Shown here: piece by piece, positions 1 through 64,000 of the stretch
How the letters are laid out: every line of letters starts with the position of its first letter
Numbering within the stretch: position 1 is the first letter of the stretch
Translations under genes and position numbers: made by a program
The notes under the pieces: model-generated
What the model was told of the DNA's origin: nothing
What the model saw: the letters and a program-made list of their open reading frames with translations, nothing else
The model's database searches: none
Virus record (IMG/VR): IMGVR_UViG_3300035182_002586
Coordinates: 248,001 to 312,000 of that record
DNA length: 64,000 nt
Direction: 5' to 3' (one strand)

Positions 1-1650
1 CGCGCTACCAGTCGGCTGCCCGCCACCAAGAGCGAACCATGAGCCGGCCTGGCGCGAGTAGAGCGCAGACGAAGCATCCGTGCCGTCCGTGCGAAGGAAG
101 AGGGATCCGTTCGCTTCGTTGGAGACGGGCACCCCCGTTCCCGAGGTGAGCGTGGGACCGCTCGTGGAAGCGACCTGGAGCTTCGCGCCCGTGATCGTGC
201 CGGTTGTCAGGATGTTCTGCGCACCGAAGTTCGGGGAGATCTTCGTACCAGCGATGCCCGCCCCGGAGGCGACGTTCGCATCCCCGATGTAGTCATAGGC
301 CAGCGCCGACACGCCCGAGACCTGGAGGACATGCCCTGTGGTCAGAGCACCGGAAGCGGGGACGGAGGCTCCGTTGATCTTCACGACCGCAGGGGTCGCC
401 GCACTTCCGGACAGGTCTCCGGCGAGGATGATGGCGCCCTGCGCGCCGACGGTCGCCGAGGGGAGGTCGCCCGCCGTGAGAGCGGCGTACGTGAGCGATG
501 TCGCACCGAGAGCCTTGAGGAACTGCCCGGCCAAGGGTGCGGAACCAGGGGCCGTCACCCCATTCAGCTTCGCGACTGTGGGGCTGGGGTACGTCCCCGA
601 GAGATCTCCGCCAGCGCTGCCCGAAGGTGTCGTGGAGACGGTTGCCCACGTGGGGTCTGCTCCGGCGCCGTTCGTCTGGAGGAGCTGCCCCGAAGAGCCT
701 GCCGCGAGTCGTGTCCACTGCGTACCATTGAAGAAGAGAACGTCCCCACGAGTCTGGCTGGTGATCGAGAGGTCGGTGATCCCGACGGTCGTAGCGCCGA
801 TCAGGTTCCCGGCAGCATTCGTACGAACGTAGGCGTTGGCCGCCAGAGAGACCGGGGCGACCCGCGAAACGAGCCAGTCGGTCCCGTCGTAGACCGCCTC
901 CGCGTCGTACACAGACGTCCCACTGACCGGGGCCGTGAAGGTGGCGATTGCCGGCCCCCCGACACCGTTGTGGAGCACGAACCCGCCCGAGGTCGAAGCG
1001 ATCGAGAGCAGGTAGCGGACCGTCTTGCCGATGGCAGTCCCGGTCGTCACCAGCTCCTCTGTGTAGGCACCGGTTCCTGTGGCGAGCAGGATGCGATAGG
1101 GCTTGTCCGTGCCATCCGTGTACGGAACGACCGACGCCGAGGAGCTGGTGTAGTTGATTCGTTGGACGTTGCCGACCCAACGGCCCACACGCGTGCGAAC
1201 GAACCTCAGATAGGCATCGAGCTGATCGTTCGTTGTAGCGTCCGCTCGACCTGCCCAACCCGCCGCGATCGCCAGTGTGGGCGTCGCGCCGATGTTGTGC
1301 ATGTTTGACGACTGGCCCGGACTCGGAAGGATCATCCCGTCTTCGTCAGCGACGCCGAAGAAGCGGATGTCCACCGTGGTCCCCGAGAGGTCCACACGCG
1401 TCAGCTTGACGAGGTATACGCCGTCGAGGGTCGGAGGGTCGACCGTGGCAACCTGTGCGGTGGGGTTCGTGATGCTAGGTGGCGACGACAGGGGGCTCGG
1501 CCAGGAGACGATCTGCCAGCTCCAGCTCGTCGCTCCAGGGCCGGCAGCGTCCGTGAGAGTGACGGGCAGGCCGCGCACGAAGCCGAGCACCGACTGGCCG
1601 TTGCCGCCGATGTTCGCACCCTGCGTGAACTGGATCATCGCCTGAGCCAT
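1..1650 (-). CDS. Tail fibre-like virion protein (3'-truncated by window edge)
   Basis: Not in the ORF track because there is no stop in the window. ATG at 1650 overlaps the upstream TGA (TGATG). Manual translation begins MAQAMIQFTQGANIGGNGQSVLGF, is Gly/Ala/Thr-rich and has repeated GDLSG..P.V.K[LI]NG motifs typical of fibre shafts. Confidence 0.7.
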   Translation of the reverse strand, partial: MAQAMIQFTQGANIGGNGQSVLGFVRGLPVTLTDAAGPGATSWSWQIVSWPSPLSSPPSITNPTAQVATVDPPTLDGVYLVKLTRVDLSGTTVDIRFFGVADEDGMILPSPGQSSNMHNIGATPTLAIAAGWAGRADATTNDQLDAYLRFVRTRVGRWVGNVQRINYTSSSASVVPYTDGTDKPYRILLATGTGAYTEELVTTGTAIGKTVRYLLSIASTSGGFVLHNGVGGPAIATFTAPVSGTSVYDAEAVYDGTDWLVSRVAPVSLAANAYVRTNAAGNLIGATTVGITDLSITSQTRGDVLFFNGTQWTRLAAGSSGQLLQTNGAGADPTWATVSTTPSGSAGGDLSGTYPSPTVAKLNGVTAPGSAPLAGQFLKALGATSLTYAALTAGDLPSATVGAQGAIILAGDLSGSAATPAVVKINGASVPASGALTTGHVLQVSGVSALAYDYIGDANVASGAGIAGTKISPNFGAQNILTTGTITGAKLQVASTSGPTLTSGTGVPVSNEANGSLFLRTDGTDASSALYSRQAGSWFALGGGQPTGSA

Positions 1651-2426
1651 CAGATCCTCGCACCCCCCGCTCGAAGCGGGGCTAGTCGTCGGTGGATGAA
1701 CGTTGCAGAGACCCCAAGCTGTTTGGCCACTTCCACTTTGGTCAACCCTTGGCTCAGAAGGGAGAGAATCTCAGACGTGCTCAGGTCTGAACGCCAAGCG
1801 TGGTGATTTTGTCCCCCGGCCTTCCCCCGTCGTGAAGCGGACACTTTAGCTCTGACTTCCGCCGACAGCTCTTTGCCCTTCATCGAAGAGGGGCGGCCAA
1901 GATTCGCCAGACGGACGGCATCACGAACATGCGGGGGTCGAGGGACACCGCGCTTTGCGGCTGCGAGCCGTTCGTAGTGTTCCGAAGGGTTCGGATTCCG
2001 ACCCTTCATAAGCTGGGACATCATCGCACACCACTCCGGCGTGTGCTTTGGTTTGGGTACACCTCGCTGAGCAGCCGCAGTCTTTTCTACGGATGCCTTT
2101 GAGGGGTGGAACCCTGCCCTCCCACCACCCCCGTCAGACAAGTTCACAAGGCGCACCCCGTCATGTCGAGCCTGTGTGATCATCTCGATCTCAGCTACAT
2201 CCAAATCCTCTTGCGAAGTGGCACACGCAAGAGACTGGATGATGGGCCGACCCCCTCGTCCCACTACCCCCTTGAGCCAGCGAGCCAAGTAGGAGTGGCG
2301 ACGGAGGCTCGAAGGGCACAGGTGGGCCTTGAGGCGAAGCTCCACTGGGTTCTTCGTCGTTTGCCCAATGTACCGCAGCTCTCCGCTGTCGGGGTCGTAG
2401 AGACCGTAGATAAAGCCGTGGAGCAA
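1650..2426 (-). CDS. GIY-YIG homing endonuclease with NUMOD3-like repeats and C-terminal HTH
   Basis: GFIYGLYDPDSGELRYIGQT motif, then LVNLSDGGGG, K-rich NUMOD3-like repeats and a C-terminal HTH (TKVEVAKQLGVS). Start moved to TTG 2426 after the upstream stop at 2431. Confidence 0.85.
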   Translation of the reverse strand: MLHGFIYGLYDPDSGELRYIGQTTKNPVELRLKAHLCPSSLRRHSYLARWLKGVVGRGGRPIIQSLACATSQEDLDVAEIEMITQARHDGVRLVNLSDGGGGRAGFHPSKASVEKTAAAQRGVPKPKHTPEWCAMMSQLMKGRNPNPSEHYERLAAAKRGVPRPPHVRDAVRLANLGRPSSMKGKELSAEVRAKVSASRRGKAGGQNHHAWRSDLSTSEILSLLSQGLTKVEVAKQLGVSATFIHRRLAPLRAGGARI

Positions 2427-2430
2427 GGGT

Positions 2431-2946
2431 CTACCCCACCTGTACGGAATATTGAATCGTGAGGGTGTCGTTCGTGAAGAGCGTGCGCTGGGGGAAGGGG
2501 ATCTCATGCGCCATGTTGCCCGCGACCGGCGCATCGAAGAGAGCCGTCTTCTGGATGCCCTGTGAGACGAGGCCCGTGTACGTGAAGACGTACTGGAGGA
2601 TCGTCTGGTTGCCGGACCCCGTGGGCAACGTGACCGTGCTAAGGGCTCGGGAGAGTCCGTTGCCAGACAGCTCTCCTGGAAGTGTTAGGTCTCCGGCCGC
2701 AGGGGCCGCAGGGTCGTTGGAGAGCGCGATGTAGTTCAGGCCCCCACCAAGGGAGGCGCGCTGTCCCGCCGAACCGTAGAGGTACGTGTGGAGGGTGACC
2801 CTGCCCGCATCGGTGAGGATGTTGAGCCCCTCACACTCGTCGATCGTCCTGTAGGTGTAGATCCCCGTGCGTTCGTCGTAGTCGACCGGACGCTGATGGG
2901 TGATCCGAGCCTTGGCGCGGCGGACAAGGGTGGTCTCGTTGAGCAT
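2431..2946 (-). CDS. Virion structural protein (tail fibre/baseplate-associated)
   Basis: ATG 2946 with a GGGGAGG SD. Sequence NYIALS...ELSGNGLSRA...TLTIQY resembles small fibre-proximal structural proteins. Confidence 0.6.
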   Translation of the reverse strand: MLNETTLVRRAKARITHQRPVDYDERTGIYTYRTIDECEGLNILTDAGRVTLHTYLYGSAGQRASLGGGLNYIALSNDPAAPAAGDLTLPGELSGNGLSRALSTVTLPTGSGNQTILQYVFTYTGLVSQGIQKTALFDAPVAGNMAHEIPFPQRTLFTNDTLTIQYSVQVG

Positions 2947-3007
2947 GTGGGCGGGTCCTCCCCCTCCCCGGGGGATAAGAAAACCAGCGGCCCCCACGCC
3001 CTAACGT

Positions 3008-3820
3008 TCAGAAATCGGAGCCGTGCGGCTCTCCCGTGACGGCCTGGCTCTTCTTCGCGCCGAGACGGTTGCGGTCCCGGATGCCAGCCCAGTACGAGCG
3101 AAAGTCGTCGTACCAGTAGGCTGACAGGTGCCACCGCATCGAGTCGAGGACCTTCCCGAAGGTGTCGTTCGGCTTGTACCGGTCGGTGAAGATGTACCGG
3201 ATCCGGAAGAGCGTGTGGGCGGGCCGGATGATGTCCAGTAGGATGCGGGTCGCCGAGTCGAGGGCGAAAACGTCCGTCGGGAAGGCCCCGCCAGTCAGCA
3301 CGTCCACCTGGAAGCCGAACTGGTCGGAGATGTCGTACCCACTGGCGCCAGCCCGAACGAGCAGAAAGTTCTCGGTGACCTGGATCGCGTCGTTCTTGAA
3401 GAAGAGCGCCACCGCGTCCGACATGGACTTCGGGACCGACCCTTGGAAGTAGATGCCGACTAGGGCGAGCAGGAAGTTGCGGAACTCCACGTCATCGAAG
3501 GCGAGCGGAGGGAGCTTGCCGTTCAGAAGCAAGAGGTAGCCGACGATGGAGTAGAGGAAGTCGCTGCGGGTCGTGGGGAAGGACCGGTCTCGGCCCACGT
3601 CCTCCAGGGACAGCTCGATGCGGGCCAGCTCTACGGCAACAGCTTTCAGCTCGTTCGTGTAGTTCGGGCCTTGGATCGTCGAGATGTAGTTGGACGGGAG
3701 GAGCCCGAGGAGGGTCGAGAGGATCGACTGGGCGCGACCGAGCAGACGGAGGTTGTACTCCTTGCCCGACTGTTCGATCGTATAGTTGAGCCGGTTCGGA
3801 TCGTTCTGAAACCGCGCCAT
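3008..3820 (-). CDS. Baseplate wedge protein (P2 gpI-like position)
   Basis: Lies immediately downstream of the J-like gene; LLDIIRPAHT motif; 270 aa. Confidence 0.55.
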   Translation of the reverse strand: MARFQNDPNRLNYTIEQSGKEYNLRLLGRAQSILSTLLGLLPSNYISTIQGPNYTNELKAVAVELARIELSLEDVGRDRSFPTTRSDFLYSIVGYLLLLNGKLPPLAFDDVEFRNFLLALVGIYFQGSVPKSMSDAVALFFKNDAIQVTENFLLVRAGASGYDISDQFGFQVDVLTGGAFPTDVFALDSATRILLDIIRPAHTLFRIRYIFTDRYKPNDTFGKVLDSMRWHLSAYWYDDFRSYWAGIRDRNRLGAKKSQAVTGEPHGSDF

Positions 3821-3834
3821 TCAGACCCTCCCCG

Positions 3835-6800
3835 TCACGTTGCCGACCTGTAAGTGATCGTGAAGTCACCCAGGGTGATGAACTCGACCATCGCCGCAGA
3901 GATGTCGTGGGCGCCCTTGTCCCCGTTGATGACGTAGCTAGCTGCGTACGCGTGGTTCCCGGGGTTGTCCGGGGGAAGCCCCGCACCCGACATGGAGACG
4001 ATGATGTGGTTTGCGGTCCGCTGGAGAAGAGCAGCGGCTCGGGTCTCCGGGGTCGTGTACCCCGCCGCGATCAGCGTCGCGTCGTCCGTGTATCCTGCGA
4101 TCACGGCACCCGTCGCACCGATGATGAACGCCTGCTTCGGTGCGAAGGCCACCTGGGAGAGCGTCGAGGCGAGCGCCATGCTCACGTCATCCTGGAAGAC
4201 CCCCTTATGCTGAGTCTTCGTCCCGCCCCCGTCCGTGGTCGGGTACTGGAGGGGGTTCGTCAGGATGTACGCGACGTTGGCTCCGATCGCGAGGGTCGGG
4301 AGGGCCAAGTAGGTGGAGAGGATCGACTCCCGTAGCTTGCGCGATCCGTTGGCGTAGGCCGTCTTGGCGTACGGCACAGGGGAGTAGTCCACGCCTGTCG
4401 TCGAGTCGATCACCCTGATGATGTCCGACTGCGCGATCCCCTGGCCGATCGTCTTGCTGTCCAGCTCGTTGCTCAGCCCCGTACGAACGGCCGGGTCCAC
4501 CTTGTCCTTAGTCGACCCCTTGAGGAGCTGGATGGTCGTCTCGATGTCGATGGGGTTCTCGACCGCCTGCTTCACGAGGACATCTGCCGTCACGTGTCGA
4601 CGGACGTTGACCGTCTGTTGCAACTCCAGGAGGAGGTCGTTGACGACGTATGTGACCGTGAAGTTCTCGTCGTGCACGTAGTCGACCGAGACCTGCTGCC
4701 CGTTCGAGATGGTGGACGCTGCGGTGCGCACGATCTTCACGGGGGTCGTTGCTGTACCGACGATGATGTCGAAGTCCGGGCTGACGGCGCTCGGCCCTGA
4801 GTACTCGATCGTGCGCGCCTGGTTGAAGACGCGAATCGTCTCGGTGTTGATGCCGATCGAGAGAAGGGGCTCCTGCACGAACCCTACAAGGACGTGGGCT
4901 TCGTCGTTGACGGTGAGGGTGTTCCCGCTCGGGACGCCGCTGACCTGGTTGATCGAGAGGTAGTCCTGAGCGATCGTGCTTTCACCCGTGAGAAGAGGGT
5001 CGTCTGTCTTGTAGAGGTCATAGCCGAGCGTGGTGTCGAGCGGCCCGGAGACCTCCCCGACGACAGAGACGACACGGCGGACCGGCTGGAGCGTGAACCG
5101 GAACTGGTTGATGACGCGGAAGCGGTAGTCCGCGATGATCACGTCATCGATGTGGGTGACCGGCTGCGCGATCGCGGTGTTGATCTTGAACGTCTGATAG
5201 TCGAGGATCGTCACGCCCGTGAGGTCGTACGTGAGACCCGTCGTGGCGTTGCGGACCCCAAGACCCTGCGCGGGGTTGTTGAGGACCTCGACGATGGGGG
5301 TCGTGGGCGTGACGCGTGAGTCGAGGACGCGGAAGACGAGGTTGGTCAGGTCGATGATCGCACACTGGATGTCACGTGCGATCTCGAAGGTGAACGCGAA
5401 GGTGTCCGAGACCTGGCGCTCTCGGAGGCCCTGCACCCAGATGTCGACTTTGCCCCCAATATGCTTGCCTCGAACGGGGTCGTAGTCCCGCATCATGAGG
5501 GGGTCGCCGCTCTTGACGACCTTGGCCTTGATGATGCCGATTTCCTCGGCTGCGGTGGCTGCGTAGCCGCCTTCCGTACCCGTGTCGACAGAGGAGTAGG
5601 CGAGCTGTGCGCGCGTCGCGAGGTCTGCGTTCGACTCTCGGTCCGTGCCGAAGACCGTCGACTCCGTGTTCGTGACCGACACCCCGGAGACCCCGGTGAT
5701 GTTCTTGATGGTCCCTGCGGATCGGTTCCCCGTGGAGCCAGTGTTCTCGGCCACGATGTCTACGATCAGCTCGTAGCGTTTGGTGTCGAAGTTGTAGAAG
5801 GCCGATGCGTTCGCAGCGGGCAGCGTGTACGAACCACCGATGCGGAAGCGAACGGAGGACAGGTTGTTCGTGGGGTCCGAGTCGGTCGACACGAACGACC
5901 CCGCCGGCACTACGATGTCCTGCGTGGGCTTGGCGTTCGTGTAAACCACTGCCTGACCCACGGCGGGGCGACCGGGGAGGCGCTTCTTGTTCTCGTTGGC
6001 CGCGAGCTTGTCGAACTGCTGATCGATGAGGTTCTGCACCGAGGCATCGTCAGGGAGGCCGAGAGCTGCCTTAAGGGCCTGCTTGTAGGCGCTGCTGGCG
6101 ACGGCATCCGACACACCCGTGCCGTTCACGTCGTCAACCTGGATCAGCGTCAAGAAGCTCTGCGAGCGGTGCACGAAGTCGACGATGAACCAGATGCGCT
6201 CGGCCTCTGAGGCGAAGGGGTCGATCGACACATCACGGGTCGTGGACCCAGGGATGAGCGCGATACTGCTGTTGACCTGCTGCACCTGCGTCAGGTAGTC
6301 GAGCGTGACCTGAAACTGCGTGCGTCCGGGCAGGTCCCGGATCGTGGTGTCGATGACGAGAGGGGCACCGAGGACTTCCTGCGAGTAGGAGGTCTCGATC
6401 TCCTTGTTGTTCGTCTTGTCGTAGTAGACGCCGGTGACGACGTAGTAGAGGGGCTGCGTGTCGTCCACGCCCGTGAACTGGTCGGAGTTCGTGATCCCTG
6501 CACCACCCGCGCGGTTGTGGCGGAAGTACACGTACTGGTCGAGCCGGTAGTTCTCCAGGGTGCTGGAGAACCGGAGGTTGTCGGTGAACGAACTCGTCAG
6601 GTAGACCCTGTTGAGACGCTCGTTGAGGACGTTGTTGAACGCGTCCTCCTCCGTCACCTTGACGCGCACGTAGGTGTAGGTCGGGTCCGTCCACGAGGTC
6701 TGATCCGAGAAGGTCGTGAAGACTGTCTCGCTGAACAAGGTCGTGGAGAGCACGGGCCTCTCATTGACCTTGAAGTACCCGGTCGAGCCACCGGGTGACG

Positions 6801-7296
6801 ATGAGGCGTAGAAGTTGAACCCCAAGAAGTCCAGGGTCAGGGGGATGACCGTTGCGACGTTGCCGAGGAAGGACACCGTGGGTACGGGCACGGCCGCGAG
6901 GATGTCCACCGTGTCCCGGCGGCGACGCACGCTCACGCCCGTAGGGATCGTAGCACCCGTGTCTGAGAGGATGCTGACTCTCGTGATCACGGCCGTGGAT
7001 GTGGCGCTCACGCCCCCCACGATGTCGATCGTTCGGATGGCGATGGTGTTGACGCCGAAGTCGAGGAGCAGCCCTGACGGGTAGGAGGCCGGGTTCGGGA
7101 TCGTGAACGTCAGCAGGTCCAGAAGAACGAGTGTCGGATCCGAAACGAAGGCAGCCCCGTTGATCGACACCTGGATCGCAGCCGTGTCTACTCCGACCGT
7201 ACCGGTCAGAACCACAGCCTCCTGGTTCGTGGTGAACACCAGGTTCGTAGTGAACCCGGTTCCGTCCCTGAGTGCGATCTGAGGAGCCGATGCCAT
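3835..7296 (-). CDS. Baseplate wedge J/gp6-like protein
   Basis: Central segment VPAGSFVST...AENTGSTGN..AGTI..ITGVSGVSVTN...GTDRESNADL...GTEGGY matches the Baseplate_J pattern; 1153 aa. Confidence 0.8.
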   Translation of the reverse strand: MASAPQIALRDGTGFTTNLVFTTNQEAVVLTGTVGVDTAAIQVSINGAAFVSDPTLVLLDLLTFTIPNPASYPSGLLLDFGVNTIAIRTIDIVGGVSATSTAVITRVSILSDTGATIPTGVSVRRRRDTVDILAAVPVPTVSFLGNVATVIPLTLDFLGFNFYASSSPGGSTGYFKVNERPVLSTTLFSETVFTTFSDQTSWTDPTYTYVRVKVTEEDAFNNVLNERLNRVYLTSSFTDNLRFSSTLENYRLDQYVYFRHNRAGGAGITNSDQFTGVDDTQPLYYVVTGVYYDKTNNKEIETSYSQEVLGAPLVIDTTIRDLPGRTQFQVTLDYLTQVQQVNSSIALIPGSTTRDVSIDPFASEAERIWFIVDFVHRSQSFLTLIQVDDVNGTGVSDAVASSAYKQALKAALGLPDDASVQNLIDQQFDKLAANENKKRLPGRPAVGQAVVYTNAKPTQDIVVPAGSFVSTDSDPTNNLSSVRFRIGGSYTLPAANASAFYNFDTKRYELIVDIVAENTGSTGNRSAGTIKNITGVSGVSVTNTESTVFGTDRESNADLATRAQLAYSSVDTGTEGGYAATAAEEIGIIKAKVVKSGDPLMMRDYDPVRGKHIGGKVDIWVQGLRERQVSDTFAFTFEIARDIQCAIIDLTNLVFRVLDSRVTPTTPIVEVLNNPAQGLGVRNATTGLTYDLTGVTILDYQTFKINTAIAQPVTHIDDVIIADYRFRVINQFRFTLQPVRRVVSVVGEVSGPLDTTLGYDLYKTDDPLLTGESTIAQDYLSINQVSGVPSGNTLTVNDEAHVLVGFVQEPLLSIGINTETIRVFNQARTIEYSGPSAVSPDFDIIVGTATTPVKIVRTAASTISNGQQVSVDYVHDENFTVTYVVNDLLLELQQTVNVRRHVTADVLVKQAVENPIDIETTIQLLKGSTKDKVDPAVRTGLSNELDSKTIGQGIAQSDIIRVIDSTTGVDYSPVPYAKTAYANGSRKLRESILSTYLALPTLAIGANVAYILTNPLQYPTTDGGGTKTQHKGVFQDDVSMALASTLSQVAFAPKQAFIIGATGAVIAGYTDDATLIAAGYTTPETRAAALLQRTANHIIVSMSGAGLPPDNPGNHAYAASYVINGDKGAHDISAAMVEFITLGDFTITYRSAT

Positions 7297-7297
7297 C

Positions 7298-7885
7298 TCA
7301 GGCTACCTTCCTGTGCAAGTGTGTACGAATTCGGTGGCAGTTGGCGCACACTACGTCGCACTTGGCGACTTCCGCCAAGATTCTGTCCTTCCGCCAACCC
7401 AACATCAGGCTGATAGATGCCACCTTGTCTCCGCGCACGTGGTCAAAGTCCATGACCACAGGAGGGAAGGTTTGTTGACAGTCAGCGCACGGGCGATCCT
7501 TAAGGGAGTCGATCCATCTCCTCCGTTCGGAAAGAGCTGCGCGTTTGTACCCTTGCTCTTTTCGGTAGGTCCTACAACAAACCAGACACCACGAGGATCT
7601 CCCAGATCCGGAAGACTTCTTTGGGTATTCCTTTAGCTTCTTTGAGGCCCCACACTTCGTGCAGGCTTTCTCCCCGAAAACAGGTGTAATCCTCCGTGAG
7701 ATTCCGGTTCTGGTTGCTGCCGCTGCCTTTACCCTAGCAGTGCGTGAAGCCACCGACTTCTCGCCATACCTTTGGATCCACCACACCCGAACCGTGCGGA
7801 ACCCTACACCTAGCCGAGCGGCCACCTTTTTGATGGGCTCATTGGTGTTGAACGCTGCGTAGGCACTTTCGAGAGGGGTTCGCAT
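7298..7885 (-). CDS. HNH homing endonuclease
   Basis: N-terminal HTH, CxxC pairs and CADC...FDHVRG...KCDVVCANCHRIRT HNH motif; codon usage differs from the flanking genes. Confidence 0.85.
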   Translation of the reverse strand: MRTPLESAYAAFNTNEPIKKVAARLGVGFRTVRVWWIQRYGEKSVASRTARVKAAAATRTGISRRITPVFGEKACTKCGASKKLKEYPKKSSGSGRSSWCLVCCRTYRKEQGYKRAALSERRRWIDSLKDRPCADCQQTFPPVVMDFDHVRGDKVASISLMLGWRKDRILAEVAKCDVVCANCHRIRTHLHRKVA

Positions 7886-7890
7886 GCATG

Positions 7891-9030
7891 TTACCCGGTG
7901 AGCACATAGTCGTTGAGTGATTGGCGGATCTGCCCTTGTGCGGCCGTTGGGTCAACGAGAGAAAGTGGTGTCGGAAGCCTCAAGCCCCGATCCAATTGGA
8001 TGGGATCCCCAGAACGGTTTTGCACAACCACTTTAACGAACACGACGGTAGGGTCCTTCGTGCTCTGTTGGAGGTTCACCGCAGTGAGGGCGAAGGGGTA
8101 CTCACGGTCGGACACGTACTGCCCGGCACTCGTCTCCTGCTGGTGCTTGACGCTCTGCCAGCGTCGGAACGCCTGGTAGATATCCGACACGATGAGGTTC
8201 TGGATGAAGTTGTTCGGTGTGAGTTTCTTGCCCACCGTGTCGAGGAGGTTCGTCCCGTACCAGTCGTGAAATTGGTTGGACCCCAACACCGTATAGAAGA
8301 GCTTCTGGATCTCCTGGATCAGGAGCGCCTCGTCCACGACCTGGACCACTTCACCGTTGACTGCGTAGCGCCAGTCGTTCTCGGTGCCCGTGCCCCCGCA
8401 CCGACGGCACTCGTTGCGCTCCGTCGTGTAGTTGATCTCCACGTAGTCGTTGAAGCCGTGGACTGGCTCGTCGAAGACGATGAGGCGTCGTGGGCGGTCT
8501 GCGAGCGTGCGGGGGTCGCTGATGAGCGTCCACCCGGGCGCCACGTTGACGCCTCGCACCTGACGGTTCAGGGGGAACCCAATGGTCTGGTTGAGCGTGC
8601 TCCCAGCGGAAAGAAAGACGGTAGCTCCCTTACCTTCGTCCGCGGAGGTCATTTTCACACGCGACCCTGCGGCCGAGAACGTGACGCCCGCCACTCCCTG
8701 GTTGAGGAGCAAGACCATCTGGTCCAACGGCATCTTGTGTGAAGCCGGAAGAACCACGGTCTGAACGGCGCCTGTCCCCACCTGAATACGGAAGACGTTG
8801 TTCGCCCCCGTCTTGATGTTGAAGGGCGCGTCTCGTGTCCCGGTGAGCGTGGCAGAGATACGAGCACCGGCTGAGGGCACGTCGATAACCCCGTTCAGCC
8901 GCACCTTGACGGAGAGAGCGTTCGCGATCGGCCGGATCGGGGCCACCGTCTGTCGGTCGTCCGCGAAGTAGAGAGCCTCTTGCAGCACCCCGTGCGTGCA
9001 AGTCTGGTCGATTTGCCGGTCGTAGCTCAT
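7891..9030 (-). CDS. Baseplate wedge initiator (gp25/W-like C-terminal domain)
   Basis: C-terminal LLIQEIQKLFYTVLGSNQFHDWYGTNL resembles gp25-like proteins; baseplate gene context. Confidence 0.65.
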   Translation of the reverse strand: MSYDRQIDQTCTHGVLQEALYFADDRQTVAPIRPIANALSVKVRLNGVIDVPSAGARISATLTGTRDAPFNIKTGANNVFRIQVGTGAVQTVVLPASHKMPLDQMVLLLNQGVAGVTFSAAGSRVKMTSADEGKGATVFLSAGSTLNQTIGFPLNRQVRGVNVAPGWTLISDPRTLADRPRRLIVFDEPVHGFNDYVEINYTTERNECRRCGGTGTENDWRYAVNGEVVQVVDEALLIQEIQKLFYTVLGSNQFHDWYGTNLLDTVGKKLTPNNFIQNLIVSDIYQAFRRWQSVKHQQETSAGQYVSDREYPFALTAVNLQQSTKDPTVVFVKVVVQNRSGDPIQLDRGLRLPTPLSLVDPTAAQGQIRQSLNDYVLTG

Positions 9031-9773
9031 ACCGCCGTCCCTCCCTTTGACCCGGGGCTGACGATACCCTCCTCGAACGTACGCTCGATGCTCGCAGCCG
9101 TAGCTCCCTTGCCTTCGGGATCGTAGGGGGCGTAGGGGGCGTAAGCCTTCTTTCCGAAGGGGTCCGTCGACGTCGTGATCGCGCGGTAGGACTTGTCGGC
9201 GATGAGGTTCTGGATCTGCACGAACAGCCCTTCGAGGGAGCCTGTCGTGGTAGCACTCTGGTTGATCACCTTGAGGACGGCGATCTCTTGCTGGAGCTGG
9301 TCGGAGTAGTCGAGCAGACGACGGATCTTCCGCTCCAGGTACTCCTTTCGGTAGTCCAGCGTATCCAAGAACGGGGCACGGGCCTGCCCGATGAGTCGTG
9401 CGGAAGGGGCGTCACCAAGCCCCGGAGACCCCATGACATCCCCGTTCGAGAAGGTCTGCGGGCTACCGGTCTCGTCCCCCTTGAGCAAGAATACAGGCTG
9501 CCCTGCACTGCGGAGGTTCAAGTCGTAGTACGCGTCTCCCCCTAGGATCTCGTAGACCGCCAGGAGCTTGCCCAGGTAGGAGTCCACGGGGTCGGCCGTG
9601 AACCTCTTCGGTGTCCCGTCGCTGTTGTAGGCGAAGGCCAAGACCCCGACACGTTCCAGCTCTGCGGAGAGGTGGTCGATTCGGGCCGGTACGGTCGCAA
9701 GCTGCCCTCGGACGAACGCCGCGAAGCGATCGAACTGGCCCTGCGTGAATGTACCGAGAAAGTCGAACGCCAC
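9027..9773 (-). CDS. Hypothetical virion protein
   Basis: AGGAG SD, 4-bp overlap with the next gene, coiled-coil segment. Confidence 0.6.
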   Translation of the reverse strand: MAFDFLGTFTQGQFDRFAAFVRGQLATVPARIDHLSAELERVGVLAFAYNSDGTPKRFTADPVDSYLGKLLAVYEILGGDAYYDLNLRSAGQPVFLLKGDETGSPQTFSNGDVMGSPGLGDAPSARLIGQARAPFLDTLDYRKEYLERKIRRLLDYSDQLQQEIAVLKVINQSATTTGSLEGLFVQIQNLIADKSYRAITTSTDPFGKKAYAPYAPYDPEGKGATAASIERTFEEGIVSPGSKGGTAV

Positions 9774-9810
9774 CTGGGTCTCCTGCTAGAGCGGGCGATT
9801 AAGAGGTTCC

Positions 9811-12273
9811 TCAGAATATCGCGTTGAAGGCGGTCACGTAGGGCCCCACGTCCGGGCCGAGGTACGCGAAGACCGTCCCCGCCGTGTAGCCGTTCGGGCC
9901 GCTGGTGGGAGGTGTGCCTCCGGCGGTGTCGATCGCCTGGATCCAGTCCTGGATGTCCCCTCCGGTCTCCGGGAGGCTAAGGAAGTACGCGCCCACGGAC
10001 AGGCTCGTGATGAAGTCGAGGAGCGAGATGAGGTACTGGAGGAAGCGCTCCAGGGTGTCGATCTTGCGTTCGATCAGGTTGATGAAGTCCTTGATCTCGT
10101 CCATCGTGCCGCGGTAGGCATCGAGCAGGGCATTGATCTTGGCGGAGAGGTCGTAGAGGAACTGCCCGCTCCACGGGATGATGTCGCGCAGGATGCTGAC
10201 CTGGATCCAGTCCGGCGGCGTCCCCTTGAGCGTGAACGTCTGGATGAGGTTGACGGCCTGGAGGATGTTCTGGCGCGTCGCTACGTCGGCGAAGATGTCG
10301 CTGTACAGCACGACCGTGTTGCGGTCGGTGTTGCCGTCCGCGTCTACCTTGACGATCGCTGCAATGAGCTTCTCCAGGGTGTTCGTCCCCGCAGGTAGCG
10401 TCGGAGCGTCCGCGGGCGCCCCCTTGGGCAGGGGTGGCGTCTGCATCAGGGTGCGGAATTGCTCGATGGTACCACTACCCGCTTGAAGCAGAGCGCTCGC
10501 GACCGTGGTGGCAAGTCGGGCCGACAAGCGGCGCACCTGCTTGTTCTGCCACGGCATCTCCGGGTACTTGCCGGTGGCCTCGTCGATCACGTAGTCGTTC
10601 TTGAAACCCCCAGGATCCGCCACACCAGCAGCCAGAGGGCCAATGAGGGGGATGTTGACGAGCTGCGAGAGAACGCCGCCCTGCCGCACGAGGGACCCCT
10701 TGCCGACCTCGCTGTTCAGCGTCGGGGCAACGGGGACCCCCGCGCTATCAAACTTGGCGTCCGAGGCAACGGGTTGGTGGAAGTTGAGCGAGAACGCCGC
10801 CTGGAAGATGTTCGTCAGGTTCCCGACCACATCGAAGTTCGACGGGAGCTTCACGAGGCGAACACGTGCTGTACCCGAAGCTCGGCCCATGACAGGGGGG
10901 TCGGAAGTGCCGAGGGCAGGCCACGAAAGAACCCATGTGTTGGTGATGGGGTCCTTTCGCTCCGGGATCTTGAAGTCGATGCTCTTGTCCGAGGCGACCG
11001 CAAGGTCGCCGCTGAACGCTCGCACTCGGTAGTAGTAGGTCTGGCCGAACTCGACCTCGTTGTCGATGTACCGGAACTTCCCGAGCTGCCCGAGCAAGAA
11101 GGTGCCCGTTGCATGCGTCGCGTCGATGACCGTGTACTTCTGAAACTTGACGAAGGGATCTCCGTACTCGTCGGTCACGCGCTCTTTGCGCTTCATCCTC
11201 TGACCGGGTTTCCCGCGCAGCTCGAAGTCGGTCTCATATGTCGTCGTGACAACCCCCACGGCGTGTGGGTTGTCGACCTCCGACATGTCGATCTCGGGTG
11301 TGACCGGGAAGTCCGACCGCTCGATGAGGAACTTCGGCGGGATGAACTCGGTCCCCACGCTCGTCACGAGGTCCGAGAACCCGGGGTCCGGTGACTGCTG
11401 GTTCGTCGGCAGAGACCACTCGATGGCGATCGCTTCGGGCTGCGTGCCGAACGCCTTGACCACGGAGAGGATGGGATCTCCCTTGGCTCCGACGGGCAGG
11501 ACCTTGACGTTGGACGGCGCCTGGTAGTGCGGTGCCGTGAGGTCCTTCCCGAAGAAGCGGAGTAGCTGCCTCGCCAGCCTGAGGAGCTGGAGAGAGGTGC
11601 TTGCATCGACGACGATCATCACGAACCCGCTTTTCGTGGCCCCGGCGACGGGCTGCGGGCGGTTCTGGTCCCGCTCGTCGTAGAGCGACGACTTGAAGCG
11701 GGTCGTGAACGCCTTGTATCCTCCGTAACTCTTTTTGAAGTTTGGGTCCGAGAAGGGGTTTGGGTAGTCGTTGAAGGCGTAGACGCCCGTTCGCTTGAGC
11801 AGCTCGAAGAGCTGGAGGATCAGCTTGACGAGCGCGTCGACGAGAGCCTTGATCGGGTTGCCGAAGTCGACGAGGAAGGTCTTGACCGTCTCCAGAACGG
11901 CTTTGACGACCTCCAGGTAGGTCATCAACGTTTCGAGGGCGCTGCGAGCCTTCTCGGTGAGGTCCTTCCCGGGGATCTGGAACGAGAAGTTGTGCCAGGC
12001 ACCGTCGAACGCGCCCGAGGAGGACGGGGTAGCCGGGGTCGTGGTGGCCGGCGTTGCCGTAGGCGAGGTTGTAGTGATCGCCCCTGCCGGGATGGCGGCA
12101 GTGACACGCACACCTGAGGCGTACGTCAACTCCGCGCTGACCGTAGCCCCCGCATCGAGAGCCACGGGCCCGAGACCGGGCGTAGTCAGCTCGGCCCCGG
12201 CGGCCAGGTTGGCCGTGATGGGGATCGTGACGGTTGCAACCGCTGTCAGGTGTGAGGTGCCTTCGTCAGCCAC
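9811..12273 (-). CDS. Large virion structural protein with FN3-like segment
   Basis: 820 aa; YIDNEVEFGQTYYYRVRAFS is an FN3-type strand; amphipathic helices at both ends. Confidence 0.6.
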   Translation of the reverse strand: MADEGTSHLTAVATVTIPITANLAAGAELTTPGLGPVALDAGATVSAELTYASGVRVTAAIPAGAITTTSPTATPATTTPATPSSSGAFDGAWHNFSFQIPGKDLTEKARSALETLMTYLEVVKAVLETVKTFLVDFGNPIKALVDALVKLILQLFELLKRTGVYAFNDYPNPFSDPNFKKSYGGYKAFTTRFKSSLYDERDQNRPQPVAGATKSGFVMIVVDASTSLQLLRLARQLLRFFGKDLTAPHYQAPSNVKVLPVGAKGDPILSVVKAFGTQPEAIAIEWSLPTNQQSPDPGFSDLVTSVGTEFIPPKFLIERSDFPVTPEIDMSEVDNPHAVGVVTTTYETDFELRGKPGQRMKRKERVTDEYGDPFVKFQKYTVIDATHATGTFLLGQLGKFRYIDNEVEFGQTYYYRVRAFSGDLAVASDKSIDFKIPERKDPITNTWVLSWPALGTSDPPVMGRASGTARVRLVKLPSNFDVVGNLTNIFQAAFSLNFHQPVASDAKFDSAGVPVAPTLNSEVGKGSLVRQGGVLSQLVNIPLIGPLAAGVADPGGFKNDYVIDEATGKYPEMPWQNKQVRRLSARLATTVASALLQAGSGTIEQFRTLMQTPPLPKGAPADAPTLPAGTNTLEKLIAAIVKVDADGNTDRNTVVLYSDIFADVATRQNILQAVNLIQTFTLKGTPPDWIQVSILRDIIPWSGQFLYDLSAKINALLDAYRGTMDEIKDFINLIERKIDTLERFLQYLISLLDFITSLSVGAYFLSLPETGGDIQDWIQAIDTAGGTPPTSGPNGYTAGTVFAYLGPDVGPYVTAFNAIF

Positions 12274-12274
12274 T

Positions 12275-12475
12275 TCAACCCCCGTACTGCGCCTTGGCCA
12301 GCTTCCGTCGAAGCGTCGCTAGCTCACTCTCGGTGGCACTGATCGCGAGGTGAATGACCTCACGCATCTTCCCGTGGATGGCGAATTCGGTCTTGTACTT
12401 CCACTCGACGCCGGGTTTCTCCTCTTCGGGGCAAGGCGGGGCCTCGCCCTCCACAGGCTTCTCTTCGGGGGTCAC
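12275..12475 (-). CDS. Small hypothetical protein
   Basis: GTG 12475 overlaps the upstream TGA (GTGA); 66 aa ending in a coiled coil. Confidence 0.5.
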   Translation of the reverse strand: MTPEEKPVEGEAPPCPEEEKPGVEWKYKTEFAIHGKMREVIHLAISATESELATLRRKLAKAQYGG

Positions 12476-15400
12476 GGAGACACCGCCAGCAGCTTCGTGA
12501 GCTGATTCACTACGTCCTGTTGCGCTTGGATCCGATCCGCCACGGCTCGGGTCTGCTTGACCAGGATGCCCGTCCCCAGGTTGATCCTCGCGTCGATCCA
12601 CGTGAACCTCTTGTCGTAGAGCCTCTCGGTGCCCGAGAGCGCGTTGGTGATGAGAGCGACGGGGCCGCTGGACGGGTTGTTGATGTACGTCTGACGGGTC
12701 GTGGCCTGCGTGTATCGCGTGTTCAGGTCCGTTGTGAGCGTGGCCCGAGCAAAGGCGAGAGGGTCGACCACCGGACCCGGCTTCACAACGGAGACAGGCG
12801 TTGTGACGAGCGTGAGGAACGACTGCGTGAGAACCAGGAACGCGTCCGCTTGCAGGAGGATAGCCACGAGGTACGTAAGTGTCTGGAATCCCACTCCAGA
12901 GAAGCTCACGACTCGATAGCCTGCGGCAAGATCGGGCGTCGGGAACGCGGACGCCACAGTGATGGAGGTATCCGAGACCACCGATGCGACCTGGTAGATG
13001 CCCGCAGCGGACCCGGTTCGGATGAACACGAGATCGTTCGTGGTCACCCCGCTCGACACGAAAGTGGCAGAGGGGTCCGTCAGAGTCGTCGCGGAGGCCG
13101 ATGCTGTCGAAGGCGTAACGATGTCCGTGAACACGAGGTTCAGGTACGCTTCGATGGCAGTGCGCTCGTTGCCAAGAGCGACGACTTCGCCTTGAAGATC
13201 AGGTACGAGGGACCCTTCCAAGAGCGAGGTCGGTGCACCCCCAAAGGCGATGAGCGAGTTCGTCACCCGGTAGGCGCCGGAGGAAGCCGTCGAAGCCAGC
13301 GTGAGCTGCGTGGTGGAGTCCACCGTGAGCACCTGACGACGCTCTCCGGTCGACACACCCGTCGTCAGGACCACCGTGTGCCCCGGCTGAACCCCCGCCG
13401 CCACGAAGTCGGCGAAGAGGTCCGTGAGTGTGGTCCCAGCGATCGCGGCCGCCCCCGTTATGAGGGCGGCCGACACCCCCACCACGAACGTGAAACCTGT
13501 GTCCACGGAGGCGAAAGCCGTGTCCACCGTGACGCTGTTCGCCGTAGCCGTGACCACGCGTCGGTACGAGGTGGTGCCGTTGACCCCGGAGGTGATGCGC
13601 ACGAGGTCGTGGGCAACCGGGACCGGCGAGGGGAAGGTTCCGGCCGTGAGGGTGATCGTCGTCTTCAGTGCGTCCAGGTTTCCGGTCCCCACGAAAGGCG
13701 CGGTCGTTGCGGTGCGCAGCGTACCGCTCGGGGACTGGATGAGCTGGATCTCGTTTGCCAAGAGCCCGCCTCCCACCGAGGTCAGCTCCGCGGCGAACGA
13801 GGGCCCGACCAGGGGGAGGGTCACCTCTCCGTCGTCGTCCACCGTCCCGCCATCGAGCGCCGGGAACCGTGCTGGCGTCGTCGACGTTGCGTTGTGGTAC
13901 ACGTCGGCAGACAGGGCTTGCCCCGCCGGGATCTGCTTCGTCACCAGCGCGTTCGGGACGGGGACGGGGGAGGCCGAGCCGTCGAGGGGCGGCATGGCCT
14001 TCACGTAGGTGAGCTGCCCTTGAGCGGGGGCAAACCCGTAGCTCGCGGGCGGGTAGTGCACGTTCTCGTTGACCCCCGGCTGCGGGGAACCGCTCGCGTT
14101 CGAGTCATCACTCGGGGCGCGGTAGATGGTTGCCCCCGCAGGGACCGCAACCGGCAGACCGGGGGCGAAGGCGATGCTGGTCGGAGACGTGGCCGAGACC
14201 ACGATGGGCGACCCATCCGGAACGAGGAACGTCCCGTTTGATAGCTGGACGACACACTTCATCCCCGTGAGGAACGGGGGGCGGATGGTCGTGGCCGAAC
14301 CCTGCGCGGCATCTACGGTAAGGGTCGTGGCCCCTACGACTGCCGGCTGGGTCACCCGCGCGAAGGCAGGCCGGGTCCTCACGTTCTCCACAGACGTGAG
14401 GTTCTTCGCCCCCGTGTCGAGGATGGCATCCCCCGTGGCCACTCCAGCGGCCGCTACCCCGAACGAGTGCCGGAATGTGGGGAAGAACCGGCTCACAGCC
14501 GAAGGCAGGTAGAGAGCCTGGTACGTTCCGACGGAGACGAGCGTGAAGGTCGGGAACGTGAACGAGACCTGGTAGGGGGCGTCGGAGACCTTGATCTGAT
14601 CGTCGATCTGGTTGGTCGCCGCCTGCATGGTCGTGACGGGCGCGTTGGTGGTCAGCCCGTCAAAGCGGAAGCGCCCGCTTCGGTGCCCAACCACACGGCC
14701 GTCGAGGTTCTGGAGGACATCCTCCAGGTAGTTGATCCCGTCGTTGTAGAAGACGAGGGTGGAGCGGGCAACGATGTCCTCGTTCGCGAGATGGCCCTCT
14801 GCGAAGAACACGGAGGGGCGTCCCTGATCCGAGAGCTTCGTCTGTCCCGCGTTCGAAGTGTTGGGCCCATTCGAGGGGACGGCCGACTTCGCGTCGTCTT
14901 CGTACTGCTGCGCCAGCTCCCCCTTGAAGTTCGTGAACGTCTCGACGCGGTAGTAGAACGAGTCCGGGGAATCGATCGTGTAGTCGGACTTGAGGACCTG
15001 ACCGAGCAGACCGTTCGAGGCCGTGGGTACGATGATCGAGGTGTATGAGGCACGCACTCGCGGACCCGGGCCCACGCTACGGTGACCCGTGTAGAGGATG
15101 CCGAACTCCTCGTTGGGGAGAAGCGCGGAAGCGAAGGTGATCCGCCCTGAGTCGTTGATCGCGTAGTCCGCGGGGGACGTGAGGATCGAACCCGGCTGAC
15201 CCATCACGCGTCGGTAGACCGTGTACGGCTGCGTGAGGATGGGGGTCAGACTCGTGGAGACGGCCGACGTGCTCGCTTCCAAGACCGGACGCACGGACCG
15301 GTACAGAAGGGCGCCTCCCGTGCCCGGCGCGTACTGCTTCGAGAAGTTCTCTGCCACGAGGACGGTGGTGGCCCCCGCAGCCTTGTCGTAAGTCGAACCC

Positions 15401-18400
15401 GTGACCTGGTAGAACTCGTTGAGCCCCGTGGCGTTCTGGAAGTAGACCACCGTGCCTGCGGGGTACGTAGCGGTACGGTCCCCGACCAACACGATGGACT
15501 GCGTACCCCTCGGCGCAGCGTTCCAGTTTGCAGCTTCCAGCACGAAGTACGACGGGCGCGCCGGTGTGCTCGATGTGGGCGTGGGGCCTGACGCGAGGAA
15601 GACGTTCGGGTTCGTCACGTCGTCACGGAAGGACTGTCCCGCGGCGAGCTGCACCGTCGTGACGTTGGACGTGGTGTCGTACGTCGCCGCGGAGATGAGG
15701 TAGACCTGCTCTTTCTCGATGCGGAAGAGCAGGTCCGGCCGGAACGTTGCCGTCCAATCTCCGCTAAGGAGGAACCCGGTGTCCCCCGCGCTGGCGATGA
15801 ACTGCGCGACCGTCATGGGGGGCTGAAGGACCGTCGTGGTCTTCTCCCCTCCGAAGGCTTGCGTGACGTAGTAGTCGATGTAGACGCGTTCCGTGGGCGC
15901 GACGATCGCCCCGTGAGGCAGTGCGTCCGTGACCTGGTTGTCCGGGAGGAACCGGATCGTCCCCGCGGTCGTGTCCACGACGCACTGGACGTTGAGCGTC
16001 TGCGGTCGACCACCTCGGTAGACCGCGGGTGCGGGCTGTGACGCTACGTGTTTCCCCGTGGGGTTGAAGTGCAGGATGGACGTCGGTGTCGTGTGGGGCT
16101 GCGTGACTTCCTTCCGCACAAGGAAGGTGGCCGGCTCCGTCACGGGGGCGGAGCCGGATGCCGGGAGGTACGTCAGGTACCCTTCGTCATCCGTGAGCGC
16201 CCGCTCCGTGTAGTCGATGAGGCCCAAGGGGGGCGTCAGTCGGTAGTCCTTGGACTGCTGGAGCTGGAAGACGCCGTAGACCGTCTCTCCCAGGTTCAGC
16301 TCGGAGAAGTTCAGGTTTCCGGTCGCTGCGCTCACCTGTACGACACCGCTCGGAATGCTGGTCGGAGGGGAGAAGTACCCATCGTTCGGTACGACGGTGA
16401 CCAACGTGGACATCGTGGTCGCCCCGAACCGGAAGCGAACGTGTCCCACCTGCGCGAGCATCACGGTCAGACGAGGTGCGTTCGACACAGCCCCGAGCGC
16501 CCGCACACGCTCGATGATCGTCTGCGGATCGGCGAGAACCAGAGGAGAGAAGAAACGGTCGGCGACGATCTCCCGGCCGTGGCGCACCTCGTAGCTCACG
16601 GACGCCGCCGTGGGCGCCGCTGCATCGAGGGTGAGGGTCGTGGTCCCAACGGCGGTGATCAGGTAGATCCCTGCCGCCGCCCCCGACGGCACAAGCAAGG
16701 AGTCACCCACCGCGACTCCTGCCAGCGCGAAGTTCTTCGCCGGATCCGTGAACGTCGTGGAGGCGGTGCTTCCTCCGGTCCCGCTCGTGACGAGAGTGCC
16801 TTGCGTGGAGGTGAAGGACACCGCCCCCGACGTGTTGTCGAAGAGTGCGTCCACCCCGACAGTCAGGGGCATGTAGATGCCGGTCCCTGTGCCCGTCTCC
16901 AGCTCCAACACGACGTTGGACGCGAGGACCAGCGGGTCCGGCAGCATGACGCCCCCGACGGGCTGCAAGGTCGGGATGAGAGCCTGGTTCTTGCGCTGCG
17001 CGTACTGGAGAAGACGCTGATCGAGGTCGAGTACGTAGCCGAGACCCGCAGGCGGAGAGGCTACGTCCAGGCGAGGGAGGGCCCCCGTGAAGGAACCTGT
17101 ACCTTGCTCGACTCGAACGGTGAGCGGGAGGGAGTCGACAGGTAGGGAGGGGAGGAACACCTGCGGAGCGCCGATCACAGGGTCCGCGAACGTGGCGTCT
17201 GTCACCGGGTACAGAGCCGTCACGTCTTTCAGTGAGGGATCGCCCGCACCGAGGTTGACCGGGTTCCGGAAGAGACGGAGCGAGATACCGTGGTCGACGG
17301 GGAGGTCGCCCGTCGTGAGGGTGACCGTCTGACCCGCGTAGGACGTGCGGTCTGCCAGGGAGAACCGGGCTTCTCCGCCCAAGCCCACTCGAAGCACCTG
17401 GACGACGCCAGCCTTGCCCACAGAATCCGCGAAGGACGTCACCATCTCGAACTGTGGGAACTGCACGGTCCCCGCACGGAAGACGAGATCCCCTCCATCC
17501 GGAGGAAGAGCTGCGATCGACAGGGACGTGTACCCCGCCGGCATCGAACCGAGGGTCGAGGACGGCAACGTCAGTGCGCGCCCAAGCACCACCCCGTCGT
17601 AGTAGACGGCCTTGCCGAGGTTCGCGGCGACGTCCACGGGGCTGAGGTTGATACGCCCCGTGGTGAGAGCCCACTCGAACGTACCCGCAGCGGGGCTCAG
17701 AGAGAAAGCCCCCTCATTCGGGACTTGGATCGGCGTGAGGGGGAGCCCGTAGCCGATCCGAACCACGGGGAACTGCCCCGTCGCGGGGAGGGGGTTCAGA
17801 ACCAGTGTAGCCGGCGGGACTCCGAGGTGGCCATTCGAGTCCGTGAACGAGAAGAACCCCTGCTGCTGGAACCTGACGATCTGCCCGGAGTAGGTCGTCA
17901 GGTCCGTGGTGTTCCAGTTCAGGTTCCCCGTGGTAAGGGAGAGCTGGACGGTTCCTGCGGACGGCGCGCTGAACGCCCCATCGTTCGGGACGAGAGCGAT
18001 GGTGAACGTCGTCCCGCTGCCCACCGATCCCACAGCGATGCGCATGGGGAACAGGGTCAGGTTGGAGAGCGCCGGCTTCGGGGCCGTCAGGCGGGTCGTG
18101 TTCGAGTTGGGCCCGAGAGGGGCCGCCGCCGTGCTCGGAGGACCTCCAGGAAGCAGCTTGAAGCGCTGCTCACGCCCTTCGTAGTCGAAGCGCTGGAAGC
18201 CGATCTGTGCACCGCCTACAACGGCGCCTTCGTTCTTCGTCCAGTCGAACGAGGCCGTGGGCAGGTTGCCGTCCTGATGTACGAGGACGAGGTAGTCGGC
18301 TCTGGGGTTCGGCTCACTGCCGGTGGGGTAGGCTGCGGCATACGCGACGGAATCCGAGACGTAGTTGTCCGGGGAAGCCGTGAACGGGGAGTTCGCTGAA

Positions 18401-18447
18401 CCCACCCGCGGTCGTTCGAGGACGTAGCCTTTCAGCGCGTAGCCCAT
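12472..18447 (-). CDS. Very large baseplate/tail structural protein
   Basis: 1991 aa, beta-rich, with repeated ~45-aa modules (T[FL]TD...F...GV...D/H...G...G.Y.V..V....TL). Confidence 0.7.
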   Translation of the reverse strand: MGYALKGYVLERPRVGSANSPFTASPDNYVSDSVAYAAAYPTGSEPNPRADYLVLVHQDGNLPTASFDWTKNEGAVVGGAQIGFQRFDYEGREQRFKLLPGGPPSTAAAPLGPNSNTTRLTAPKPALSNLTLFPMRIAVGSVGSGTTFTIALVPNDGAFSAPSAGTVQLSLTTGNLNWNTTDLTTYSGQIVRFQQQGFFSFTDSNGHLGVPPATLVLNPLPATGQFPVVRIGYGLPLTPIQVPNEGAFSLSPAAGTFEWALTTGRINLSPVDVAANLGKAVYYDGVVLGRALTLPSSTLGSMPAGYTSLSIAALPPDGGDLVFRAGTVQFPQFEMVTSFADSVGKAGVVQVLRVGLGGEARFSLADRTSYAGQTVTLTTGDLPVDHGISLRLFRNPVNLGAGDPSLKDVTALYPVTDATFADPVIGAPQVFLPSLPVDSLPLTVRVEQGTGSFTGALPRLDVASPPAGLGYVLDLDQRLLQYAQRKNQALIPTLQPVGGVMLPDPLVLASNVVLELETGTGTGIYMPLTVGVDALFDNTSGAVSFTSTQGTLVTSGTGGSTASTTFTDPAKNFALAGVAVGDSLLVPSGAAAGIYLITAVGTTTLTLDAAAPTAASVSYEVRHGREIVADRFFSPLVLADPQTIIERVRALGAVSNAPRLTVMLAQVGHVRFRFGATTMSTLVTVVPNDGYFSPPTSIPSGVVQVSAATGNLNFSELNLGETVYGVFQLQQSKDYRLTPPLGLIDYTERALTDDEGYLTYLPASGSAPVTEPATFLVRKEVTQPHTTPTSILHFNPTGKHVASQPAPAVYRGGRPQTLNVQCVVDTTAGTIRFLPDNQVTDALPHGAIVAPTERVYIDYYVTQAFGGEKTTTVLQPPMTVAQFIASAGDTGFLLSGDWTATFRPDLLFRIEKEQVYLISAATYDTTSNVTTVQLAAGQSFRDDVTNPNVFLASGPTPTSSTPARPSYFVLEAANWNAAPRGTQSIVLVGDRTATYPAGTVVYFQNATGLNEFYQVTGSTYDKAAGATTVLVAENFSKQYAPGTGGALLYRSVRPVLEASTSAVSTSLTPILTQPYTVYRRVMGQPGSILTSPADYAINDSGRITFASALLPNEEFGILYTGHRSVGPGPRVRASYTSIIVPTASNGLLGQVLKSDYTIDSPDSFYYRVETFTNFKGELAQQYEDDAKSAVPSNGPNTSNAGQTKLSDQGRPSVFFAEGHLANEDIVARSTLVFYNDGINYLEDVLQNLDGRVVGHRSGRFRFDGLTTNAPVTTMQAATNQIDDQIKVSDAPYQVSFTFPTFTLVSVGTYQALYLPSAVSRFFPTFRHSFGVAAAGVATGDAILDTGAKNLTSVENVRTRPAFARVTQPAVVGATTLTVDAAQGSATTIRPPFLTGMKCVVQLSNGTFLVPDGSPIVVSATSPTSIAFAPGLPVAVPAGATIYRAPSDDSNASGSPQPGVNENVHYPPASYGFAPAQGQLTYVKAMPPLDGSASPVPVPNALVTKQIPAGQALSADVYHNATSTTPARFPALDGGTVDDDGEVTLPLVGPSFAAELTSVGGGLLANEIQLIQSPSGTLRTATTAPFVGTGNLDALKTTITLTAGTFPSPVPVAHDLVRITSGVNGTTSYRRVVTATANSVTVDTAFASVDTGFTFVVGVSAALITGAAAIAGTTLTDLFADFVAAGVQPGHTVVLTTGVSTGERRQVLTVDSTTQLTLASTASSGAYRVTNSLIAFGGAPTSLLEGSLVPDLQGEVVALGNERTAIEAYLNLVFTDIVTPSTASASATTLTDPSATFVSSGVTTNDLVFIRTGSAAGIYQVASVVSDTSITVASAFPTPDLAAGYRVVSFSGVGFQTLTYLVAILLQADAFLVLTQSFLTLVTTPVSVVKPGPVVDPLAFARATLTTDLNTRYTQATTRQTYINNPSSGPVALITNALSGTERLYDKRFTWIDARINLGTGILVKQTRAVADRIQAQQDVVNQLTKLLAVSP

Positions 18448-18462
18448 GTGCGATCCCGTCTT

Positions 18463-19032
18463 TCATACGATCTGGCCGAACCCCACCCCTGCCGAGGGCG
18501 ACGGAGAAGGTGGTCCCGCTATAGCCACGGGTGATACAAGAGCACTAAAGAGTGCGTCGAGGGCGGTCCCCACCGCCAAAGCCAGCTTGTCGGTTCCTAG
18601 CCCGCTCACCCCCGCAGCCGAAAGTGCGGTCTGGATGAACGGAGATGCAGGCGGTGCGCGAAACGTACAGATGCCTGCTCCTACCCCCACGCTCGGGTGG
18701 GTCGTCATGATCTGGCCTTGCAGGAACGCCTGTGTAAGCCCGATCGAAAGCCCGAGAACCGTGGACGGTGCGAAGGGACCGATGATCTCATGCGCGAGGA
18801 AACCGGCTTGCACGACCGCCTGAACAACAGGCATCGCAACAACCAGTGGGGTCACCCCCGCTCCTACGCCTGCCGTTCCGGTGTCAACGGTTTGGACTTT
18901 GACCAGGGCGACCCAAGCCACTAGCCCGTTGGCGAGCCCCTGCGCCATCTTCGGAACGGCTGCGCCGAGATGTCCCGTCGAAGCCAGGTTCGAGAGAAGA
19001 GCACCCCGGACGCCGGTGGGTGTGAGAGCCAT
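18463..19032 (-). CDS. Hypothetical virion protein (Gly/Ala/Val-rich)
   Basis: Coupled to the upstream stop (TGATG); lies between the spike and the giant structural gene. Confidence 0.55.
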   Translation of the reverse strand: MALTPTGVRGALLSNLASTGHLGAAVPKMAQGLANGLVAWVALVKVQTVDTGTAGVGAGVTPLVVAMPVVQAVVQAGFLAHEIIGPFAPSTVLGLSIGLTQAFLQGQIMTTHPSVGVGAGICTFRAPPASPFIQTALSAAGVSGLGTDKLALAVGTALDALFSALVSPVAIAGPPSPSPSAGVGFGQIV

Positions 19033-19400
19033 CAGTACGTCTCCGGGGAACCAAGAGCGGTTTCAAGGTACTCCGCGATACGGCGGAAAACTTGAGGATC
19101 TGTGCAGTTGTTCTTGAGGGTGTTGGCAAGGTGACTGATAACAGCGATGTTTCCCTGTACGTACCCCAGGACAGGATCGATACGATCCAAAGACATGGAG
19201 TAGGGGTGGGCCTTCCCTTGGCCTAGTACGAATGCTTCTCGTGTGATGGGGCAATGACCATCGTTAGGAAGACACGCTCGGATGTCGTCGAGTGTGACAT
19301 TGAAAGGGAGCCCCTCTCTTGTGGCTCGCGCCCTCGCGTTCCGAAGCAGGTTCACCTCCGGGCGGTCATTGGCATTCGTAGCCTGTGTAGAGGCACTCAT
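19032..19400 (-). CDS. Small HNH-like endonuclease
   Basis: ARARATREGLPFNVT...CPIT...SLDRIDPVLGYVQGNIAVISHLANTLKN matches the common phage SLDRID/GY..GN beta-beta-alpha family; lower GC than neighbours. Confidence 0.75.
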   Translation of the reverse strand: MSASTQATNANDRPEVNLLRNARARATREGLPFNVTLDDIRACLPNDGHCPITREAFVLGQGKAHPYSMSLDRIDPVLGYVQGNIAVISHLANTLKNNCTDPQVFRRIAEYLETALGSPETY

Positions 19401-19403
19401 GTC

Positions 19404-21581
19404 TCAGATTGAGCGTACCATGGCAGCCCCCTGCAAGGGCAAACCGGTAATCCAGTCCAGCGAGGGAGAGCCGGGGGGCATCATCGGCGTCCCCCGGGCA
19501 ACCCCGAGCACAGCCGTTGGCCCGCCCAAGAGCACTTGCGGGGCGACGAGGGAGACCAGGACCGGAGAGGTAATGCTGACCGCGAGCCCGGCGACGAGAG
19601 AGATGGCTCCGGCCGCCGCGTTCATCGAGATGGCTCCGGCCGCCGCGGAGACGGCAACGGCCCCGGCTGTCGCCGTCATCGTGATGCCCCCTGCACCGAC
19701 CTGAACGGCGTAGGCACCCGCAGCGCTTGTGATGGAGGTGGTGCCTCCAAGGACGTTGATCGCGTAGGCACCCGCCGTGACGGTCTGAATCGAGCCCCCC
19801 GCCAGGATCGTGGAGAGCTTCCCGCCCGTAACGATGGTCTCCTGGACCTGTTGGGCGTAGTTGGCCTGCGTCTTCCCGGAAACGAGAGCGTTCCACTCCC
19901 CCGCGTTGAACGTGATGCCCGACTGCGCGTTGAGCTGCATTCGGTCGGCCATGAGGTTGTAGCCGCCGTTGACGGTCGTGCTCTTGGCTCCGAGGATGTT
20001 CTCGACCCAATCCGCCGAGCACAGCACCTCTCCGTTGCCCGTGACGGACATGGAGTAGGCCACATCGTTGATGTCCGGGACCCCCAGGTACTCCGCCGAG
20101 TAGGACGAGTGATACTTGACTTTGATCGCCTGCCCTGCCGACGACGAGCCGATGTCTGCGACGATGCCACCGTCGAGACGCAGGTTGAGCGACACGTTGT
20201 CCGGAGAAGACGCGCCGATGCGGGCCTTGATGCCACCCTCCGCGTTGATCTCGGCGGAGACGTTCTTCGCTGCGTCCGCGTACTTCTCGATGCGGCTGCC
20301 CGGGAGGTTGACGAACAGCTTGCCCTGCTTCGACACGGCGACTGCGAACGAGTCGTCCTCGGTCGTGCCAAGGGGGGAGCGGATCCGCATGAGGTAGGCG
20401 CCCGCCGTGGACTTCGACTCGTCGTCGCCTTCCAGGGGCGTGCGCGGCACTTCCTCCATGGAGAACTTGCCCGGTCCGAGCTGTCCCCATGCGTCGAAGA
20501 TCTTCGGCTTGAGGAGCCGGCCGTACTGCCTCTGCCCCATCCCCGAGAAGGCATCGTTCCCTACGATGGAGCCGAACACCTGCTCGATGAAGATGACGCG
20601 ACGGTCCATCTGGAAGCCGTCGATCTCACCGAGCACGTCCGTGGACGCGTCGGTCGTGTGGTACATCTCCAGCCGGTGCTCCGTGAAAGCGTCGGCGGCC
20701 CCTTTCGGGTCCTCGAAGTTCACGGCCGGTTCGGTGGCTGTATAGAACGTGCGCTTCCCGTTGGAGTACGTGACGGGCGGGAACTCGTTGGCGTCGTTGA
20801 AGGCGTCGAGCACCTTCCCGGAGGAGTTGGCGAACTTGGTTGCGGAGCCGGGGGAGCCGGGGCCCGCGTTCTGGAGGTCGTCTCGACCGAAGTACCGATC
20901 GGCCTCGGTCTTGAGCGTCACTCCGTCCTTGCCGAAAATGTCACCCGGGAGCCAGAACGCCCCTCGACGAGTAGGGCCGGACCAACGGTGAACGCCGGCT
21001 TCCGCCTCGACCCTGTGGGTCGCCTGCATGACGAGGGTTCGCTCCGAGTCGCGCAGCTCGATGAGGTCGCCTGCGCGGTTGCACATGCGAACGTCTTTCG
21101 ACAACGCCAGCTCCGCGCCGGAAGCCGACATGCCGCCCACGTCTCCGGGCTGGAGCTTGAGCCGCTTGTAGCGGATCATCGGGCCGTACACGGCGTCGTA
21201 GAGGGCCTTGTCGGACGAGGCGACGGCGGAGGGGTTCTCCGGTGAGAACGGGTCGAAGCGCAAGCCGCTTCGGTTCCCCACCGGGATGTACCCGAGGATC
21301 ATCGCCTCGTAGAGCTGCTTGTGCTTGCGCCGGTAGCCGATGATGACGAGGGAGTTGACCTCGGGGACGCCGCCCCAGAAGCTCCGGGGTCCGGCCATCG
21401 CCTGCGTGAGGTCGATCTCGAAGCGGTCCCCACCTCCCGTGAGGATCTTCACGTCAGCCTTGAGGTTGATCTCGTCGACGCGCGTGATCAGCCCCACCTT
21501 CATCCCGAAGGCGTCGCCCGAGCTGACGAACTCCTTGCCCGGGACGTGGCCGATAGGCGGGGCGGGGCTCTTGGGGATCAC
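19404..21581 (-). CDS. Baseplate central spike (gp5/VgrG/gpV-like)
   Basis: N-terminal OB-like GLITRVD...GGVPEVNSLVIIGY and C-terminal beta-helix repeats (AGAYAI, AGAVAV, AGAISM, AGAISL). Confidence 0.75.
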   Translation of the reverse strand: MIPKSPAPPIGHVPGKEFVSSGDAFGMKVGLITRVDEINLKADVKILTGGGDRFEIDLTQAMAGPRSFWGGVPEVNSLVIIGYRRKHKQLYEAMILGYIPVGNRSGLRFDPFSPENPSAVASSDKALYDAVYGPMIRYKRLKLQPGDVGGMSASGAELALSKDVRMCNRAGDLIELRDSERTLVMQATHRVEAEAGVHRWSGPTRRGAFWLPGDIFGKDGVTLKTEADRYFGRDDLQNAGPGSPGSATKFANSSGKVLDAFNDANEFPPVTYSNGKRTFYTATEPAVNFEDPKGAADAFTEHRLEMYHTTDASTDVLGEIDGFQMDRRVIFIEQVFGSIVGNDAFSGMGQRQYGRLLKPKIFDAWGQLGPGKFSMEEVPRTPLEGDDESKSTAGAYLMRIRSPLGTTEDDSFAVAVSKQGKLFVNLPGSRIEKYADAAKNVSAEINAEGGIKARIGASSPDNVSLNLRLDGGIVADIGSSSAGQAIKVKYHSSYSAEYLGVPDINDVAYSMSVTGNGEVLCSADWVENILGAKSTTVNGGYNLMADRMQLNAQSGITFNAGEWNALVSGKTQANYAQQVQETIVTGGKLSTILAGGSIQTVTAGAYAINVLGGTTSITSAAGAYAVQVGAGGITMTATAGAVAVSAAAGAISMNAAAGAISLVAGLAVSITSPVLVSLVAPQVLLGGPTAVLGVARGTPMMPPGSPSLDWITGLPLQGAAMVRSI

Positions 21582-21589
21582 GTGCTACC

Positions 21590-24500
21590 TCATCCGAGCT
21601 GAGACAGCTCAGCCTGCTTGTTGGCGATGTCCTGTTGCGTGCTGGCGATCTTCTTGTCGAGCGCGGCGATCTGGTCCGGGAGGCTAGGGTAGGCGATGGT
21701 GGTGCCACTTGCCGCCTGTTGTTCGAGTTGCGCTTTGTCCGACTTGTACCGCTGCAAAGCCTGCTGCTCGTTGGCGATGTCCTGCGAGAGTTGCGTCTTC
21801 TTGGCGTTGTTCTTGAGGTTGCTCCCGAAGCTGCTCCACGCGTTGCCGATGTCCTTGATCGCCGTGGAGGCGTTGCCGAGGGTCGCCTTCGTGTCCCCGA
21901 GTGCGTAGCGATCAGGCTCCGAGAAGGGCGGGGTGAGGTCACCGTAGGGCGTACCCGTGTCCGCAGTCGAACCGTCGACCTCTCCGGGCGTCAGTGCGAT
22001 CCCACCGTCACGGAGACGCTGCTCCAACGCCTGGTGGGGCCCATCGAGCGCCGTGTAGAGGTTGACGAGAAAGAGGTCGACACGCTTGATGACCTCCTCT
22101 CGGGAGGGAGAGAGAAGAGCGCCCGTCACGGGCACTGCATCCGAGATACTCGGTGCGGCCCCGAGACCCACGCCAATCCCACGCGCCTCGTTCAGTGCGG
22201 CGGCGGTAGCCGTGTCGCCCGCGATCACGCCAACGAGCCCCACCGTCTTCCCGTCGTAGAGCGCGGGAGCCGGGCTCGCGGGGGTGAGTACCTGCACCTG
22301 GTAGCCCGTGGAGATGAACGCCAGGTCGCTGCGCCCAAGAATACACGCACAGTCGGTGTCGACGATGGTGTTGCCGTCCTTGACCGTCAGTTCTGCGATC
22401 GTGAGAGCCTTCGAGAGCTGGGACGCCTCCACACTGGAGGGGAGACCCTGAGCTTCTGGTGACCCAAGAGGTGCCGAGTCGACGAAGTTCACGCTGCTGG
22501 TGACCATGCGAAGGTCGGGATCCTTCGAGTCTGGGTTCTGCACCCCGGCCGTCTGGAGGTCCTCCGGTTGGAGCCGGGCCAGGGCATCAGCCGGGTTGGC
22601 GTAGGCGGAGATGAGGGCGGTGATGCCTTGCGACTGCGCCTGGAGAGTCTCGAACAACCCCCCCGAGAGAGCGAGCTGCACGTCGACGTTGGCAGCCTTG
22701 TTCCTCTCACCTGAGTTGTAGACGAGTTGGCCGTCACGGAGAGCGACCCCGCGCCCGTATCGGAAGTGGCCGATGACCTCGAACCCCCGCTCATCGCTGA
22801 CGGGACGGATCATGCCCGTCGATCCCTCGAAGACTTTCGTGTCTGCTCCGGTTGCGTCCGTCGTATGGACGTTCTTCGCCGGGAGGAGCACAAGCTCTCC
22901 GATGGTCTTCTCTTTCTCGTAGGCGTAGACGTACACACCCGCCGAGTTGAGCCCGTACTGGTAGCGGTTGTTCGAGTGCTTCGCACGAAGCTCGTCGATG
23001 CTGTCCGTCATGAAACTAGAGGTCGTCTCATCGACCCTCTTGGCGTAGTTCTCACCCTCTTTCTTCGCATATGCGGCTGAATTCGGATTGGGCGTCGTTT
23101 TGATACCCGCGTCCTTTTTCAACTGATCGGGACTCGTCTTGAACGGGCGCGTGTAGACCATCACCGCATTGGGGTACCCGAGAATGCGGCCCGTCTTCGG
23201 GTGCTGCATGATCAGGGGTTCGTAGGGGTTCACAGCCCCCGGGGCGATGTCTGTGACAGGTGGGACCGTCGCCGCTGTCCCCACCTGCAAGTCGTACGAC
23301 CCGTAGTTGGACAGGGTGCGGGAGCTGTACGGGAAGGCCGCGTTCCCGGGGTTTGAGACGGCCCCACTGGACACACCCTTGAACTTGAGCGTTCCGATCC
23401 CTTTGGGAGCCAGGAACTTCTCCCGCTTCGCGGTCAAGGTCAGCGTGGTCGTAGCGCGCCCGCCGAACGCGATGTTGTGGGAGATGCCGGTGATGTACCA
23501 GATCTGGTCCTTCGGGGCGATGTAGATGGGGAACCCCAGACGCAGCTCCGGTCTGAACGGGATGGTCACCGAGCCGCGATGCCTGCGCGAGTTCTTCCGG
23601 TCCAGGATGTCCAGGCCGTGGTAGAACATGAGCGTGGTGTCGCCCATGAACTCAGAGCTGTAGTTCTCGGGCCTCCACCCGTACTTCCGCAGCAGGTGGT
23701 AGTCGGTGACGGACGTGAAGGGGGTGCACTCCTCGGAGAACCCATAGTCGACGTTCCCGCCGAAGAACCCTTGGAGCGTGAGCTGTGTGACGACTTCGGC
23801 CTCGGACACCGACAGGTTCCACTCGATGATGTCGATGTCTTGGATCCACGAGAGCGGCTTGTTCGACAGGATGTCGAGGTTGTAGAAGGGCGGCTTGAAA
23901 ACGATGGAGCCGTCCACGTCCATGTAGAACTCGAAGCCGATCGCTTCCTTCGCTGAGTTCGCCAGCTCCAGCTTGGTCTGGTACTCGCTCTGCCAGAAGT
24001 TGACCTGCCCTGCCTGTGAGAAGACCGTGTGGAACGCGGTCACCTGCGGATCTGAGGGGTCGAACACCATTTGGCCGCCCTGCGTGCCGCCGTTGGCGTT
24101 TGCCACCGCCGTGGACGCGAAGTGGCCAGGGTCATTCGGTTTCCCGCCCGTGCGGTACGGCTCGTAGAGGGAGTCGCCACGGACGGCGATCCCGTTGACG
24201 CCGTAGAGAAGCAGGTTCGAGCGTACGCGCCGGAACCGCTGTTCCCAGTAGAGCATGATGTCCGAGAAGGCGGAGTTGAACGTCGCCTGCTGCCCGGCTT
24301 CCTTGTAGAGCGACACGAGAGAGCCCGTGCCGATGATGGCGTCGCCGAACGACGACTGCGCCAGGGACCAGATCACGTCGTAGGGGTTCGAGCCGAAGAA
24401 GACGTTGCCGAAGATCGATCGCCCCTGCTGCCCGCTCGGGGCCGTGAACGCAGGGTTGATGTTCATGCGGCACAGCTCCCACCACTTGAGGATGTCGCTG

Positions 24501-24907
24501 CACGAGATCGAGACCGAGTGCTCCCCGCCTGAATAGTCGTCGCCCACTTCGGTGACGAGCCCCCAGAATATGGGGTAATACTGCGGGACACCCTCGACGA
24601 GGTAGAAGCCCTTCGCGTAGATCTCGACCTCCATCATCGGCGTGATGACAGGGTTGCCCTCGAAGTAAAAGTCGTCGATCGTGTGGCGGGGGATCGACAG
24701 CGAGATCGAGGCCGAGCCCGGGACGCTCTCGACGGAGAGGTCTACCTGAACCGACGTGATGTACTTGTTCAAGTCGAAGCGCCGCCTGCACGACGGGCAG
24801 CCGATCATGTCGACTTCCCCGTTGATGTAGACGATCGCGTCGGGCGCCGTCACCACGGTCTGCCGGACGTTCGGCTGGTAGGTCCCCTGAAACGGTCCTC
24901 GTGCCAT
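21590..24907 (-). CDS. Baseplate hub (gp27-like)
   Basis: Immediately upstream of the spike; FEFYMDVDGSIVFKPP and GSVTIPFRPELRLG...WYITGISHNI hub patterns. Confidence 0.7.
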   Translation of the reverse strand: MARGPFQGTYQPNVRQTVVTAPDAIVYINGEVDMIGCPSCRRRFDLNKYITSVQVDLSVESVPGSASISLSIPRHTIDDFYFEGNPVITPMMEVEIYAKGFYLVEGVPQYYPIFWGLVTEVGDDYSGGEHSVSISCSDILKWWELCRMNINPAFTAPSGQQGRSIFGNVFFGSNPYDVIWSLAQSSFGDAIIGTGSLVSLYKEAGQQATFNSAFSDIMLYWEQRFRRVRSNLLLYGVNGIAVRGDSLYEPYRTGGKPNDPGHFASTAVANANGGTQGGQMVFDPSDPQVTAFHTVFSQAGQVNFWQSEYQTKLELANSAKEAIGFEFYMDVDGSIVFKPPFYNLDILSNKPLSWIQDIDIIEWNLSVSEAEVVTQLTLQGFFGGNVDYGFSEECTPFTSVTDYHLLRKYGWRPENYSSEFMGDTTLMFYHGLDILDRKNSRRHRGSVTIPFRPELRLGFPIYIAPKDQIWYITGISHNIAFGGRATTTLTLTAKREKFLAPKGIGTLKFKGVSSGAVSNPGNAAFPYSSRTLSNYGSYDLQVGTAATVPPVTDIAPGAVNPYEPLIMQHPKTGRILGYPNAVMVYTRPFKTSPDQLKKDAGIKTTPNPNSAAYAKKEGENYAKRVDETTSSFMTDSIDELRAKHSNNRYQYGLNSAGVYVYAYEKEKTIGELVLLPAKNVHTTDATGADTKVFEGSTGMIRPVSDERGFEVIGHFRYGRGVALRDGQLVYNSGERNKAANVDVQLALSGGLFETLQAQSQGITALISAYANPADALARLQPEDLQTAGVQNPDSKDPDLRMVTSSVNFVDSAPLGSPEAQGLPSSVEASQLSKALTIAELTVKDGNTIVDTDCACILGRSDLAFISTGYQVQVLTPASPAPALYDGKTVGLVGVIAGDTATAAALNEARGIGVGLGAAPSISDAVPVTGALLSPSREEVIKRVDLFLVNLYTALDGPHQALEQRLRDGGIALTPGEVDGSTADTGTPYGDLTPPFSEPDRYALGDTKATLGNASTAIKDIGNAWSSFGSNLKNNAKKTQLSQDIANEQQALQRYKSDKAQLEQQAASGTTIAYPSLPDQIAALDKKIASTQQDIANKQAELSQLG

Positions 24908-24910
24908 GGT

Positions 24911-26809
24911 TCAGACCCCTACAGCAACTTCGGTGGCGGTCACAGGTAGTTCAGGGGGAGGAGGTGGAACCTTCTCGGCCCCCACATCGGTGACGGTCTT
25001 GGGGATGGCGGAAGAGGACTCGTTGAGGATGGGGTTGGGGGGCACGAAGGGCGGCGCCCCGAAGGTGAGGGCGGGATCGCTCACGTTGTCGAGGAGGAAC
25101 CACGCTCGGACCGTGAACGAGAACGAGTACTCCAGCGTGAACGGGCCCGTGTCGGCCTCGTTGATGCTGAGATTGTCGAAGCTCCCGATGTACAGGATGT
25201 TGTCGTAGTAGATGTAGATCGACCCCACGACAGAGAGCGTGGGAGCGCCCGTCTTCCCGACGATGCCCTCGTTGTTCAGCCACACGCCCCCGTTGTTCTT
25301 GTAGAGCAGGTAGAGGGACAGGAAGTTCTGGTAGCTGTCCGACATGTTGCGGCCCGTGCGGGTGAGCCCCCCACCGCCGGTGCTCATGCTGACTGCGTAG
25401 AAGCCGGCGAGCTTGCCGGACCCTTCGATCTTGTCCTGTTGTTCGCCCCAGTGCTCGATGATGGGTCCGTTACGGCCATAGTTGCCGTCGGAGATGATCT
25501 TCTCCCCGCTCACCTTGAAGCTCGTGGGGTTCACCAGGAGACGGAGAGGCGGCGTCTTCGCCATCTTGTCCAGCTCTCGCTGCGTCGCCTTGATCATCGC
25601 CTCCTGCGCAGCCTGGAAGCTCGTTCCGAGGTCGGTGAGGTTCAGGTCCTTGTTGGAGGTCTTCTCGATCGTCTTCTTCGCCGTGCTGGCGTCACCCGAC
25701 CCGCTCGGCTTCCAGTCCCCCGTCGTTGCTCCGCCAGTGGGGCCCGCACCAGGGTTGAGGGTGCCGTCGGCACCGCCCTTCAAGGCCGCCTCACCTTGCG
25801 CAATGCCGGCAGTGATCCAGTCAGGAAGGGGTTTGTTTGCGTACTCGGCCACCTGGTCGACGTTGATGGCTCCGATAGGCTCTTGGATGACCTTGCCCGT
25901 GGCGTCCTTCTTGGGTACGTCGAAGCCGGGGTTCTGCTGGTAAGCCAGGTCTTGGAAGTCCGCCCGTGGGAACTTGAACCCCGGGTGGTCCTCGATGTAC
26001 TTCTTCTGGTACGCCGCGCTGGCGTACAGGATCCCGGGGGGATTACCGGAGTTCTGGAAGCCCCCGAAATTACGGAGGTAGGCTTCCGTGGCGGTCATAC
26101 CCTTGACGCCACCCTTCGCGAAGAACTTTTCGGCCCAATAGAGCTGGTTGTCGGCCGAGGTGTTCTCGTAGTTCTTCCAGTCCTCTTCCGACATGCCGAT
26201 GCTCTTCGCGGGATCGAGCATCAACTGGTTGAGGCCCTTGGCCACGGGCACAGGGGGGTTACCCTGCTTGTTCACGGCCGTGGTCTTGAAGCCGCTCTCA
26301 CCCTTGATGACGGCAGCGAGGACCTTGGGGTCCACACCAAGGCGCTTACACATCGCCACATACTTCGTCCAGAAGTCCGGTGGTAGGGCTCCGTTGGGCA
26401 GACCCGCTCCACCACTGGTGTTCCCCTTGATGTTCAGCTCGTCGGCGAAGCCTGTGATCGAGGCTACGCTGGCCGAACGATCGAGGTGGCGTCCCGTGAC
26501 GTTGGAAGACGGGGGTAGCACCCCGATGATGAAGGGCTTGGCGTCCTTGTGGTACGCGTCTGACTGAGAGAACCCCACGAAGTCGGAGGTTGCGGGGTCG
26601 TCCTCCGTCCGGAGCCGGCTGTACTGCGTGAGGAGGTTGTAGACCTGCGGGGCGTAGGTGTCCGCCGTGTTCTCGATTTGCTGGTAGACGCGCTGCTCAG
26701 GGGAGGTGGGGGACGCCGTGGTGATGCCACCCGCAGGCACTCCTCCGGTCTCCGTGAGAACGGTGGGGGACGCGCTAGGGTCGACTCCGGTGCTTGTATT
26801 GAGTGCCAC
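24911..26809 (-). CDS. Tail-associated lytic transglycosylase fused to tube-initiator-like domain
   Basis: SLT motif VLAAVIKGESGF...AKGLNQL; the C-terminal LLVNPTSF...EHWGEQ domain is paralogous to the 26819-27550 protein. Confidence 0.7.
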   Translation of the reverse strand: MALNTSTGVDPSASPTVLTETGGVPAGGITTASPTSPEQRVYQQIENTADTYAPQVYNLLTQYSRLRTEDDPATSDFVGFSQSDAYHKDAKPFIIGVLPPSSNVTGRHLDRSASVASITGFADELNIKGNTSGGAGLPNGALPPDFWTKYVAMCKRLGVDPKVLAAVIKGESGFKTTAVNKQGNPPVPVAKGLNQLMLDPAKSIGMSEEDWKNYENTSADNQLYWAEKFFAKGGVKGMTATEAYLRNFGGFQNSGNPPGILYASAAYQKKYIEDHPGFKFPRADFQDLAYQQNPGFDVPKKDATGKVIQEPIGAINVDQVAEYANKPLPDWITAGIAQGEAALKGGADGTLNPGAGPTGGATTGDWKPSGSGDASTAKKTIEKTSNKDLNLTDLGTSFQAAQEAMIKATQRELDKMAKTPPLRLLVNPTSFKVSGEKIISDGNYGRNGPIIEHWGEQQDKIEGSGKLAGFYAVSMSTGGGGLTRTGRNMSDSYQNFLSLYLLYKNNGGVWLNNEGIVGKTGAPTLSVVGSIYIYYDNILYIGSFDNLSINEADTGPFTLEYSFSFTVRAWFLLDNVSDPALTFGAPPFVPPNPILNESSSAIPKTVTDVGAEKVPPPPPELPVTATEVAVGV

Positions 26810-26818
26810 TGTGCCCTC

Positions 26819-27550
26819 TCACTTCTTCGCGGGTGTGGGCAGTGGGGAGTTGACGACGCCCTGTGCGGAGCTGGTCACACGCAGACCCCGATCCGGCCCG
26901 GCCTGGAGGGCGTTCTTGCTCTGGAAGTCCGGGGTTGTGTAGTTCTTCGTGAGACCCGGGAAGGTCGGGATCTTCACGATCGTCTCTTGCACCTTGAACG
27001 ACCACGAGATGTGGAAGGCGAAGGGGCTCTCGTCCGTCTCTTCTGTCTCGAAGGTCGTGAAGTACCCGATGTAGGTCCCCCGATCGAACATGAGCATCAC
27101 GTTGCCCTGTAGGACGATGTTGCCGTAGGGGTCGTAGACGGAGCCGTTGTTTCGGAAGAGGTCATGCAGGTCCCGGTAGCGGTCCCATGCGATGGTCCTC
27201 TGGCGAAGCACGCTGGAGAGCCCCGTGTAGATGTTCATGAAGGCGCCCGTGGAGCCGTCCGCACTGATCTCCGCCAGGTCATCCCCCCAGTGCTGCTCGA
27301 CCCACCCTCCACGCGTCTGGATCCGTTCGACCTTCTTGTTCTCGGTAATGCCGAAGGTCGCCGGGTTCACGTGCATCACAAGCGCCGTGGGCAAGAGGCA
27401 CCGATGCGTGTCGAACGGCGACGTGATCTGGAACGCCATCGGGATGGGGATGGACTTCTGCTCGTCCAACCCATGCCGGTAGATCGGCGTCGTTGTGGGC
27501 AGTACCTTGTTCTGCTTGAAGTCCGGGTTAGGGGACGGGATTCTGGGCAT
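26819..27550 (-). CDS. Tail tube initiator (gp48/gp54-like)
   Basis: MHVNPATF...VEQHWGDD...YIGYFTTFE...FAFHISWSFKV; directly follows the tape measure gene. Confidence 0.6.
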   Translation of the reverse strand: MPRIPSPNPDFKQNKVLPTTTPIYRHGLDEQKSIPIPMAFQITSPFDTHRCLLPTALVMHVNPATFGITENKKVERIQTRGGWVEQHWGDDLAEISADGSTGAFMNIYTGLSSVLRQRTIAWDRYRDLHDLFRNNGSVYDPYGNIVLQGNVMLMFDRGTYIGYFTTFETEETDESPFAFHISWSFKVQETIVKIPTFPGLTKNYTTPDFQSKNALQAGPDRGLRVTSSAQGVVNSPLPTPAKK

Positions 27551-27565
27551 GTCTCACCCCTCCCC

Positions 27566-30500
27566 TCACTGGAACTTCTTGCGCCGCTCGTACTCGGCGA
27601 TCAGCTTGATAGTGCCGTTCTTGATATAGGACTCGAACTCCGCACTCGGCGGCCCGTTGAAGTTCTGGATGACGGCAGCGCCACCCTTCCCTCCCTTCGG
27701 TACGATGGTCTCGCCGGGCGCGACGGACGCGAACGCTTCGCCCGGGGCGGGGCGCATGACCGTGCCACCAGCCGCGTTGGGCTCTACGAGCTGGACGCCG
27801 GCCGTCTGAGGGTTGAACGTGGACCCCTGCTTTTTGGCGAGGTCCATCGTCTGCTCAGTGATGTCCTTGATACTCTTCCCGCTAGCCATAGCAGCCGCTA
27901 CGTCTTTGCGATCGAAGCCGCTGTACAGGTAGTACTCGAAGAGCGCCGTTCGGACCGACTCCAGGGTGGCGTCCTCGATCTTGCCCTTGAGGCTGTTCGC
28001 TCCCGACCCCTTGTCGAACTTCTTCGCAGCGACGGCTTCCTTGTGGATGTCGGTCAGGGTGTCGTTCGAGGCTTCCGCCTGCTTCCCTGTCGGAGGTGCG
28101 TCCTTCGACGACGCGGGCACAGGCGGACCCCCTGCCACGGGGACCTTGTTCGTAGCGGGGGTCCCACCAGTCCCGGTGGCGGTAGGGATCGTAACCGGAA
28201 CCTTGTTTGCAGCACCGCCTCCTACAGCGGGAGCGCCCCCAACAGGCATGGCAACGGTGGACATCTTACTCTCACCCGCCACCTCGGGGGGTGCGCCGCT
28301 CTCCTTGGCCGCCTTCTTGTGAAGCTGATCGAGGCTGTTGATCAGGTATTGAACCTGCTCGTCGTCTTCGAGACCACCTTCCCCGACATGTTCCCCATTC
28401 ATGTAGGTCGTAGGCCCCTGTTCCAACAGGGCTCCGAGGTAGGCCGCCTTGTCCTCTGCGTCCAGTTTGACCCCAGCGTTCTTAGCGATTACCTCGATGT
28501 CTGGAAGACCCATTTCGTCGCCGTTTTCGGCGTAGAAGTCCCTGGCCTCAGCAATGACCTTATCCATGTCCTTGCTATAGCCCTTCAAGCTACCGAGGGC
28601 GTCGAGCTTGGAACGGTCATCAAGGCGCGCCGAGTGCTCAATGTCCCCCTGCTCGCTGGCCTGTTGCTTCTTGAGGACGGCTGCTTGATCCAGTAGCTTC
28701 TTCTTCTCCTTGGGGTCACTCGTCTGGCCTGCCTGCTTCTCCAAGCGCTCGATGGTGTCCCCTCGCTCCTCGAACTGCTTCTTGAACCCAGAGACCAGTT
28801 CCGCACTCATTTTCTTCATGTCGCCGCCAGACTTCTTGTAGGCGGCTTGAACCGTCGGGTCGCTGCTCTTCTTGTTGTACTTCATGATGTTTCGCAGATT
28901 GATGGCCTCCATCTTTTTGGGGTCGACGAACGACTTGAAGATGGGGGCCTGTCCAAGCAGCGAGTAGATGTCTGCCAGTGTGTCGTAGATGTAGTTCAGG
29001 ATGTAGTCCATGATCGTATCCAGCTTATCCAGCAAGCTGGAGGTCAGGTCGGCCTGCTTCTTCGCGTAGTCGATTTGCTTACCTGCGTTCAGCAGCGTGT
29101 CCTTGTCTTCCTTCGACATGGTGTCGAGGACTTCATCGGTCTCCATCGAGTCGACCTTCTTCTTGTCCCAGCCCTGCGCGATCAACGCCTCTTTCTGGTC
29201 GTCAATGGCCTGCTCGAACTTGATCGCCTGGTCGAGTTGTTCCTGAGAGATGCCGAGGTTCTCGGCCATCATCTCTCCACCAAGGGACCCGGCTGCATCC
29301 TCCAGCTTCTTCCCTCCGAAGCGACCGATCGACTTCTTGTACATCTCGAACACGCCGCCAGCACCGAGGTTTCCGGTTGCTGTAGACAGTCCAAAGAGCC
29401 CTCGCTTGGAGCGCTTTGAGTCGATCTTGATCTGGCTGGCTGCCTCGGAAATCTCGCCCTGCATCTCCTTGGGTAGCTTCGAGATGATGTCCTTTGCGCC
29501 TTGTCCCCCCGCTTTGATGGCATTGGCAATGTCCTCGACGTTGCCCTTTCCACCCATCGCGTCCTTGATCTTCTCCGCAAGACTCTTAGTCTTGCGGTTC
29601 AAGTCGCGTTCGACGATATCCTTGGTAGCTCCTTGGCCAGCAAGGAGGGTCATGCGGAGCTTCTCAGCTCGACCCATCGTCTTGAAGCCCTGCATCGTCG
29701 TCTGGAGGAACTTCTGCGCGTTCCGGGGGCTCATCACCTTCCCGAGGAGGGTCAACATGTGCACGGCGTCTTCCATGCGCATGTTGTAGAGGGACAGGTC
29801 CGAGCTTACCCCCTTGATGATGTTGAAGAACTTGTTCGAGGCGATACCGGCCTCCGCCGCACCCATCTGCATGGCGGCGAAGTCCTTTGTGGTAGACGCC
29901 AGAGACCCACCAAGCTCCGTCATCATCTCCGCCTGTAGGGAGGAGATTTCGTTGAGGCTCACACCGAAGTTGCGTGAGTAGGCGACAGCCACGTGTGTCA
30001 TGGTCGCACTGAAGTTACCCATCGACTTGCCCGCACGCTCTGCTTCGTCCTTCATGTGCTTGAGGGACACGCCCTCAGCATTCAAGGTGTTCAGCACCGC
30101 GAGGTGGTCCTTGTTGTTGATACCCCAGTCGAGGTTGTCCAAGGAGAACGCAGCGTCACGCACCTCTCTGATCGTCTCCTCTAGGTCGGCAGCAGCAGCA
30201 GACGCATTACCCAGGTTGCTCGCGAGATACTCGGAGGTGCTCGTAGAAGACAGCAGGTCCTTGTTGAACTGCTTAGCCCCGGCTTCCGCGTCGAGGAACA
30301 GCTTGACAACTGCCATCATCACGCCGCTTACAGCCCCGAGGATCGGCCCGAGTTTAGACAGGGTTTCGAGCATGGGGCCCATTTTGCCCATGGCCTTGCC
30401 CATGGCCTTGCCAAACCCGCTCGCACCAGGGTCCGCCTGCTTCTTGGCGGCGTATCGAGTAGCGGCAGCACCTAGCCCCTTGAAGCCGCCGCTGATGCCC

Positions 30501-31081
30501 TTCAAGAAGCCCTTAGCGGCTCCTGCCATATCTCGTGAACCGATGCCGGAGAGGGCATCGGTGATGCCCTCTCCGACCTCGACACCTGCATCGGACCACT
30601 TGTACTTGACGATGGACTTGAAGGCGTCCTCCACCTCTCGCCGAAGATTCTCCCCCATCTCCTCAGTGGCTTCCTCGAAAGCCTTGCCGATGTTGGCGGT
30701 CTTCTGGAGCTTGCCGATCTCCTGCAACAGTTCGAGTTCTTTCTCGTGTTCTTTGATCTCCCTCTTGATTCCTTTGAGGGTCGCCCCAGAGGCCGAGATC
30801 GATGCCGCCTTGTTCTCGTTGATCTGCTGGTTCAACGTACGCAAACGCAAGTTGAGTTGATCGACCTGCTTGTACGAGAGCTTCAAGCCCTTGGCGTAGT
30901 CCGTCCCGAGCTTGTGGGAGACCTTCAGGAGCTTCTCTGTGAGTACGTTGACGCCCTTGGTCGCCTTGGCGATGCGATCAAACTCGCGCTTGTACTTCTT
31001 CTGGACAGCCGCGACCTGCGCCTGTGCGCGCTTGCCGTCGATGTCGAGTGTAAATGAGAGTACTTCGGTGTCTTCGGCCAC
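27566..31081 (-). CDS. Tape measure protein
   Basis: 1171 aa, helical, Ala/Gly/Lys-rich, located after two chaperone-like genes and the tube. Confidence 0.8.
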   Translation of the reverse strand: MAEDTEVLSFTLDIDGKRAQAQVAAVQKKYKREFDRIAKATKGVNVLTEKLLKVSHKLGTDYAKGLKLSYKQVDQLNLRLRTLNQQINENKAASISASGATLKGIKREIKEHEKELELLQEIGKLQKTANIGKAFEEATEEMGENLRREVEDAFKSIVKYKWSDAGVEVGEGITDALSGIGSRDMAGAAKGFLKGISGGFKGLGAAATRYAAKKQADPGASGFGKAMGKAMGKMGPMLETLSKLGPILGAVSGVMMAVVKLFLDAEAGAKQFNKDLLSSTSTSEYLASNLGNASAAAADLEETIREVRDAAFSLDNLDWGINNKDHLAVLNTLNAEGVSLKHMKDEAERAGKSMGNFSATMTHVAVAYSRNFGVSLNEISSLQAEMMTELGGSLASTTKDFAAMQMGAAEAGIASNKFFNIIKGVSSDLSLYNMRMEDAVHMLTLLGKVMSPRNAQKFLQTTMQGFKTMGRAEKLRMTLLAGQGATKDIVERDLNRKTKSLAEKIKDAMGGKGNVEDIANAIKAGGQGAKDIISKLPKEMQGEISEAASQIKIDSKRSKRGLFGLSTATGNLGAGGVFEMYKKSIGRFGGKKLEDAAGSLGGEMMAENLGISQEQLDQAIKFEQAIDDQKEALIAQGWDKKKVDSMETDEVLDTMSKEDKDTLLNAGKQIDYAKKQADLTSSLLDKLDTIMDYILNYIYDTLADIYSLLGQAPIFKSFVDPKKMEAINLRNIMKYNKKSSDPTVQAAYKKSGGDMKKMSAELVSGFKKQFEERGDTIERLEKQAGQTSDPKEKKKLLDQAAVLKKQQASEQGDIEHSARLDDRSKLDALGSLKGYSKDMDKVIAEARDFYAENGDEMGLPDIEVIAKNAGVKLDAEDKAAYLGALLEQGPTTYMNGEHVGEGGLEDDEQVQYLINSLDQLHKKAAKESGAPPEVAGESKMSTVAMPVGGAPAVGGGAANKVPVTIPTATGTGGTPATNKVPVAGGPPVPASSKDAPPTGKQAEASNDTLTDIHKEAVAAKKFDKGSGANSLKGKIEDATLESVRTALFEYYLYSGFDRKDVAAAMASGKSIKDITEQTMDLAKKQGSTFNPQTAGVQLVEPNAAGGTVMRPAPGEAFASVAPGETIVPKGGKGGAAVIQNFNGPPSAEFESYIKNGTIKLIAEYERRKKFQ

Positions 31082-31087
31082 GGGTCA

Positions 31088-32371
31088 TCACCTCCGGAAG
31101 GGAGTCTGCCTGGGCCGGCTCTGGTGCACCGGCATCGCGTTCGAGGGGTCGTCGTCGCTCATGGGGATGTTGCCAGGGGACAACCCCCACTTCTCCTTGA
31201 ACGCTTCGTCCTTTTCGGCGTCCGACCCGGGCTGATTGACAGGGACGATACGCTGCGCGGCGAGCTGCGCCTCGTAGGTCCGCTGACGTTCGGCCCGCTG
31301 ACGTACCTCTGCCGCTGTGATCCCTCGCATGTCAGTCCCACCGGAAAGAAAACGATTCCCCATCTCTTCCTGGTGGGTACGCGCGAGTTCCACGATCCGC
31401 TGCTTCTGTTCGTACTCGGCGCGTTTCACTTCGTGCTGCGCCTGGTCCACCACGAAGTCGTGGAAGTCCTTCTCTCCACGGAGGTCCCGTGTGAGCTGCT
31501 CTGCTAGTTCCTCCGCGGTGTGGGCGACGACCAAGACGGCTCCGTTCTTCTGAAGACGTTCGCCGTTGGGGTCCTCTCCAAGAACCACCTCCCGGAGAAC
31601 GGCGTCCTTACGTGCCAGCCGTTGCTCCCGGTCTTTCTGCCGACGGTCGCTATCTTGCTGGTAGACCTTGGAGATGCCCTTCCCGGCCATGCAGGAGCCG
31701 ATGAACTTCGCGTTCTCCCACTCCCGCTCGTGCTGCTCCTTGAGGTCCTCGAACTGGTTCACAGCCCTCCACGTGAGCTGCCCCCAGTTGAGACCTAGAC
31801 GATCCGTACCCTCGATGCCGGTGACAGCGGTGGTCGTCAGGTCGAGCCCCTTGAGCTGCACCCAGCGGTAGCGGGACTGCCACTCCATGGCGAACGCCTC
31901 CGTCAAACGGATGGCGTTCGTCGCTCGACGATTGACCTCAGAAAGCGGGCGGATAATCCGCTCTCTGGCCGGGCGTGGGATGTCGTCGAAGAGTCTGACG
32001 AGTTGCTGGACAGATTTCGCACGATCTGCCAGCACGTTGATCCCGTCGAAGAGGAACACGCTATACGCCAGGAACACGTTCCAGAACCTCTGCGTGTGCC
32101 CCTCGATGGTCCCCGAGACCATGTTGATCCGCTCGAACTCGTGGTGGTTGAGCGACTTGAACACGATCGGCACGTCGTTGACGGTGGCGTGTGCGGTGAG
32201 GAACCCGCGAAACAGGATCGGCTCCACGTCCTTGTAGACGATGGGGTTGACTTCGGGGTCCTTGGGGACCTCAATGACGAGATCCTCCTCCGAAGGCGTG
32301 CCTTCTTGCTGCCGGCGCAGTTTCGCCTGCTCGGCCTGATACTCGGGATCCCTTGCGTCAGCCGCGTTCAC
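31088..32371 (-). CDS. Tail assembly chaperone-like protein 2
   Basis: Position between the first chaperone and the tape measure gene; IVFKSLNHHEF resembles VVLRNLRPDEY of the upstream gene. Confidence 0.5.
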   Translation of the reverse strand: MNAADARDPEYQAEQAKLRRQQEGTPSEEDLVIEVPKDPEVNPIVYKDVEPILFRGFLTAHATVNDVPIVFKSLNHHEFERINMVSGTIEGHTQRFWNVFLAYSVFLFDGINVLADRAKSVQQLVRLFDDIPRPARERIIRPLSEVNRRATNAIRLTEAFAMEWQSRYRWVQLKGLDLTTTAVTGIEGTDRLGLNWGQLTWRAVNQFEDLKEQHEREWENAKFIGSCMAGKGISKVYQQDSDRRQKDREQRLARKDAVLREVVLGEDPNGERLQKNGAVLVVAHTAEELAEQLTRDLRGEKDFHDFVVDQAQHEVKRAEYEQKQRIVELARTHQEEMGNRFLSGGTDMRGITAAEVRQRAERQRTYEAQLAAQRIVPVNQPGSDAEKDEAFKEKWGLSPGNIPMSDDDPSNAMPVHQSRPRQTPFRR

Positions 32372-32377
32372 GGCCGA

Positions 32378-33541
32378 CTACCTCGGCGGCGGCCGGTACA
32401 GAGGATTCAGACCGGCCGGCGGAGCGGGGTCGATGGTGGGGAGAACGGCTGCGGGATCCGGGCGATCGTTCGACCGGCCCGTGAGCACAGGGATCTCCTG
32501 CGGTGCCTGCTGGCGGTCCATGGACGACCCCGCAAGAAGGTTGGCTACACCGGGATCGCCTTCGGCCTCCAGGGCGGCGATGCGTGCCGACCGGCTGAGG
32601 GCGACGGGCCCACCACCAGCCTGCGGAGTGTTGAGCACGGCCGGAGCCTGCACGTACGGCTGCTGACGCGCGACCGGGGCCTGCTGGACCGGGGCCTGCG
32701 CCTGTGGGGCCGGAGCCTGCGGAGCCCATCGAGGAACGGGGACAGGGGCGGGCTCTGCCTGACGGTTGAGCGGGACCCTCGTGCGCATGAGCTTCACGGG
32801 GTCCGCTGCCAGTGCAGCGGGGTCCACCTTCGGCGTCTGTTCCGGTGCGACCTCTTCGGGCGCCGGGTCGGCGGCTACCGGGGCCGGAGCCTGCGGAGTC
32901 GGGGCGACAGGGACCGGCGCGACCGAAGCGAGCTGGTCGTCGATGTTCTTGGCCTGCTCTGCCGTCGTGTGGTGCATGAACCCGAACTCGACGAGCGTGC
33001 GCTCCACCAGCTCCGGGGGCAGGTCACCCTCAGTGTCCTTGATCTCTCCGAGGAGGCGCCGGAAGCGCTCTTCCTGAGTCTCTTCCGAGACGATGAACTT
33101 GATGCCTTCCTTCGAGCGCCTCTCGGCCTCGGCAACGGCATCCCCGAACTTGCGGTAGGCCACGTACAGGATCTCTTTCGACCATGTGTCGACGAGGTAC
33201 TTCCGTACATAGGAGTGAAGCTCCAGCTTCACCGTCTTGATCTTGTTGATGTCCTTGGGGTCCGGTTCGTCGACCTCGACGAACTTCACATCCCGAAGGC
33301 TCTGCCCGTTGACCTCACAGAGGGCACGTGAGACGTGCGCCTTCTGGAAGGTGTACAGGTACTCCATCCCTTCGAGGCCCTTGCAGTCGTTGAGGGCGAG
33401 TTCGTACTCGTCGGGACGAAGGTTGCGGAGGACGACCTCGCAGTCGTCGCTCAGAGAGAACCGCTCCTCGTAGAGCCCGAGTCCACGCGCCTTGTCTACG
33501 GCCCCTGCGAGGGTCTTGGCCGAAATCGTGCTGCTCCCCAT
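32378..33541 (-). CDS. Tail assembly chaperone-like protein 1
   Basis: Directly downstream of the tube gene; Pro/Ala/Gln-rich C-terminal half. Confidence 0.5.
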   Translation of the reverse strand: MGSSTISAKTLAGAVDKARGLGLYEERFSLSDDCEVVLRNLRPDEYELALNDCKGLEGMEYLYTFQKAHVSRALCEVNGQSLRDVKFVEVDEPDPKDINKIKTVKLELHSYVRKYLVDTWSKEILYVAYRKFGDAVAEAERRSKEGIKFIVSEETQEERFRRLLGEIKDTEGDLPPELVERTLVEFGFMHHTTAEQAKNIDDQLASVAPVPVAPTPQAPAPVAADPAPEEVAPEQTPKVDPAALAADPVKLMRTRVPLNRQAEPAPVPVPRWAPQAPAPQAQAPVQQAPVARQQPYVQAPAVLNTPQAGGGPVALSRSARIAALEAEGDPGVANLLAGSSMDRQQAPQEIPVLTGRSNDRPDPAAVLPTIDPAPPAGLNPLYRPPPR

Positions 33542-33611
33542 TTGATCTCTTCTCCATCTGAGACGAGTGGGGTGGCAGAGCCATCGCTGGGGATCGACTG
33601 CTGCGGCTTAC

Positions 33612-33639
33612 GGGTGGACCTCCGAATGAAGGTCCACCC
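33612..33639 (-). other. Perfect 10-bp hairpin between tube and chaperone genes
   Basis: GGGTGGACCT-8 nt-AGGTCCACCC in a 159-bp intergenic gap; no U-tract. Confidence 0.55.
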
Positions 33640-33700
33640 TCTCCGCCGCGTTTCCATTCGATTCCATCTGTGGCTCCGCCACCATTCTCGTCGGTTACGA

Positions 33701-34402
33701 CTACAGAAGGGCGGACGATGCCGAGGTGCCGCCCGCGAAGCGGATGGACCACGTTTGCCCAGGGCCGCCGGTGCCGGCTGCCGCGAGGCCCGTGTCGACG
33801 AACTCGCCGTACTGCGAGGTGCCATCGATCACGTCGGTGACCGTGACGGAGCTGTTCTCGGCGACGACTGCCGCGTCGCTCGTGTAGCTCGCTGAGTACG
33901 AGTTCAGCCAGCAGCCCTCGAAGAACGTGAAGAGGGCCTTCACGGTCACGATCGGGCTCTCGGGGCCGGACTGGATGGTCGCGTTCTTCACGCCCGGGCC
34001 GACGCTCTCTTCCTTGGAAGAGATCTCGGAGAAGACGATCTCCTGCTTGATGTCGAACGGCCACCGGTGATGCCGGAGCGAACGCACCAAGCCGTCGATC
34101 CCGCCCTTGTACCCGACCACCTGGAACACGTTCGCGGCGTAGAGCAGCGTGCGGTTCAAGGTGAGGGTCATCGGTTCGGTGACACCGGGCACCAGCTCGG
34201 CGATCTGGTCGCCGAAGCCGACGCCACGCACCGGGTCGACCGCGCGGGACTCGTCGTGCCCGAACTCGGACACTGCCCCGAGCTGCTGGAAGGACTTGGA
34301 ACCTACGGAGTAACCGTAGATCTTGTTCTTCTGGGAGACGACGGCCCTGGTGTTCGGGGCGGTCCCCATGCGGTAGATGTAGTTGCTAGTGGGGACGGGC
34401 AT
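33701..34402 (-). CDS. Tail tube protein
   Basis: LGAVSEF...DPVRGVGFGDQIAELVPG...LTLNRTLLY...FDIKQEI...FEGCWLNSYSASY...VAENSSVTV is a typical myovirus tube pattern. Confidence 0.75.
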   Translation of the reverse strand: MPVPTSNYIYRMGTAPNTRAVVSQKNKIYGYSVGSKSFQQLGAVSEFGHDESRAVDPVRGVGFGDQIAELVPGVTEPMTLTLNRTLLYAANVFQVVGYKGGIDGLVRSLRHHRWPFDIKQEIVFSEISSKEESVGPGVKNATIQSGPESPIVTVKALFTFFEGCWLNSYSASYTSDAAVVAENSSVTVTDVIDGTSQYGEFVDTGLAAAGTGGPGQTWSIRFAGGTSASSALL

Positions 34403-34454
34403 GTTGATTCAATACCTTCCTACGGGGGTGCCGGTTGGTCCGTGGGGGAGAGGA

Positions 34455-35375
34455 TCAGGCGTCCGCCGGGAAGAGTGCGGCGATCTCGCTCGCGCTCTTC
34501 GAGAGCGCCTGGAGGTCGTCCTTGAGCCACGTGTTGGCGAGATCGACGCTTGCGCAGATCTCACTGACACGGGATGCGATCTTGGTGAGGTCACCCTTCG
34601 CCTTGGCGGCGTTGAAGCGCTTGCCCGCTGCGACGAGGCGATCGATCTTCCCGTTCGTCGCATCGAGGGTGCGGAGGGTCTGATCGACGAGTGCCGTGTT
34701 CGCCTTGAAGGCGTCGAACGACATCTTCGAGGTGCTCGCCTGCTTCTTGGCCTGCTCGGCCTGCTCTTCGGCGACCTGCTGCTCGGCAGCCTGCTTCTTG
34801 GCCTGCTCTTCGGCGACCTGCTGCTCGGCAGCCTGCTTCGCCTGCTCTTCGGCGACCTGCTGCTCGGCAGCCTGCTTGGCTGCACCGAACGAGCGCTCGG
34901 CCCAGGTGGCGATGGTACCGAGCTTCTGGACCCCGCCCTTCAGCAGCGCCGTCGCTGAGGCGTTGCCCAACGACGCTTCCTTCGCATGCTGGTTGAGGAG
35001 CGCGATGTGCTGCTCCAAATGGGCCGCCCATTGCTGGAGGGCTACCTTCTTTGCCTGGTCGATGTCCGCCATGGTGCTGCCTTCCCTCGGCTGTGAGGTC
35101 CGATCCCCCTGATAGATAAGTGGATCTGTGGACGAGCCGAAACGTGTGCGGGTAGGCGCCAGAAGCGCGAAAAACCGGTCGACATCGACCCGGATTCGGG
35201 CCTTGTCGCCGGCTAGGAACGCTTCAAGGGCTCGACGAGCCTCTCCCGTCGGAGCCAGCTCTGCTACGAGCTTGGACACAGAGGTCGTGCCGAGCATGTA
35301 CTTCGTACCGTCAGGCAACAGCGCCCAATCGCGCAGCCCGTCGGTCCCAAGCAACACGTCTACGAACGTCGCCAT
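34455..35375 (-). CDS. Hypothetical coiled-coil protein with AAEQQVAEEQ repeats (possible internal start at 35072)
   Basis: 306-aa ORF; in-frame ATG 35072 has a GAGGGAAGG SD-like sequence. Confidence 0.65.
   Translation of the reverse strand: MATFVDVLLGTDGLRDWALLPDGTKYMLGTTSVSKLVAELAPTGEARRALEAFLAGDKARIRVDVDRFFALLAPTRTRFGSSTDPLIYQGDRTSQPREGSTMADIDQAKKVALQQWAAHLEQHIALLNQHAKEASLGNASATALLKGGVQKLGTIATWAERSFGAAKQAAEQQVAEEQAKQAAEQQVAEEQAKKQAAEQQVAEEQAEQAKKQASTSKMSFDAFKANTALVDQTLRTLDATNGKIDRLVAAGKRFNAAKAKGDLTKIASRVSEICASVDLANTWLKDDLQALSKSASEIAALFPADA
34760..34878 (-). repeat. Three ~39-42-bp coding tandem repeats (AAEQQVAEEQAK[K]Q)
   Basis: Repeated gcctgctcttcggcgacctgctgctcggcagcctgcttc units. 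Confidence 0.85.
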
Positions 35376-35390
35376 CCCACCGCTTGGCGG

Positions 35391-35405
35391 CCGATGAGGA
35401 GATTA
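35391..35405 (-). promoter_or_regulatory. Candidate TA-N7-TATC-class promoter (TAATCTCCTCATCGG)
   Basis: 15 nt upstream of ATG 35375; matches a motif recurring before several genes. Confidence 0.4.
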
Positions 35406-35462
35406 GCGAGGCGCACGTTCAGGTAGGAGAGGCGGTGGCGGAGCCCCTCACGTTCGTTGGGG

Positions 35463-35669
35463 TCACCAGGGGAGGTCGTCGTCCTCTTCGAGGTCGATGT
35501 GGAACTCCACGTCATCCCCTTCAACGTGAACAACAGGGGGTGGGCAAGGCAGCGTGTCGCGCACGTAACACTCGTCACAAATGGCGTCACACTCGAACGT
35601 GCCCTCGTCAATAGACACCCGAGCATGGGTGAGTAGTGACGGGTTCTGCTTGCTGGTGATCATGTTCAT
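35463..35669 (-). CDS. Small protein with SSB-like acidic C-terminus (EEDDDLPW)
   Basis: GAGGGGG SD before ATG 35669; 68 aa; CxxxCxxC cluster. Confidence 0.5.
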   Translation of the reverse strand: MNMITSKQNPSLLTHARVSIDEGTFECDAICDECYVRDTLPCPPPVVHVEGDDVEFHIDLEEDDDLPW

Positions 35670-35703
35670 GCCCCCTCTACAACACGTGTACCCTTGTGAT
35701 CCA

Positions 35704-36567
35704 TCACACCCTTAGAAAAACTTCCATGAGGTGTGACAACAAGAGGGTCGTGCCCACAGAGGGTCCAGAGAGCCAGAGCCCATCCTCCCTCCACTCCGGA
35801 GGGCCTCCGATCGATCTCTCGATCTCGTTGAGGTACGCCGCAGCCCTCGTGAGATCGAATGCTACGTGGGGACTCTTGCGTGCAGCGAGCACGCGTCGCC
35901 GCCCATCTGCATCGGGCCCCACGACGAGCCCACGGAGAAACCCACGTCGGTACAGGTCGATCCAAGCATCGGGCAGAGGCCCGCTCGCCTGAGCCACCAC
36001 GAACCCGTTGGCCCCATGGTCGAGCACACGTGGCGGAGGTGCCTCAACACCCAGGTGTGGCAGAGTCCCGTCCATGAGGTACGACCTGACCCACCCCAAA
36101 GTCGTACCCAAGCGATCAGCGACCTCCCGCTTGCTGAGGGGTGTGTCCGGAAGGACGTAGGCGCGAAGAAGTCGCAGGAAGCGCTCGACGGGGACCTCGA
36201 CATGAGCGGCGTATGCGATACCGAGGCGGTGCGTTGCGTCCACGATCGCAACGAAAGGGGCCGTGGCGGGACTGATCGCTAGGTCCCGGTGCATGAACAA
36301 CGCGACCGCCACCACCGTGTCGATGCCCGCAATCGCACGCGTCTCGAACCGTAGAGGCAGGGCTCGGCCGAGGAGGAGGTCCTCGTAGAAGCGCTGGAGA
36401 GCCCCCGGGGAAGTCGTGTCGAACCCTGCGCCGTGGTGCTCGTAGGCGAACACCGAGGGGTCCCGCGTCTGCTCCGGGCTGGCACCGGTCTCGAAGGACA
36501 CGGCGCTTGTGGACGTGACCGGCACGTCCGGGCTCACGGACATCTCGAAGACCAGCTCGTGGGGCAT
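35704..36567 (-). CDS. Hypothetical protein, possibly DHH-superfamily phosphoesterase-like
   Basis: FAYEHHG (DHH-like) and IAGIDTVVAV (DxD-like) motifs. Confidence 0.5.
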   Translation of the reverse strand: MPHELVFEMSVSPDVPVTSTSAVSFETGASPEQTRDPSVFAYEHHGAGFDTTSPGALQRFYEDLLLGRALPLRFETRAIAGIDTVVAVALFMHRDLAISPATAPFVAIVDATHRLGIAYAAHVEVPVERFLRLLRAYVLPDTPLSKREVADRLGTTLGWVRSYLMDGTLPHLGVEAPPPRVLDHGANGFVVAQASGPLPDAWIDLYRRGFLRGLVVGPDADGRRRVLAARKSPHVAFDLTRAAAYLNEIERSIGGPPEWREDGLWLSGPSVGTTLLLSHLMEVFLRV

Positions 36568-36577
36568 GAGGTGAGCC

Positions 36578-36584
36578 TACACCG
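36578..36584 (-). promoter_or_regulatory. CGGTGTA candidate promoter (TA at -12, leaderless)
   Basis: CGGTG-TAGGCT-CACCTC-ATG; no SD between the motif and the start. Confidence 0.5.
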
Positions 36585-36595
36585 TCGTTAAAGGC

Positions 36596-36623
36596 CAAGG
36601 GCCGACGATCCCGCCGGCCCTTG
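36596..36623 (-). terminator. Hairpin downstream of HU gene
   Basis: CAAGGGCCG/CGGCCCTTG 9-bp stem 21 nt after the stop; weak U-tract. Confidence 0.45.
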
Positions 36624-36644
36624 AGTCCTTCCCACCGAAGGGAC

Positions 36645-36980
36645 CTACTGAACGCCGTCCTTGAGCGCCTTGACCGGCGTGGCCTTCACCTTCGTGGAGG
36701 CCGGCTTCGCCGCGATCTTGATCGGCTGCTTCGTGAACGGGTTCACGCCGTCCCGCGCGGGAGTCGCGGCCTTGTGGACCGCCTTGAGGCGGAGCAGGCC
36801 GGGGAGGACGACGACGCCCGGGCCCTTCGGACCCAACTCGCCACGCACGATGTCGGCGATGGCCGAGAGCGTCTGCTCGATGCTCGCCTTCGAGGTGCCG
36901 AGCTTCTCGGCGATCTCGCCGACGAACGCGCTCTTGGTCATGGGCTTCTTGGTGGGCGCCTTGCTGTTCTTGCTGGCCAT
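36645..36980 (-). CDS. hup: HU-like DNA-binding protein
   Basis: MTKSAFVGEIAEK...LPGLLRLK...ARDGVNPFTKQPIKIAAKPA..VK is the HU/IHF fold signature; AGAAGGA SD before ATG 36980. Confidence 0.9.
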   Translation of the reverse strand: MASKNSKAPTKKPMTKSAFVGEIAEKLGTSKASIEQTLSAIADIVRGELGPKGPGVVVLPGLLRLKAVHKAATPARDGVNPFTKQPIKIAAKPASTKVKATPVKALKDGVQ

Positions 36981-37084
36981 TTCGGTCCTTCTGGTTGAGT
37001 GGTGAGCCTGTGGTGCTACCCGCAGGCCGGGGTTGGATGCACGACCCCTACACCACACTGAGCCGATTTGGAGGGCAAAATGCG

Positions 37085-37306
37085 TCAGTCCAGGTCGGCC
37101 CCGTTCGTCAGAGCCCACTTTTCCACAGAAAACAGGTTCACCCGCTGGATTCGCACCTGGTTCTTCGCCAGCATCCGATGCAACAGGTGCGACGCCTTCG
37201 ATGGGGTCAGACCACTCAGCTCAGCTATCTCGGCGGTCGTTCGAGCACAGTCCGGGCGCAAGCAGGTCCGCACGAACGTCGTGATGTCTGCCTCCGTTTC
37301 CTGCAT
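37085..37306 (-). CDS. Small winged-helix DNA-binding protein
   Basis: TTAEIAELSGLTPSKASHLLHRM..KNQVRI; AAGGA SD. Confidence 0.55.
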   Translation of the reverse strand: MQETEADITTFVRTCLRPDCARTTAEIAELSGLTPSKASHLLHRMLAKNQVRIQRVNLFSVEKWALTNGADLD

Positions 37307-37392
37307 GGTTCACGTTCCTTGGAGCGGGTACACTTTCACCTGCCGGGTGGTTCCAGCACTCCTACTACCGCGCCAAGGGGGGCCGATCCATC

Positions 37393-37399
37393 CGGTGTA
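37393..37399 (+). promoter_or_regulatory. CGGTGTA candidate promoter
   Basis: Upstream of ATG 37414 and followed by a GAGGTGAGG SD. Confidence 0.4.
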
Positions 37400-37413
37400 T
37401 CGAGGTGAGGGCG

Positions 37414-37611
37414 ATGGCGATTCGGAAACCGCTCAAGAAAGGCGAGGACGTGGAGATCGTCCCCACAGGCCAGAAGTACGTCGTGCTCGCCGATCAGGAT
37501 GGGGATCAGATCCGCTGCAAGCCCAAGGAGGGTGGGGTCGAGATCGTCCTGCACCTACGGGCCATCCGTCGTGTGCGCACACGCGCAACGACCGTCATGA
37601 TCAAGAGGTAG
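37414..37611 (+). CDS. Small SH3/KOW-like hypothetical protein
   Basis: LKKGEDVEIVPTGQKYVVL is a beta-barrel-like pattern; good SD. Confidence 0.55.
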   Translation: MAIRKPLKKGEDVEIVPTGQKYVVLADQDGDQIRCKPKEGGVEIVLHLRAIRRVRTRATTVMIKR

Positions 37612-37613
37612 CT

Positions 37614-37973
37614 GTGGCTCGGATCGTAGTCTGCGCTGTCGATGTGACGGCGAAACAGCTTCTCTCCCTAGGGACAGACGAACGCCTTCGGTCGGTCACG
37701 GACGCCTTGAAGGTGGAACGGGTCGGTGGACGCCTCACCGTTTCGGTCGATGAAGCGGGGCGGATCCACATAGAGTTCGATGCCCACGGGGCCAGTGACC
37801 CTGTTGTGGAGGCTCAGACTCCACCGATCGAAGAGCCCGGAGAGAAGCTGGAGACGGAGGATCTGCGGCTCACCGTTGACCCTCCGGAGATCTTGATCGC
37901 CGTGCCCACAGAGGAAGAGATGCAGCAGTACGGCACCCTGGAGCCGGACAAGGGCACCACCTCGACGACATGA
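37614..37973 (+). CDS. Hypothetical protein
   Basis: GTG 37614 with a GAGG SD, 2 nt after the upstream stop; acidic C-terminal half. Confidence 0.55.
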   Translation: MARIVVCAVDVTAKQLLSLGTDERLRSVTDALKVERVGGRLTVSVDEAGRIHIEFDAHGASDPVVEAQTPPIEEPGEKLETEDLRLTVDPPEILIAVPTEEEMQQYGTLEPDKGTTSTT

Positions 37974-37980
37974 CCCCCCT

Positions 37981-37987
37981 CGGTGTA
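37981..37987 (+). promoter_or_regulatory. CGGTGTA candidate promoter
   Basis: TA at -13 relative to ATG 37999. Confidence 0.45.
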
Positions 37988-37998
37988 AGAGGGGGGTC

Positions 37999-39696
37999 AT
38001 GGAAGCAACCAAGAAATCCCGTCGTCCCCGATGGTCGGTCGTTCTAGGTACCGTCGCGGGAGTGGTCGCCGTTGCTCTTGTCGTGGCCTGGTTCGTCGCA
38101 CCTGTGATGGTGCGACGCTACGTGGAGCAGCACTACAAGGGGGTCCACATCCAAGGCGGGGTGACCCTATCGTTCCGTGGTGTCGCACTCCACGGGGTCG
38201 AGATCGACAGGGAGGGGGTCAAAGCACAGCTACCCCTCGTGCGTGTGCTCCCGGATGAGAGCGTCGTCGTAGAGGGCGGGACGGCTACCCTCACCCTGAC
38301 GGAAAAGCCAGGGGGCGGTAACAGCGACACGAAGAGACGGGTCGTGGGGTGGTTGGATGCGGCCACGGTCGTGCAGGGGGACGTCAAGGGGACTGCCACG
38401 AAGGTCACGTTCGACGACTTTCGCGTCTGCGCCGAGAAGGTGGAGGCGCAGCACCCAAAGGGTTCGGTGTCTGGTGCCACCGTCTGCGTGAGGAAAGACC
38501 GCACGCTCGTCACGGCCGAGGCGCTGACGGCCACACCGAGCTTCAAGCTCCCCTACATCGACAAGCTGCCGGCCCCGACCCCCAAGGACATCACCGTCAC
38601 TGGCGTCGAGTTCAAACCGAAAGAGCCGAGCGTATCGGTCAAGACGGCCACCTTTGGGCCGGTGTCGGTCAAGTCCGGGTACGCAGCGATCAAGTCCGCG
38701 ACCGTGTATCTCATGGGGGACGTGACTCTGGACCTGGCGGTTCTGCACACGGGGCCGATCACGTTGAAGGACGTGAGCACCAAGATCCCTGTGGCGGATC
38801 TGGCGAACCTGACGAAGATCCCGGTTCAGATCGGCCCCGCTCGGGTGGTGATCAGCCCGGGGGACATGTCCCTCGAAGGGGATGCGAAGTGCCAGGCGTG
38901 GGTCGATGCGTTGCCCACGGAGCTGCGTACGGGCCCCCTTGCCACGATGCGCCTGGAGGGGTCCTTGTCCTTCACAGTCGCCGTGAAGCCCCCCACGCCC
39001 ACGTTCAAGATGAAGGCGGACTGCCACGCCTCGTGTGAGGGGTTCAAGCCTCTGTCGGGGAAGTTCACCTACACGGCCTACGATGCTGACGGAAAGGAGT
39101 TCGTGCGCACGACGGGTCCGGGCACGAAGGACTGGACCCCGATCGGCGAAGTGAGCGCCACGCTTCCGGCCGCCGTGATGTCGACGGAAGACCCCGGGTT
39201 CCTCGGGCACAAGGGGGTCATCCCCGAGGCCATCGAGAACTCGCTGCGGGACGACCTCAAGGCCGACCGCTTCGTGCGCGGGGGCTCCACCATCACGATG
39301 CAGCTCGTGAAGAACGTCTGGCTCCGACGGACCAAGACGCTTGGACGCAAGACCCAAGAGGTCCTGCTGTCGCTCGCGATCGAGTCGTGTCTGTCGAAAG
39401 ACGTGATCATGGAGACGTACCTGAACGTCGTCGAGTTCGGCCCCAATCTCTACGGGGTGGGGCCCGCGTCGCAGCACTACTTCGGAGAAGCTGCGATGAC
39501 TCTCGACCCTGTGCGGTCGTACTACCTGGCTTCGATCCTCCCCGCCCCTCGAAAGGCTCCGCCCCCGAACACCGAGACCTTGGAGCGCATTCGCTCGCTG
39601 ATGATCCGTGTGTCGAAAGAGAGTGGACAGCTCTCGGACACGTTCGGAGCACCTAGCCCTCAGGACGAAGAGGGGTGGGTCGTCAACAAGCCGTAG
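37999..39696 (+). CDS. Membrane-anchored peptidoglycan glycosyltransferase (GT51, monofunctional)
   Basis: N-terminal basic stretch plus TM helix; C-terminal EDPGFLGHKG, RGGSTITMQLVKN, RKTQE and YLNVVEFG GT51 motifs; no transpeptidase domain. Confidence 0.9.
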   Translation: MEATKKSRRPRWSVVLGTVAGVVAVALVVAWFVAPVMVRRYVEQHYKGVHIQGGVTLSFRGVALHGVEIDREGVKAQLPLVRVLPDESVVVEGGTATLTLTEKPGGGNSDTKRRVVGWLDAATVVQGDVKGTATKVTFDDFRVCAEKVEAQHPKGSVSGATVCVRKDRTLVTAEALTATPSFKLPYIDKLPAPTPKDITVTGVEFKPKEPSVSVKTATFGPVSVKSGYAAIKSATVYLMGDVTLDLAVLHTGPITLKDVSTKIPVADLANLTKIPVQIGPARVVISPGDMSLEGDAKCQAWVDALPTELRTGPLATMRLEGSLSFTVAVKPPTPTFKMKADCHASCEGFKPLSGKFTYTAYDADGKEFVRTTGPGTKDWTPIGEVSATLPAAVMSTEDPGFLGHKGVIPEAIENSLRDDLKADRFVRGGSTITMQLVKNVWLRRTKTLGRKTQEVLLSLAIESCLSKDVIMETYLNVVEFGPNLYGVGPASQHYFGEAAMTLDPVRSYYLASILPAPRKAPPPNTETLERIRSLMIRVSKESGQLSDTFGAPSPQDEEGWVVNKP

Positions 39697-39735
39697 CCAG
39701 TCGGAACAATACTCTACTTATGTCTTGTTCCGGCT

Positions 39736-40170
39736 ATGCGACTCTGTACCTGCGGCAACCCTGCGATTTCCGATCGACGTATTTGCACTGCGTGCCGGAA
39801 CAGCAAGCTCCGAGAGCGTTACCAGAACGATACGGAGTTCCGTATGAAACGCCTGTCTGATATGAAAGACAGGTTCAACCCTCAGGTGCGGAGAGAGCGT
39901 TACTACGCACTACAAAGTAAAGCTCTCGCAGTGCTTGGGGGGCCCAAGTGTCGGGTGTGTGGATTTGCTGACCCCAGAGCACTTCAAATCGATCACGTTG
40001 CTGTGGACGGGTACCAACGAAGACGGCAAGGAGAGTCGGGGGAAGCTCTATATCGTAAAGTGATCCGGACTCAAGGGGTTGGGTACCAGATTCTCTGTGC
40101 AAACTGCAACTGGATCAAGAGAGTGGAAGAGGGTAACGGCGGGGGGTCAAAGTCAGGGAGGCTGGGTTAA
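39736..40170 (+). CDS. Small HNH endonuclease
   Basis: CRVCG..DPRALQIDHVAVDG...YQILCANCNWIK; lower GC. Confidence 0.8.
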   Translation: MRLCTCGNPAISDRRICTACRNSKLRERYQNDTEFRMKRLSDMKDRFNPQVRRERYYALQSKALAVLGGPKCRVCGFADPRALQIDHVAVDGYQRRRQGESGEALYRKVIRTQGVGYQILCANCNWIKRVEEGNGGGSKSGRLG

Positions 40171-40182
40171 TCGACCTATACA
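40168..40182 (+). promoter_or_regulatory. Candidate TA-N7-TAT promoter (TAATCGACCTATACA)
   Basis: Upstream of ATG 40217. Confidence 0.35.
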
Positions 40183-40216
40183 AGCGCCTCGACGTACGCC
40201 CACGAAAGGTCTACCG

Positions 40217-40618
40217 ATGCGCCCTGACGACCCCCGCTGGAAGATCGCATCCACCAGCGCCGCTGCTGTCCACGCCGCTCTCGAACACCAGTTCAAGGCC
40301 GTCAAGACGGACCCAAAGGCACTCGGAGAAGCTGCGGCGCAGACGGCGAGGAAGTTCACAGCGGCCGTCCGGGCGTTTCACACCAAGATCGAGGCGTTCG
40401 ACAAGTGGCGGAACCTCCCCGAAGGCGCCTACGAGCTGCCGGAGTTCGCGACCACGTTCGTGTGGGCGGTCGAGAAGGCGGGACCTACACCCGTAGCTCT
40501 CGAACTACGCATGAAAGAGGCGCTGGCGGAGACCCTGCTCGTCGCCCACATCACGGAAGCGTGGTTCGCGGAAGCCCTCACGGCGGTCGGCGGGACGGTC
40601 TGGACCTGGCGCCTCTGA
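40217..40618 (+). CDS. Hypothetical protein (N-terminal WKIAS motif)
   Basis: GAAAGG SD before ATG 40217; helical. Confidence 0.6.
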   Translation: MRPDDPRWKIASTSAAAVHAALEHQFKAVKTDPKALGEAAAQTARKFTAAVRAFHTKIEAFDKWRNLPEGAYELPEFATTFVWAVEKAGPTPVALELRMKEALAETLLVAHITEAWFAEALTAVGGTVWTWRL

Positions 40619-40625
40619 GCTGACG

Positions 40626-40632
40626 TGGTGTA
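40626..40632 (+). promoter_or_regulatory. TGGTGTA candidate promoter for rplL
   Basis: In the intergenic gap, 30 nt before the ATG; a GGAGG SD follows. Confidence 0.45.
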
Positions 40633-40662
40633 TACCTCCGAGTCCACCGGAGGCACCACGCC

Positions 40663-41049
40663 ATGTCGAACGTCAACACGGATCAGATCGCAGAACAGCT
40701 CGGCCAGCTCTCCGTCATGGAGCTGATTGGCCTCACAAAGAAGCTGGAGACCGCCTGGGGCGTTTCGGCGGCGCCTGCCGTCAACCTGGCCCCGCCGACC
40801 CCGTTGCCGGGCACCCCGGTCGTCGCAGAGCAGACGGAGTTCGAGGTCGCCCTCACGGGCCTCGCCGCCCCGGACAAGAAGATCTCGGTCATCAAGGTCA
40901 TCCGGGAAGTCACGGGCCTCGGCCTCAAGGAGGCGAAGGACCTCGTGGAAGCCCTCCCGAAGACCGTGAAGGAAGGCATCGCGAAGGCGGAGGCGGAAGA
41001 CCTCACGAAGAAGCTGCGTGAGGCCGGCGCCACGGTCGAGATGAAGTGA
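40663..41049 (+). CDS. rplL: 50S ribosomal protein L7/L12 (full length)
   Basis: [25 protein letters not shown] and [34 protein letters not shown]...AE.L.KKL.EAGA.VE.K; GGAGG SD. Confidence 0.97.
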
Positions 41050-41069
41050 TCGCTCCCTCGGGGCGTGTC

Positions 41070-41076
41070 CGGTGTA
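41070..41076 (+). promoter_or_regulatory. CGGTGTA candidate promoter for pyrB
   Basis: CCGGTGTACCGGCGCGCCCCGATG; no SD. Confidence 0.45.
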
Positions 41077-41089
41077 CCGGCGCGCCCCG

Positions 41090-42043
41090 ATGACGGACAT
41101 CAAACACGCAGTCTCCATCGACCAGTTCGACAACCCCTCGATCGAGAGGTTGTTCCTACGAGCCAGGACTCTTCGGGACGCCGACGTGCAGGCGAGCAGC
41201 CTCGCGGGCAAGGTCCTCGCCTGCCTCTTCTACGAGCCCTCGACCCGCACCTCGTCCAGCTTCATCGCTGCGATGACTCGGGCCGGGGGCTCGGTCATTC
41301 CGATCACTCAAGGGGTGCAGTTCTCCAGCGTCTCGAAGGGCGAGACGCTGGAAGACACGATCGTCACCCTCGGTCAGTACGCCGATGCGATCGTTCTTCG
41401 TCACCCGGAGGTGGGCGCAGCCGCACGGGCGGCCGCTGTCTCCCCGGTCCCGGTCATCAACGCCGGAGACGGTGCCGGAGAACACCCGACGCAGGCGCTC
41501 CTGGACCTCTTCACAATCCAAGAGGAGTGTGGCGGCCGCCTCGACGAGCTGAACGTGACGTTCGTGGGCGACCTTGCGCACGGCCGTACGGTGCACTCGC
41601 TGGCGAAGCTCCTCGCACGGCACAACACGAAGATCAACCTCGTCTCCCCCTTCCTTCTCCGCCTCAACCGGATCGGGGATGACGACCCTACCTACCGGGC
41701 CGTCAAGCATCGGATCGGACGGGAGCGCACCGTCAAGAACGGGCTCCACGAGGCGCAGGACATCCTGAACGATTCGGATGTCATCTACATGACGAGGGTG
41801 CAGAGGGAGCGCTTCACGTACGCGGAAGGGTACGCGGAGGTGAAGGACTCCTGCCTGCTCACGGACGAGATCGTCGCGGGGCTGAAACCTCGTGCGCGCA
41901 TCCTCCACCCGTTCCCGCGCGTGAACGAGATCCCGACCACCATCGACAAGGACCCTCGCGCGGCCTACTTCCGGCAGATTCGCAACGGGCTGTGGGTCCG
42001 GATGGCCCTTCTCGAAAGCGTCATCCTCGGGAGGACGCCGTGA
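41090..42043 (+). CDS. pyrB: Aspartate carbamoyltransferase catalytic subunit
   Basis: FYEPSTRT carbamoyl-phosphate site, SSVSKGETLEDT, NAGDG..EHPTQALLD, VGDL.HGRTVHSL, YMTRVQRER and LHPFPRVNEI. Confidence 0.95.
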   Translation: MTDIKHAVSIDQFDNPSIERLFLRARTLRDADVQASSLAGKVLACLFYEPSTRTSSSFIAAMTRAGGSVIPITQGVQFSSVSKGETLEDTIVTLGQYADAIVLRHPEVGAAARAAAVSPVPVINAGDGAGEHPTQALLDLFTIQEECGGRLDELNVTFVGDLAHGRTVHSLAKLLARHNTKINLVSPFLLRLNRIGDDDPTYRAVKHRIGRERTVKNGLHEAQDILNDSDVIYMTRVQRERFTYAEGYAEVKDSCLLTDEIVAGLKPRARILHPFPRVNEIPTTIDKDPRAAYFRQIRNGLWVRMALLESVILGRTP

Positions 42044-42074
42044 TCGTCGGCATCCTCGGTCTCGCAGGCTTTGG

Positions 42075-42089
42075 TAGTCTGGTTATAGG
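42075..42089 (+). promoter_or_regulatory. Candidate TA-N7-TAT promoter (TAGTCTGGTTATAGG)
   Basis: 11 nt upstream of ATG 42101. Confidence 0.4.
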
Positions 42090-42100
42090 ACGTCCTGAGT

Positions 42101-42931
42101 ATGGCGCTCACGAGTCACATCTACGCCCTCGTTCACCCTATATCTGGTGAGATCCGCTACGTTGGGAAGTGTGTGACGTCGCTCAAGAGACGACTTCACA
42201 ACCACGAGTACCGAGCACGTAGTGGTCGCGACAAAACCCCCAAAGGGGAGTGGATCCGGCAGCTACACCTGAGGGGGTTACACCCCCTCACCCGGCCACT
42301 CGAAGTAACCACAGAGCTTCGATGGCAGGACGCCGAACGACGGTGGATCGCCAAACTACGAGCAGAGGGACACCCGCTTCTGAACTTGCACGCTGGCGGC
42401 AACGGGGCTCACACACGTGCTGCCCTCGCCCCGCAGTATGCAAGCCTTCTCGGAACGATCTCCGACGCTCGAATCGCGGAAATGGCTGGATTGTGTCGAG
42501 AGACGGTAACGTACCACAGAAGAAGGGCTGGTATCCACGCCTCCAACGATCGCAGTCGGGTCAAGTGCACCTTCCAGAAGGGGGCACCCCCTCCTAACAA
42601 GATCGAGATCCCGTCTGCCCTGCTCGGTCAACTGGGAAAGCTGAGTGACGGGGAACTGGCCAAAACCTGCGGTGTGTCGCGAGGGCTGATTAAGCAGCGC
42701 AGAAAGAAAGCCGGGATCGCCCCTGCTCTCCCGAAAGGCAAAACGCCACATGGGACAGACCACCCCAACGCAAAGTTGACTGAGGAAGTCGTCCGTCAGA
42801 TTCGAGCAAGATACAAGCGATACAGCCGGACAGATGGGTGTGGAGTGATGGCCAAGGAACTGGGGATCGATCGCTCCACCGTGCACGACGTGGTGACGGG
42901 TAAGATATGGAGGGTAAGATATGGAGGGTAA
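42101..42931 (+). CDS. GIY-YIG homing endonuclease with repeated HTH modules
   Basis: HIYALVHP..GEIRYVGK motif; two LLG..SD..IA...G HTH repeats; C-terminal HPNAKLTEE.VR.IR. Confidence 0.85.
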   Translation: MALTSHIYALVHPISGEIRYVGKCVTSLKRRLHNHEYRARSGRDKTPKGEWIRQLHLRGLHPLTRPLEVTTELRWQDAERRWIAKLRAEGHPLLNLHAGGNGAHTRAALAPQYASLLGTISDARIAEMAGLCRETVTYHRRRAGIHASNDRSRVKCTFQKGAPPPNKIEIPSALLGQLGKLSDGELAKTCGVSRGLIKQRRKKAGIAPALPKGKTPHGTDHPNAKLTEEVVRQIRARYKRYSRTDGCGVMAKELGIDRSTVHDVVTGKIWRVRYGG

Positions 42932-42944
42932 GATATGGAGGGTA
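42898..42944 (+). repeat. 3 x 14-bp tandem repeat GGGTAAGATATGGA
   Basis: Units at 42898, 42912 and 42926, plus a partial GGGTA. Confidence 0.95.
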
Positions 42945-42949
42945 GTAGG

Positions 42950-43720
42950 ATGCTTCTAGGTATCAGCGGGTTAGCGAACAGCGGCAAGGACACGGTGGCG
43001 AAGTTCCTCGGGGAAGACCTCCGGTTCGTTGGCATCGCGTTCGCTGATCCCCTCAAGCAGATCGCGAAGACGGTCTACCGCTTCACGGACGACCAGCTCT
43101 GGGGGCCGTCCCACATGCGCAACACCCCCGACAAGCGCTACCCTCGGTCTCACACCTGGGTCCTGGCCGATCGGCTCGCCGAGCACGAGATGACGTGCGC
43201 CTGCTGTGGGGCTGGAGCCAACCGCCGACTCGTCGAAGACGACCTGCTCGTGGTCAATGAGGAAGACGTCTCCCCGTGCTACCTCACGCCGAGGTATGCC
43301 CTCCAGCTTCTCGGCACGGAGTGGGGGCGGCAGTGCTACCCCGACACGTGGGCGCTCCTTGGCGTCACCAACGCCAAGGAGCTGCTCGGGCCCAACGGAG
43401 CTGGACTTCGTTACGACAGGGCGCGTGGCATCTGGCGCTCGGACCGGCACCCGACGGAGAAGGCGGCAGGCGTCGCGATCACGGACGTGCGCTTCAAGAA
43501 CGAGATGAGGGTCATCCGTGAAGGCGGCGGGAAGGTCATCCGCGTTCGTCGACCCGGGGCTGGACTTGGGGGCGGGGCCGGGCTCCACCCCTCAGAGGCA
43601 GAGCAGGCGAGCATCCCGGATTCGGCGTTCGACGCGATCATCGAGAACGACGAGACCCTCGACGTTCTGCGTGCGCGGTCGCACGACACCCTGGTGAGCC
43701 TCGGGGCCACGGGTTACTGA
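42950..43720 (+). CDS. Deoxynucleoside monophosphate kinase
   Basis: LLGISGLANSGKDT P-loop, FADPLKQ, TPRYALQLLGTEWGR, ITDVRFKNE and HPSE are the phage dNMP kinase pattern. Confidence 0.9.
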   Translation: MLLGISGLANSGKDTVAKFLGEDLRFVGIAFADPLKQIAKTVYRFTDDQLWGPSHMRNTPDKRYPRSHTWVLADRLAEHEMTCACCGAGANRRLVEDDLLVVNEEDVSPCYLTPRYALQLLGTEWGRQCYPDTWALLGVTNAKELLGPNGAGLRYDRARGIWRSDRHPTEKAAGVAITDVRFKNEMRVIREGGGKVIRVRRPGAGLGGGAGLHPSEAEQASIPDSAFDAIIENDETLDVLRARSHDTLVSLGATGY

Positions 43721-44559
43721 CCCACGGCGGCTCGGCCAGCTTGAAGCAGTTGCGCTGAGATCGCAGGATCGAACGAAACTGGGTTCACGTACGTCATCGA
43801 TGCGGGGGCGAAGACTCGGATACGAGGGGCCTGCCTACCCTTGAACTCCTGCTTCGTCCACGCGTCGATGTCCCCTTCCATCACCCCATCGAGAGCATAG
43901 ATCAGGGCTGCAACAGCGATGGTGGTCAACGTGAGTGCCCGCTTCGGGGGCACCACCATCCAGTCCCCGAGGCCACGCGGAAAGCAGAGGATGATGTCGA
44001 TCTCGTCGGCACCCTCTGCAACGGCCACAGACACAGGGTCGTTGCGTCGGATACCCCCATCAACGTAAGAGGCCCCGTCGATCTCTACGGGCGGGAATAC
44101 GAGCGGGATCGCCGCAGAGGCGAGCACCCACTTGGCGAACGAGGCGTCTTCGCTGCTGCTCGTGTGGACCCGGCCGCTTTGCAGCTCCACCGCGCTCACG
44201 ATGCACTTTGTGTGGAAGGTCGAGCTGCCGGTGATGTACCGCTCGACCAGGTGGCGCAGCGGGGTGGTGCTTCGGAACGAAGGCTTGGCTCGAAGCCAGG
44301 GGACGATCCCGGCAAGGGCTCCGAACCAATTCGCACGATGTACGTGACGGGTGTGGAGTTGTGACCAAAGGGCAACGAGTTCGGCCGCCCGGGCCCTCTG
44401 TTCGTCCTTCGGTGCACACGCAAGGAAGGCTCCGTTGAGGGCACCTACACTGGTGCCAACGACGAGATCCCACGTCGCCCCTTGTTCAGCAAGCCCTTGG
44501 ATAGCGCCTGCCTGGAAGGCTCCGAGAGACCCGCCGCCGCTGAGGACGAGGGCTCGCAT
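43714..44559 (-). CDS. Patatin-like phospholipase
   Basis: LSGGGSLGAFQAG glycine loop, GTSVG nucleophile elbow and VDGG catalytic Asp. Confidence 0.92.
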   Translation of the reverse strand: MRALVLSGGGSLGAFQAGAIQGLAEQGATWDLVVGTSVGALNGAFLACAPKDEQRARAAELVALWSQLHTRHVHRANWFGALAGIVPWLRAKPSFRSTTPLRHLVERYITGSSTFHTKCIVSAVELQSGRVHTSSSEDASFAKWVLASAAIPLVFPPVEIDGASYVDGGIRRNDPVSVAVAEGADEIDIILCFPRGLGDWMVVPPKRALTLTTIAVAALIYALDGVMEGDIDAWTKQEFKGRQAPRIRVFAPASMTYVNPVSFDPAISAQLLQAGRAAVGQ

Positions 44560-44570
44560 ACCCTCTCAGG

Positions 44571-44585
44571 CCGATAGGAGGGCTA
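44571..44585 (-). promoter_or_regulatory. Candidate TA-N7-TATC promoter (TAGCCCTCCTATCGG)
   Basis: 11 nt upstream of the patatin ATG. Confidence 0.45.
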
Positions 44586-44620
44586 GCAGGACCCGGATCC
44601 TCTTGTCGCCGCCCCCTGAC

Positions 44621-45418
44621 ATGACCTGGCTCCTCGGACTCGATGCCGCTCGTTGGCAAGGCAAGCTCAAGGGAAACGCACTCGACGGGTGTGTGGTGAA
44701 AGACAACGCCGGCAAGGTCGTCGGCCCCGTCAAGTTCGCGTACTTCAAGGCCACCCACGGCACCGGCGGCGTCGACGAGCAGTTCGTCTGGAACGCTACG
44801 TCGAGCGCGCCGATGAAGCGTCGCGGCTTCTACATGTGGCTCGTCCCGACGCAGGACCCTCTCAAGCAGGCGGATCACTTCTGCGATGTGGTCAGCGAGT
44901 TCGATCGTCCGACGGACCTCCCTCCGGCGATCGACTTCGAGGACGACGGGAATGGCCGTGTTCGAGGGAAAGCGCTTCTCGACATCGCACGCGCTTGTGT
45001 GATGCGTGTGGAAGAGCGCCTCGGTCTGCGCCGGTCGGTTCTCTACACGGGCAAGTGGTTCTGGCAGCAGGCGTGTGCGGACATCGACGACGACTTCTTC
45101 GCGAAGCGTCCCCTCTGGCACGCGCAGTACCCCGGACACGTGGTGAGCGAAGGCGAGAAGCCCGCCATCGCAAAGCCTTGGGCGTCACGGAACATCGCCG
45201 AGACGTTCTGGCAGTTCGACGGGGACAAGGGCCTCTTCCTCCCTGGTGAGGCAACGGCTCTCGGCAAGCCTGTCGATGCCGACTTCAACCGCTTCATGGG
45301 CAGCGAGGAAGACCTCGACACCTTCACGATGTGGGCCCGGACGCCCTCCGTGGCAGCTTGCCCGCCGGACCCGGATGCGATGGCAGACGATTGGCGCAAG
45401 CCTCCCCCCGCAGTCTGA
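44621..45418 (+). CDS. GH25 muramidase (probable endolysin)
   Basis: GLDAARWQG, FAYFKATHG, LPPAIDFE (DxE), LYTG, LWHAQY, FWQF and VDADFN are GH25 motifs. Confidence 0.88.
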   Translation: MTWLLGLDAARWQGKLKGNALDGCVVKDNAGKVVGPVKFAYFKATHGTGGVDEQFVWNATSSAPMKRRGFYMWLVPTQDPLKQADHFCDVVSEFDRPTDLPPAIDFEDDGNGRVRGKALLDIARACVMRVEERLGLRRSVLYTGKWFWQQACADIDDDFFAKRPLWHAQYPGHVVSEGEKPAIAKPWASRNIAETFWQFDGDKGLFLPGEATALGKPVDADFNRFMGSEEDLDTFTMWARTPSVAACPPDPDAMADDWRKPPPAV

Positions 45419-45438
45419 AGGGTAGGGTAGACACGAAG

Positions 45439-45467
45439 AAGGGCACCCTCTCGGGGGTGCCCTTTTT
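45439..45467. terminator. Intrinsic terminator between convergent genes
   Basis: AAGGGCACCC-TCTCG-GGGTGCCCTT stem followed by T-tract. Confidence 0.85.
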
Positions 45468-45489
45468 GCGTTAGCGCGGGCCTGTCAGA

Positions 45490-45993
45490 TCAGTTCCGCT
45501 TCTTCTTCCCCTCGGGGGCCTTGGCCTTCACGGGCTCTGCCTCCGGGGCGGCTTCGACGACGGGCTCTGCCTCCGCCGGTGCGGGCTCCTCCGCCGGTGC
45601 GGGCTCGGGAGCGGGTTCCTCCGCCTTCACGGGCTCGGGAGCGGGTTCCTCCGCCTTCACGGGCTCGGGAGCGGGCTCGGGAGCGGGCTCGGGAGCGGGC
45701 TCGGGAGCGGGCTCGGGAGCGGGCTCGGGCTCGGGCTTGGGGGCAGGGGCCTTCACGGGCTCGGGAGCGGGCTTGGGGGCACGGGGTGCTGCCTTCGGTG
45801 CAGCCCGTAGCGCTTCCGCCTGTGCGATGAGCGCGAGGAGCCCGTCGATCGACACATCGATCATCCCCGAGGCACCCACCTCCGAGGCGAGCTGCTTCGC
45901 GTACTCCTTTGCGTGGCCGACCTGAAAGCCGTGGGTACGAGCGTACAGGCAGCGAGCCTTGAGTGCAGCGAGTTCGTGGCTGTCCATCGACAT
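45490..45993 (-). CDS. Pro/Glu/Ala-rich (PEPA repeat) protein
   Basis: GAGGAG SD; short helical N-terminus, (PEPA)n linker and basic KKKRN C-terminus. Confidence 0.7.
   Translation of the reverse strand: MSMDSHELAALKARCLYARTHGFQVGHAKEYAKQLASEVGASGMIDVSIDGLLALIAQAEALRAAPKAAPRAPKPAPEPVKAPAPKPEPEPAPEPAPEPAPEPAPEPAPEPVKAEEPAPEPVKAEEPAPEPAPAEEPAPAEAEPVVEAAPEAEPVKAKAPEGKKKRN
45545..45775 (-). repeat. 12-bp coding repeat (gcgggctcggga; PEPA) and longer AEEPAPEP duplications
   Basis: Directly visible tandem units. Confidence 0.9.
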
Positions 45994-46043
45994 GGGGTAC
46001 TCCTCGTTTTCCGATAGACAGCCCTATAAGAACTCTCTCCAGC

Positions 46044-46802
46044 CTAGAGGCTGCTGATCGACACGTCAGCGAGCCAGTTCGAGAACGCGCTCACCTTCTT
46101 CGGGCCCGTGACCACAGGGACGACCGGCACGAAGACCGTGGGGTTCGCCTTCGGCTTGAGAAGGTCTGCGATGGCGTCGTCACTGAGGGGCGCCGGGTTG
46201 TTCGCGTACCACTTGGTCGCGAGGTTCATGCGACGTGCAGACGCCTCTCCGCCTGCGTTCGCGTTGCCACTCGCGTAGACGCGCAAGCGGTCGGACAGGG
46301 GCATGTTGACCGTCGCGTCGAATGAGATGCGCATCACCCGAAGACCGGCCGTGATGCACTTCTTGCGGTCGGCGACCAACTCCTTGCCGGTCCACCCCTT
46401 CACGACTTCCGACGAGGGGTCGCTGTCATAGGCAGCGCGGCCCTTCACCGTGTTCCATGAGAACGTGCGGCCTTCACCGACGTTGAGCTGCATGAGACAC
46501 CACGAGCGCCCGCTGTCCCCCTTGGCACCCTTCCCAAGCCCGAAGTCGACATCCTTCCGGAAGCCGCTCTCGTGGCTCATGATGCTGAGGATCACAGCAA
46601 CCGTGCGTGCTCGACCGTTGGGGCCCGCGAAGAGAGGGGGCTGAGGATCTGCCCACACCACTTCGGTGACATCCCTCGCGATCGAGTTGTATCGGACGAG
46701 AGCCTCATCCTTGGTTTCCTTCGCGTCCTTGACGAACTGCGGGCGGTCTGCCGGGGCAACCGCAACGATGAAGCTCACGATCCAGGCGACGACAGGTTCC
46801 AC
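46044..46802 (-). CDS. Lysozyme-fold (SLT-like) protein
   Basis: ILSIMSHESGF...GDSGRSWCLMQL resembles SLT motifs I (E-S) and II (GLMQ); hydrophobic N-terminus could be a signal sequence. Confidence 0.6.
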   Translation of the reverse strand: MEPVVAWIVSFIVAVAPADRPQFVKDAKETKDEALVRYNSIARDVTEVVWADPQPPLFAGPNGRARTVAVILSIMSHESGFRKDVDFGLGKGAKGDSGRSWCLMQLNVGEGRTFSWNTVKGRAAYDSDPSSEVVKGWTGKELVADRKKCITAGLRVMRISFDATVNMPLSDRLRVYASGNANAGGEASARRMNLATKWYANNPAPLSDDAIADLLKPKANPTVFVPVVPVVTGPKKVSAFSNWLADVSISSL

Positions 46803-47018
46803 TTCGACCTCCTACGGGTTTGACCCCCACCGATCAACCTGTCCAACCTCAAGTTGGACGGTCTTGTGTGTTGCATGTGCTGCCCTCTTACGAGGATGGG
46901 GAGGGGCCTAGATAATGGACGTAACGCGGACACGCAAGGGTGGATCGACCTTAATCGTCGATCCTGGGGTCCCGTACGTCACTTTTTCTTGCCTATTGAA
47001 CGACTACTGGCATCCCCT

Positions 47019-47087
47019 GAGGGTCATTGAAACCCAATAGAGGGTCATTGAAACCCAATAGAGGGTCATTGAAACCCAATAGAGGGT
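47019..47087. repeat. 3 x 21-bp tandem repeat GAGGGTCATTGAAACCCAATA (iteron-like)
   Basis: Identical units at 47019, 47040 and 47061, plus GAGGGT; located in the ~500-bp divergent intergenic region. Confidence 0.95.
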
Positions 47088-47282
47088 AGCCTGGGGGGTC
47101 CTCTTAGAGAGGATCCTCACCTTGCCCTGTGGGCATTTCGACACAACCTGCGACGAGACCCCTCGCAAGAAGCACACGTACGCGACGAGGGGGGACGAGA
47201 GCCCCACGGGAAGTCGTCGGAGTACGGGCAGACAAGGGGTGCATGCGGAGCGGTGGTCCCTGTACACCAGGTCGCCCCTAGC

Positions 47283-47289
47283 TGGTGTA
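47283..47289 (+). promoter_or_regulatory. TGGTGTA candidate promoter (TA at -12 of GTG 47300)
   Basis: TGGTG-TATTCT-CGCACC-GTG; a mirror TGGTGTA lies on the minus strand at 47263-47269. Confidence 0.5.
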
Positions 47290-47299
47290 TTCTCGCACC

Positions 47300-47803
47300 G
47301 TGAGCAACTCGTACTCGATCGCGAAGTTCCACGAGAACTGTTTCGGCACGCCTCCCACGCCCGAACACTGCCAGCTCTACGACGCGTACCCTGCTTCGCG
47401 CGGCTACTCGGATCGGAAGTTGAACCGAGAGCGGTTCCGCGCAGCCTTTGTGTTGGCGCTCTACCAGACCATCGTGTTCGGCCAGAAGAAGACGGCGAAG
47501 TCGTACCTCATCATCCCCCGTGCACACGACGCGTGGGTCACGAAAGAGATGCGGTCCCTCATCCAGGAGATCTTCGACCAGATCAAGGTAGTCCGAGCCT
47601 CGGGGAAGGACGTACGAGGGATCACCGACTACATCACGGGGTGCATCAAGTCCCTGCTCATCGGCCACTTGGCCTTCCAACTGAGCGGAGAACCCGAGCA
47701 CTGGTCGGTCTTCGGTATCTCCTCGAAGGACCCCGTGCCCGAATGGATTCCAGATCGGTTGCTGCATGTGGAGAAGCCGGGCCGTAGCGGTTCCGACGAG
47801 TAG
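47300..47803 (+). CDS. Hypothetical protein
   Basis: Start chosen from motif spacing; phage-like codon usage. Confidence 0.6.
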   Translation: MSNSYSIAKFHENCFGTPPTPEHCQLYDAYPASRGYSDRKLNRERFRAAFVLALYQTIVFGQKKTAKSYLIIPRAHDAWVTKEMRSLIQEIFDQIKVVRASGKDVRGITDYITGCIKSLLIGHLAFQLSGEPEHWSVFGISSKDPVPEWIPDRLLHVEKPGRSGSDE

Positions 47804-47813
47804 AGCAGGAGGC

Positions 47814-47820
47814 CGGTGTA
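47814..47820 (+). promoter_or_regulatory. CGGTGTA candidate promoter (TA at -12 of GTG 47831)
   Basis: CGGTG-TACTAA-CACCAG-GTG. Confidence 0.5.
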
Positions 47821-47830
47821 CTAACACCAG

Positions 47831-48634
47831 GTGGATCCCGACGACATCGAGAGCTGGTGGGCCTTGGTCCATCCTCCCGAGCCCCCCACGCCAGGGGAGG
47901 TCCTCCAGGCTGCGCTCCCCTCCGGGTACAACATCAGACCTCCCATCCTCTTGACGGCCGTGGGGTCCGCGAAGGACTTCCGAGATGCCGTTGGGCATGT
48001 GAGCGCTCGCCACAAGCTCGTGCTTGAAGGGCCCGTTGACGAGTACCTGCGCAACCTCTTGCGGCTCTTGGTATCGGAGCAGGGGCCGAAACCGAGACCT
48101 CACCCCGTGTCCCTCGTCCTCCGGGCCATGCGCCGTTTGGCCCGAGAGAAGGACATCCTCTACAACTGGGTGCGACGCAGCTCTCAGCTCCCGGTGAACT
48201 TCAAAGCCCTCCTGGATTCTGTCGTGCATGTCGACCCGGACGAGGAGACCCGTCTCCACGACATCGCCAGGAAGTGGTTCGAGGGTCAAGAGCTGACTGC
48301 CGAAGAAACCTACGATCTCTTCAACAGTGACCGGTGGGCACCACAGCTACCCGCCGTAGCAGCCACCGAGCGGGTAGACCGAGCATGGGGTCTGCTGCTT
48401 CTGGCGTACGCGTCCATTCCACACCTACCCATGCTACTCATCGTCTGTAGTCTGCACGAGGTCCGACACGCTCCGGCCACCCTCCTCTTCGGATGGGACG
48501 GCCAGGATCCACAGAGAGTGAGTTCCGAACTCCTCGGTATCCTCCGGGAGACGGAACTTGTTCTAAGACCTGAACATAGAGATGCAGAAAAGCGAATCCA
48601 CCCTGAGGGTCGTTCCTCCAGTAGCCTCCGTTGA
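47831..48634 (+). CDS. Hypothetical protein
   Basis: 267-aa helical ORF. Confidence 0.6.
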   Translation: MDPDDIESWWALVHPPEPPTPGEVLQAALPSGYNIRPPILLTAVGSAKDFRDAVGHVSARHKLVLEGPVDEYLRNLLRLLVSEQGPKPRPHPVSLVLRAMRRLAREKDILYNWVRRSSQLPVNFKALLDSVVHVDPDEETRLHDIARKWFEGQELTAEETYDLFNSDRWAPQLPAVAATERVDRAWGLLLLAYASIPHLPMLLIVCSLHEVRHAPATLLFGWDGQDPQRVSSELLGILRETELVLRPEHRDAEKRIHPEGRSSSSLR

Positions 48635-49541
48635 GGTCGAGCCGGAACGAGCGGCGCGCGCCAAGCCCCTGCGGCACGCAGACATGCGTGCACGCACGGC
48701 GCAGAGTGGGACGCGTGAAGTCGCTGTGGCACCGCTCTTCCGATGGACCATGAACTTCCACCGACCCGACCGACCCACCGTCGCGGTCCTTTCCGGGCCC
48801 ACCATGGTCCGAGCTGCGATGATCGCCAGCTACCTTTCGCCCCGGTTCGAAACACTTCGTACGGGAGCGATCGAAGAGCTAGCGGAAGGCCGCACGTGGT
48901 TGGAGGGCAACGTCACGAGAGCCTTCCTGGAGAAGATCTCCAAAGCTCGCATCCCTGCGGAATGTCGAGACGGCGACGAGTCCCCTGAGGAAACGTGGAA
49001 CCTCCTGTGGGGCCTACTTCGGACCGAGACGCTGATCGTGGAGGAGACCCTTCGCGACCTCCTCGATCAGGCTACCCCTCTCATCACGAGTGTTCATCGG
49101 GCGCTGTGGGAAGCCCGTTTCCTGCTCAGAGAGCATGCCGACGACCGCATTGCGCGGGCGTTCGTCTGTGCTTTCTCTCGGTGGATCTCCGGCCACCCCC
49201 TCTCCGTCGAGGATGTCGCTGCCCTTCGGAGCGCTGACATCGAGCCCTTCCCGTTGTACGCCGTGGATCAAGTCGAAGCCGCCTGCTTCCTCCTCACCCT
49301 CGCAGCGCAGAACGCGCTCTTGAGTCGGTTCGTAGTCTTGTTCGACGGACTGGAGGACGCTGACTACGCGACCGTCTGCGGGCTGGGGGAGCTTCTCTCC
49401 GTGCTCGACAAGTGGGTGGCAAGGGATGGTTCCCCCCTTGGCGTCCTGGTTGGCTTCGAGGGTACGACCTACCAGCGCCGGGCTCTGCGTCAAAAACACC
49501 CGGTGCTTGCGAAACGGGTCGAGCAAAGCCCGACGGCGTAG
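48582..49541 (+). CDS. Degenerate P-loop ATPase-like protein resembling DUF2791/BrxD (start uncertain)
   Basis: VAVLSGPTMVRAAMI (Walker A-like position, lacking GKT), FSRWISG and RFVVLFDGLE (Walker B-like). Confidence 0.45.
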   Translation: MQKSESTLRVVPPVASVEVEPERAARAKPLRHADMRARTAQSGTREVAVAPLFRWTMNFHRPDRPTVAVLSGPTMVRAAMIASYLSPRFETLRTGAIEELAEGRTWLEGNVTRAFLEKISKARIPAECRDGDESPEETWNLLWGLLRTETLIVEETLRDLLDQATPLITSVHRALWEARFLLREHADDRIARAFVCAFSRWISGHPLSVEDVAALRSADIEPFPLYAVDQVEAACFLLTLAAQNALLSRFVVLFDGLEDADYATVCGLGELLSVLDKWVARDGSPLGVLVGFEGTTYQRRALRQKHPVLAKRVEQSPTA

Positions 49542-49553
49542 GCCACTTATCGG
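49539..49553 (+). promoter_or_regulatory. Candidate TA-N7-TATC promoter (TAGGCCACTTATCGG)
   Basis: 14 nt upstream of ATG 49568. Confidence 0.45.
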
Positions 49554-49567
49554 AAGCACCTTGTGCC

Positions 49568-50089
49568 ATGCCCGAGATCTTCCGCACACGGGACGTGATC
49601 GTCTTCGCCAAGACCCATGCGATCCCGGTGGCCGTCTCCACAACGTTGAAGACCGGCGGTTGGACCGGCGGCCAGGGTGTGCAGTGGGCAGACGTTCCCG
49701 GCGTCGACCAGTTCCTCGTCACCTACTCGGACGGCCCCTACGGCGGGTTCCTTCTGTGGGGGTCGGACGAACCCGCCGACCAGTACGTGTCGTACGTCGA
49801 GAACCAGCCAACCTACGGCTTCGCCGTCCTCTGCACGGGGAACTGGCTCATCGCAACGTCCACCTTCGAGCGCTACACGTACGCGTCACGCACTGGAGGG
49901 GGCCCCCTCGTCCCTCTCGTGTACGCCCCTGGTGATGCTCTCCGGTTCAGCCTTCGGGGCTTCTTCACGAAGGAAGACGAGTGGACTCTCTCGGCGGACC
50001 CACGGGCACCGAACCGCTACATCGTGGGGCGCGTCGCGCAACCCAACACGCTCAACCCGACGTTCCTCTCGGTTCAGACGATCTTGTAG
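49568..50089 (+). CDS. Probable virion structural (head decoration-like) protein
   Basis: Beta/Gly-rich 173 aa; preceded by the putative late motif. Confidence 0.5.
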   Translation: MPEIFRTRDVIVFAKTHAIPVAVSTTLKTGGWTGGQGVQWADVPGVDQFLVTYSDGPYGGFLLWGSDEPADQYVSYVENQPTYGFAVLCTGNWLIATSTFERYTYASRTGGGPLVPLVYAPGDALRFSLRGFFTKEDEWTLSADPRAPNRYIVGRVAQPNTLNPTFLSVQTIL

Positions 50090-50570
50090 CCTGAACGGCG
50101 GCCAGGGCCATCCCCCGCGCGTACTCGATGACCGTGTGCGCGATCGCCTCCAGGTTCCGTGTGGCGAGGTCGGCCTGGAAGCGATCGACTTCCGTAGCGT
50201 CCTCGGCACCGGCCCTCATGCGAGCCCGCTCGCACTGGAGATCCGCTCGCCCGAGACGGAGCATGAGCGTTTCCAAGATCTGACGGTGGATGGACGACAC
50301 CTCCTCGTCTTCGGAACGAGGGCGGTTACGCGCCACGGCGGTCCAGAAGTCCCGCGCCGCTTCGTCGGGCTGGTAGCCTCCCTCGAAGCCCACCTCCCCC
50401 GCAGGAGAGATTCGAACGAGGTACTTGCCCTGACGCGCGATCACGACTTCACCGGGCGCAACCGGCGAGCCGTCACCAAGGAGAACGGGGGGTGCCTCCT
50501 CGGGGAACAGCTCCGGGTGCTGCGACCGCCAGAAGACTTCCAGCTCGGATTTGTCGTCCTCGGAGGGCAT
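50052..50570 (-). CDS. Hypothetical protein
   Basis: AGGAG SD; CGGTGTA at 50595-50601. Confidence 0.6.
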   Translation of the reverse strand: MPSEDDKSELEVFWRSQHPELFPEEAPPVLLGDGSPVAPGEVVIARQGKYLVRISPAGEVGFEGGYQPDEAARDFWTAVARNRPRSEDEEVSSIHRQILETLMLRLGRADLQCERARMRAGAEDATEVDRFQADLATRNLEAIAHTVIEYARGMALAAVQATRSSEPRGTSG

Positions 50571-50602
50571 GGGTCGACTCCTGTACGACCCTTCTACACC
50601 GC

Positions 50603-50902
50603 CTAGTCCGTCTCGTCATCATCCGAGTCAGGTGCGTCGTCGTCGGACGGCTCGGTGGGTACGGGGGTTCCAGCACGAGAGAAGATTGCTGCCTTCACCC
50701 GCCGGGACATCGTGAGCATCTTCCTGGTGGTCTCGTCGAGCACGAAGTCCAAGGGGCCCGCAGCCGACTCGAACAGGATCACGTCGCCCACGCGAACGAC
50801 GCATACCCACCAGTCATCTCGGTCGGGAATTCCGCGCACGATCACTTCCCCACCGGGAGAAATGGCTCGTGTTGCTTCACACAGGCGTCGTAGCTTACGC
50901 AT
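50603..50902 (-). CDS. Hypothetical protein with acidic tail
   Basis: GAGG SD; 99 aa. Confidence 0.55.
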   Translation of the reverse strand: MRKLRRLCEATRAISPGGEVIVRGIPDRDDWWVCVVRVGDVILFESAAGPLDFVLDETTRKMLTMSRRVKAAIFSRAGTPVPTEPSDDDAPDSDDDETD

Positions 50903-51119
50903 GGGTCCTCACCCGTGTGAGGAGACAAGAGATTCCTCGACAACTTTGCTGGGGGTCATCTTCGTGTCACGGCAGAGGATAGGTCAGGCCAAGCTCACCG
51001 CCGAAGGGGCGGGGACACCAGCCTTCTGGAGGCCCTGTCCTACCTAGCGAATTTCGCGGGCAAGTACGGCCACGGTTCGCGATAGCGCTGCGGTAACGCT
51101 CTTGTGCGCGGGCGTAGGT

Positions 51120-52052
51120 ATGCCCACCCCGTCCGCGCTCGTCTCGCGCGTCGCCCACCGTTACGCGCTCGTCTCGCGCGTCGCCCACCGGTTTGCAGCC
51201 TCCCACGAGGTCTTCGCGAGCAAGGCCCTGGCGCGTTCCTGGCCAGAGTTGGTCAGCATGGTCGAGAAGGATGCGCAGGCCGTGGGGCACTGGCGTAAGA
51301 AGTTCGTCTCGGAGTCCTTGGCCATTCTCAAGAAGGGCCGGGCCGATAGCGAGGCCATGGTCAAGGGGCCGTGGTGGGAGCGCTATCCGGACGCCGTGAA
51401 AGGGAACTTGAAGGACATCGAGTTCGTGTTCTCGACGGTCGAGAAGAACGTCAAGAAGCTCGAAACGAAGATGATCGACGAGCCTCTGGCGGGGCACGAG
51501 GTCAGCCAGATCCACATGGACCACTGGGACCCCGAGATGTTCGCAGACGGTCAGACGAAGGCTGACTACGGCCGCAAGCCCATCGACCCGATCTTCGAGG
51601 CCGTGCAAGCGGTCACCACGAAGTACCACGAGTTCTGGAAGCGCTTCAACGCGAAGTACGACCTCGGGAGCCTGAACGTCACCCTCTATGGCCTTCTCCC
51701 CGCCAGCTTGAACAAGAAGAGCCGCCTGAACTTCGAGCTGATCCAGAAGCTCGACGGGGAGGACCTGGAGAAGGCCCTCCACTGGTACAGCGGCGAGCTG
51801 GAGAAGCTCGCGAAGGAAGTCGAGAAAGAAGGTCCTCCCGGTGCCGCGAACGCGCTGTCCGTCGGTGCCGGCCTCTCGGCCCTCATGGGCGAGGCCAAGA
51901 AGAAGGGCGATCAGTGGACCGCCGACTTCGCCAAGTCCCTGATGGGCCAGGCCGAAAGAAGGCACCCGTTCTCCGACAAGCAGCGGAGCCTGCTCGATGC
52001 GAAGCTGCACGAGTACCACGTGCCACCCGTCAACTACACGATCTGGTGGTGA
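51120..52052 (+). CDS. Hypothetical protein with duplicated ALVSRVAHR[YF] N-terminus
   Basis: AGGT SD before ATG 51120; 30-bp tandem duplication at about 51134-51190. Confidence 0.7.
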   Translation: MPTPSALVSRVAHRYALVSRVAHRFAASHEVFASKALARSWPELVSMVEKDAQAVGHWRKKFVSESLAILKKGRADSEAMVKGPWWERYPDAVKGNLKDIEFVFSTVEKNVKKLETKMIDEPLAGHEVSQIHMDHWDPEMFADGQTKADYGRKPIDPIFEAVQAVTTKYHEFWKRFNAKYDLGSLNVTLYGLLPASLNKKSRLNFELIQKLDGEDLEKALHWYSGELEKLAKEVEKEGPPGAANALSVGAGLSALMGEAKKKGDQWTADFAKSLMGQAERRHPFSDKQRSLLDAKLHEYHVPPVNYTIWW

Positions 52053-52056
52053 CCCG

Positions 52057-52770
52057 ATGGCATTCCTCGGCCTCCGCGTTCCTCTCGAAACCGCCCGCCT
52101 CTTGTCCGAGGTGCCGGACGTCGCCAAGTACGGTGATCCGGAGCCGCTCGATCGGTTCCACGTGACCCTGCTCGTCCTCGGGGACATCCCCATCGAGGAC
52201 GTAGCGCGCACTATCGAACCTGTCTTCAAGGTTGTCTCCGAGACCCGGCCCTTCACGGTCTCGACGTCACACATCACGACGTTCCCGCCCGGTGAGACGA
52301 CCCCGATCATCGGGCTCATCGACTCTCCCGAGATCCACGTCCTCAGGGCCCGCCTCACCGAGGCGCTCGGGGAAGCCGACATCGAGTACAACCGCAAGTT
52401 CAAGGACTACGTACCCCACGTCACGCTTGGGTACTCCGCCCCCGACCTGCACTACGATGGTGGGATCAACGTGCACCTCCCCGTCCCGATCTCGTGGGGC
52501 GCTCACGAGCTGGTGCTGTGGGGTGGGCACGTCGACGATCAGGTCATGACCCGGGTGATCGTGACCTTCCCGTTCTCGCTCGGTCTTCCTCGTCCGGGAG
52601 ACGAACCGGAGCAAGAGAAGGCGGAAGAGCCGGAGAAGGTCAAGGACAGCATCCGCTACAAGGCTGCCGTGCGTCTCGCGATGCACGAGGGGCAGACCGG
52701 GTGGCCCTCACGCTCTAGTACGGCGAGTCGTGTGCTCAAGCGCTACCTCGGAGCCGTTCGAGGAGGCTGA
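52057..52770 (+). CDS. 2H phosphoesterase, Acb1/T4 gp57B-like
   Basis: Two H-x-T-h motifs (FHVTLL and PHVTLGY) in a context PEPLDRFHVT...KFKDYVPHVTLGY resembling Acb1 (PVPREKIHST...DFDDYTPHITLSY, recalled from memory). Confidence 0.75.
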   Translation: MAFLGLRVPLETARLLSEVPDVAKYGDPEPLDRFHVTLLVLGDIPIEDVARTIEPVFKVVSETRPFTVSTSHITTFPPGETTPIIGLIDSPEIHVLRARLTEALGEADIEYNRKFKDYVPHVTLGYSAPDLHYDGGINVHLPVPISWGAHELVLWGGHVDDQVMTRVIVTFPFSLGLPRPGDEPEQEKAEEPEKVKDSIRYKAAVRLAMHEGQTGWPSRSSTASRVLKRYLGAVRGG

Positions 52771-52774
52771 TCCC

Positions 52775-53686
52775 ATGCCGATGCAGATCGAGTGGTGCTC
52801 AAGGTGCAGTGCAGCGATCTACGACGTAGACGACGTGCCCGGAGCCTGCGGTTGCCCTGATGGGCAGCTTCGGGGCCTCCTCGCCATGCGCCGGATCGCA
52901 GCCGGAACCCCCGCCCCTCAACCCGTGGCGTCCCCGCCCCCGGTCGTGACGCCCTCTTGGGACACCATCCAGGTGGCCGTTCAGAAGGCCGTGCGAGCTG
53001 CCGTGCAGGCTCCTGCACGGGCCCCGCTCGTCACTCCGATCGCCACTCCGATCGCCCCCACCTCCGGTTTGCCGGACCTCACCCCCGACATACTGATGTC
53101 CGGCAACGCACTCGCTGAGTACCAAGCGATGCGATCTGGAGTCATCCCGAGCAGCAGCCAGGCACCCGTTCGAGGGCGTCGTGGGGACGAGCCCGTCGAA
53201 GTCTCGTGGGACGACAACGGTGAGGACGCCCCGCCTGTCACGGGGGCGCTCGAAGAGCTGTGGCTCGGGCGCGCCGAGATGGAGCAAATCGCGAGCAGTG
53301 GGGTGGACATCGAGTTCTCGACTCCCGACGAGTACGAAGCTCCCTCTCGCCCTCGCTACAGCGAAGCCGCCCGCTTCCGTGTTGATCGACCCCCGCCCCG
53401 TGCCCCCACTCCTACTGGACCTCGGGTAGGCGGAGTCGTTCGACAAGACGGGGAGGTCGTGGGGAGCCGTCAGGCACTTCGACAGACGGCCGCATCGGCC
53501 CCCCCTTCCCTGCGCGAGATCCGGCAACGGGCTCGTGAAGGCGTCGTCTCACCGCCCCAAGAAGTTCGGGTAGCCGTCCGAACGGCCCCTGTTCGAACCG
53601 CCCCTGCCCGAACGGTCCCCGCGGAGCCCCCGCCCATGTCCGCGTACGAGCGGATCATCAACGGGCAAGGCCCCCTCGACGACTAG
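52775..53686 (+). CDS. Hypothetical protein, N-terminal Zn ribbon, Pro-rich disordered body
   Basis: WCSRC...ACGC; GGAGG SD. Confidence 0.6.
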   Translation: MPMQIEWCSRCSAAIYDVDDVPGACGCPDGQLRGLLAMRRIAAGTPAPQPVASPPPVVTPSWDTIQVAVQKAVRAAVQAPARAPLVTPIATPIAPTSGLPDLTPDILMSGNALAEYQAMRSGVIPSSSQAPVRGRRGDEPVEVSWDDNGEDAPPVTGALEELWLGRAEMEQIASSGVDIEFSTPDEYEAPSRPRYSEAARFRVDRPPPRAPTPTGPRVGGVVRQDGEVVGSRQALRQTAASAPPSLREIRQRAREGVVSPPQEVRVAVRTAPVRTAPARTVPAEPPPMSAYERIINGQGPLDD

Positions 53687-54048
53687 TTCGGCTTCTTCGC
53701 GGGCGGCTTGTCCTGCGGGGGGAGGTCGGAGACCGGGCTGACGCCCTTACGCACGGCGACCTGTCTGATCGCTGGATAGAAGGCCCTGGCGACACGAAGG
53801 GCGGCCTGCTCGTATTCGAGCCTCACGTGAGCGAGTTCGTTCAGCATTTGGTGCGCTCCCTCCGGCACTTCGAGGAGGAAGTCCATCACGTCCTCAGCCA
53901 CGATGTCGGACAGCTCGATCATCAGTTGCTTGCGTTCGACTGGATCGTTCGTCTCCGCGATCGTCATCGCGAGGCGGAGAGCGTCATCTGAGAACACGCC
54001 GTCGTCTTGGGTCGGGGCTCCACAGGTCGGGCAAGATTCGTCGCTCAT
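53683..54048 (-). CDS. Hypothetical protein with N-terminal CPTC
   Basis: 121 aa; convergent 4-bp overlap with the preceding gene. Confidence 0.55.
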   Translation of the reverse strand: MSDESCPTCGAPTQDDGVFSDDALRLAMTIAETNDPVERKQLMIELSDIVAEDVMDFLLEVPEGAHQMLNELAHVRLEYEQAALRVARAFYPAIRQVAVRKGVSPVSDLPPQDKPPAKKPN

Positions 54049-54226
54049 GACCAGAGGATAGCCGCTACCCGGTGTACCGGCACGCCCATGCGACGGGTTG
54101 GGTTACCCGTTCTGGGGAAATCGACATCGACCCCCATCAGCTTCCTTGACAACACCTACGCTGTTGAGGAAACACTACAACCCTCCGTGACCTAATCGGA
54201 ATCGGATCAGAACAAGGAGACGTCTC

Positions 54227-54457
54227 ATGCCCGCTGCGAAGAAGACCACCGCCAAGAAGACCACCGCCAAGAAGACCACCGCCAAGAAGGCCCCCGCGAA
54301 GAAGGCCGCCCGCAAGACCACCGCGAAGAAGGCCCCCGCGCGCAAGACCGCGGCCAAGAAGGCGCCGGCCAAGAAGGCCGCGCGCAAGCCCGCCGCCAAG
54401 AAGGCCGCGCGCAAGCCCGCCGCCAAGAAGACGGTCGTGGCGCCCCCGGCGATCTGA
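54227..54457 (+). CDS. Histone H1-like Lys/Ala-rich DNA-binding protein
   Basis: (A/T)AKK and PAKKAARK repeats across 76 aa; AAGGAG SD; own terminator. Confidence 0.85.
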   Translation: MPAAKKTTAKKTTAKKTTAKKAPAKKAARKTTAKKAPARKTAAKKAPAKKAARKPAAKKAARKPAAKKTVVAPPAI

Positions 54458-54478
54458 TCGTCGCGGTCCGACACGTTG

Positions 54479-54517
54479 AAGGCCCGCCCCTGAAAAAGGA
54501 GCGGGCCTTCGGTTTTT
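54479..54517 (+). terminator. Intrinsic terminator after H1-like gene
   Basis: AAGGCCCGC...GCGGGCCTT stem followed by CGGTTTTT. Confidence 0.75.
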
Positions 54518-54532
54518 CCGGGCCTTGGGAGG

Positions 54533-55591
54533 TCAGAAGTCCTTTCGGTCGACCTCGTGGTACCCGCACACTCCATCATCCAGGACGACGAACCGCTTCC
54601 CGTTGTTCGTGTCCTTCTCGTCGATACGGGTCCAGAACCGGATCTTGCGCCCCGCCCGATGGGGCAGGACGTAGAGGCACTTCTTGATGCCGGGGTTCAC
54701 GGGGTTCTCGTACGAGATGAAGAGGACGTTGCCCTTGTCCCGTACGATCATGCTCTCGGGGATGTCCCGGATCGACCGGTAGGGGACGATCGTGAAGTTG
54801 ATGTTGATGCTCCTGCCCTTGAGCGTCCCCGAGGGGATCGTCCCATGGGCGGACCCGATGGCGACGTAGCGGGCGCCCTGGAACTCGAACGTCTCCAGGA
54901 ACGGGTGGGACATCTTCGGTGCATAGCTCTCGCGCATGATGGTCCAGAGCGGCCCCTCCGACCGCATGAACGGGTGCTCGCTGAACTGCGCGAACTCGTC
55001 GTGTTCCGCCTCGTTGATCAGGTCGTAAAACTCCTCGTCGCTGATGTAGACGTGGGAGTCCGAGGGCCGGGGACCGGGGATGATCTCCGGGGAGGCCGCC
55101 AGCTCGTCCACCAGTTCCTCGTCCGACTTGCCGAGGAACCGGGTCGGAGTGCTGTCCGTGACGGGCAGCCATTGCAGACCGGGGTTCGGCGTGTTCAAGG
55201 AGGGCTTCGAGGGACCTGCGCTATCGATGGGTGCAGGCACCGGAGGAGCAGCCTCCACAGGCGCGGGCGACACTACCGCGTCTTCCCTCGCCCACTCGGG
55301 AAGACCAGTGCCCCCAATGCGGACGATAGCGTCCTGGTAGGTCGTCCTCGCGTACTTCTTGTCCGTCGAGTCCGCGTCCTTGCTCGTGAGCACCGTCCGC
55401 AGGAAGTCGTCGAGAACCCCCTTGAGGGTGCCGGCCTTGATGGCGGCGTCGATGACCTTCTCGCGGAACACCCTGACGACGAACTTCTCCGTGCCGATCT
55501 TCCTCTGCTCGCGGCTACGCCGCGACGTGGCCTCGTGGGCCTCACGCTCTTCCATGGGATCCTCGCTTGCTTGCAGCACTTGCAGAGGCAT
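54533..55591 (-). CDS. Hypothetical protein
   Basis: 352 aa; two domains joined by a Pro-rich linker; start may be 55555. Confidence 0.6.
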   Translation of the reverse strand: MPLQVLQASEDPMEEREAHEATSRRSREQRKIGTEKFVVRVFREKVIDAAIKAGTLKGVLDDFLRTVLTSKDADSTDKKYARTTYQDAIVRIGGTGLPEWAREDAVVSPAPVEAAPPVPAPIDSAGPSKPSLNTPNPGLQWLPVTDSTPTRFLGKSDEELVDELAASPEIIPGPRPSDSHVYISDEEFYDLINEAEHDEFAQFSEHPFMRSEGPLWTIMRESYAPKMSHPFLETFEFQGARYVAIGSAHGTIPSGTLKGRSININFTIVPYRSIRDIPESMIVRDKGNVLFISYENPVNPGIKKCLYVLPHRAGRKIRFWTRIDEKDTNNGKRFVVLDDGVCGYHEVDRKDF

Positions 55592-55668
55592 CCCGTTGCT
55601 TGCGTGGGGTGCCTCGGAGCAACGGACCTTGCCGCCGCTCCGAGGTCAGAGGTACACCGGAAACCCGT

Positions 55669-56262
55669 TCAGAGCTGATCGTCTGTGTCGAGTAGGCGCT
55701 CTTGCCAGGTAGGGGGTGTCAGGTCTCTACCCGCTGGCTCGAAGGTCCGCGTGAAGATGTACCCGTCCATCAGCTCGGGCGTTCGATCCCCCTCAACCCA
55801 CACGAAGCGGACTCGTACGAAAGGGCCCGTAACGACCTCCACGACACGAGCCAGGCGACCGCTGCGCCGCTCCTGCACGAGCATTTCCACGGTAGCCCAC
55901 AAGGGCTCGTGTAGGTCCGGAATGGGACCCGGATGGTGCAGGGCCTCACGGAGCTGGCGATCACGGTCCGCCTCTTGGGTTCGGCGGACGAACTCCCGCA
56001 GCTTGGGTGAGGTGAGAGACCGGTCGTGGGCGTACCGTAGATGTAGGCCGTGTAGCTCTCGCTGTTGCGGCCGTGTAGCCCCTTCGACGAAGACCACCTC
56101 AAAGTCGAAGGCGTCTGGATGGTCTATGACCTCGTGGAAGCTCACGTCTTGCACATGAGGATCACGTCGAAGCTGATCGAAGTGCCGGCGCATGAGTGTG
56201 TGATCCTCGGCCGAGAGAACCACGTACCGGAGCTGCCATCGGGCGGGGGTGGGGGTAGGCAC
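55669..56262 (-). CDS. Hypothetical protein with C-terminal PPTWQERLLDTDDQL
   Basis: GGAGGT SD; C-terminal SH3-like segment. Confidence 0.6.
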   Translation of the reverse strand: MPTPTPARWQLRYVVLSAEDHTLMRRHFDQLRRDPHVQDVSFHEVIDHPDAFDFEVVFVEGATRPQQRELHGLHLRYAHDRSLTSPKLREFVRRTQEADRDRQLREALHHPGPIPDLHEPLWATVEMLVQERRSGRLARVVEVVTGPFVRVRFVWVEGDRTPELMDGYIFTRTFEPAGRDLTPPTWQERLLDTDDQL

Positions 56263-56275
56263 GTCACCTCCGAAG

Positions 56276-56614
56276 CTATTCGTCGAAGCGGGTATCGTCG
56301 AGAACCCTCTCCCACGTGGATAGCGGGACGGGACAAGGACCGAACCCTACAACAAGAAGCACCTGGTGACGCTTCTCCCCGCCCTCCTCGTAGGTGACGT
56401 GGAAGCTCGTGTAGCCCGACCAGTGCTCTACCTGCGAGACAGCGAAGTCCTCTACGTTGAGCGCCGTCTTCACGTAGTGCGTGGCGTCGGCGTAGATCGC
56501 GGGCCCCCCCGGATCCGACAAGTGGTAGATGCGAGGAAGTTTCGAGGAAGGGCGCTCCACCCCGAGCTGCGTGAAGAGGTGCTCGGCTAGCTCCCCTTGG
56601 TCTACCGCTGCCAT
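56276..56614 (-). CDS. Hypothetical protein with C-terminal LSTWERVLDDTRFDE
   Basis: ATG 56614 chosen downstream of the upstream stop. Confidence 0.6.
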   Translation of the reverse strand: MAAVDQGELAEHLFTQLGVERPSSKLPRIYHLSDPGGPAIYADATHYVKTALNVEDFAVSQVEHWSGYTSFHVTYEEGGEKRHQVLLVVGFGPCPVPLSTWERVLDDTRFDE

Positions 56615-56676
56615 CGAGCCCCACGCCTCCGGAAAGGGGGTCAAGACAGCGTAGACCGGTGGGGATCGACGGATTC

Positions 56677-57258
56677 TCACGCCTCTTCCTCCAAGAGACG
56701 CGTCCACGCGTCCAAGGCGGGGGGCGACACTTCTTCTGCAAGCGCCTCCACATCCGTCGTGTCGGGAACCGGGGCGCGATCCCCGAAGAGGTCCGGGACG
56801 CGACGCGTCGGGGAGTAGTCCGGTAGAGGAAGTGCGACCTCGAAGCAAGCGCTGCGCTGTGCGAGCACCACCTGCCACCGGAGGCTCTCCCGTCCGTCGA
56901 GGGCCATGTAGGGTTCCGCTTGCAACGTGACCGTCAGATGCCGTGCGTGCGCACTGAAGACCCCCTCCACGTCGTGGGCCGACTCCAAGGAGAACACGTA
57001 GTCGTTGCCCTCGCCGGGCTGACCCACGGAGTCCGCGTCGAGAACCCAGTACCCACCTCGCTCAATGGTTCTTCGCGCGAAGTCGAACTGGAGTCGAGGC
57101 AACATGAGGGTGCTCGGAAGGTCTCCCATCAGAGAACGCGTGTTCTCCACGAGAACCTGAGCGGGAAGGTCATGCGTTGCCCCGAGCTGGAGAACGAGTG
57201 CCCCGGGGAAGGAATCGGGGTGGACGCGAACAACGAGCGCGGTGAAGTCGATTAGCAT
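56677..57258 (-). CDS. Hypothetical protein with C-terminal PPALDAWTRLLEEEA
   Basis: ATG 57258 overlaps the upstream stop. Confidence 0.6.
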   Translation of the reverse strand: MLIDFTALVVRVHPDSFPGALVLQLGATHDLPAQVLVENTRSLMGDLPSTLMLPRLQFDFARRTIERGGYWVLDADSVGQPGEGNDYVFSLESAHDVEGVFSAHARHLTVTLQAEPYMALDGRESLRWQVVLAQRSACFEVALPLPDYSPTRRVPDLFGDRAPVPDTTDVEALAEEVSPPALDAWTRLLEEEA

Positions 57259-57731
57259 TGAAGTTCGTTCACGATGAGGTGATCCCACAGCGAGATGCGC
57301 TTGCCCCATCCCGGCACAAGGGCCCGAAGCGCTGCGCTTACAGGCCAGAAGAACGAGTCGTAATACTGGTCGGGCCAGTGGAACTGGCCTCGGTCGTCCG
57401 TCACCCACAGCTCTTTGCCCGAGGCGTCGATGCCGATCGGGCTAACGCCAGTCGCGAAGAGCCAGCCGTAGCGCACTTCCTGGATGCGGAGAACCGCAGG
57501 GCGCCGCCGCTCGACGACGCAGTTGTGTGCGTAGTCGACCTCCTCCCCTACGGCCAACCACGAAGGGGCGGTGACACCTCGTTCGATCGGCGGTCGATAG
57601 CGCTGCCACCGGGCTCGAATCTCATCGTCCGTCAGGAAGAGGATCTGCGTGTGGCACCCCTCGATGTGACAAGGGCGCCGCCGTTTCTGGCCCGGCCGAA
57701 CCACAGGCTCCGTACCGATACCGATCGCCAT
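57252..57731 (-). CDS. Hypothetical protein with C-terminal ISLWDHLIVNELQC (start uncertain)
   Basis: ATG 57731 preferred because ATG 57797 would overlap the divergent start at 57796. Confidence 0.5.
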   Translation of the reverse strand: MAIGIGTEPVVRPGQKRRRPCHIEGCHTQILFLTDDEIRARWQRYRPPIERGVTAPSWLAVGEEVDYAHNCVVERRRPAVLRIQEVRYGWLFATGVSPIGIDASGKELWVTDDRGQFHWPDQYYDSFFWPVSAALRALVPGWGKRISLWDHLIVNELQC

Positions 57732-57778
57732 CCGCCGGCCGTGGCGGTCAACCCACCAGGATCCTCGGGGTAGCGTTG

Positions 57779-57785
57779 CGGTGTA
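57779..57785 (+). promoter_or_regulatory. CGGTGTA candidate promoter (TA at -12 of ATG 57796)
   Basis: CGGTG-TACAGC-TTGGGC-ATG; no SD. Confidence 0.5.
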
Positions 57786-57795
57786 CAGCTTGGGC

Positions 57796-58089
57796 ATGAG
57801 CCAGGTCTTGTTCCGGGGTGTGCTCTCCAACAATACACCGGTGGAGGTCATGGCCGGGTGGGACCACCCGCTCCAGCACTTCTACCTGACGATCTTCGAT
57901 CTCAGCGAAGACGCGGAGGAAGAGACCGTCTGGTCGACCATCGCGTACCCGAATACGGCAGACTCCAAGGGGACGGCCAGGCTTCGTGCGAAGCTGGTCG
58001 AAATGGGCCTTCGGGCGCCGCCGACCTTCTGGGAGCTGGTCGAAAAGAAGGAAGGGAACGCGCAGTACCACCTGTCGGTGTCGTCGTAG
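57796..58089 (+). CDS. Hypothetical protein (GWDHPLQHFYL family)
   Basis: Motif seen in small phage/plasmid hypothetical proteins. Confidence 0.55.
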   Translation: MSQVLFRGVLSNNTPVEVMAGWDHPLQHFYLTIFDLSEDAEEETVWSTIAYPNTADSKGTARLRAKLVEMGLRAPPTFWELVEKKEGNAQYHLSVSS

Positions 58090-58134
58090 GCGGGGCCCGG
58101 ATGGATCATCCCCGCGTCACGAGGTAGTAGGGTC

Positions 58135-58665
58135 ATGCGGTTTCAGGGCATCCCCCAATTCACGCGTCACCCGGGCTACGCCGTCGATCAGTCGTGGGAC
58201 GACCTCAACCTGACGATCGAGAAGTACGTGAAGGACTACGGGCTCGACCTGAACCCCGACTTCCAGCGTGGCTACGTCTGGACCCCCGAGCAGCAGACCC
58301 GCTTCATCGAGTACGGTCTCAAGGGCGGGCAGTCGGGCCGCAGCATCTACTTCAACCACCCCAACTGGAACACGGGCATCAAGCGCGAGCCGAAGAAGTT
58401 CGTCATCGTCGACGGCAAACAGCGCCTCGAAGCGGTCCTCGCCTTCCTGCGCAACGAGGTCCCCATCTTCGGCGGGCACTACTACCGCGACTTCGAGGAC
58501 AGCATGAATTGGGTCCGGCACAACTTCCGGTTCCACATCAACGACCTCAAGACGCGCGCCGAGGTCCTCCAGTGGTACCTCGATCTGAACTCGGGCGGCA
58601 CCGTCCACTCGGATGACGAGCTGAACCGCGTGCGTGCCTTGCTGGCTACGGCCAAGGGGTCGTGA
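58135..58665 (+). CDS. Stand-alone DUF262 (GmrS/SspE N-terminal ParB-like) protein
   Basis: LNPDFQRGYVW, IVDGKQRL and YLDLNSGGT are DUF262 signature motifs; no nuclease domain. Confidence 0.85.
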   Translation: MRFQGIPQFTRHPGYAVDQSWDDLNLTIEKYVKDYGLDLNPDFQRGYVWTPEQQTRFIEYGLKGGQSGRSIYFNHPNWNTGIKREPKKFVIVDGKQRLEAVLAFLRNEVPIFGGHYYRDFEDSMNWVRHNFRFHINDLKTRAEVLQWYLDLNSGGTVHSDDELNRVRALLATAKGS

Positions 58666-58666
58666 C

Positions 58667-59068
58667 GTGGTTGCCAGCTACTCGGACGAAGACAGACACT
58701 ACCTCGGCTGCATCACGGCGTGCGATGAGAAGCACCCGGAGCTGAACGTAGGGTACAACCCGTTCCGTTGGACCTACTACTCCCCGAAGTACGAACCCAA
58801 CTTCGAGTCGGAGATCCCTCGGGCGCGCAACCACCACGAACGGCGTGTGTTGGAGTCGCTTGATCCGAAGCGTGTCGAACTCGTGCGGCGCGCAGTCGGC
58901 AAGGGACGATCGGTTGCGGCGTGCAACCAAGCGTTCTTCGACATGATCGGCCACGAAGCTCCCTCGAAACCGCGCGCGCAGGCTCGCCCGACCAACCTAC
59001 CGCAGAGCCGTCAGCCTCGGTGGAAGCGAGTTGGAGCAGCCGTGATTCGGTGTACCGGCGAACGTTGA
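58667..59068 (+). CDS. Hypothetical protein
   Basis: GTG directly after the DUF262 stop. Confidence 0.45.
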   Translation: MVASYSDEDRHYLGCITACDEKHPELNVGYNPFRWTYYSPKYEPNFESEIPRARNHHERRVLESLDPKRVELVRRAVGKGRSVAACNQAFFDMIGHEAPSKPRAQARPTNLPQSRQPRWKRVGAAVIRCTGER

Positions 59069-59138
59069 CGCTCCTCGTCACGGACGCCAACGAAGGCATC
59101 ATCCGTGGACCTCAGGGCGTTGCCCGGAGGAATCACGG

Positions 59139-59456
59139 ATGGCGAAGCCGCCCTCAGACATGACCATGCTGCGCGCAGTGCTCGGGACGCAGAACTTGAA
59201 CCCGAGTGAGCGCAAGGCGTTTCAGGGGATGTACGACGACCTGGAGTTCGGCAAGCAGACGTGCCTCTCAAAGGCACAGAAGGCGTGGGTCGAGAAGAAG
59301 TTCACGGACCTCAACCTCGCGAACAAGCCACTCCCGCCGCCCCCGCCGCCGCGCACGCCGAGAGAGCGGCCGAAGATGCCGTGGGAGACCGGAGACAAGC
59401 CCCTCAAGCCCCCGGTCAGACGCTCGCCCTCTTCGGGGGGCGAAAACGAATCCTAG
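59139..59456 (+). CDS. Hypothetical protein with Pro-rich tail
   Basis: GGAGGA SD. Confidence 0.55.
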   Translation: MAKPPSDMTMLRAVLGTQNLNPSERKAFQGMYDDLEFGKQTCLSKAQKAWVEKKFTDLNLANKPLPPPPPPRTPRERPKMPWETGDKPLKPPVRRSPSSGGENES

Positions 59457-59556
59457 TAGGGAGAGGTGGGCTAGCGCTGCTGTCGCGCCAGATCCTTTCA
59501 CTTCCGCGCTCTTACAAGAGCTGGACTTCGCAGCTCAGACACAGGAGCGAGGATCG

Positions 59557-59904
59557 GTGGCGACCCGTAAGAAGACAGCCGCAACCGAGAAGGCCAAACC
59601 GAAGGCGAAAGCCAAGGCCAAGCCGAAAGTGGAGGCTCCGCCCCCGCCCGAGAAGACGCGCGACCTGATCCAGGTGTGGCTCGTGGCGCTCAAGCGTGAG
59701 CACTACGATGATGTGCCTCTGGACTGGCCCGAGCAGCTCATCTCGCCCATCCCCACGGTGGTCCTCCGTCCCCGTCCGAAGCAACAGCAGGTGTTGCCCC
59801 GGCCCGTGAGCGTTGAAGTTCTCGGGCCGGAGTCACAGATGCCGGAGCTGCGCTCCCGTCTTGGGAGCAAGTTCCAGGTCACCGTGGTGTCGGACGGAAC
59901 GTGA
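59557..59904 (+). CDS. Hypothetical protein with Lys/Ala-rich N-terminus
   Basis: GAGGA SD before GTG 59557. Confidence 0.55.
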   Translation: MATRKKTAATEKAKPKAKAKAKPKVEAPPPPEKTRDLIQVWLVALKREHYDDVPLDWPEQLISPIPTVVLRPRPKQQQVLPRPVSVEVLGPESQMPELRSRLGSKFQVTVVSDGT

Positions 59905-59936
59905 CAAGACGGAGGGTACGCCCTACCCTCTCGGCC

Positions 59937-60119
59937 ATGAGCGACGACGCGATGATCATCCTCGTGGCCGTGGGGTTCATCGTGTTCGTCACCCTTCTTG
60001 TGGTGATCCTTCGACGCGGCGATTCGGGCTCCGGGTGGTCCTCCGGCAGCTCAGGAGATCACGTCGGAGACAGCGTAGATCTCGTGGGAGATCTGATCGA
60101 CGTTTTCCTCGACGACTAG
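59937..60119 (+). CDS. Small single-pass membrane protein
   Basis: IILVAVGFIVFVTLLVVIL TM helix followed by RR, a GS linker and an acidic amphipathic tail. Confidence 0.55.
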   Translation: MSDDAMIILVAVGFIVFVTLLVVILRRGDSGSGWSSGSSGDHVGDSVDLVGDLIDVFLDD

Positions 60120-60123
60120 CTCG

Positions 60124-60894
60124 TCACACCTCTGCGTAGACGATGCAGTCCTGGTTCCAGAGGAGCCCCTCGCAGTGCACCTTGTCGGGCGGCTGGATGA
60201 TACAGACCCCGCCCTCTCCGAAGTTGTTGTTCGCCTCGCGACCGTAGCGGTTCGAGACGACGAGGGTGCAGCGGTTGCTCTCCACGAAGTCCATCCAAGC
60301 GGTCGCGGGGAAGCCCCCGTCACCGAAGTTGGCGCTGAACGCCACGATGTCGGCGTCACCCCTCTCGTAGAGGGAGGTCCACTTGTCGTTGACCCGATCC
60401 CGGATGTCACGGCAGATGAGTAGTCCGACCTTCTTCTCGACCCCACCGAGGTCGAGGGTAGCGACCGGGGGGTTGGCCCTGCCCGGTTTGGCCCAACAGT
60501 GATCCTGGCCCCAACGGTTAATTTTTCGGTACGAGTACATCTCCCCCGTGGGGGTCACGAGAGCCTGTGCATTGTAGAGGTCACCGTTACCTACGTCGAC
60601 TTCCACGAGACCCCACGCAATGTGGACTCCAAGATTTCGGGCCAGCTTGGACATCACGAGAACGCTGTCCCCGCCTTCGAACTCGTCCGCGCCAAAGTGC
60701 GCAATGGGTTCGGCGAACGGCCGAGCCTCAGCGGGCGACATCATCGAGTAGCCGGTCGTGCACAGCTCAGGGAGGACGACGAGCTTCGCTCCGCCCGCCG
60801 CAGCCTCCGTAACAAGGGAAGCCAGACGGCGAAGGTTCTCCATCTTCTGACCGTACTTGGCGGCGAATTGGACGGCAGCGACGCGCACCTTCAT
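60124..60894 (-). CDS. Carbon-nitrogen hydrolase (nitrilase superfamily)
   Basis: VAAVQF, LVVLPEL (Glu), YRKIN (Lys) and GLLICRD (Cys) give an intact E-K-C triad. Confidence 0.9.
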   Translation of the reverse strand: MKVRVAAVQFAAKYGQKMENLRRLASLVTEAAAGGAKLVVLPELCTTGYSMMSPAEARPFAEPIAHFGADEFEGGDSVLVMSKLARNLGVHIAWGLVEVDVGNGDLYNAQALVTPTGEMYSYRKINRWGQDHCWAKPGRANPPVATLDLGGVEKKVGLLICRDIRDRVNDKWTSLYERGDADIVAFSANFGDGGFPATAWMDFVESNRCTLVVSNRYGREANNNFGEGGVCIIQPPDKVHCEGLLWNQDCIVYAEV

Positions 60895-60896
60895 AC

Positions 60897-61280
60897 CTAC
60901 CCCCCTCTGATAGAAGAGTTCTTCGTGTGCTCTGCGATCAGAGCACACCACCGTGTGAACTCAGACACAGGGAGTGCGTTGCGCATCAAGTTCACCACCT
61001 TGTGGACCCACTGAACGTTCCCAGGCACGTAGCCTTTCGTGTTGTCAACACGGTCTAGGGATGCAGTCGTCCGTGAGTTCCTCCCCGCCTCAAATATAAG
61101 AGGCTCTCCCGAGATCGCGCACTTGCGTTCCTGCCTCTCGAACAGGCTCCACGCGTGCTCCATGGTGAGGTTGAACTCAATACCCCTACGAGCAGCCCCT
61201 TCGATGTACCCCGTCCAAAAGCTCGCTCGTATCTCTTTGAACCCCTTGAAGGTAGCTGTGGGAGAAGGCGCCGAGGACAC
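60897..61280 (-). CDS. Small HNH-like endonuclease
   Basis: AARRGIEFNLT...CAISG...SLDRVDNTKGYVPGNVQWVHKVVNLMRN; same family as 19032-19400; overlaps the 3' end of the upstream gene. Confidence 0.75.
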   Translation of the reverse strand: MSSAPSPTATFKGFKEIRASFWTGYIEGAARRGIEFNLTMEHAWSLFERQERKCAISGEPLIFEAGRNSRTTASLDRVDNTKGYVPGNVQWVHKVVNLMRNALPVSEFTRWCALIAEHTKNSSIRGG

Positions 61281-63009
61281 CGAGGGCGAGGGAGAAGCGG
61301 GGGGCCGCTGCCGTCTTCGACGTGGGCCCGAGCGTTGCGTTCAGCTCCTCGTGGAGGGCGTCGAACATGTTGTAGTGCGCCTTGGGCGAGCCCTTGCGGC
61401 TGACGAACTCCCGCACCTCGCTCGCCGAAGGCTTTCGACCGCCCTGCCACTCGGCGAGGAGACGCTCGCAGAGAGCGCGGTCACCGGGGGCATCCGCGTC
61501 GAAGCGCCGGAACGTCTCCGCAACGTTGAACCCGAGGTCGTGACTCATGCGCTCGACGACCTTCAAGCCCACCTTCTCGACCCGCACGCTGTGGAGATCG
61601 TCGACTGCATCGATCAGGATGGTGACGAGCTTCGGGTTGTGCATCTCGATGAGCCGGCCGAGGTCCTGAATCGCCTTGCCGCCCTTCTCTTCGGGCAGGA
61701 TGAGGCTGTCGTCGGCAGCCTGGTAGACGGCAGCCTGGAACCCGGCCTCGTCCTTGATCATCACCTGGAAAGCCAGGGAGGCGACCTTCAACATCGGCTT
61801 CCAGTGGCCCTGTCGAACGTCATGCACGAACTCGACGACGTTCGCGGCCGCGCGTGCGCGCGCATCGGGGTTCGACCGGAGATCCGCCTCGGGGAAGAAG
61901 GTGGTCACGTCGAACGTGTCGGCCGGGTACTTCGCTGGGTTCGCGATGATGCGCTCCACGAGGCCCCGGTCCATCACCCCGACCTCGTACTCTTTCAACC
62001 GGGTGGCGTACGCATCCCTCAGAGCCCCGATGCCGGCCTCCATCACGAAGGACAGGTACTCGTAGCTGGAGAGCGTCGTGAGCACGTCGTGGTACTTCTC
62101 GCGCAGGTTCGTCTTGAGGCGCTCCACGTGCCCGTGCGCGGCCGAGACGAGCCCCGTTCGGTAGTGCGCCAGGTCATCGTAGATGCGGATGATCACGTCG
62201 TTGGGCGCGCGGCCCTGGAAGACCTTCCCGAGCTGTGACTTGAGCGTCTGGAGCTGCTCCGCCTTGCCCTTGTTGCCGCGCTTCGTGAGGATCCCCTGCA
62301 CGATCTCCATGACCCCCGTGTTGTCGGAGGAGGGGAGCTTCAACCGGGTCGCGAGCTGACGGATCTCGATGCAGGCGTTGACGGCCTTCATCGCATCGGA
62401 GCGCGCTGCGGAGTCGATCTTCAACGCGTTCAGGACTCGAACGCCGTTGTTGACCTCGACCATGTGCTTGAAGATGTGGAAGTCCCCGCCCGTGCCGGCG
62501 GCGTGGACCATCGCACGAAGGGAGGCTTCGAGGTCCGCCAGCTCGGAGGACTCGACGATCTCGCCGCCCTTCTGGACCCCCTCCTGCCGCCGCTTGAGGA
62601 TCTTGATCTCGTTGGAGATCAGCGAGCGGAGGCGCTCCACGTCGGTCTTGTAGTGGATGTTGAGGAAGTTGACGATGCACTCGGAGCCGATGTGGAGCGT
62701 CCGCTTCCGGATCTTGTTCTGGATCGGGAAGTTCCAGGCGATGGGCTCTTTCCCGCACAGCTCACAGTGCGAGTGGGGGGCCCAGTAGGGGGCCCCCTTC
62801 CTCGCCCACTCCTTGATCGCCGTGGCGAGATCCTGGCTGGAAGACTCGGAGAGGAGCTTCGCGCGGATGCGCTGCCAGTAGGCGTCCCCTGTCCCGGCCG
62901 GGCGTAGGTGGGCGTCGTCCAGCTCTTCGAGAGCCCGCTCGTACTCAGGGAGGTCGTGGACCGTCCCGTGGAGCGGACCCTGGCCTTCGGCGGCGTAGAA
63001 GAGGAACAT
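61186..63009 (-). CDS. Hypothetical helical protein with CxxC...HxxxxC Zn site
   Basis: HCELCGK...HIGSEC; 607 aa; KTAA motif near the C-terminus. Confidence 0.65.
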   Translation of the reverse strand: MFLFYAAEGQGPLHGTVHDLPEYERALEELDDAHLRPAGTGDAYWQRIRAKLLSESSSQDLATAIKEWARKGAPYWAPHSHCELCGKEPIAWNFPIQNKIRKRTLHIGSECIVNFLNIHYKTDVERLRSLISNEIKILKRRQEGVQKGGEIVESSELADLEASLRAMVHAAGTGGDFHIFKHMVEVNNGVRVLNALKIDSAARSDAMKAVNACIEIRQLATRLKLPSSDNTGVMEIVQGILTKRGNKGKAEQLQTLKSQLGKVFQGRAPNDVIIRIYDDLAHYRTGLVSAAHGHVERLKTNLREKYHDVLTTLSSYEYLSFVMEAGIGALRDAYATRLKEYEVGVMDRGLVERIIANPAKYPADTFDVTTFFPEADLRSNPDARARAAANVVEFVHDVRQGHWKPMLKVASLAFQVMIKDEAGFQAAVYQAADDSLILPEEKGGKAIQDLGRLIEMHNPKLVTILIDAVDDLHSVRVEKVGLKVVERMSHDLGFNVAETFRRFDADAPGDRALCERLLAEWQGGRKPSASEVREFVSRKGSPKAHYNMFDALHEELNATLGPTSKTAAAPRFSLALGVLGAFSHSYLQGVQRDTSELLDGVHRRGCS

Positions 63010-63038
63010 GTGCGCAGAGGTCTCCCTTCACCTGCCCC

Positions 63039-63053
63039 GCGATAAGTGCCTTA
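63039..63053 (-). promoter_or_regulatory. Candidate TA-N7-TATC promoter (TAAGGCACTTATCGC)
   Basis: 29 nt upstream of ATG 63009. Confidence 0.45.
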
Positions 63054-63103
63054 CCAGACAGGCTTTTCCTAGGGGTCCCAGGTGAAGGGTGTGCTCTGAG
63101 GGC

Positions 63104-64000
63104 CTAGCGGTGCTCTCCGATCGCGTCCGGTCTGATCGCCCGGTTCCACGGCATGAGCGTCGGGTAGCAGACCCTTGCCAGCTCAGCCATCTCCCAGGCG
63201 ACGCGGCGATACGAGATGTGGCCCTGCGGCTGCGTGCGCAGCTCGGTGATGTAGTACAGCTCACGCATGTCCATCTGGAAGATGGACCGGTGAAGGTAGC
63301 CGAGCGGTACGGCGTACTGGACGATCGAGGAGGACACGCCAGACGAGATCATCGTCCGGCACGCAGTGCCCACTTCGTCCATCGCCGAGCGGTAGGGGGC
63401 CTCGAACTCCGTGCCTTTGAGGTCGTCCGGCACGAGGTAGCCGTAGTCCGTCCCGAGGGGTTCGACGTACTGCTCGCACCGTCTGTGGCGCTGGAGGTCG
63501 CGGAAGGCGCCATAGTCCATCATCACGTCGAACGTGATCGGGACCGTCTTGAAGATCTCCGGGACCGGGTGCTTGCCCCGCGTCTCCATGAGTGCTCCGA
63601 ACGCCCCCCGGTCGAGCCCGTGCCAGTCGGAGACCCTCTGCCAGAAGCGCGTCTCGTGGCGGAACGCGTCGTCTGCGGTCATGGGGTCCTCGATGGTGAC
63701 CCGCCACTCGCTGCTCTTCGTACGGGGGACTCGACCCCTGCCGAGGTCTCGGATCGGGGGCTCGAACGTGTTCGCCTTCGCCCCCATCGCGAAGACCGGA
63801 GCGAACTTCGAGGCTGCCGCCACCATGCGCTCGCCGATGGCCCTCAGCTCGGGGTTCGAGCTACCGAGGAGGTCAGACATGACGTAGCGGGCATCGCGCG
63901 CGTTGAACACGCCTGCGAGGTTCGTCCCCGTGCCTGCGGGCAGCAGATAGCGGAGGTTGTCGAAGGCGCGGGCCTTGACCGAGGGCTTCTTCATCAGCTC
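63104..64000 (-). CDS. thyX: FAD-dependent thymidylate synthase (ThyX/Thy1-type), 5'-truncated by window edge
   Basis: FRDLQRHR ThyX-type motif and RELYYITELRTQPQGHISYR; the reading frame stays open to the window end. Confidence 0.75.
   Translation of the reverse strand, partial: ELMKKPSVKARAFDNLRYLLPAGTGTNLAGVFNARDARYVMSDLLGSSNPELRAIGERMVAAASKFAPVFAMGAKANTFEPPIRDLGRGRVPRTKSSEWRVTIEDPMTADDAFRHETRFWQRVSDWHGLDRGAFGALMETRGKHPVPEIFKTVPITFDVMMDYGAFRDLQRHRRCEQYVEPLGTDYGYLVPDDLKGTEFEAPYRSAMDEVGTACRTMISSGVSSSIVQYAVPLGYLHRSIFQMDMRELYYITELRTQPQGHISYRRVAWEMAELARVCYPTLMPWNRAIRPDAIGEHR

Follow-up and report, generated by a model that had tools for sequence, protein, structure and literature searches.

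Many unrelated small proteins of an uncultivated giant phage and its relatives end in the same kind of short peptide, Trp-x-Arg-Leu-Leu followed by acidic residues, which behaves like an address tag for one shared, as yet unidentified partner. In the window, i.e., the whole 64,000-nucleotide stretch of DNA that was analyzed, this tail is found on the products of four translationally coupled minus-strand genes (55669-57797) and of a fifth gene (52775-53686), in the form P/S/T-[WY]-x(1,2)-[RH]-[LIV]-[LI] followed by an acidic end. The observation made in an earlier sequence-only reading, that these five genes share a C-terminal peptide, is confirmed. The window is part of a 529/620-kb phage contig with 63% GC, the host of which is probably a Chloroflexota bacterium.

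Of the four coupled genes, g55669 (55669-56262, minus strand, 197 aa) encodes a predicted N-terminal alpha/beta domain, a helical linker, a small beta-barrel, a coil and a tail helix (tail DNA 55672-55719, TPPTWQERLLDTDDQL); here, one extra residue is found between Trp and Arg, and the family is present in all 7 related loci. Gene g56276 (56276-56680, minus strand, 134 aa; tail DNA 56279-56326, PLSTWERVLDDTRFDE) starts at the GTG at 56680, as indicated by the N-termini of homologues and by an independent gene call, and this start overlaps the stop of g56677 (GTGA). In g56677 (56677-57258, minus strand, 193 aa; tail DNA 56680-56724, PPALDAWTRLLEEEA) the ATG overlaps the stop of g57252, and a linker of about 40 residues precedes the tail; the gene is absent from two of the related phage fragments, referred to as L003 and L091 (an indel). 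Gene g57252 (57252-57797, minus strand, 181 aa; tail DNA 57255-57302, KRISLWDHLIVNELQC) probably starts at 57797 rather than at 57731, which was used in the sequence-only reading and is the JGI call (159 aa). Its conserved Cys and His residues (C61, C66, H109 and C111, in the numbering of the alignment) suggest a Zn site, which is inferred from sequence alone. The His in WDHLI is derived; both homologues have Arg (WDRLL and WDRIL). The four genes overlap start to stop (ATGCTAA, GTGA) or are 13 nt apart. The fifth gene, g52775 (52775-53686, plus strand, 303 aa; tail DNA 53630-53683, PPMSAYERIINGQGPLDD), encodes an N-terminal Cys-rich segment and a long Pro/Ala/Arg-rich low-complexity region with conserved islands, followed by the tail, and its family is present in 5 of 5 loci that cover this position.

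The tails are more frequent at C-termini than expected by chance. In 105 proteins of this phage (from the window and about 30 kb to the right of it), the pattern of the sequence-only reading was found at 5 of 2100 positions in the last 20 residues and at 1 of 26871 internal positions (Fisher 1e-5). Residue shuffles gave a mean of 0.55 proteins with a looser pattern and reached 5 in 0.1% of trials, while four positives in a row among 105 genes has p = 1.6e-4. Because these p-values are post hoc, the pattern was re-tested on four other loci that were retrieved through homology of the protein bodies, not of the tails. There, the same pattern yielded 4 tail and 0 internal hits (1.2e-4), and a version that also allows Met yielded 17 of 1960 against 11 of 16628 (1.6e-10). 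A control set of 723 ORFs from Chloroflexota genomes showed no C-terminal excess.

The bodies to which the tails are attached appear unrelated. BLASTP revealed no similarity, hhalign probabilities were at most 0.6% apart from C-terminal segments, no similarity was found beyond the C-terminal 10-70 residues, and bodies from which the last 22 residues had been removed fall into 19 groups. The predicted secondary-structure order of g56276 and g55669 also differs. The earlier statement that there is no other detectable similarity is, however, slightly too strong, because profile comparison hints that g55669, g56276, a protein of the related locus L092 and perhaps g57252 share the last strand or the beta-barrel that precedes the tail (probabilities at most 21%). 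Synonymous codons differ between the tails of one genome, i.e., the constraint acts on the protein.

A full HMMER search identified 21 remote homologues of g55669, at about 25-30% identity, of which 20 keep a recognizable tail (11 match the strict pattern), including two, P0011 and P0022, that have lost the C-terminal domain and retain only the N-domain and the tail. In the g55669 family, the tail is an ancestral feature, not a recent convergent addition. In five other related phage fragments the same syntenic module carries 2-7 tailed proteins each, and about 14 unrelated tailed families are counted in all. The motif core is 60-90% identical, compared to 50-60% overall, while in three of four families the last six residues are only 17-50% identical; the extreme C-terminus is the least conserved part of the tail. 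In L091, the g57252 homologue reads about 30 residues past the motif. Relatives were not found by blastn and tblastn against isolated phages, scans of IMG/VR with single proteins and with alignments returned only the contig of the window itself, and of two metagenome scans one found nothing and the other found a further related locus, L097. One alignment (A5) was too divergent for pattern scanning.

The tails also show genome-specific dialects. Seven tails in the related locus L095 and six of seven in L097 have Leu-Met or Val-Met, while none of the tails of the window, L003, L091, L092 or L098 does; counted by family, Leu-Met is found in 7 of 8 families of one clade against 0 of 9 in the other (hand-calculated Fisher 4e-4). 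In L091, the unrelated g55669 and g52775 homologues both end in AYQRL[IL]RGGG[LI]. This evidence rests on two clades and few genomes, and L095 and L097 are sister genomes.

Structural information is limited to AF2 models of low confidence, which were built from 2-sequence alignments. For g55669 (pLDDT 62) a helix at residues 185-190 follows a coil at 177-184, and for g56276 (pLDDT 55) a linker at 113-119 is followed by a helix at 120-128, with a tail pLDDT below 50. Across 48 tails, Pro is found within 8 residues upstream in 34 and a Ser/Thr cap in 40. Searches of Pfam, PHROGs and NCBIfam with all carriers and with the untagged neighbor g54533 gave nothing, except for DUF3268 and a Topo-type Zn ribbon in one L095 carrier. 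Searches of PDB sequences with single sequences and with four family profiles (A1, A2, A5 and A6) gave nothing below E 0.1, and a Foldseek comparison of the g55669 model to the PDB and BFVD gave no match at E <= 0.001, only generic ferredoxin-like hits.

From the above data, the tail is best described as a portable C-terminal short linear motif composed of a Pro-rich, Ser/Thr-capped linker, a one-to-two-turn helix, [WY]-x(1,2)-[RH]-[LIV]-[LIM], with the aromatic residue 7-14 residues from the end (mode 9-10), and an acidic end that in many relatives finishes in Phe, Tyr or Leu. It displays the general sequence features of such motifs, i.e., it is short (under 12 residues), resides in a flexible context, is conserved as an island and is present on unrelated proteins of a conserved accessory-gene module in an uncultivated clade of high-GC huge phages, probably infecting Chloroflexota. 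The most likely function, with a probability of about 0.6, is that of a docking peptide, where the Trp and the two aliphatic residues would insert into a hydrophobic groove of one common receptor, the Arg and the acidic end would add electrostatic contacts, and different cargo or effector proteins would thereby be brought to the same place. The existence of the motif, its enrichment at C-termini, its constraint at the protein level, its conservation over deep divergence, its occurrence on unrelated bodies and its variation by genome were established by the analysis, while the helix-on-tether geometry, binding to a single receptor and the mode of that binding are inferred. The variable spacing of 1 or 2 residues between the aromatic residue and Arg is awkward for a single rigid helical binding mode. 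Outside the module the motif is rare; among 45 further genes to the right along the 620-kb contig only two relaxed matches were found, in segments L008 (5668-6027) and L009 (3078-3308), neither individually significant against a tail HMM (E 0.9 and 9), and the next 10 kb had none.

The interpretation offered in the sequence-only reading, a common receptor in a sorting, degron or docking system, is partly supported. Tests for the three outcomes that it had named as refuting, i.e., a lack of enrichment at C-termini, a lack of conservation among homologues and full-length paralogy of the genes, all came out in favor of the idea, and the dialects shared by unrelated proteins with differing codons add evidence for a common receptor that was not available to that reading. 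The data do not discriminate between sorting, packaging, recruitment and degradation, although a classical C-degron is unlikely because the last residues are variable. A phage-encoded partner is considered the most likely receptor, followed by a virion or compartment component and then by a host hub. The leading candidate, as receptor or co-factor, by synteny only and thus tentative, is the g54533 family; g54533 (54533-55591, minus strand, 352 aa) has no tail and lies immediately downstream of the g55669-family gene in 6 of 6 loci.

An alternative, considered unlikely, is common descent without a shared partner, i.e., that the carriers are very old tandem paralogues or share a mobile domain composed of a small barrel, linker and helix, where the tail is simply the last and best-conserved structural element and packs against that domain. 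The adjacency of the genes is what would be expected for tandem duplicates, a shared F-[EG]-P ... P-x-[ST]-x-W pre-tail is seen in several families, and hhalign aligned the barrel and tail of the g55669 family to L092:1430-1846 (73 columns, E 0.0011, probability 21%), the last strand and tail to g56276 (E 0.011) and the start of the barrel to g57252 (E 0.095). A shared C-terminal barrel in some carriers therefore remains possible, and part of the sharing could be common descent of a domain-plus-tail unit. However, the tail also occurs without any barrel, in P0011 and P0022, after the low-complexity region of the g52775 family, and on proteins of 74-76 aa and one of 487 aa; g56677 aligns over only 10 residues, the low-confidence models place the tail after a coil and not packed, and dialects across families are not expected from descent alone. 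A degron, i.e., a tail that hands the proteins to a host or phage AAA+ protease or to its adaptor so that a set of early proteins is removed on schedule, a special case of docking in which the receptor is a protease adaptor, is also unlikely. The C-terminal, flexible and exposed position and the small size of the accessory proteins encoded in one operon are compatible with this role, and the top, nonsignificant fold match of g55669 is a Lon specificity factor (5ycq, E 0.029), which is weak support. Yet known bacterial C-degrons of the ssrA (LAA) and MuA type are read from the free C-terminus, while the last residues of the 48 tails are D, F, L, Y, E, G, T, A, C and others, differ between orthologues and belong to the least conserved segment, and no protease or adaptor gene was seen in the loci examined.

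Two further explanations are very unlikely. A nascent peptide acting in the ribosome exit tunnel at termination, as in TnaC or SecM, to tune translation of the overlapping downstream gene, would fit the translational coupling of the four genes and an aromatic residue 8-12 residues from the stop, roughly the distance of Trp12 of TnaC from its stop. However, across the tails this distance ranges from 7 to 18 residues and differs even between orthologues, including those of g57252, the carriers are followed by gaps of -7, -4, +13 and +77 nt and include proteins of 300-490 aa, and the gene downstream of g52775 is convergent, so its tail cannot serve translational coupling. A translated DNA or RNA signal (promoter, RBS, terminator or repeat), or simple chance combined with selective reading, is largely refuted. 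The acidic EEE of g56677 is encoded by GAGGAAGAGG directly before the next start, which looks like a Shine-Dalgarno sequence, but codons for the same residues differ between tails (CGC, AGG or CGT for Arg; CTA, CTC or TTG for Leu), and no promoter- or terminator-like sites were found. In addition, the enrichment was replicated in independent loci and is absent from the control, and the tail is conserved at the amino-acid level down to about 25% identity. A membrane-targeting helix of the MinD/FtsA type was rejected because the tails are acidic, not basic, and a resemblance to the FtsZ C-terminal peptide was rejected because the residue order differs (P-x-F-L-R against W-x-R-L-L).

Literature searches found nothing on such a motif, and no such tag system has been described, but several known systems follow a related logic. 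The C-terminal tip of SSB (an acidic run and DDDIPF) and the acidic, Phe-ended tails of T7 gp2.5 and gp4 are also docking handles with acidic residues and a hydrophobic anchor on a flexible linker, and many relatives of the tails end in DDD[FY], EDDF, DEDLF or DDNF. In SSB, however, one protein's tail contacts many partners, while here many proteins carry one tail, the conserved core is an internal helix 7-14 residues from the end rather than the terminal IPF, and the window tails end in QL, DE, EA, QC and DD, i.e., none ends in [IL]PF. A canonical SSB-type DDDIPF tip is found on a different, 81-aa protein of the same phage (L008:6318-6563), i.e., docking tips of this kind are present in the genome. 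Sliding-clamp-binding peptides (bacterial QL[SD]LF, and the C-terminal tails of T4 gp43, gp33 and gp55 that bind gp45) also dock unrelated proteins of one genome onto one hub, but none of the tails inspected contains Q-L-x-L-[FL], their invariant features being instead an aromatic residue, a basic residue and L-[LM], no clamp gene was seen in the DNA examined and the carriers are not recognizable replication or transcription proteins. Encapsulin cargo-loading and microcompartment encapsulation peptides are C-terminal tags behind a Pro/Ala/Gly-rich linker that sit on diverse cargo and bind the inside of a shell, in encapsulins of an HK97-type fold related to phage capsids, and tag and receptor co-vary by lineage. 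The encapsulin family 1 consensus (LTVGSL[KR], in the tested form [LIV]-[TS]-[VIL]-G-S-L-[KR]) is absent from all tails, microcompartment helices are longer (about 18 residues), and no encapsulin or other shell family appeared among the Pfam hits of the neighboring genes, a search that did not cover the whole 620-kb genome. The acidic helical Phi-x-x-Phi-Phi motifs of eukaryotes and their viruses (p53/MDM2 FxxxWxxL, LxxLL boxes, acidic activation domains) share the chemistry, i.e., an aromatic and two aliphatic residues on one helical face within acidic, disordered sequence that folds upon binding into a groove, but this resemblance is one of physical type only, without an evolutionary or functional link, and the hosts here are bacteria. 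Capsid-targeting signals of T4 internal proteins and P1 Dar proteins are common short signals that load several accessory or anti-defense proteins of one phage into the head for co-injection, but they are N-terminal and in T4 are cleaved, while here the tag is C-terminal and there is no evidence of virion association.

A more far-reaching reading, which is possible but speculative, is that the tail is the address label of a phage-encoded protein-targeting system, where a single phage receptor (the g54533 family, a capsid-interior or portal component, or a component of a phage-built compartment) would collect a changeable set of accessory or anti-defense proteins, for loading into the head and co-injection or for concentration at a phage factory. 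Tag and receptor would then co-evolve into lineage-specific dialects, in a phage counterpart of encapsulin cargo tags or of C-terminal organelle-targeting signals. Peptide tags that bring many proteins to one hub are central to bacterial and phage biology, but few are known in phages, and this one marks a set of otherwise unannotatable ORFan proteins in huge phages as one functional group and gives each of them a handle. If the receptor is a virion or compartment component, the tag would explain how these phages sort accessory proteins and could be reused to target cargo; if it is a host hub, the tag identifies a takeover target in Chloroflexota, whose phage biology is almost unexplored. The dialects also offer a natural co-evolution data set for finding the receptor by computation. 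The bare motif alone, at about 20 bits, cannot reach significance among 10^9 proteins, and for a DNA-pattern scan no single 14-base pattern covers even the five window tails.

The conserved module also contains untagged members. These include a 2H phosphoesterase of the LigT/2'-5' RNA ligase superfamily with a weak Acb1 match (52057-52770, plus strand) and a 76-aa basic Lys/Ala-repeat protein (54227-54457, plus strand), which is kept in the same position in L003, L091 and L095. The module includes defense-related domains, i.e., in addition to the 2H phosphoesterase a GmrSD_N/DUF262 domain. The divergent neighbor at 57781-58089 (plus strand, 102 aa) has a degenerate tail-like segment, PPTFWELVEKKEG, about 20 residues from the end; it is conserved in L003 but is a doubtful member of the tailed set. 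A possible member is a 172-aa protein (47285-47803, plus strand) with a variant tail, PVPEWIPDRLLH (W-x3-R-L-L), and this variant is conserved in the L091 homologue (PIPDWMRSRLLDP).

The analyzed window is identical to positions 248001-312000 of IMGVR_UViG_3300035182_002586 (528,957 bp, 63% GC), a record that is itself a trimmed copy of JGI contig Ga0373636_0000001 (620,031 bp), from which the first 90,621 bp and about 450 bp at the end have been removed; the removed part may be host DNA, a repeat or phage sequence. The left 35 kb of the window carries large minus-strand genes with strong codon bias, which are inferred to be structural (tail-type) genes from size and codon bias alone. The right half carries accessory and nucleotide-metabolism genes, which encode HU, a transglycosylase, ribosomal protein bL12 (40663-41049, plus strand, with both Pfam domains, i.e., the dimerisation domain and the C-terminal domain), an aspartate/ornithine carbamoyltransferase (41072-42043, plus strand), a dNMP kinase, a patatin, a GH25 protein, a 2H phosphoesterase, a GmrSD_N/DUF262 protein and ThyX. 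The last of these is cut by the right edge of the window (63104-63994) and was identified from the JGI gene calls with PF02511 and from the full ORF in L004. No isolated phage is related at the DNA level. The 80 best relatives of the carbamoyltransferase in GTDB genomes are found exclusively in Chloroflexota (Anaerolineae, Ardenticatenales, Caldilineales and Promineifilaceae), at 54-57% identity. A Chloroflexota host is therefore the best guess but remains an inference, and this is the only clue to the host.

The sequence-only reading described five genes, here named by their left-hand coordinates (g55669, g56276, g56677, g57252 and g52775), that end in a common type of C-terminal peptide, and this observation held: all five ORFs and their tails are present as described. 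Comparison with homologues refined two of the start sites, such that g56276 begins at the GTG at 56680, overlapping the TGA of g56677, while g57252 probably begins at 57797. The first four genes form a coupled minus-strand unit with an ATGCTAA overlap, a GTGA overlap and then a 13-nt gap, followed by a 77-nt gap and the untailed gene g54533. The third-position GC of these genes is lower than that of the structural genes (0.69-0.79 compared to 0.85-0.90), but the second-position GC is low, as in real genes, and all four have conserved homologues, i.e., they are genuine genes. More generally, genes in the stretch 47000-58000 have lower third-position GC and higher first-position GC than the structural genes, and a codon-usage gene caller trained on the long genes missed several of them. 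At the 5' end of the unit, g57252 and the divergent gene g57781 overlap by 17 nt (57781-57797), as do their counterparts in the related contig L003 (1385-1401, see below), which leaves no intergenic space for promoters in either phage, and no sigma-70-like sites occur in 52000-58500.

To determine whether the shared tails could be explained by chance, 105 proteins of this phage were examined, 60 from the window and 45 from about 30 kb to its right. Only about 105 kb of the 620-kb genome was covered in this work. The pattern of the sequence-only reading is found in five tails and at one internal site (2100 and 26871 positions, respectively; Fisher 1e-5), residue shuffling reaches five in 0.1% of trials, and the observation of four positives in a row has p = 1.6e-4. 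Because the pattern was formulated after inspection of the data, the count was repeated on four loci from other phages, which had been retrieved through homology of the protein bodies. In these loci the same pattern gives 4 tail and 0 internal hits, and a version of the pattern in which Met is allowed gives 17 of 1960 tail positions compared to 11 of 16628 internal positions (p = 1.6e-10). In 723 ORFs from Chloroflexota genomes the tail rate equals the internal rate. The gene sets used for the window and for locus L097 were called in this study. Two further small proteins of the same phage, encoded 20-30 kb from the cluster at L008:5668-6027 and L009:3078-3308 (loci to the right of the window on the same contig), end in ...RPTLWDRLRTDDNF and ...CRAWQRKLLAEDPLDVEL, respectively. 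They rank first and third among the non-training matches to an HMM of the tail, but neither is individually significant (E 0.9 and 9).

The conservation acts at the level of the protein rather than the DNA. The same residues are encoded by different codons in different tails, with Arg encoded by CGC, AGG or CGT and Leu by CTA, CTC or TTG, and in the related phage contig L091 the codons CGA-TTG-ATA of one tail correspond to CGC-CTT-CTG of another. A search of the region revealed no promoter- or terminator-like site, and g52775 is followed by a convergent gene, so its tail cannot serve translational coupling.

BLASTP comparison of the carriers with each other gave no hits, and profile comparison of the small family alignments identified only the tails. 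With a deep alignment of the g55669 family (A5), g56276 aligns over the last strand, linker and tail (27 columns, E 0.011), a protein of locus L092 aligns over barrel plus tail (73 columns, E 0.0011, probability 21%), g57252 aligns weakly at the start of the barrel (E 0.095) and g56677 aligns over 10 residues only. The AF2 models are of low confidence, but nevertheless predict different layouts: g56276 is modeled as two helices, three strands, a coil at 113-119 and a helix at 120-128, while g55669 is modeled as an alpha/beta domain, a long helix, a small barrel at 121-176, a coil and a helix at 185-190. In both models the tail has a pLDDT around 50 or less. Consequently, the carriers are not full-length paralogues, although a shared "barrel plus tail" unit in some of them cannot be excluded.

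A word-index search identified one 60%-identical homologue of g55669 on a 5.3-kb Logan contig (L003), which also carries homologues of g57252, g56276, g54533, the Lys/Ala-rich protein and g52775, each with its tail. In these pairs the motif core is 60-90% identical compared to 50-60% overall, while the last six residues are only 17-50% identical in three of four families. A third relative shows WDRIL in the g57252 family, which indicates that the His found at this motif in the window is derived. The decisive result was obtained from an exhaustive HMMER search with the g55669 profile A1, which returned 21 remote homologues of 90-244 aa at roughly 22-37% identity, many of which match only the N-terminal domain. 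Twenty of the 21 end in a recognizable tail; 11 of these meet the strict pattern, while the rest have Phe or His in place of the aromatic residue, or Lys in place of Arg. Two of the homologues (P0011 and P0022) consist of the N-domain followed directly by the tail.

All related loci that could be read, i.e., L091 (a 137-kb contig), L092, L095 (a 95-kb contig), L097 and L098, display the same syntenic module. It is composed, in order, of a GmrSD_N-like gene, one or more tailed genes, the tailed g55669-family gene, the g54533-family gene, which is never tailed, a gene for a small basic Lys/Ala-rich protein, the tailed g52775-family gene and a 2H phosphoesterase. The number and identity of the tailed genes in the array vary between relatives. 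For example, L095 has seven tailed proteins in 20 kb and L097 has seven, while g56677 (56677-57258) has no counterpart in L003 or L091, where the g57252-type gene is followed directly by the next gene. In L091 the g57252 homologue (L091:9511-10053) harbors the motif (QPWARLRF) but then reads on for about 30 residues and overlaps the next gene by 53 nt, which could reflect a lost stop, an assembly indel or a real extension. With the last 22 residues removed, the tailed proteins fall into 19 BLASTP groups, of which about 14 carry a clear tail, and only one carrier has a known domain (DUF3268 plus a Topo-type zinc ribbon). The g54533 family is found directly downstream in 6 of 6 loci and has no match in Pfam, PHROGs, NCBIfam or PDB. 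The very basic Lys/Ala-repeat (histone H1-like) mini-protein keeps its place inside the module in four phages (window 54227-54457, plus strand; L003:4165-4353; L091:11715-11840; L095:12048-12146), and in the window it is shadowed by a long antisense ORF. The 2H phosphoesterase of the module (window 52057-52770; LigT-like, with a weak Acb1 match) is split into two genes in L095 and is a single 484-aa protein in L097 (L097:16918-18372).

A summary of 48 tails gives the consensus P-x-[TS]-(A)-[WY]-x(1,2)-R-L-[LM]-x-[DE]-D-D-[F/Y/L...], and within this frame the tails of one genome resemble each other across unrelated proteins. In L095 and L097 the second aliphatic residue is Met in 7 of 8 families, the exception being L097:18697-18975, which has Val-Val, while in the window, L003, L091, L092 and L098 it is never Met (0 of 9 families; Fisher value, calculated by hand, 8/19448 = 4e-4). 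Few genomes contribute to this comparison, and two of them are sisters. The two families that are present in both clades (g55669 and g52775) both switch. Furthermore, in L091 the g55669 and g52775 homologues both end in AYQRL[IL]RGGG[LI], and in L097 two unrelated neighbors both have WSRLM[DE]DD. Because the codons differ, this similarity is not the result of recent gene conversion, and the simplest explanation is one receptor per genome with a groove that sets the dialect.

Collectively, it is concluded that the tail is a portable docking peptide, in which the Trp and the Leu-Leu/Met pair would form the hydrophobic face of a short helix, Arg and the acidic end would provide charge contacts and the Pro-rich linker would provide reach. 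The presence of the motif on unrelated bodies, its enrichment at C-termini, its conservation in remote homologues and its genome-specific variation were found directly in the sequences, while the helical geometry, the existence of a single receptor and the binding mode are inferred, with structure models of low confidence. The interpretation offered by the sequence-only reading, i.e., a sorting, degron or docking system with a common receptor, is therefore partly supported: the data favor docking to a common receptor, without discriminating between the purposes that docking may serve or identifying the partner.

Among the alternatives, a degron that is read from the free carboxyl end is unlikely because the extreme end varies, a peptide that arrests translation in the ribosomal tunnel is unlikely because the spacing to the stop varies from 7 to 18 residues, and a membrane anchor is unlikely because the tail is acidic. 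A phage-encoded receptor is favored because the module is conserved as a block and because the dialect tracks the phage lineage, but a host hub that differs between hosts would give the same picture. The g54533 protein is the top candidate on synteny alone. Recruitment into the virion or into a phage-built structure is the most interesting possibility still compatible with the data.

The logic of the tail is that of clamp-binding peptides, SSB tips, the T7 gp2.5/gp4 tails and encapsulin or microcompartment cargo tags, but its sequence matches none of these. Apart from the DUF3268 carrier, neither the motif nor the carrier families were found in Pfam, PHROGs, NCBIfam, PDB, isolated phages or the literature searched. 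The same contig also encodes an 81-aa protein without a Pfam or NCBIfam family, located about 21 kb to the right of the window (L008:6318-6563, minus strand of the locus), which ends in ...LPAPPPVDEDDDIPF, a canonical SSB C-terminal tip. The protein is too short to be an ordinary SSB and may be an SSB-tip mimic or decoy. Also to the right of the window, a LAGLIDADG homing endonuclease gene (L009:939-1886) is located among the small hypothetical genes to the right of the replication block (DnaB, PolA, AAA and SNF2 helicase).
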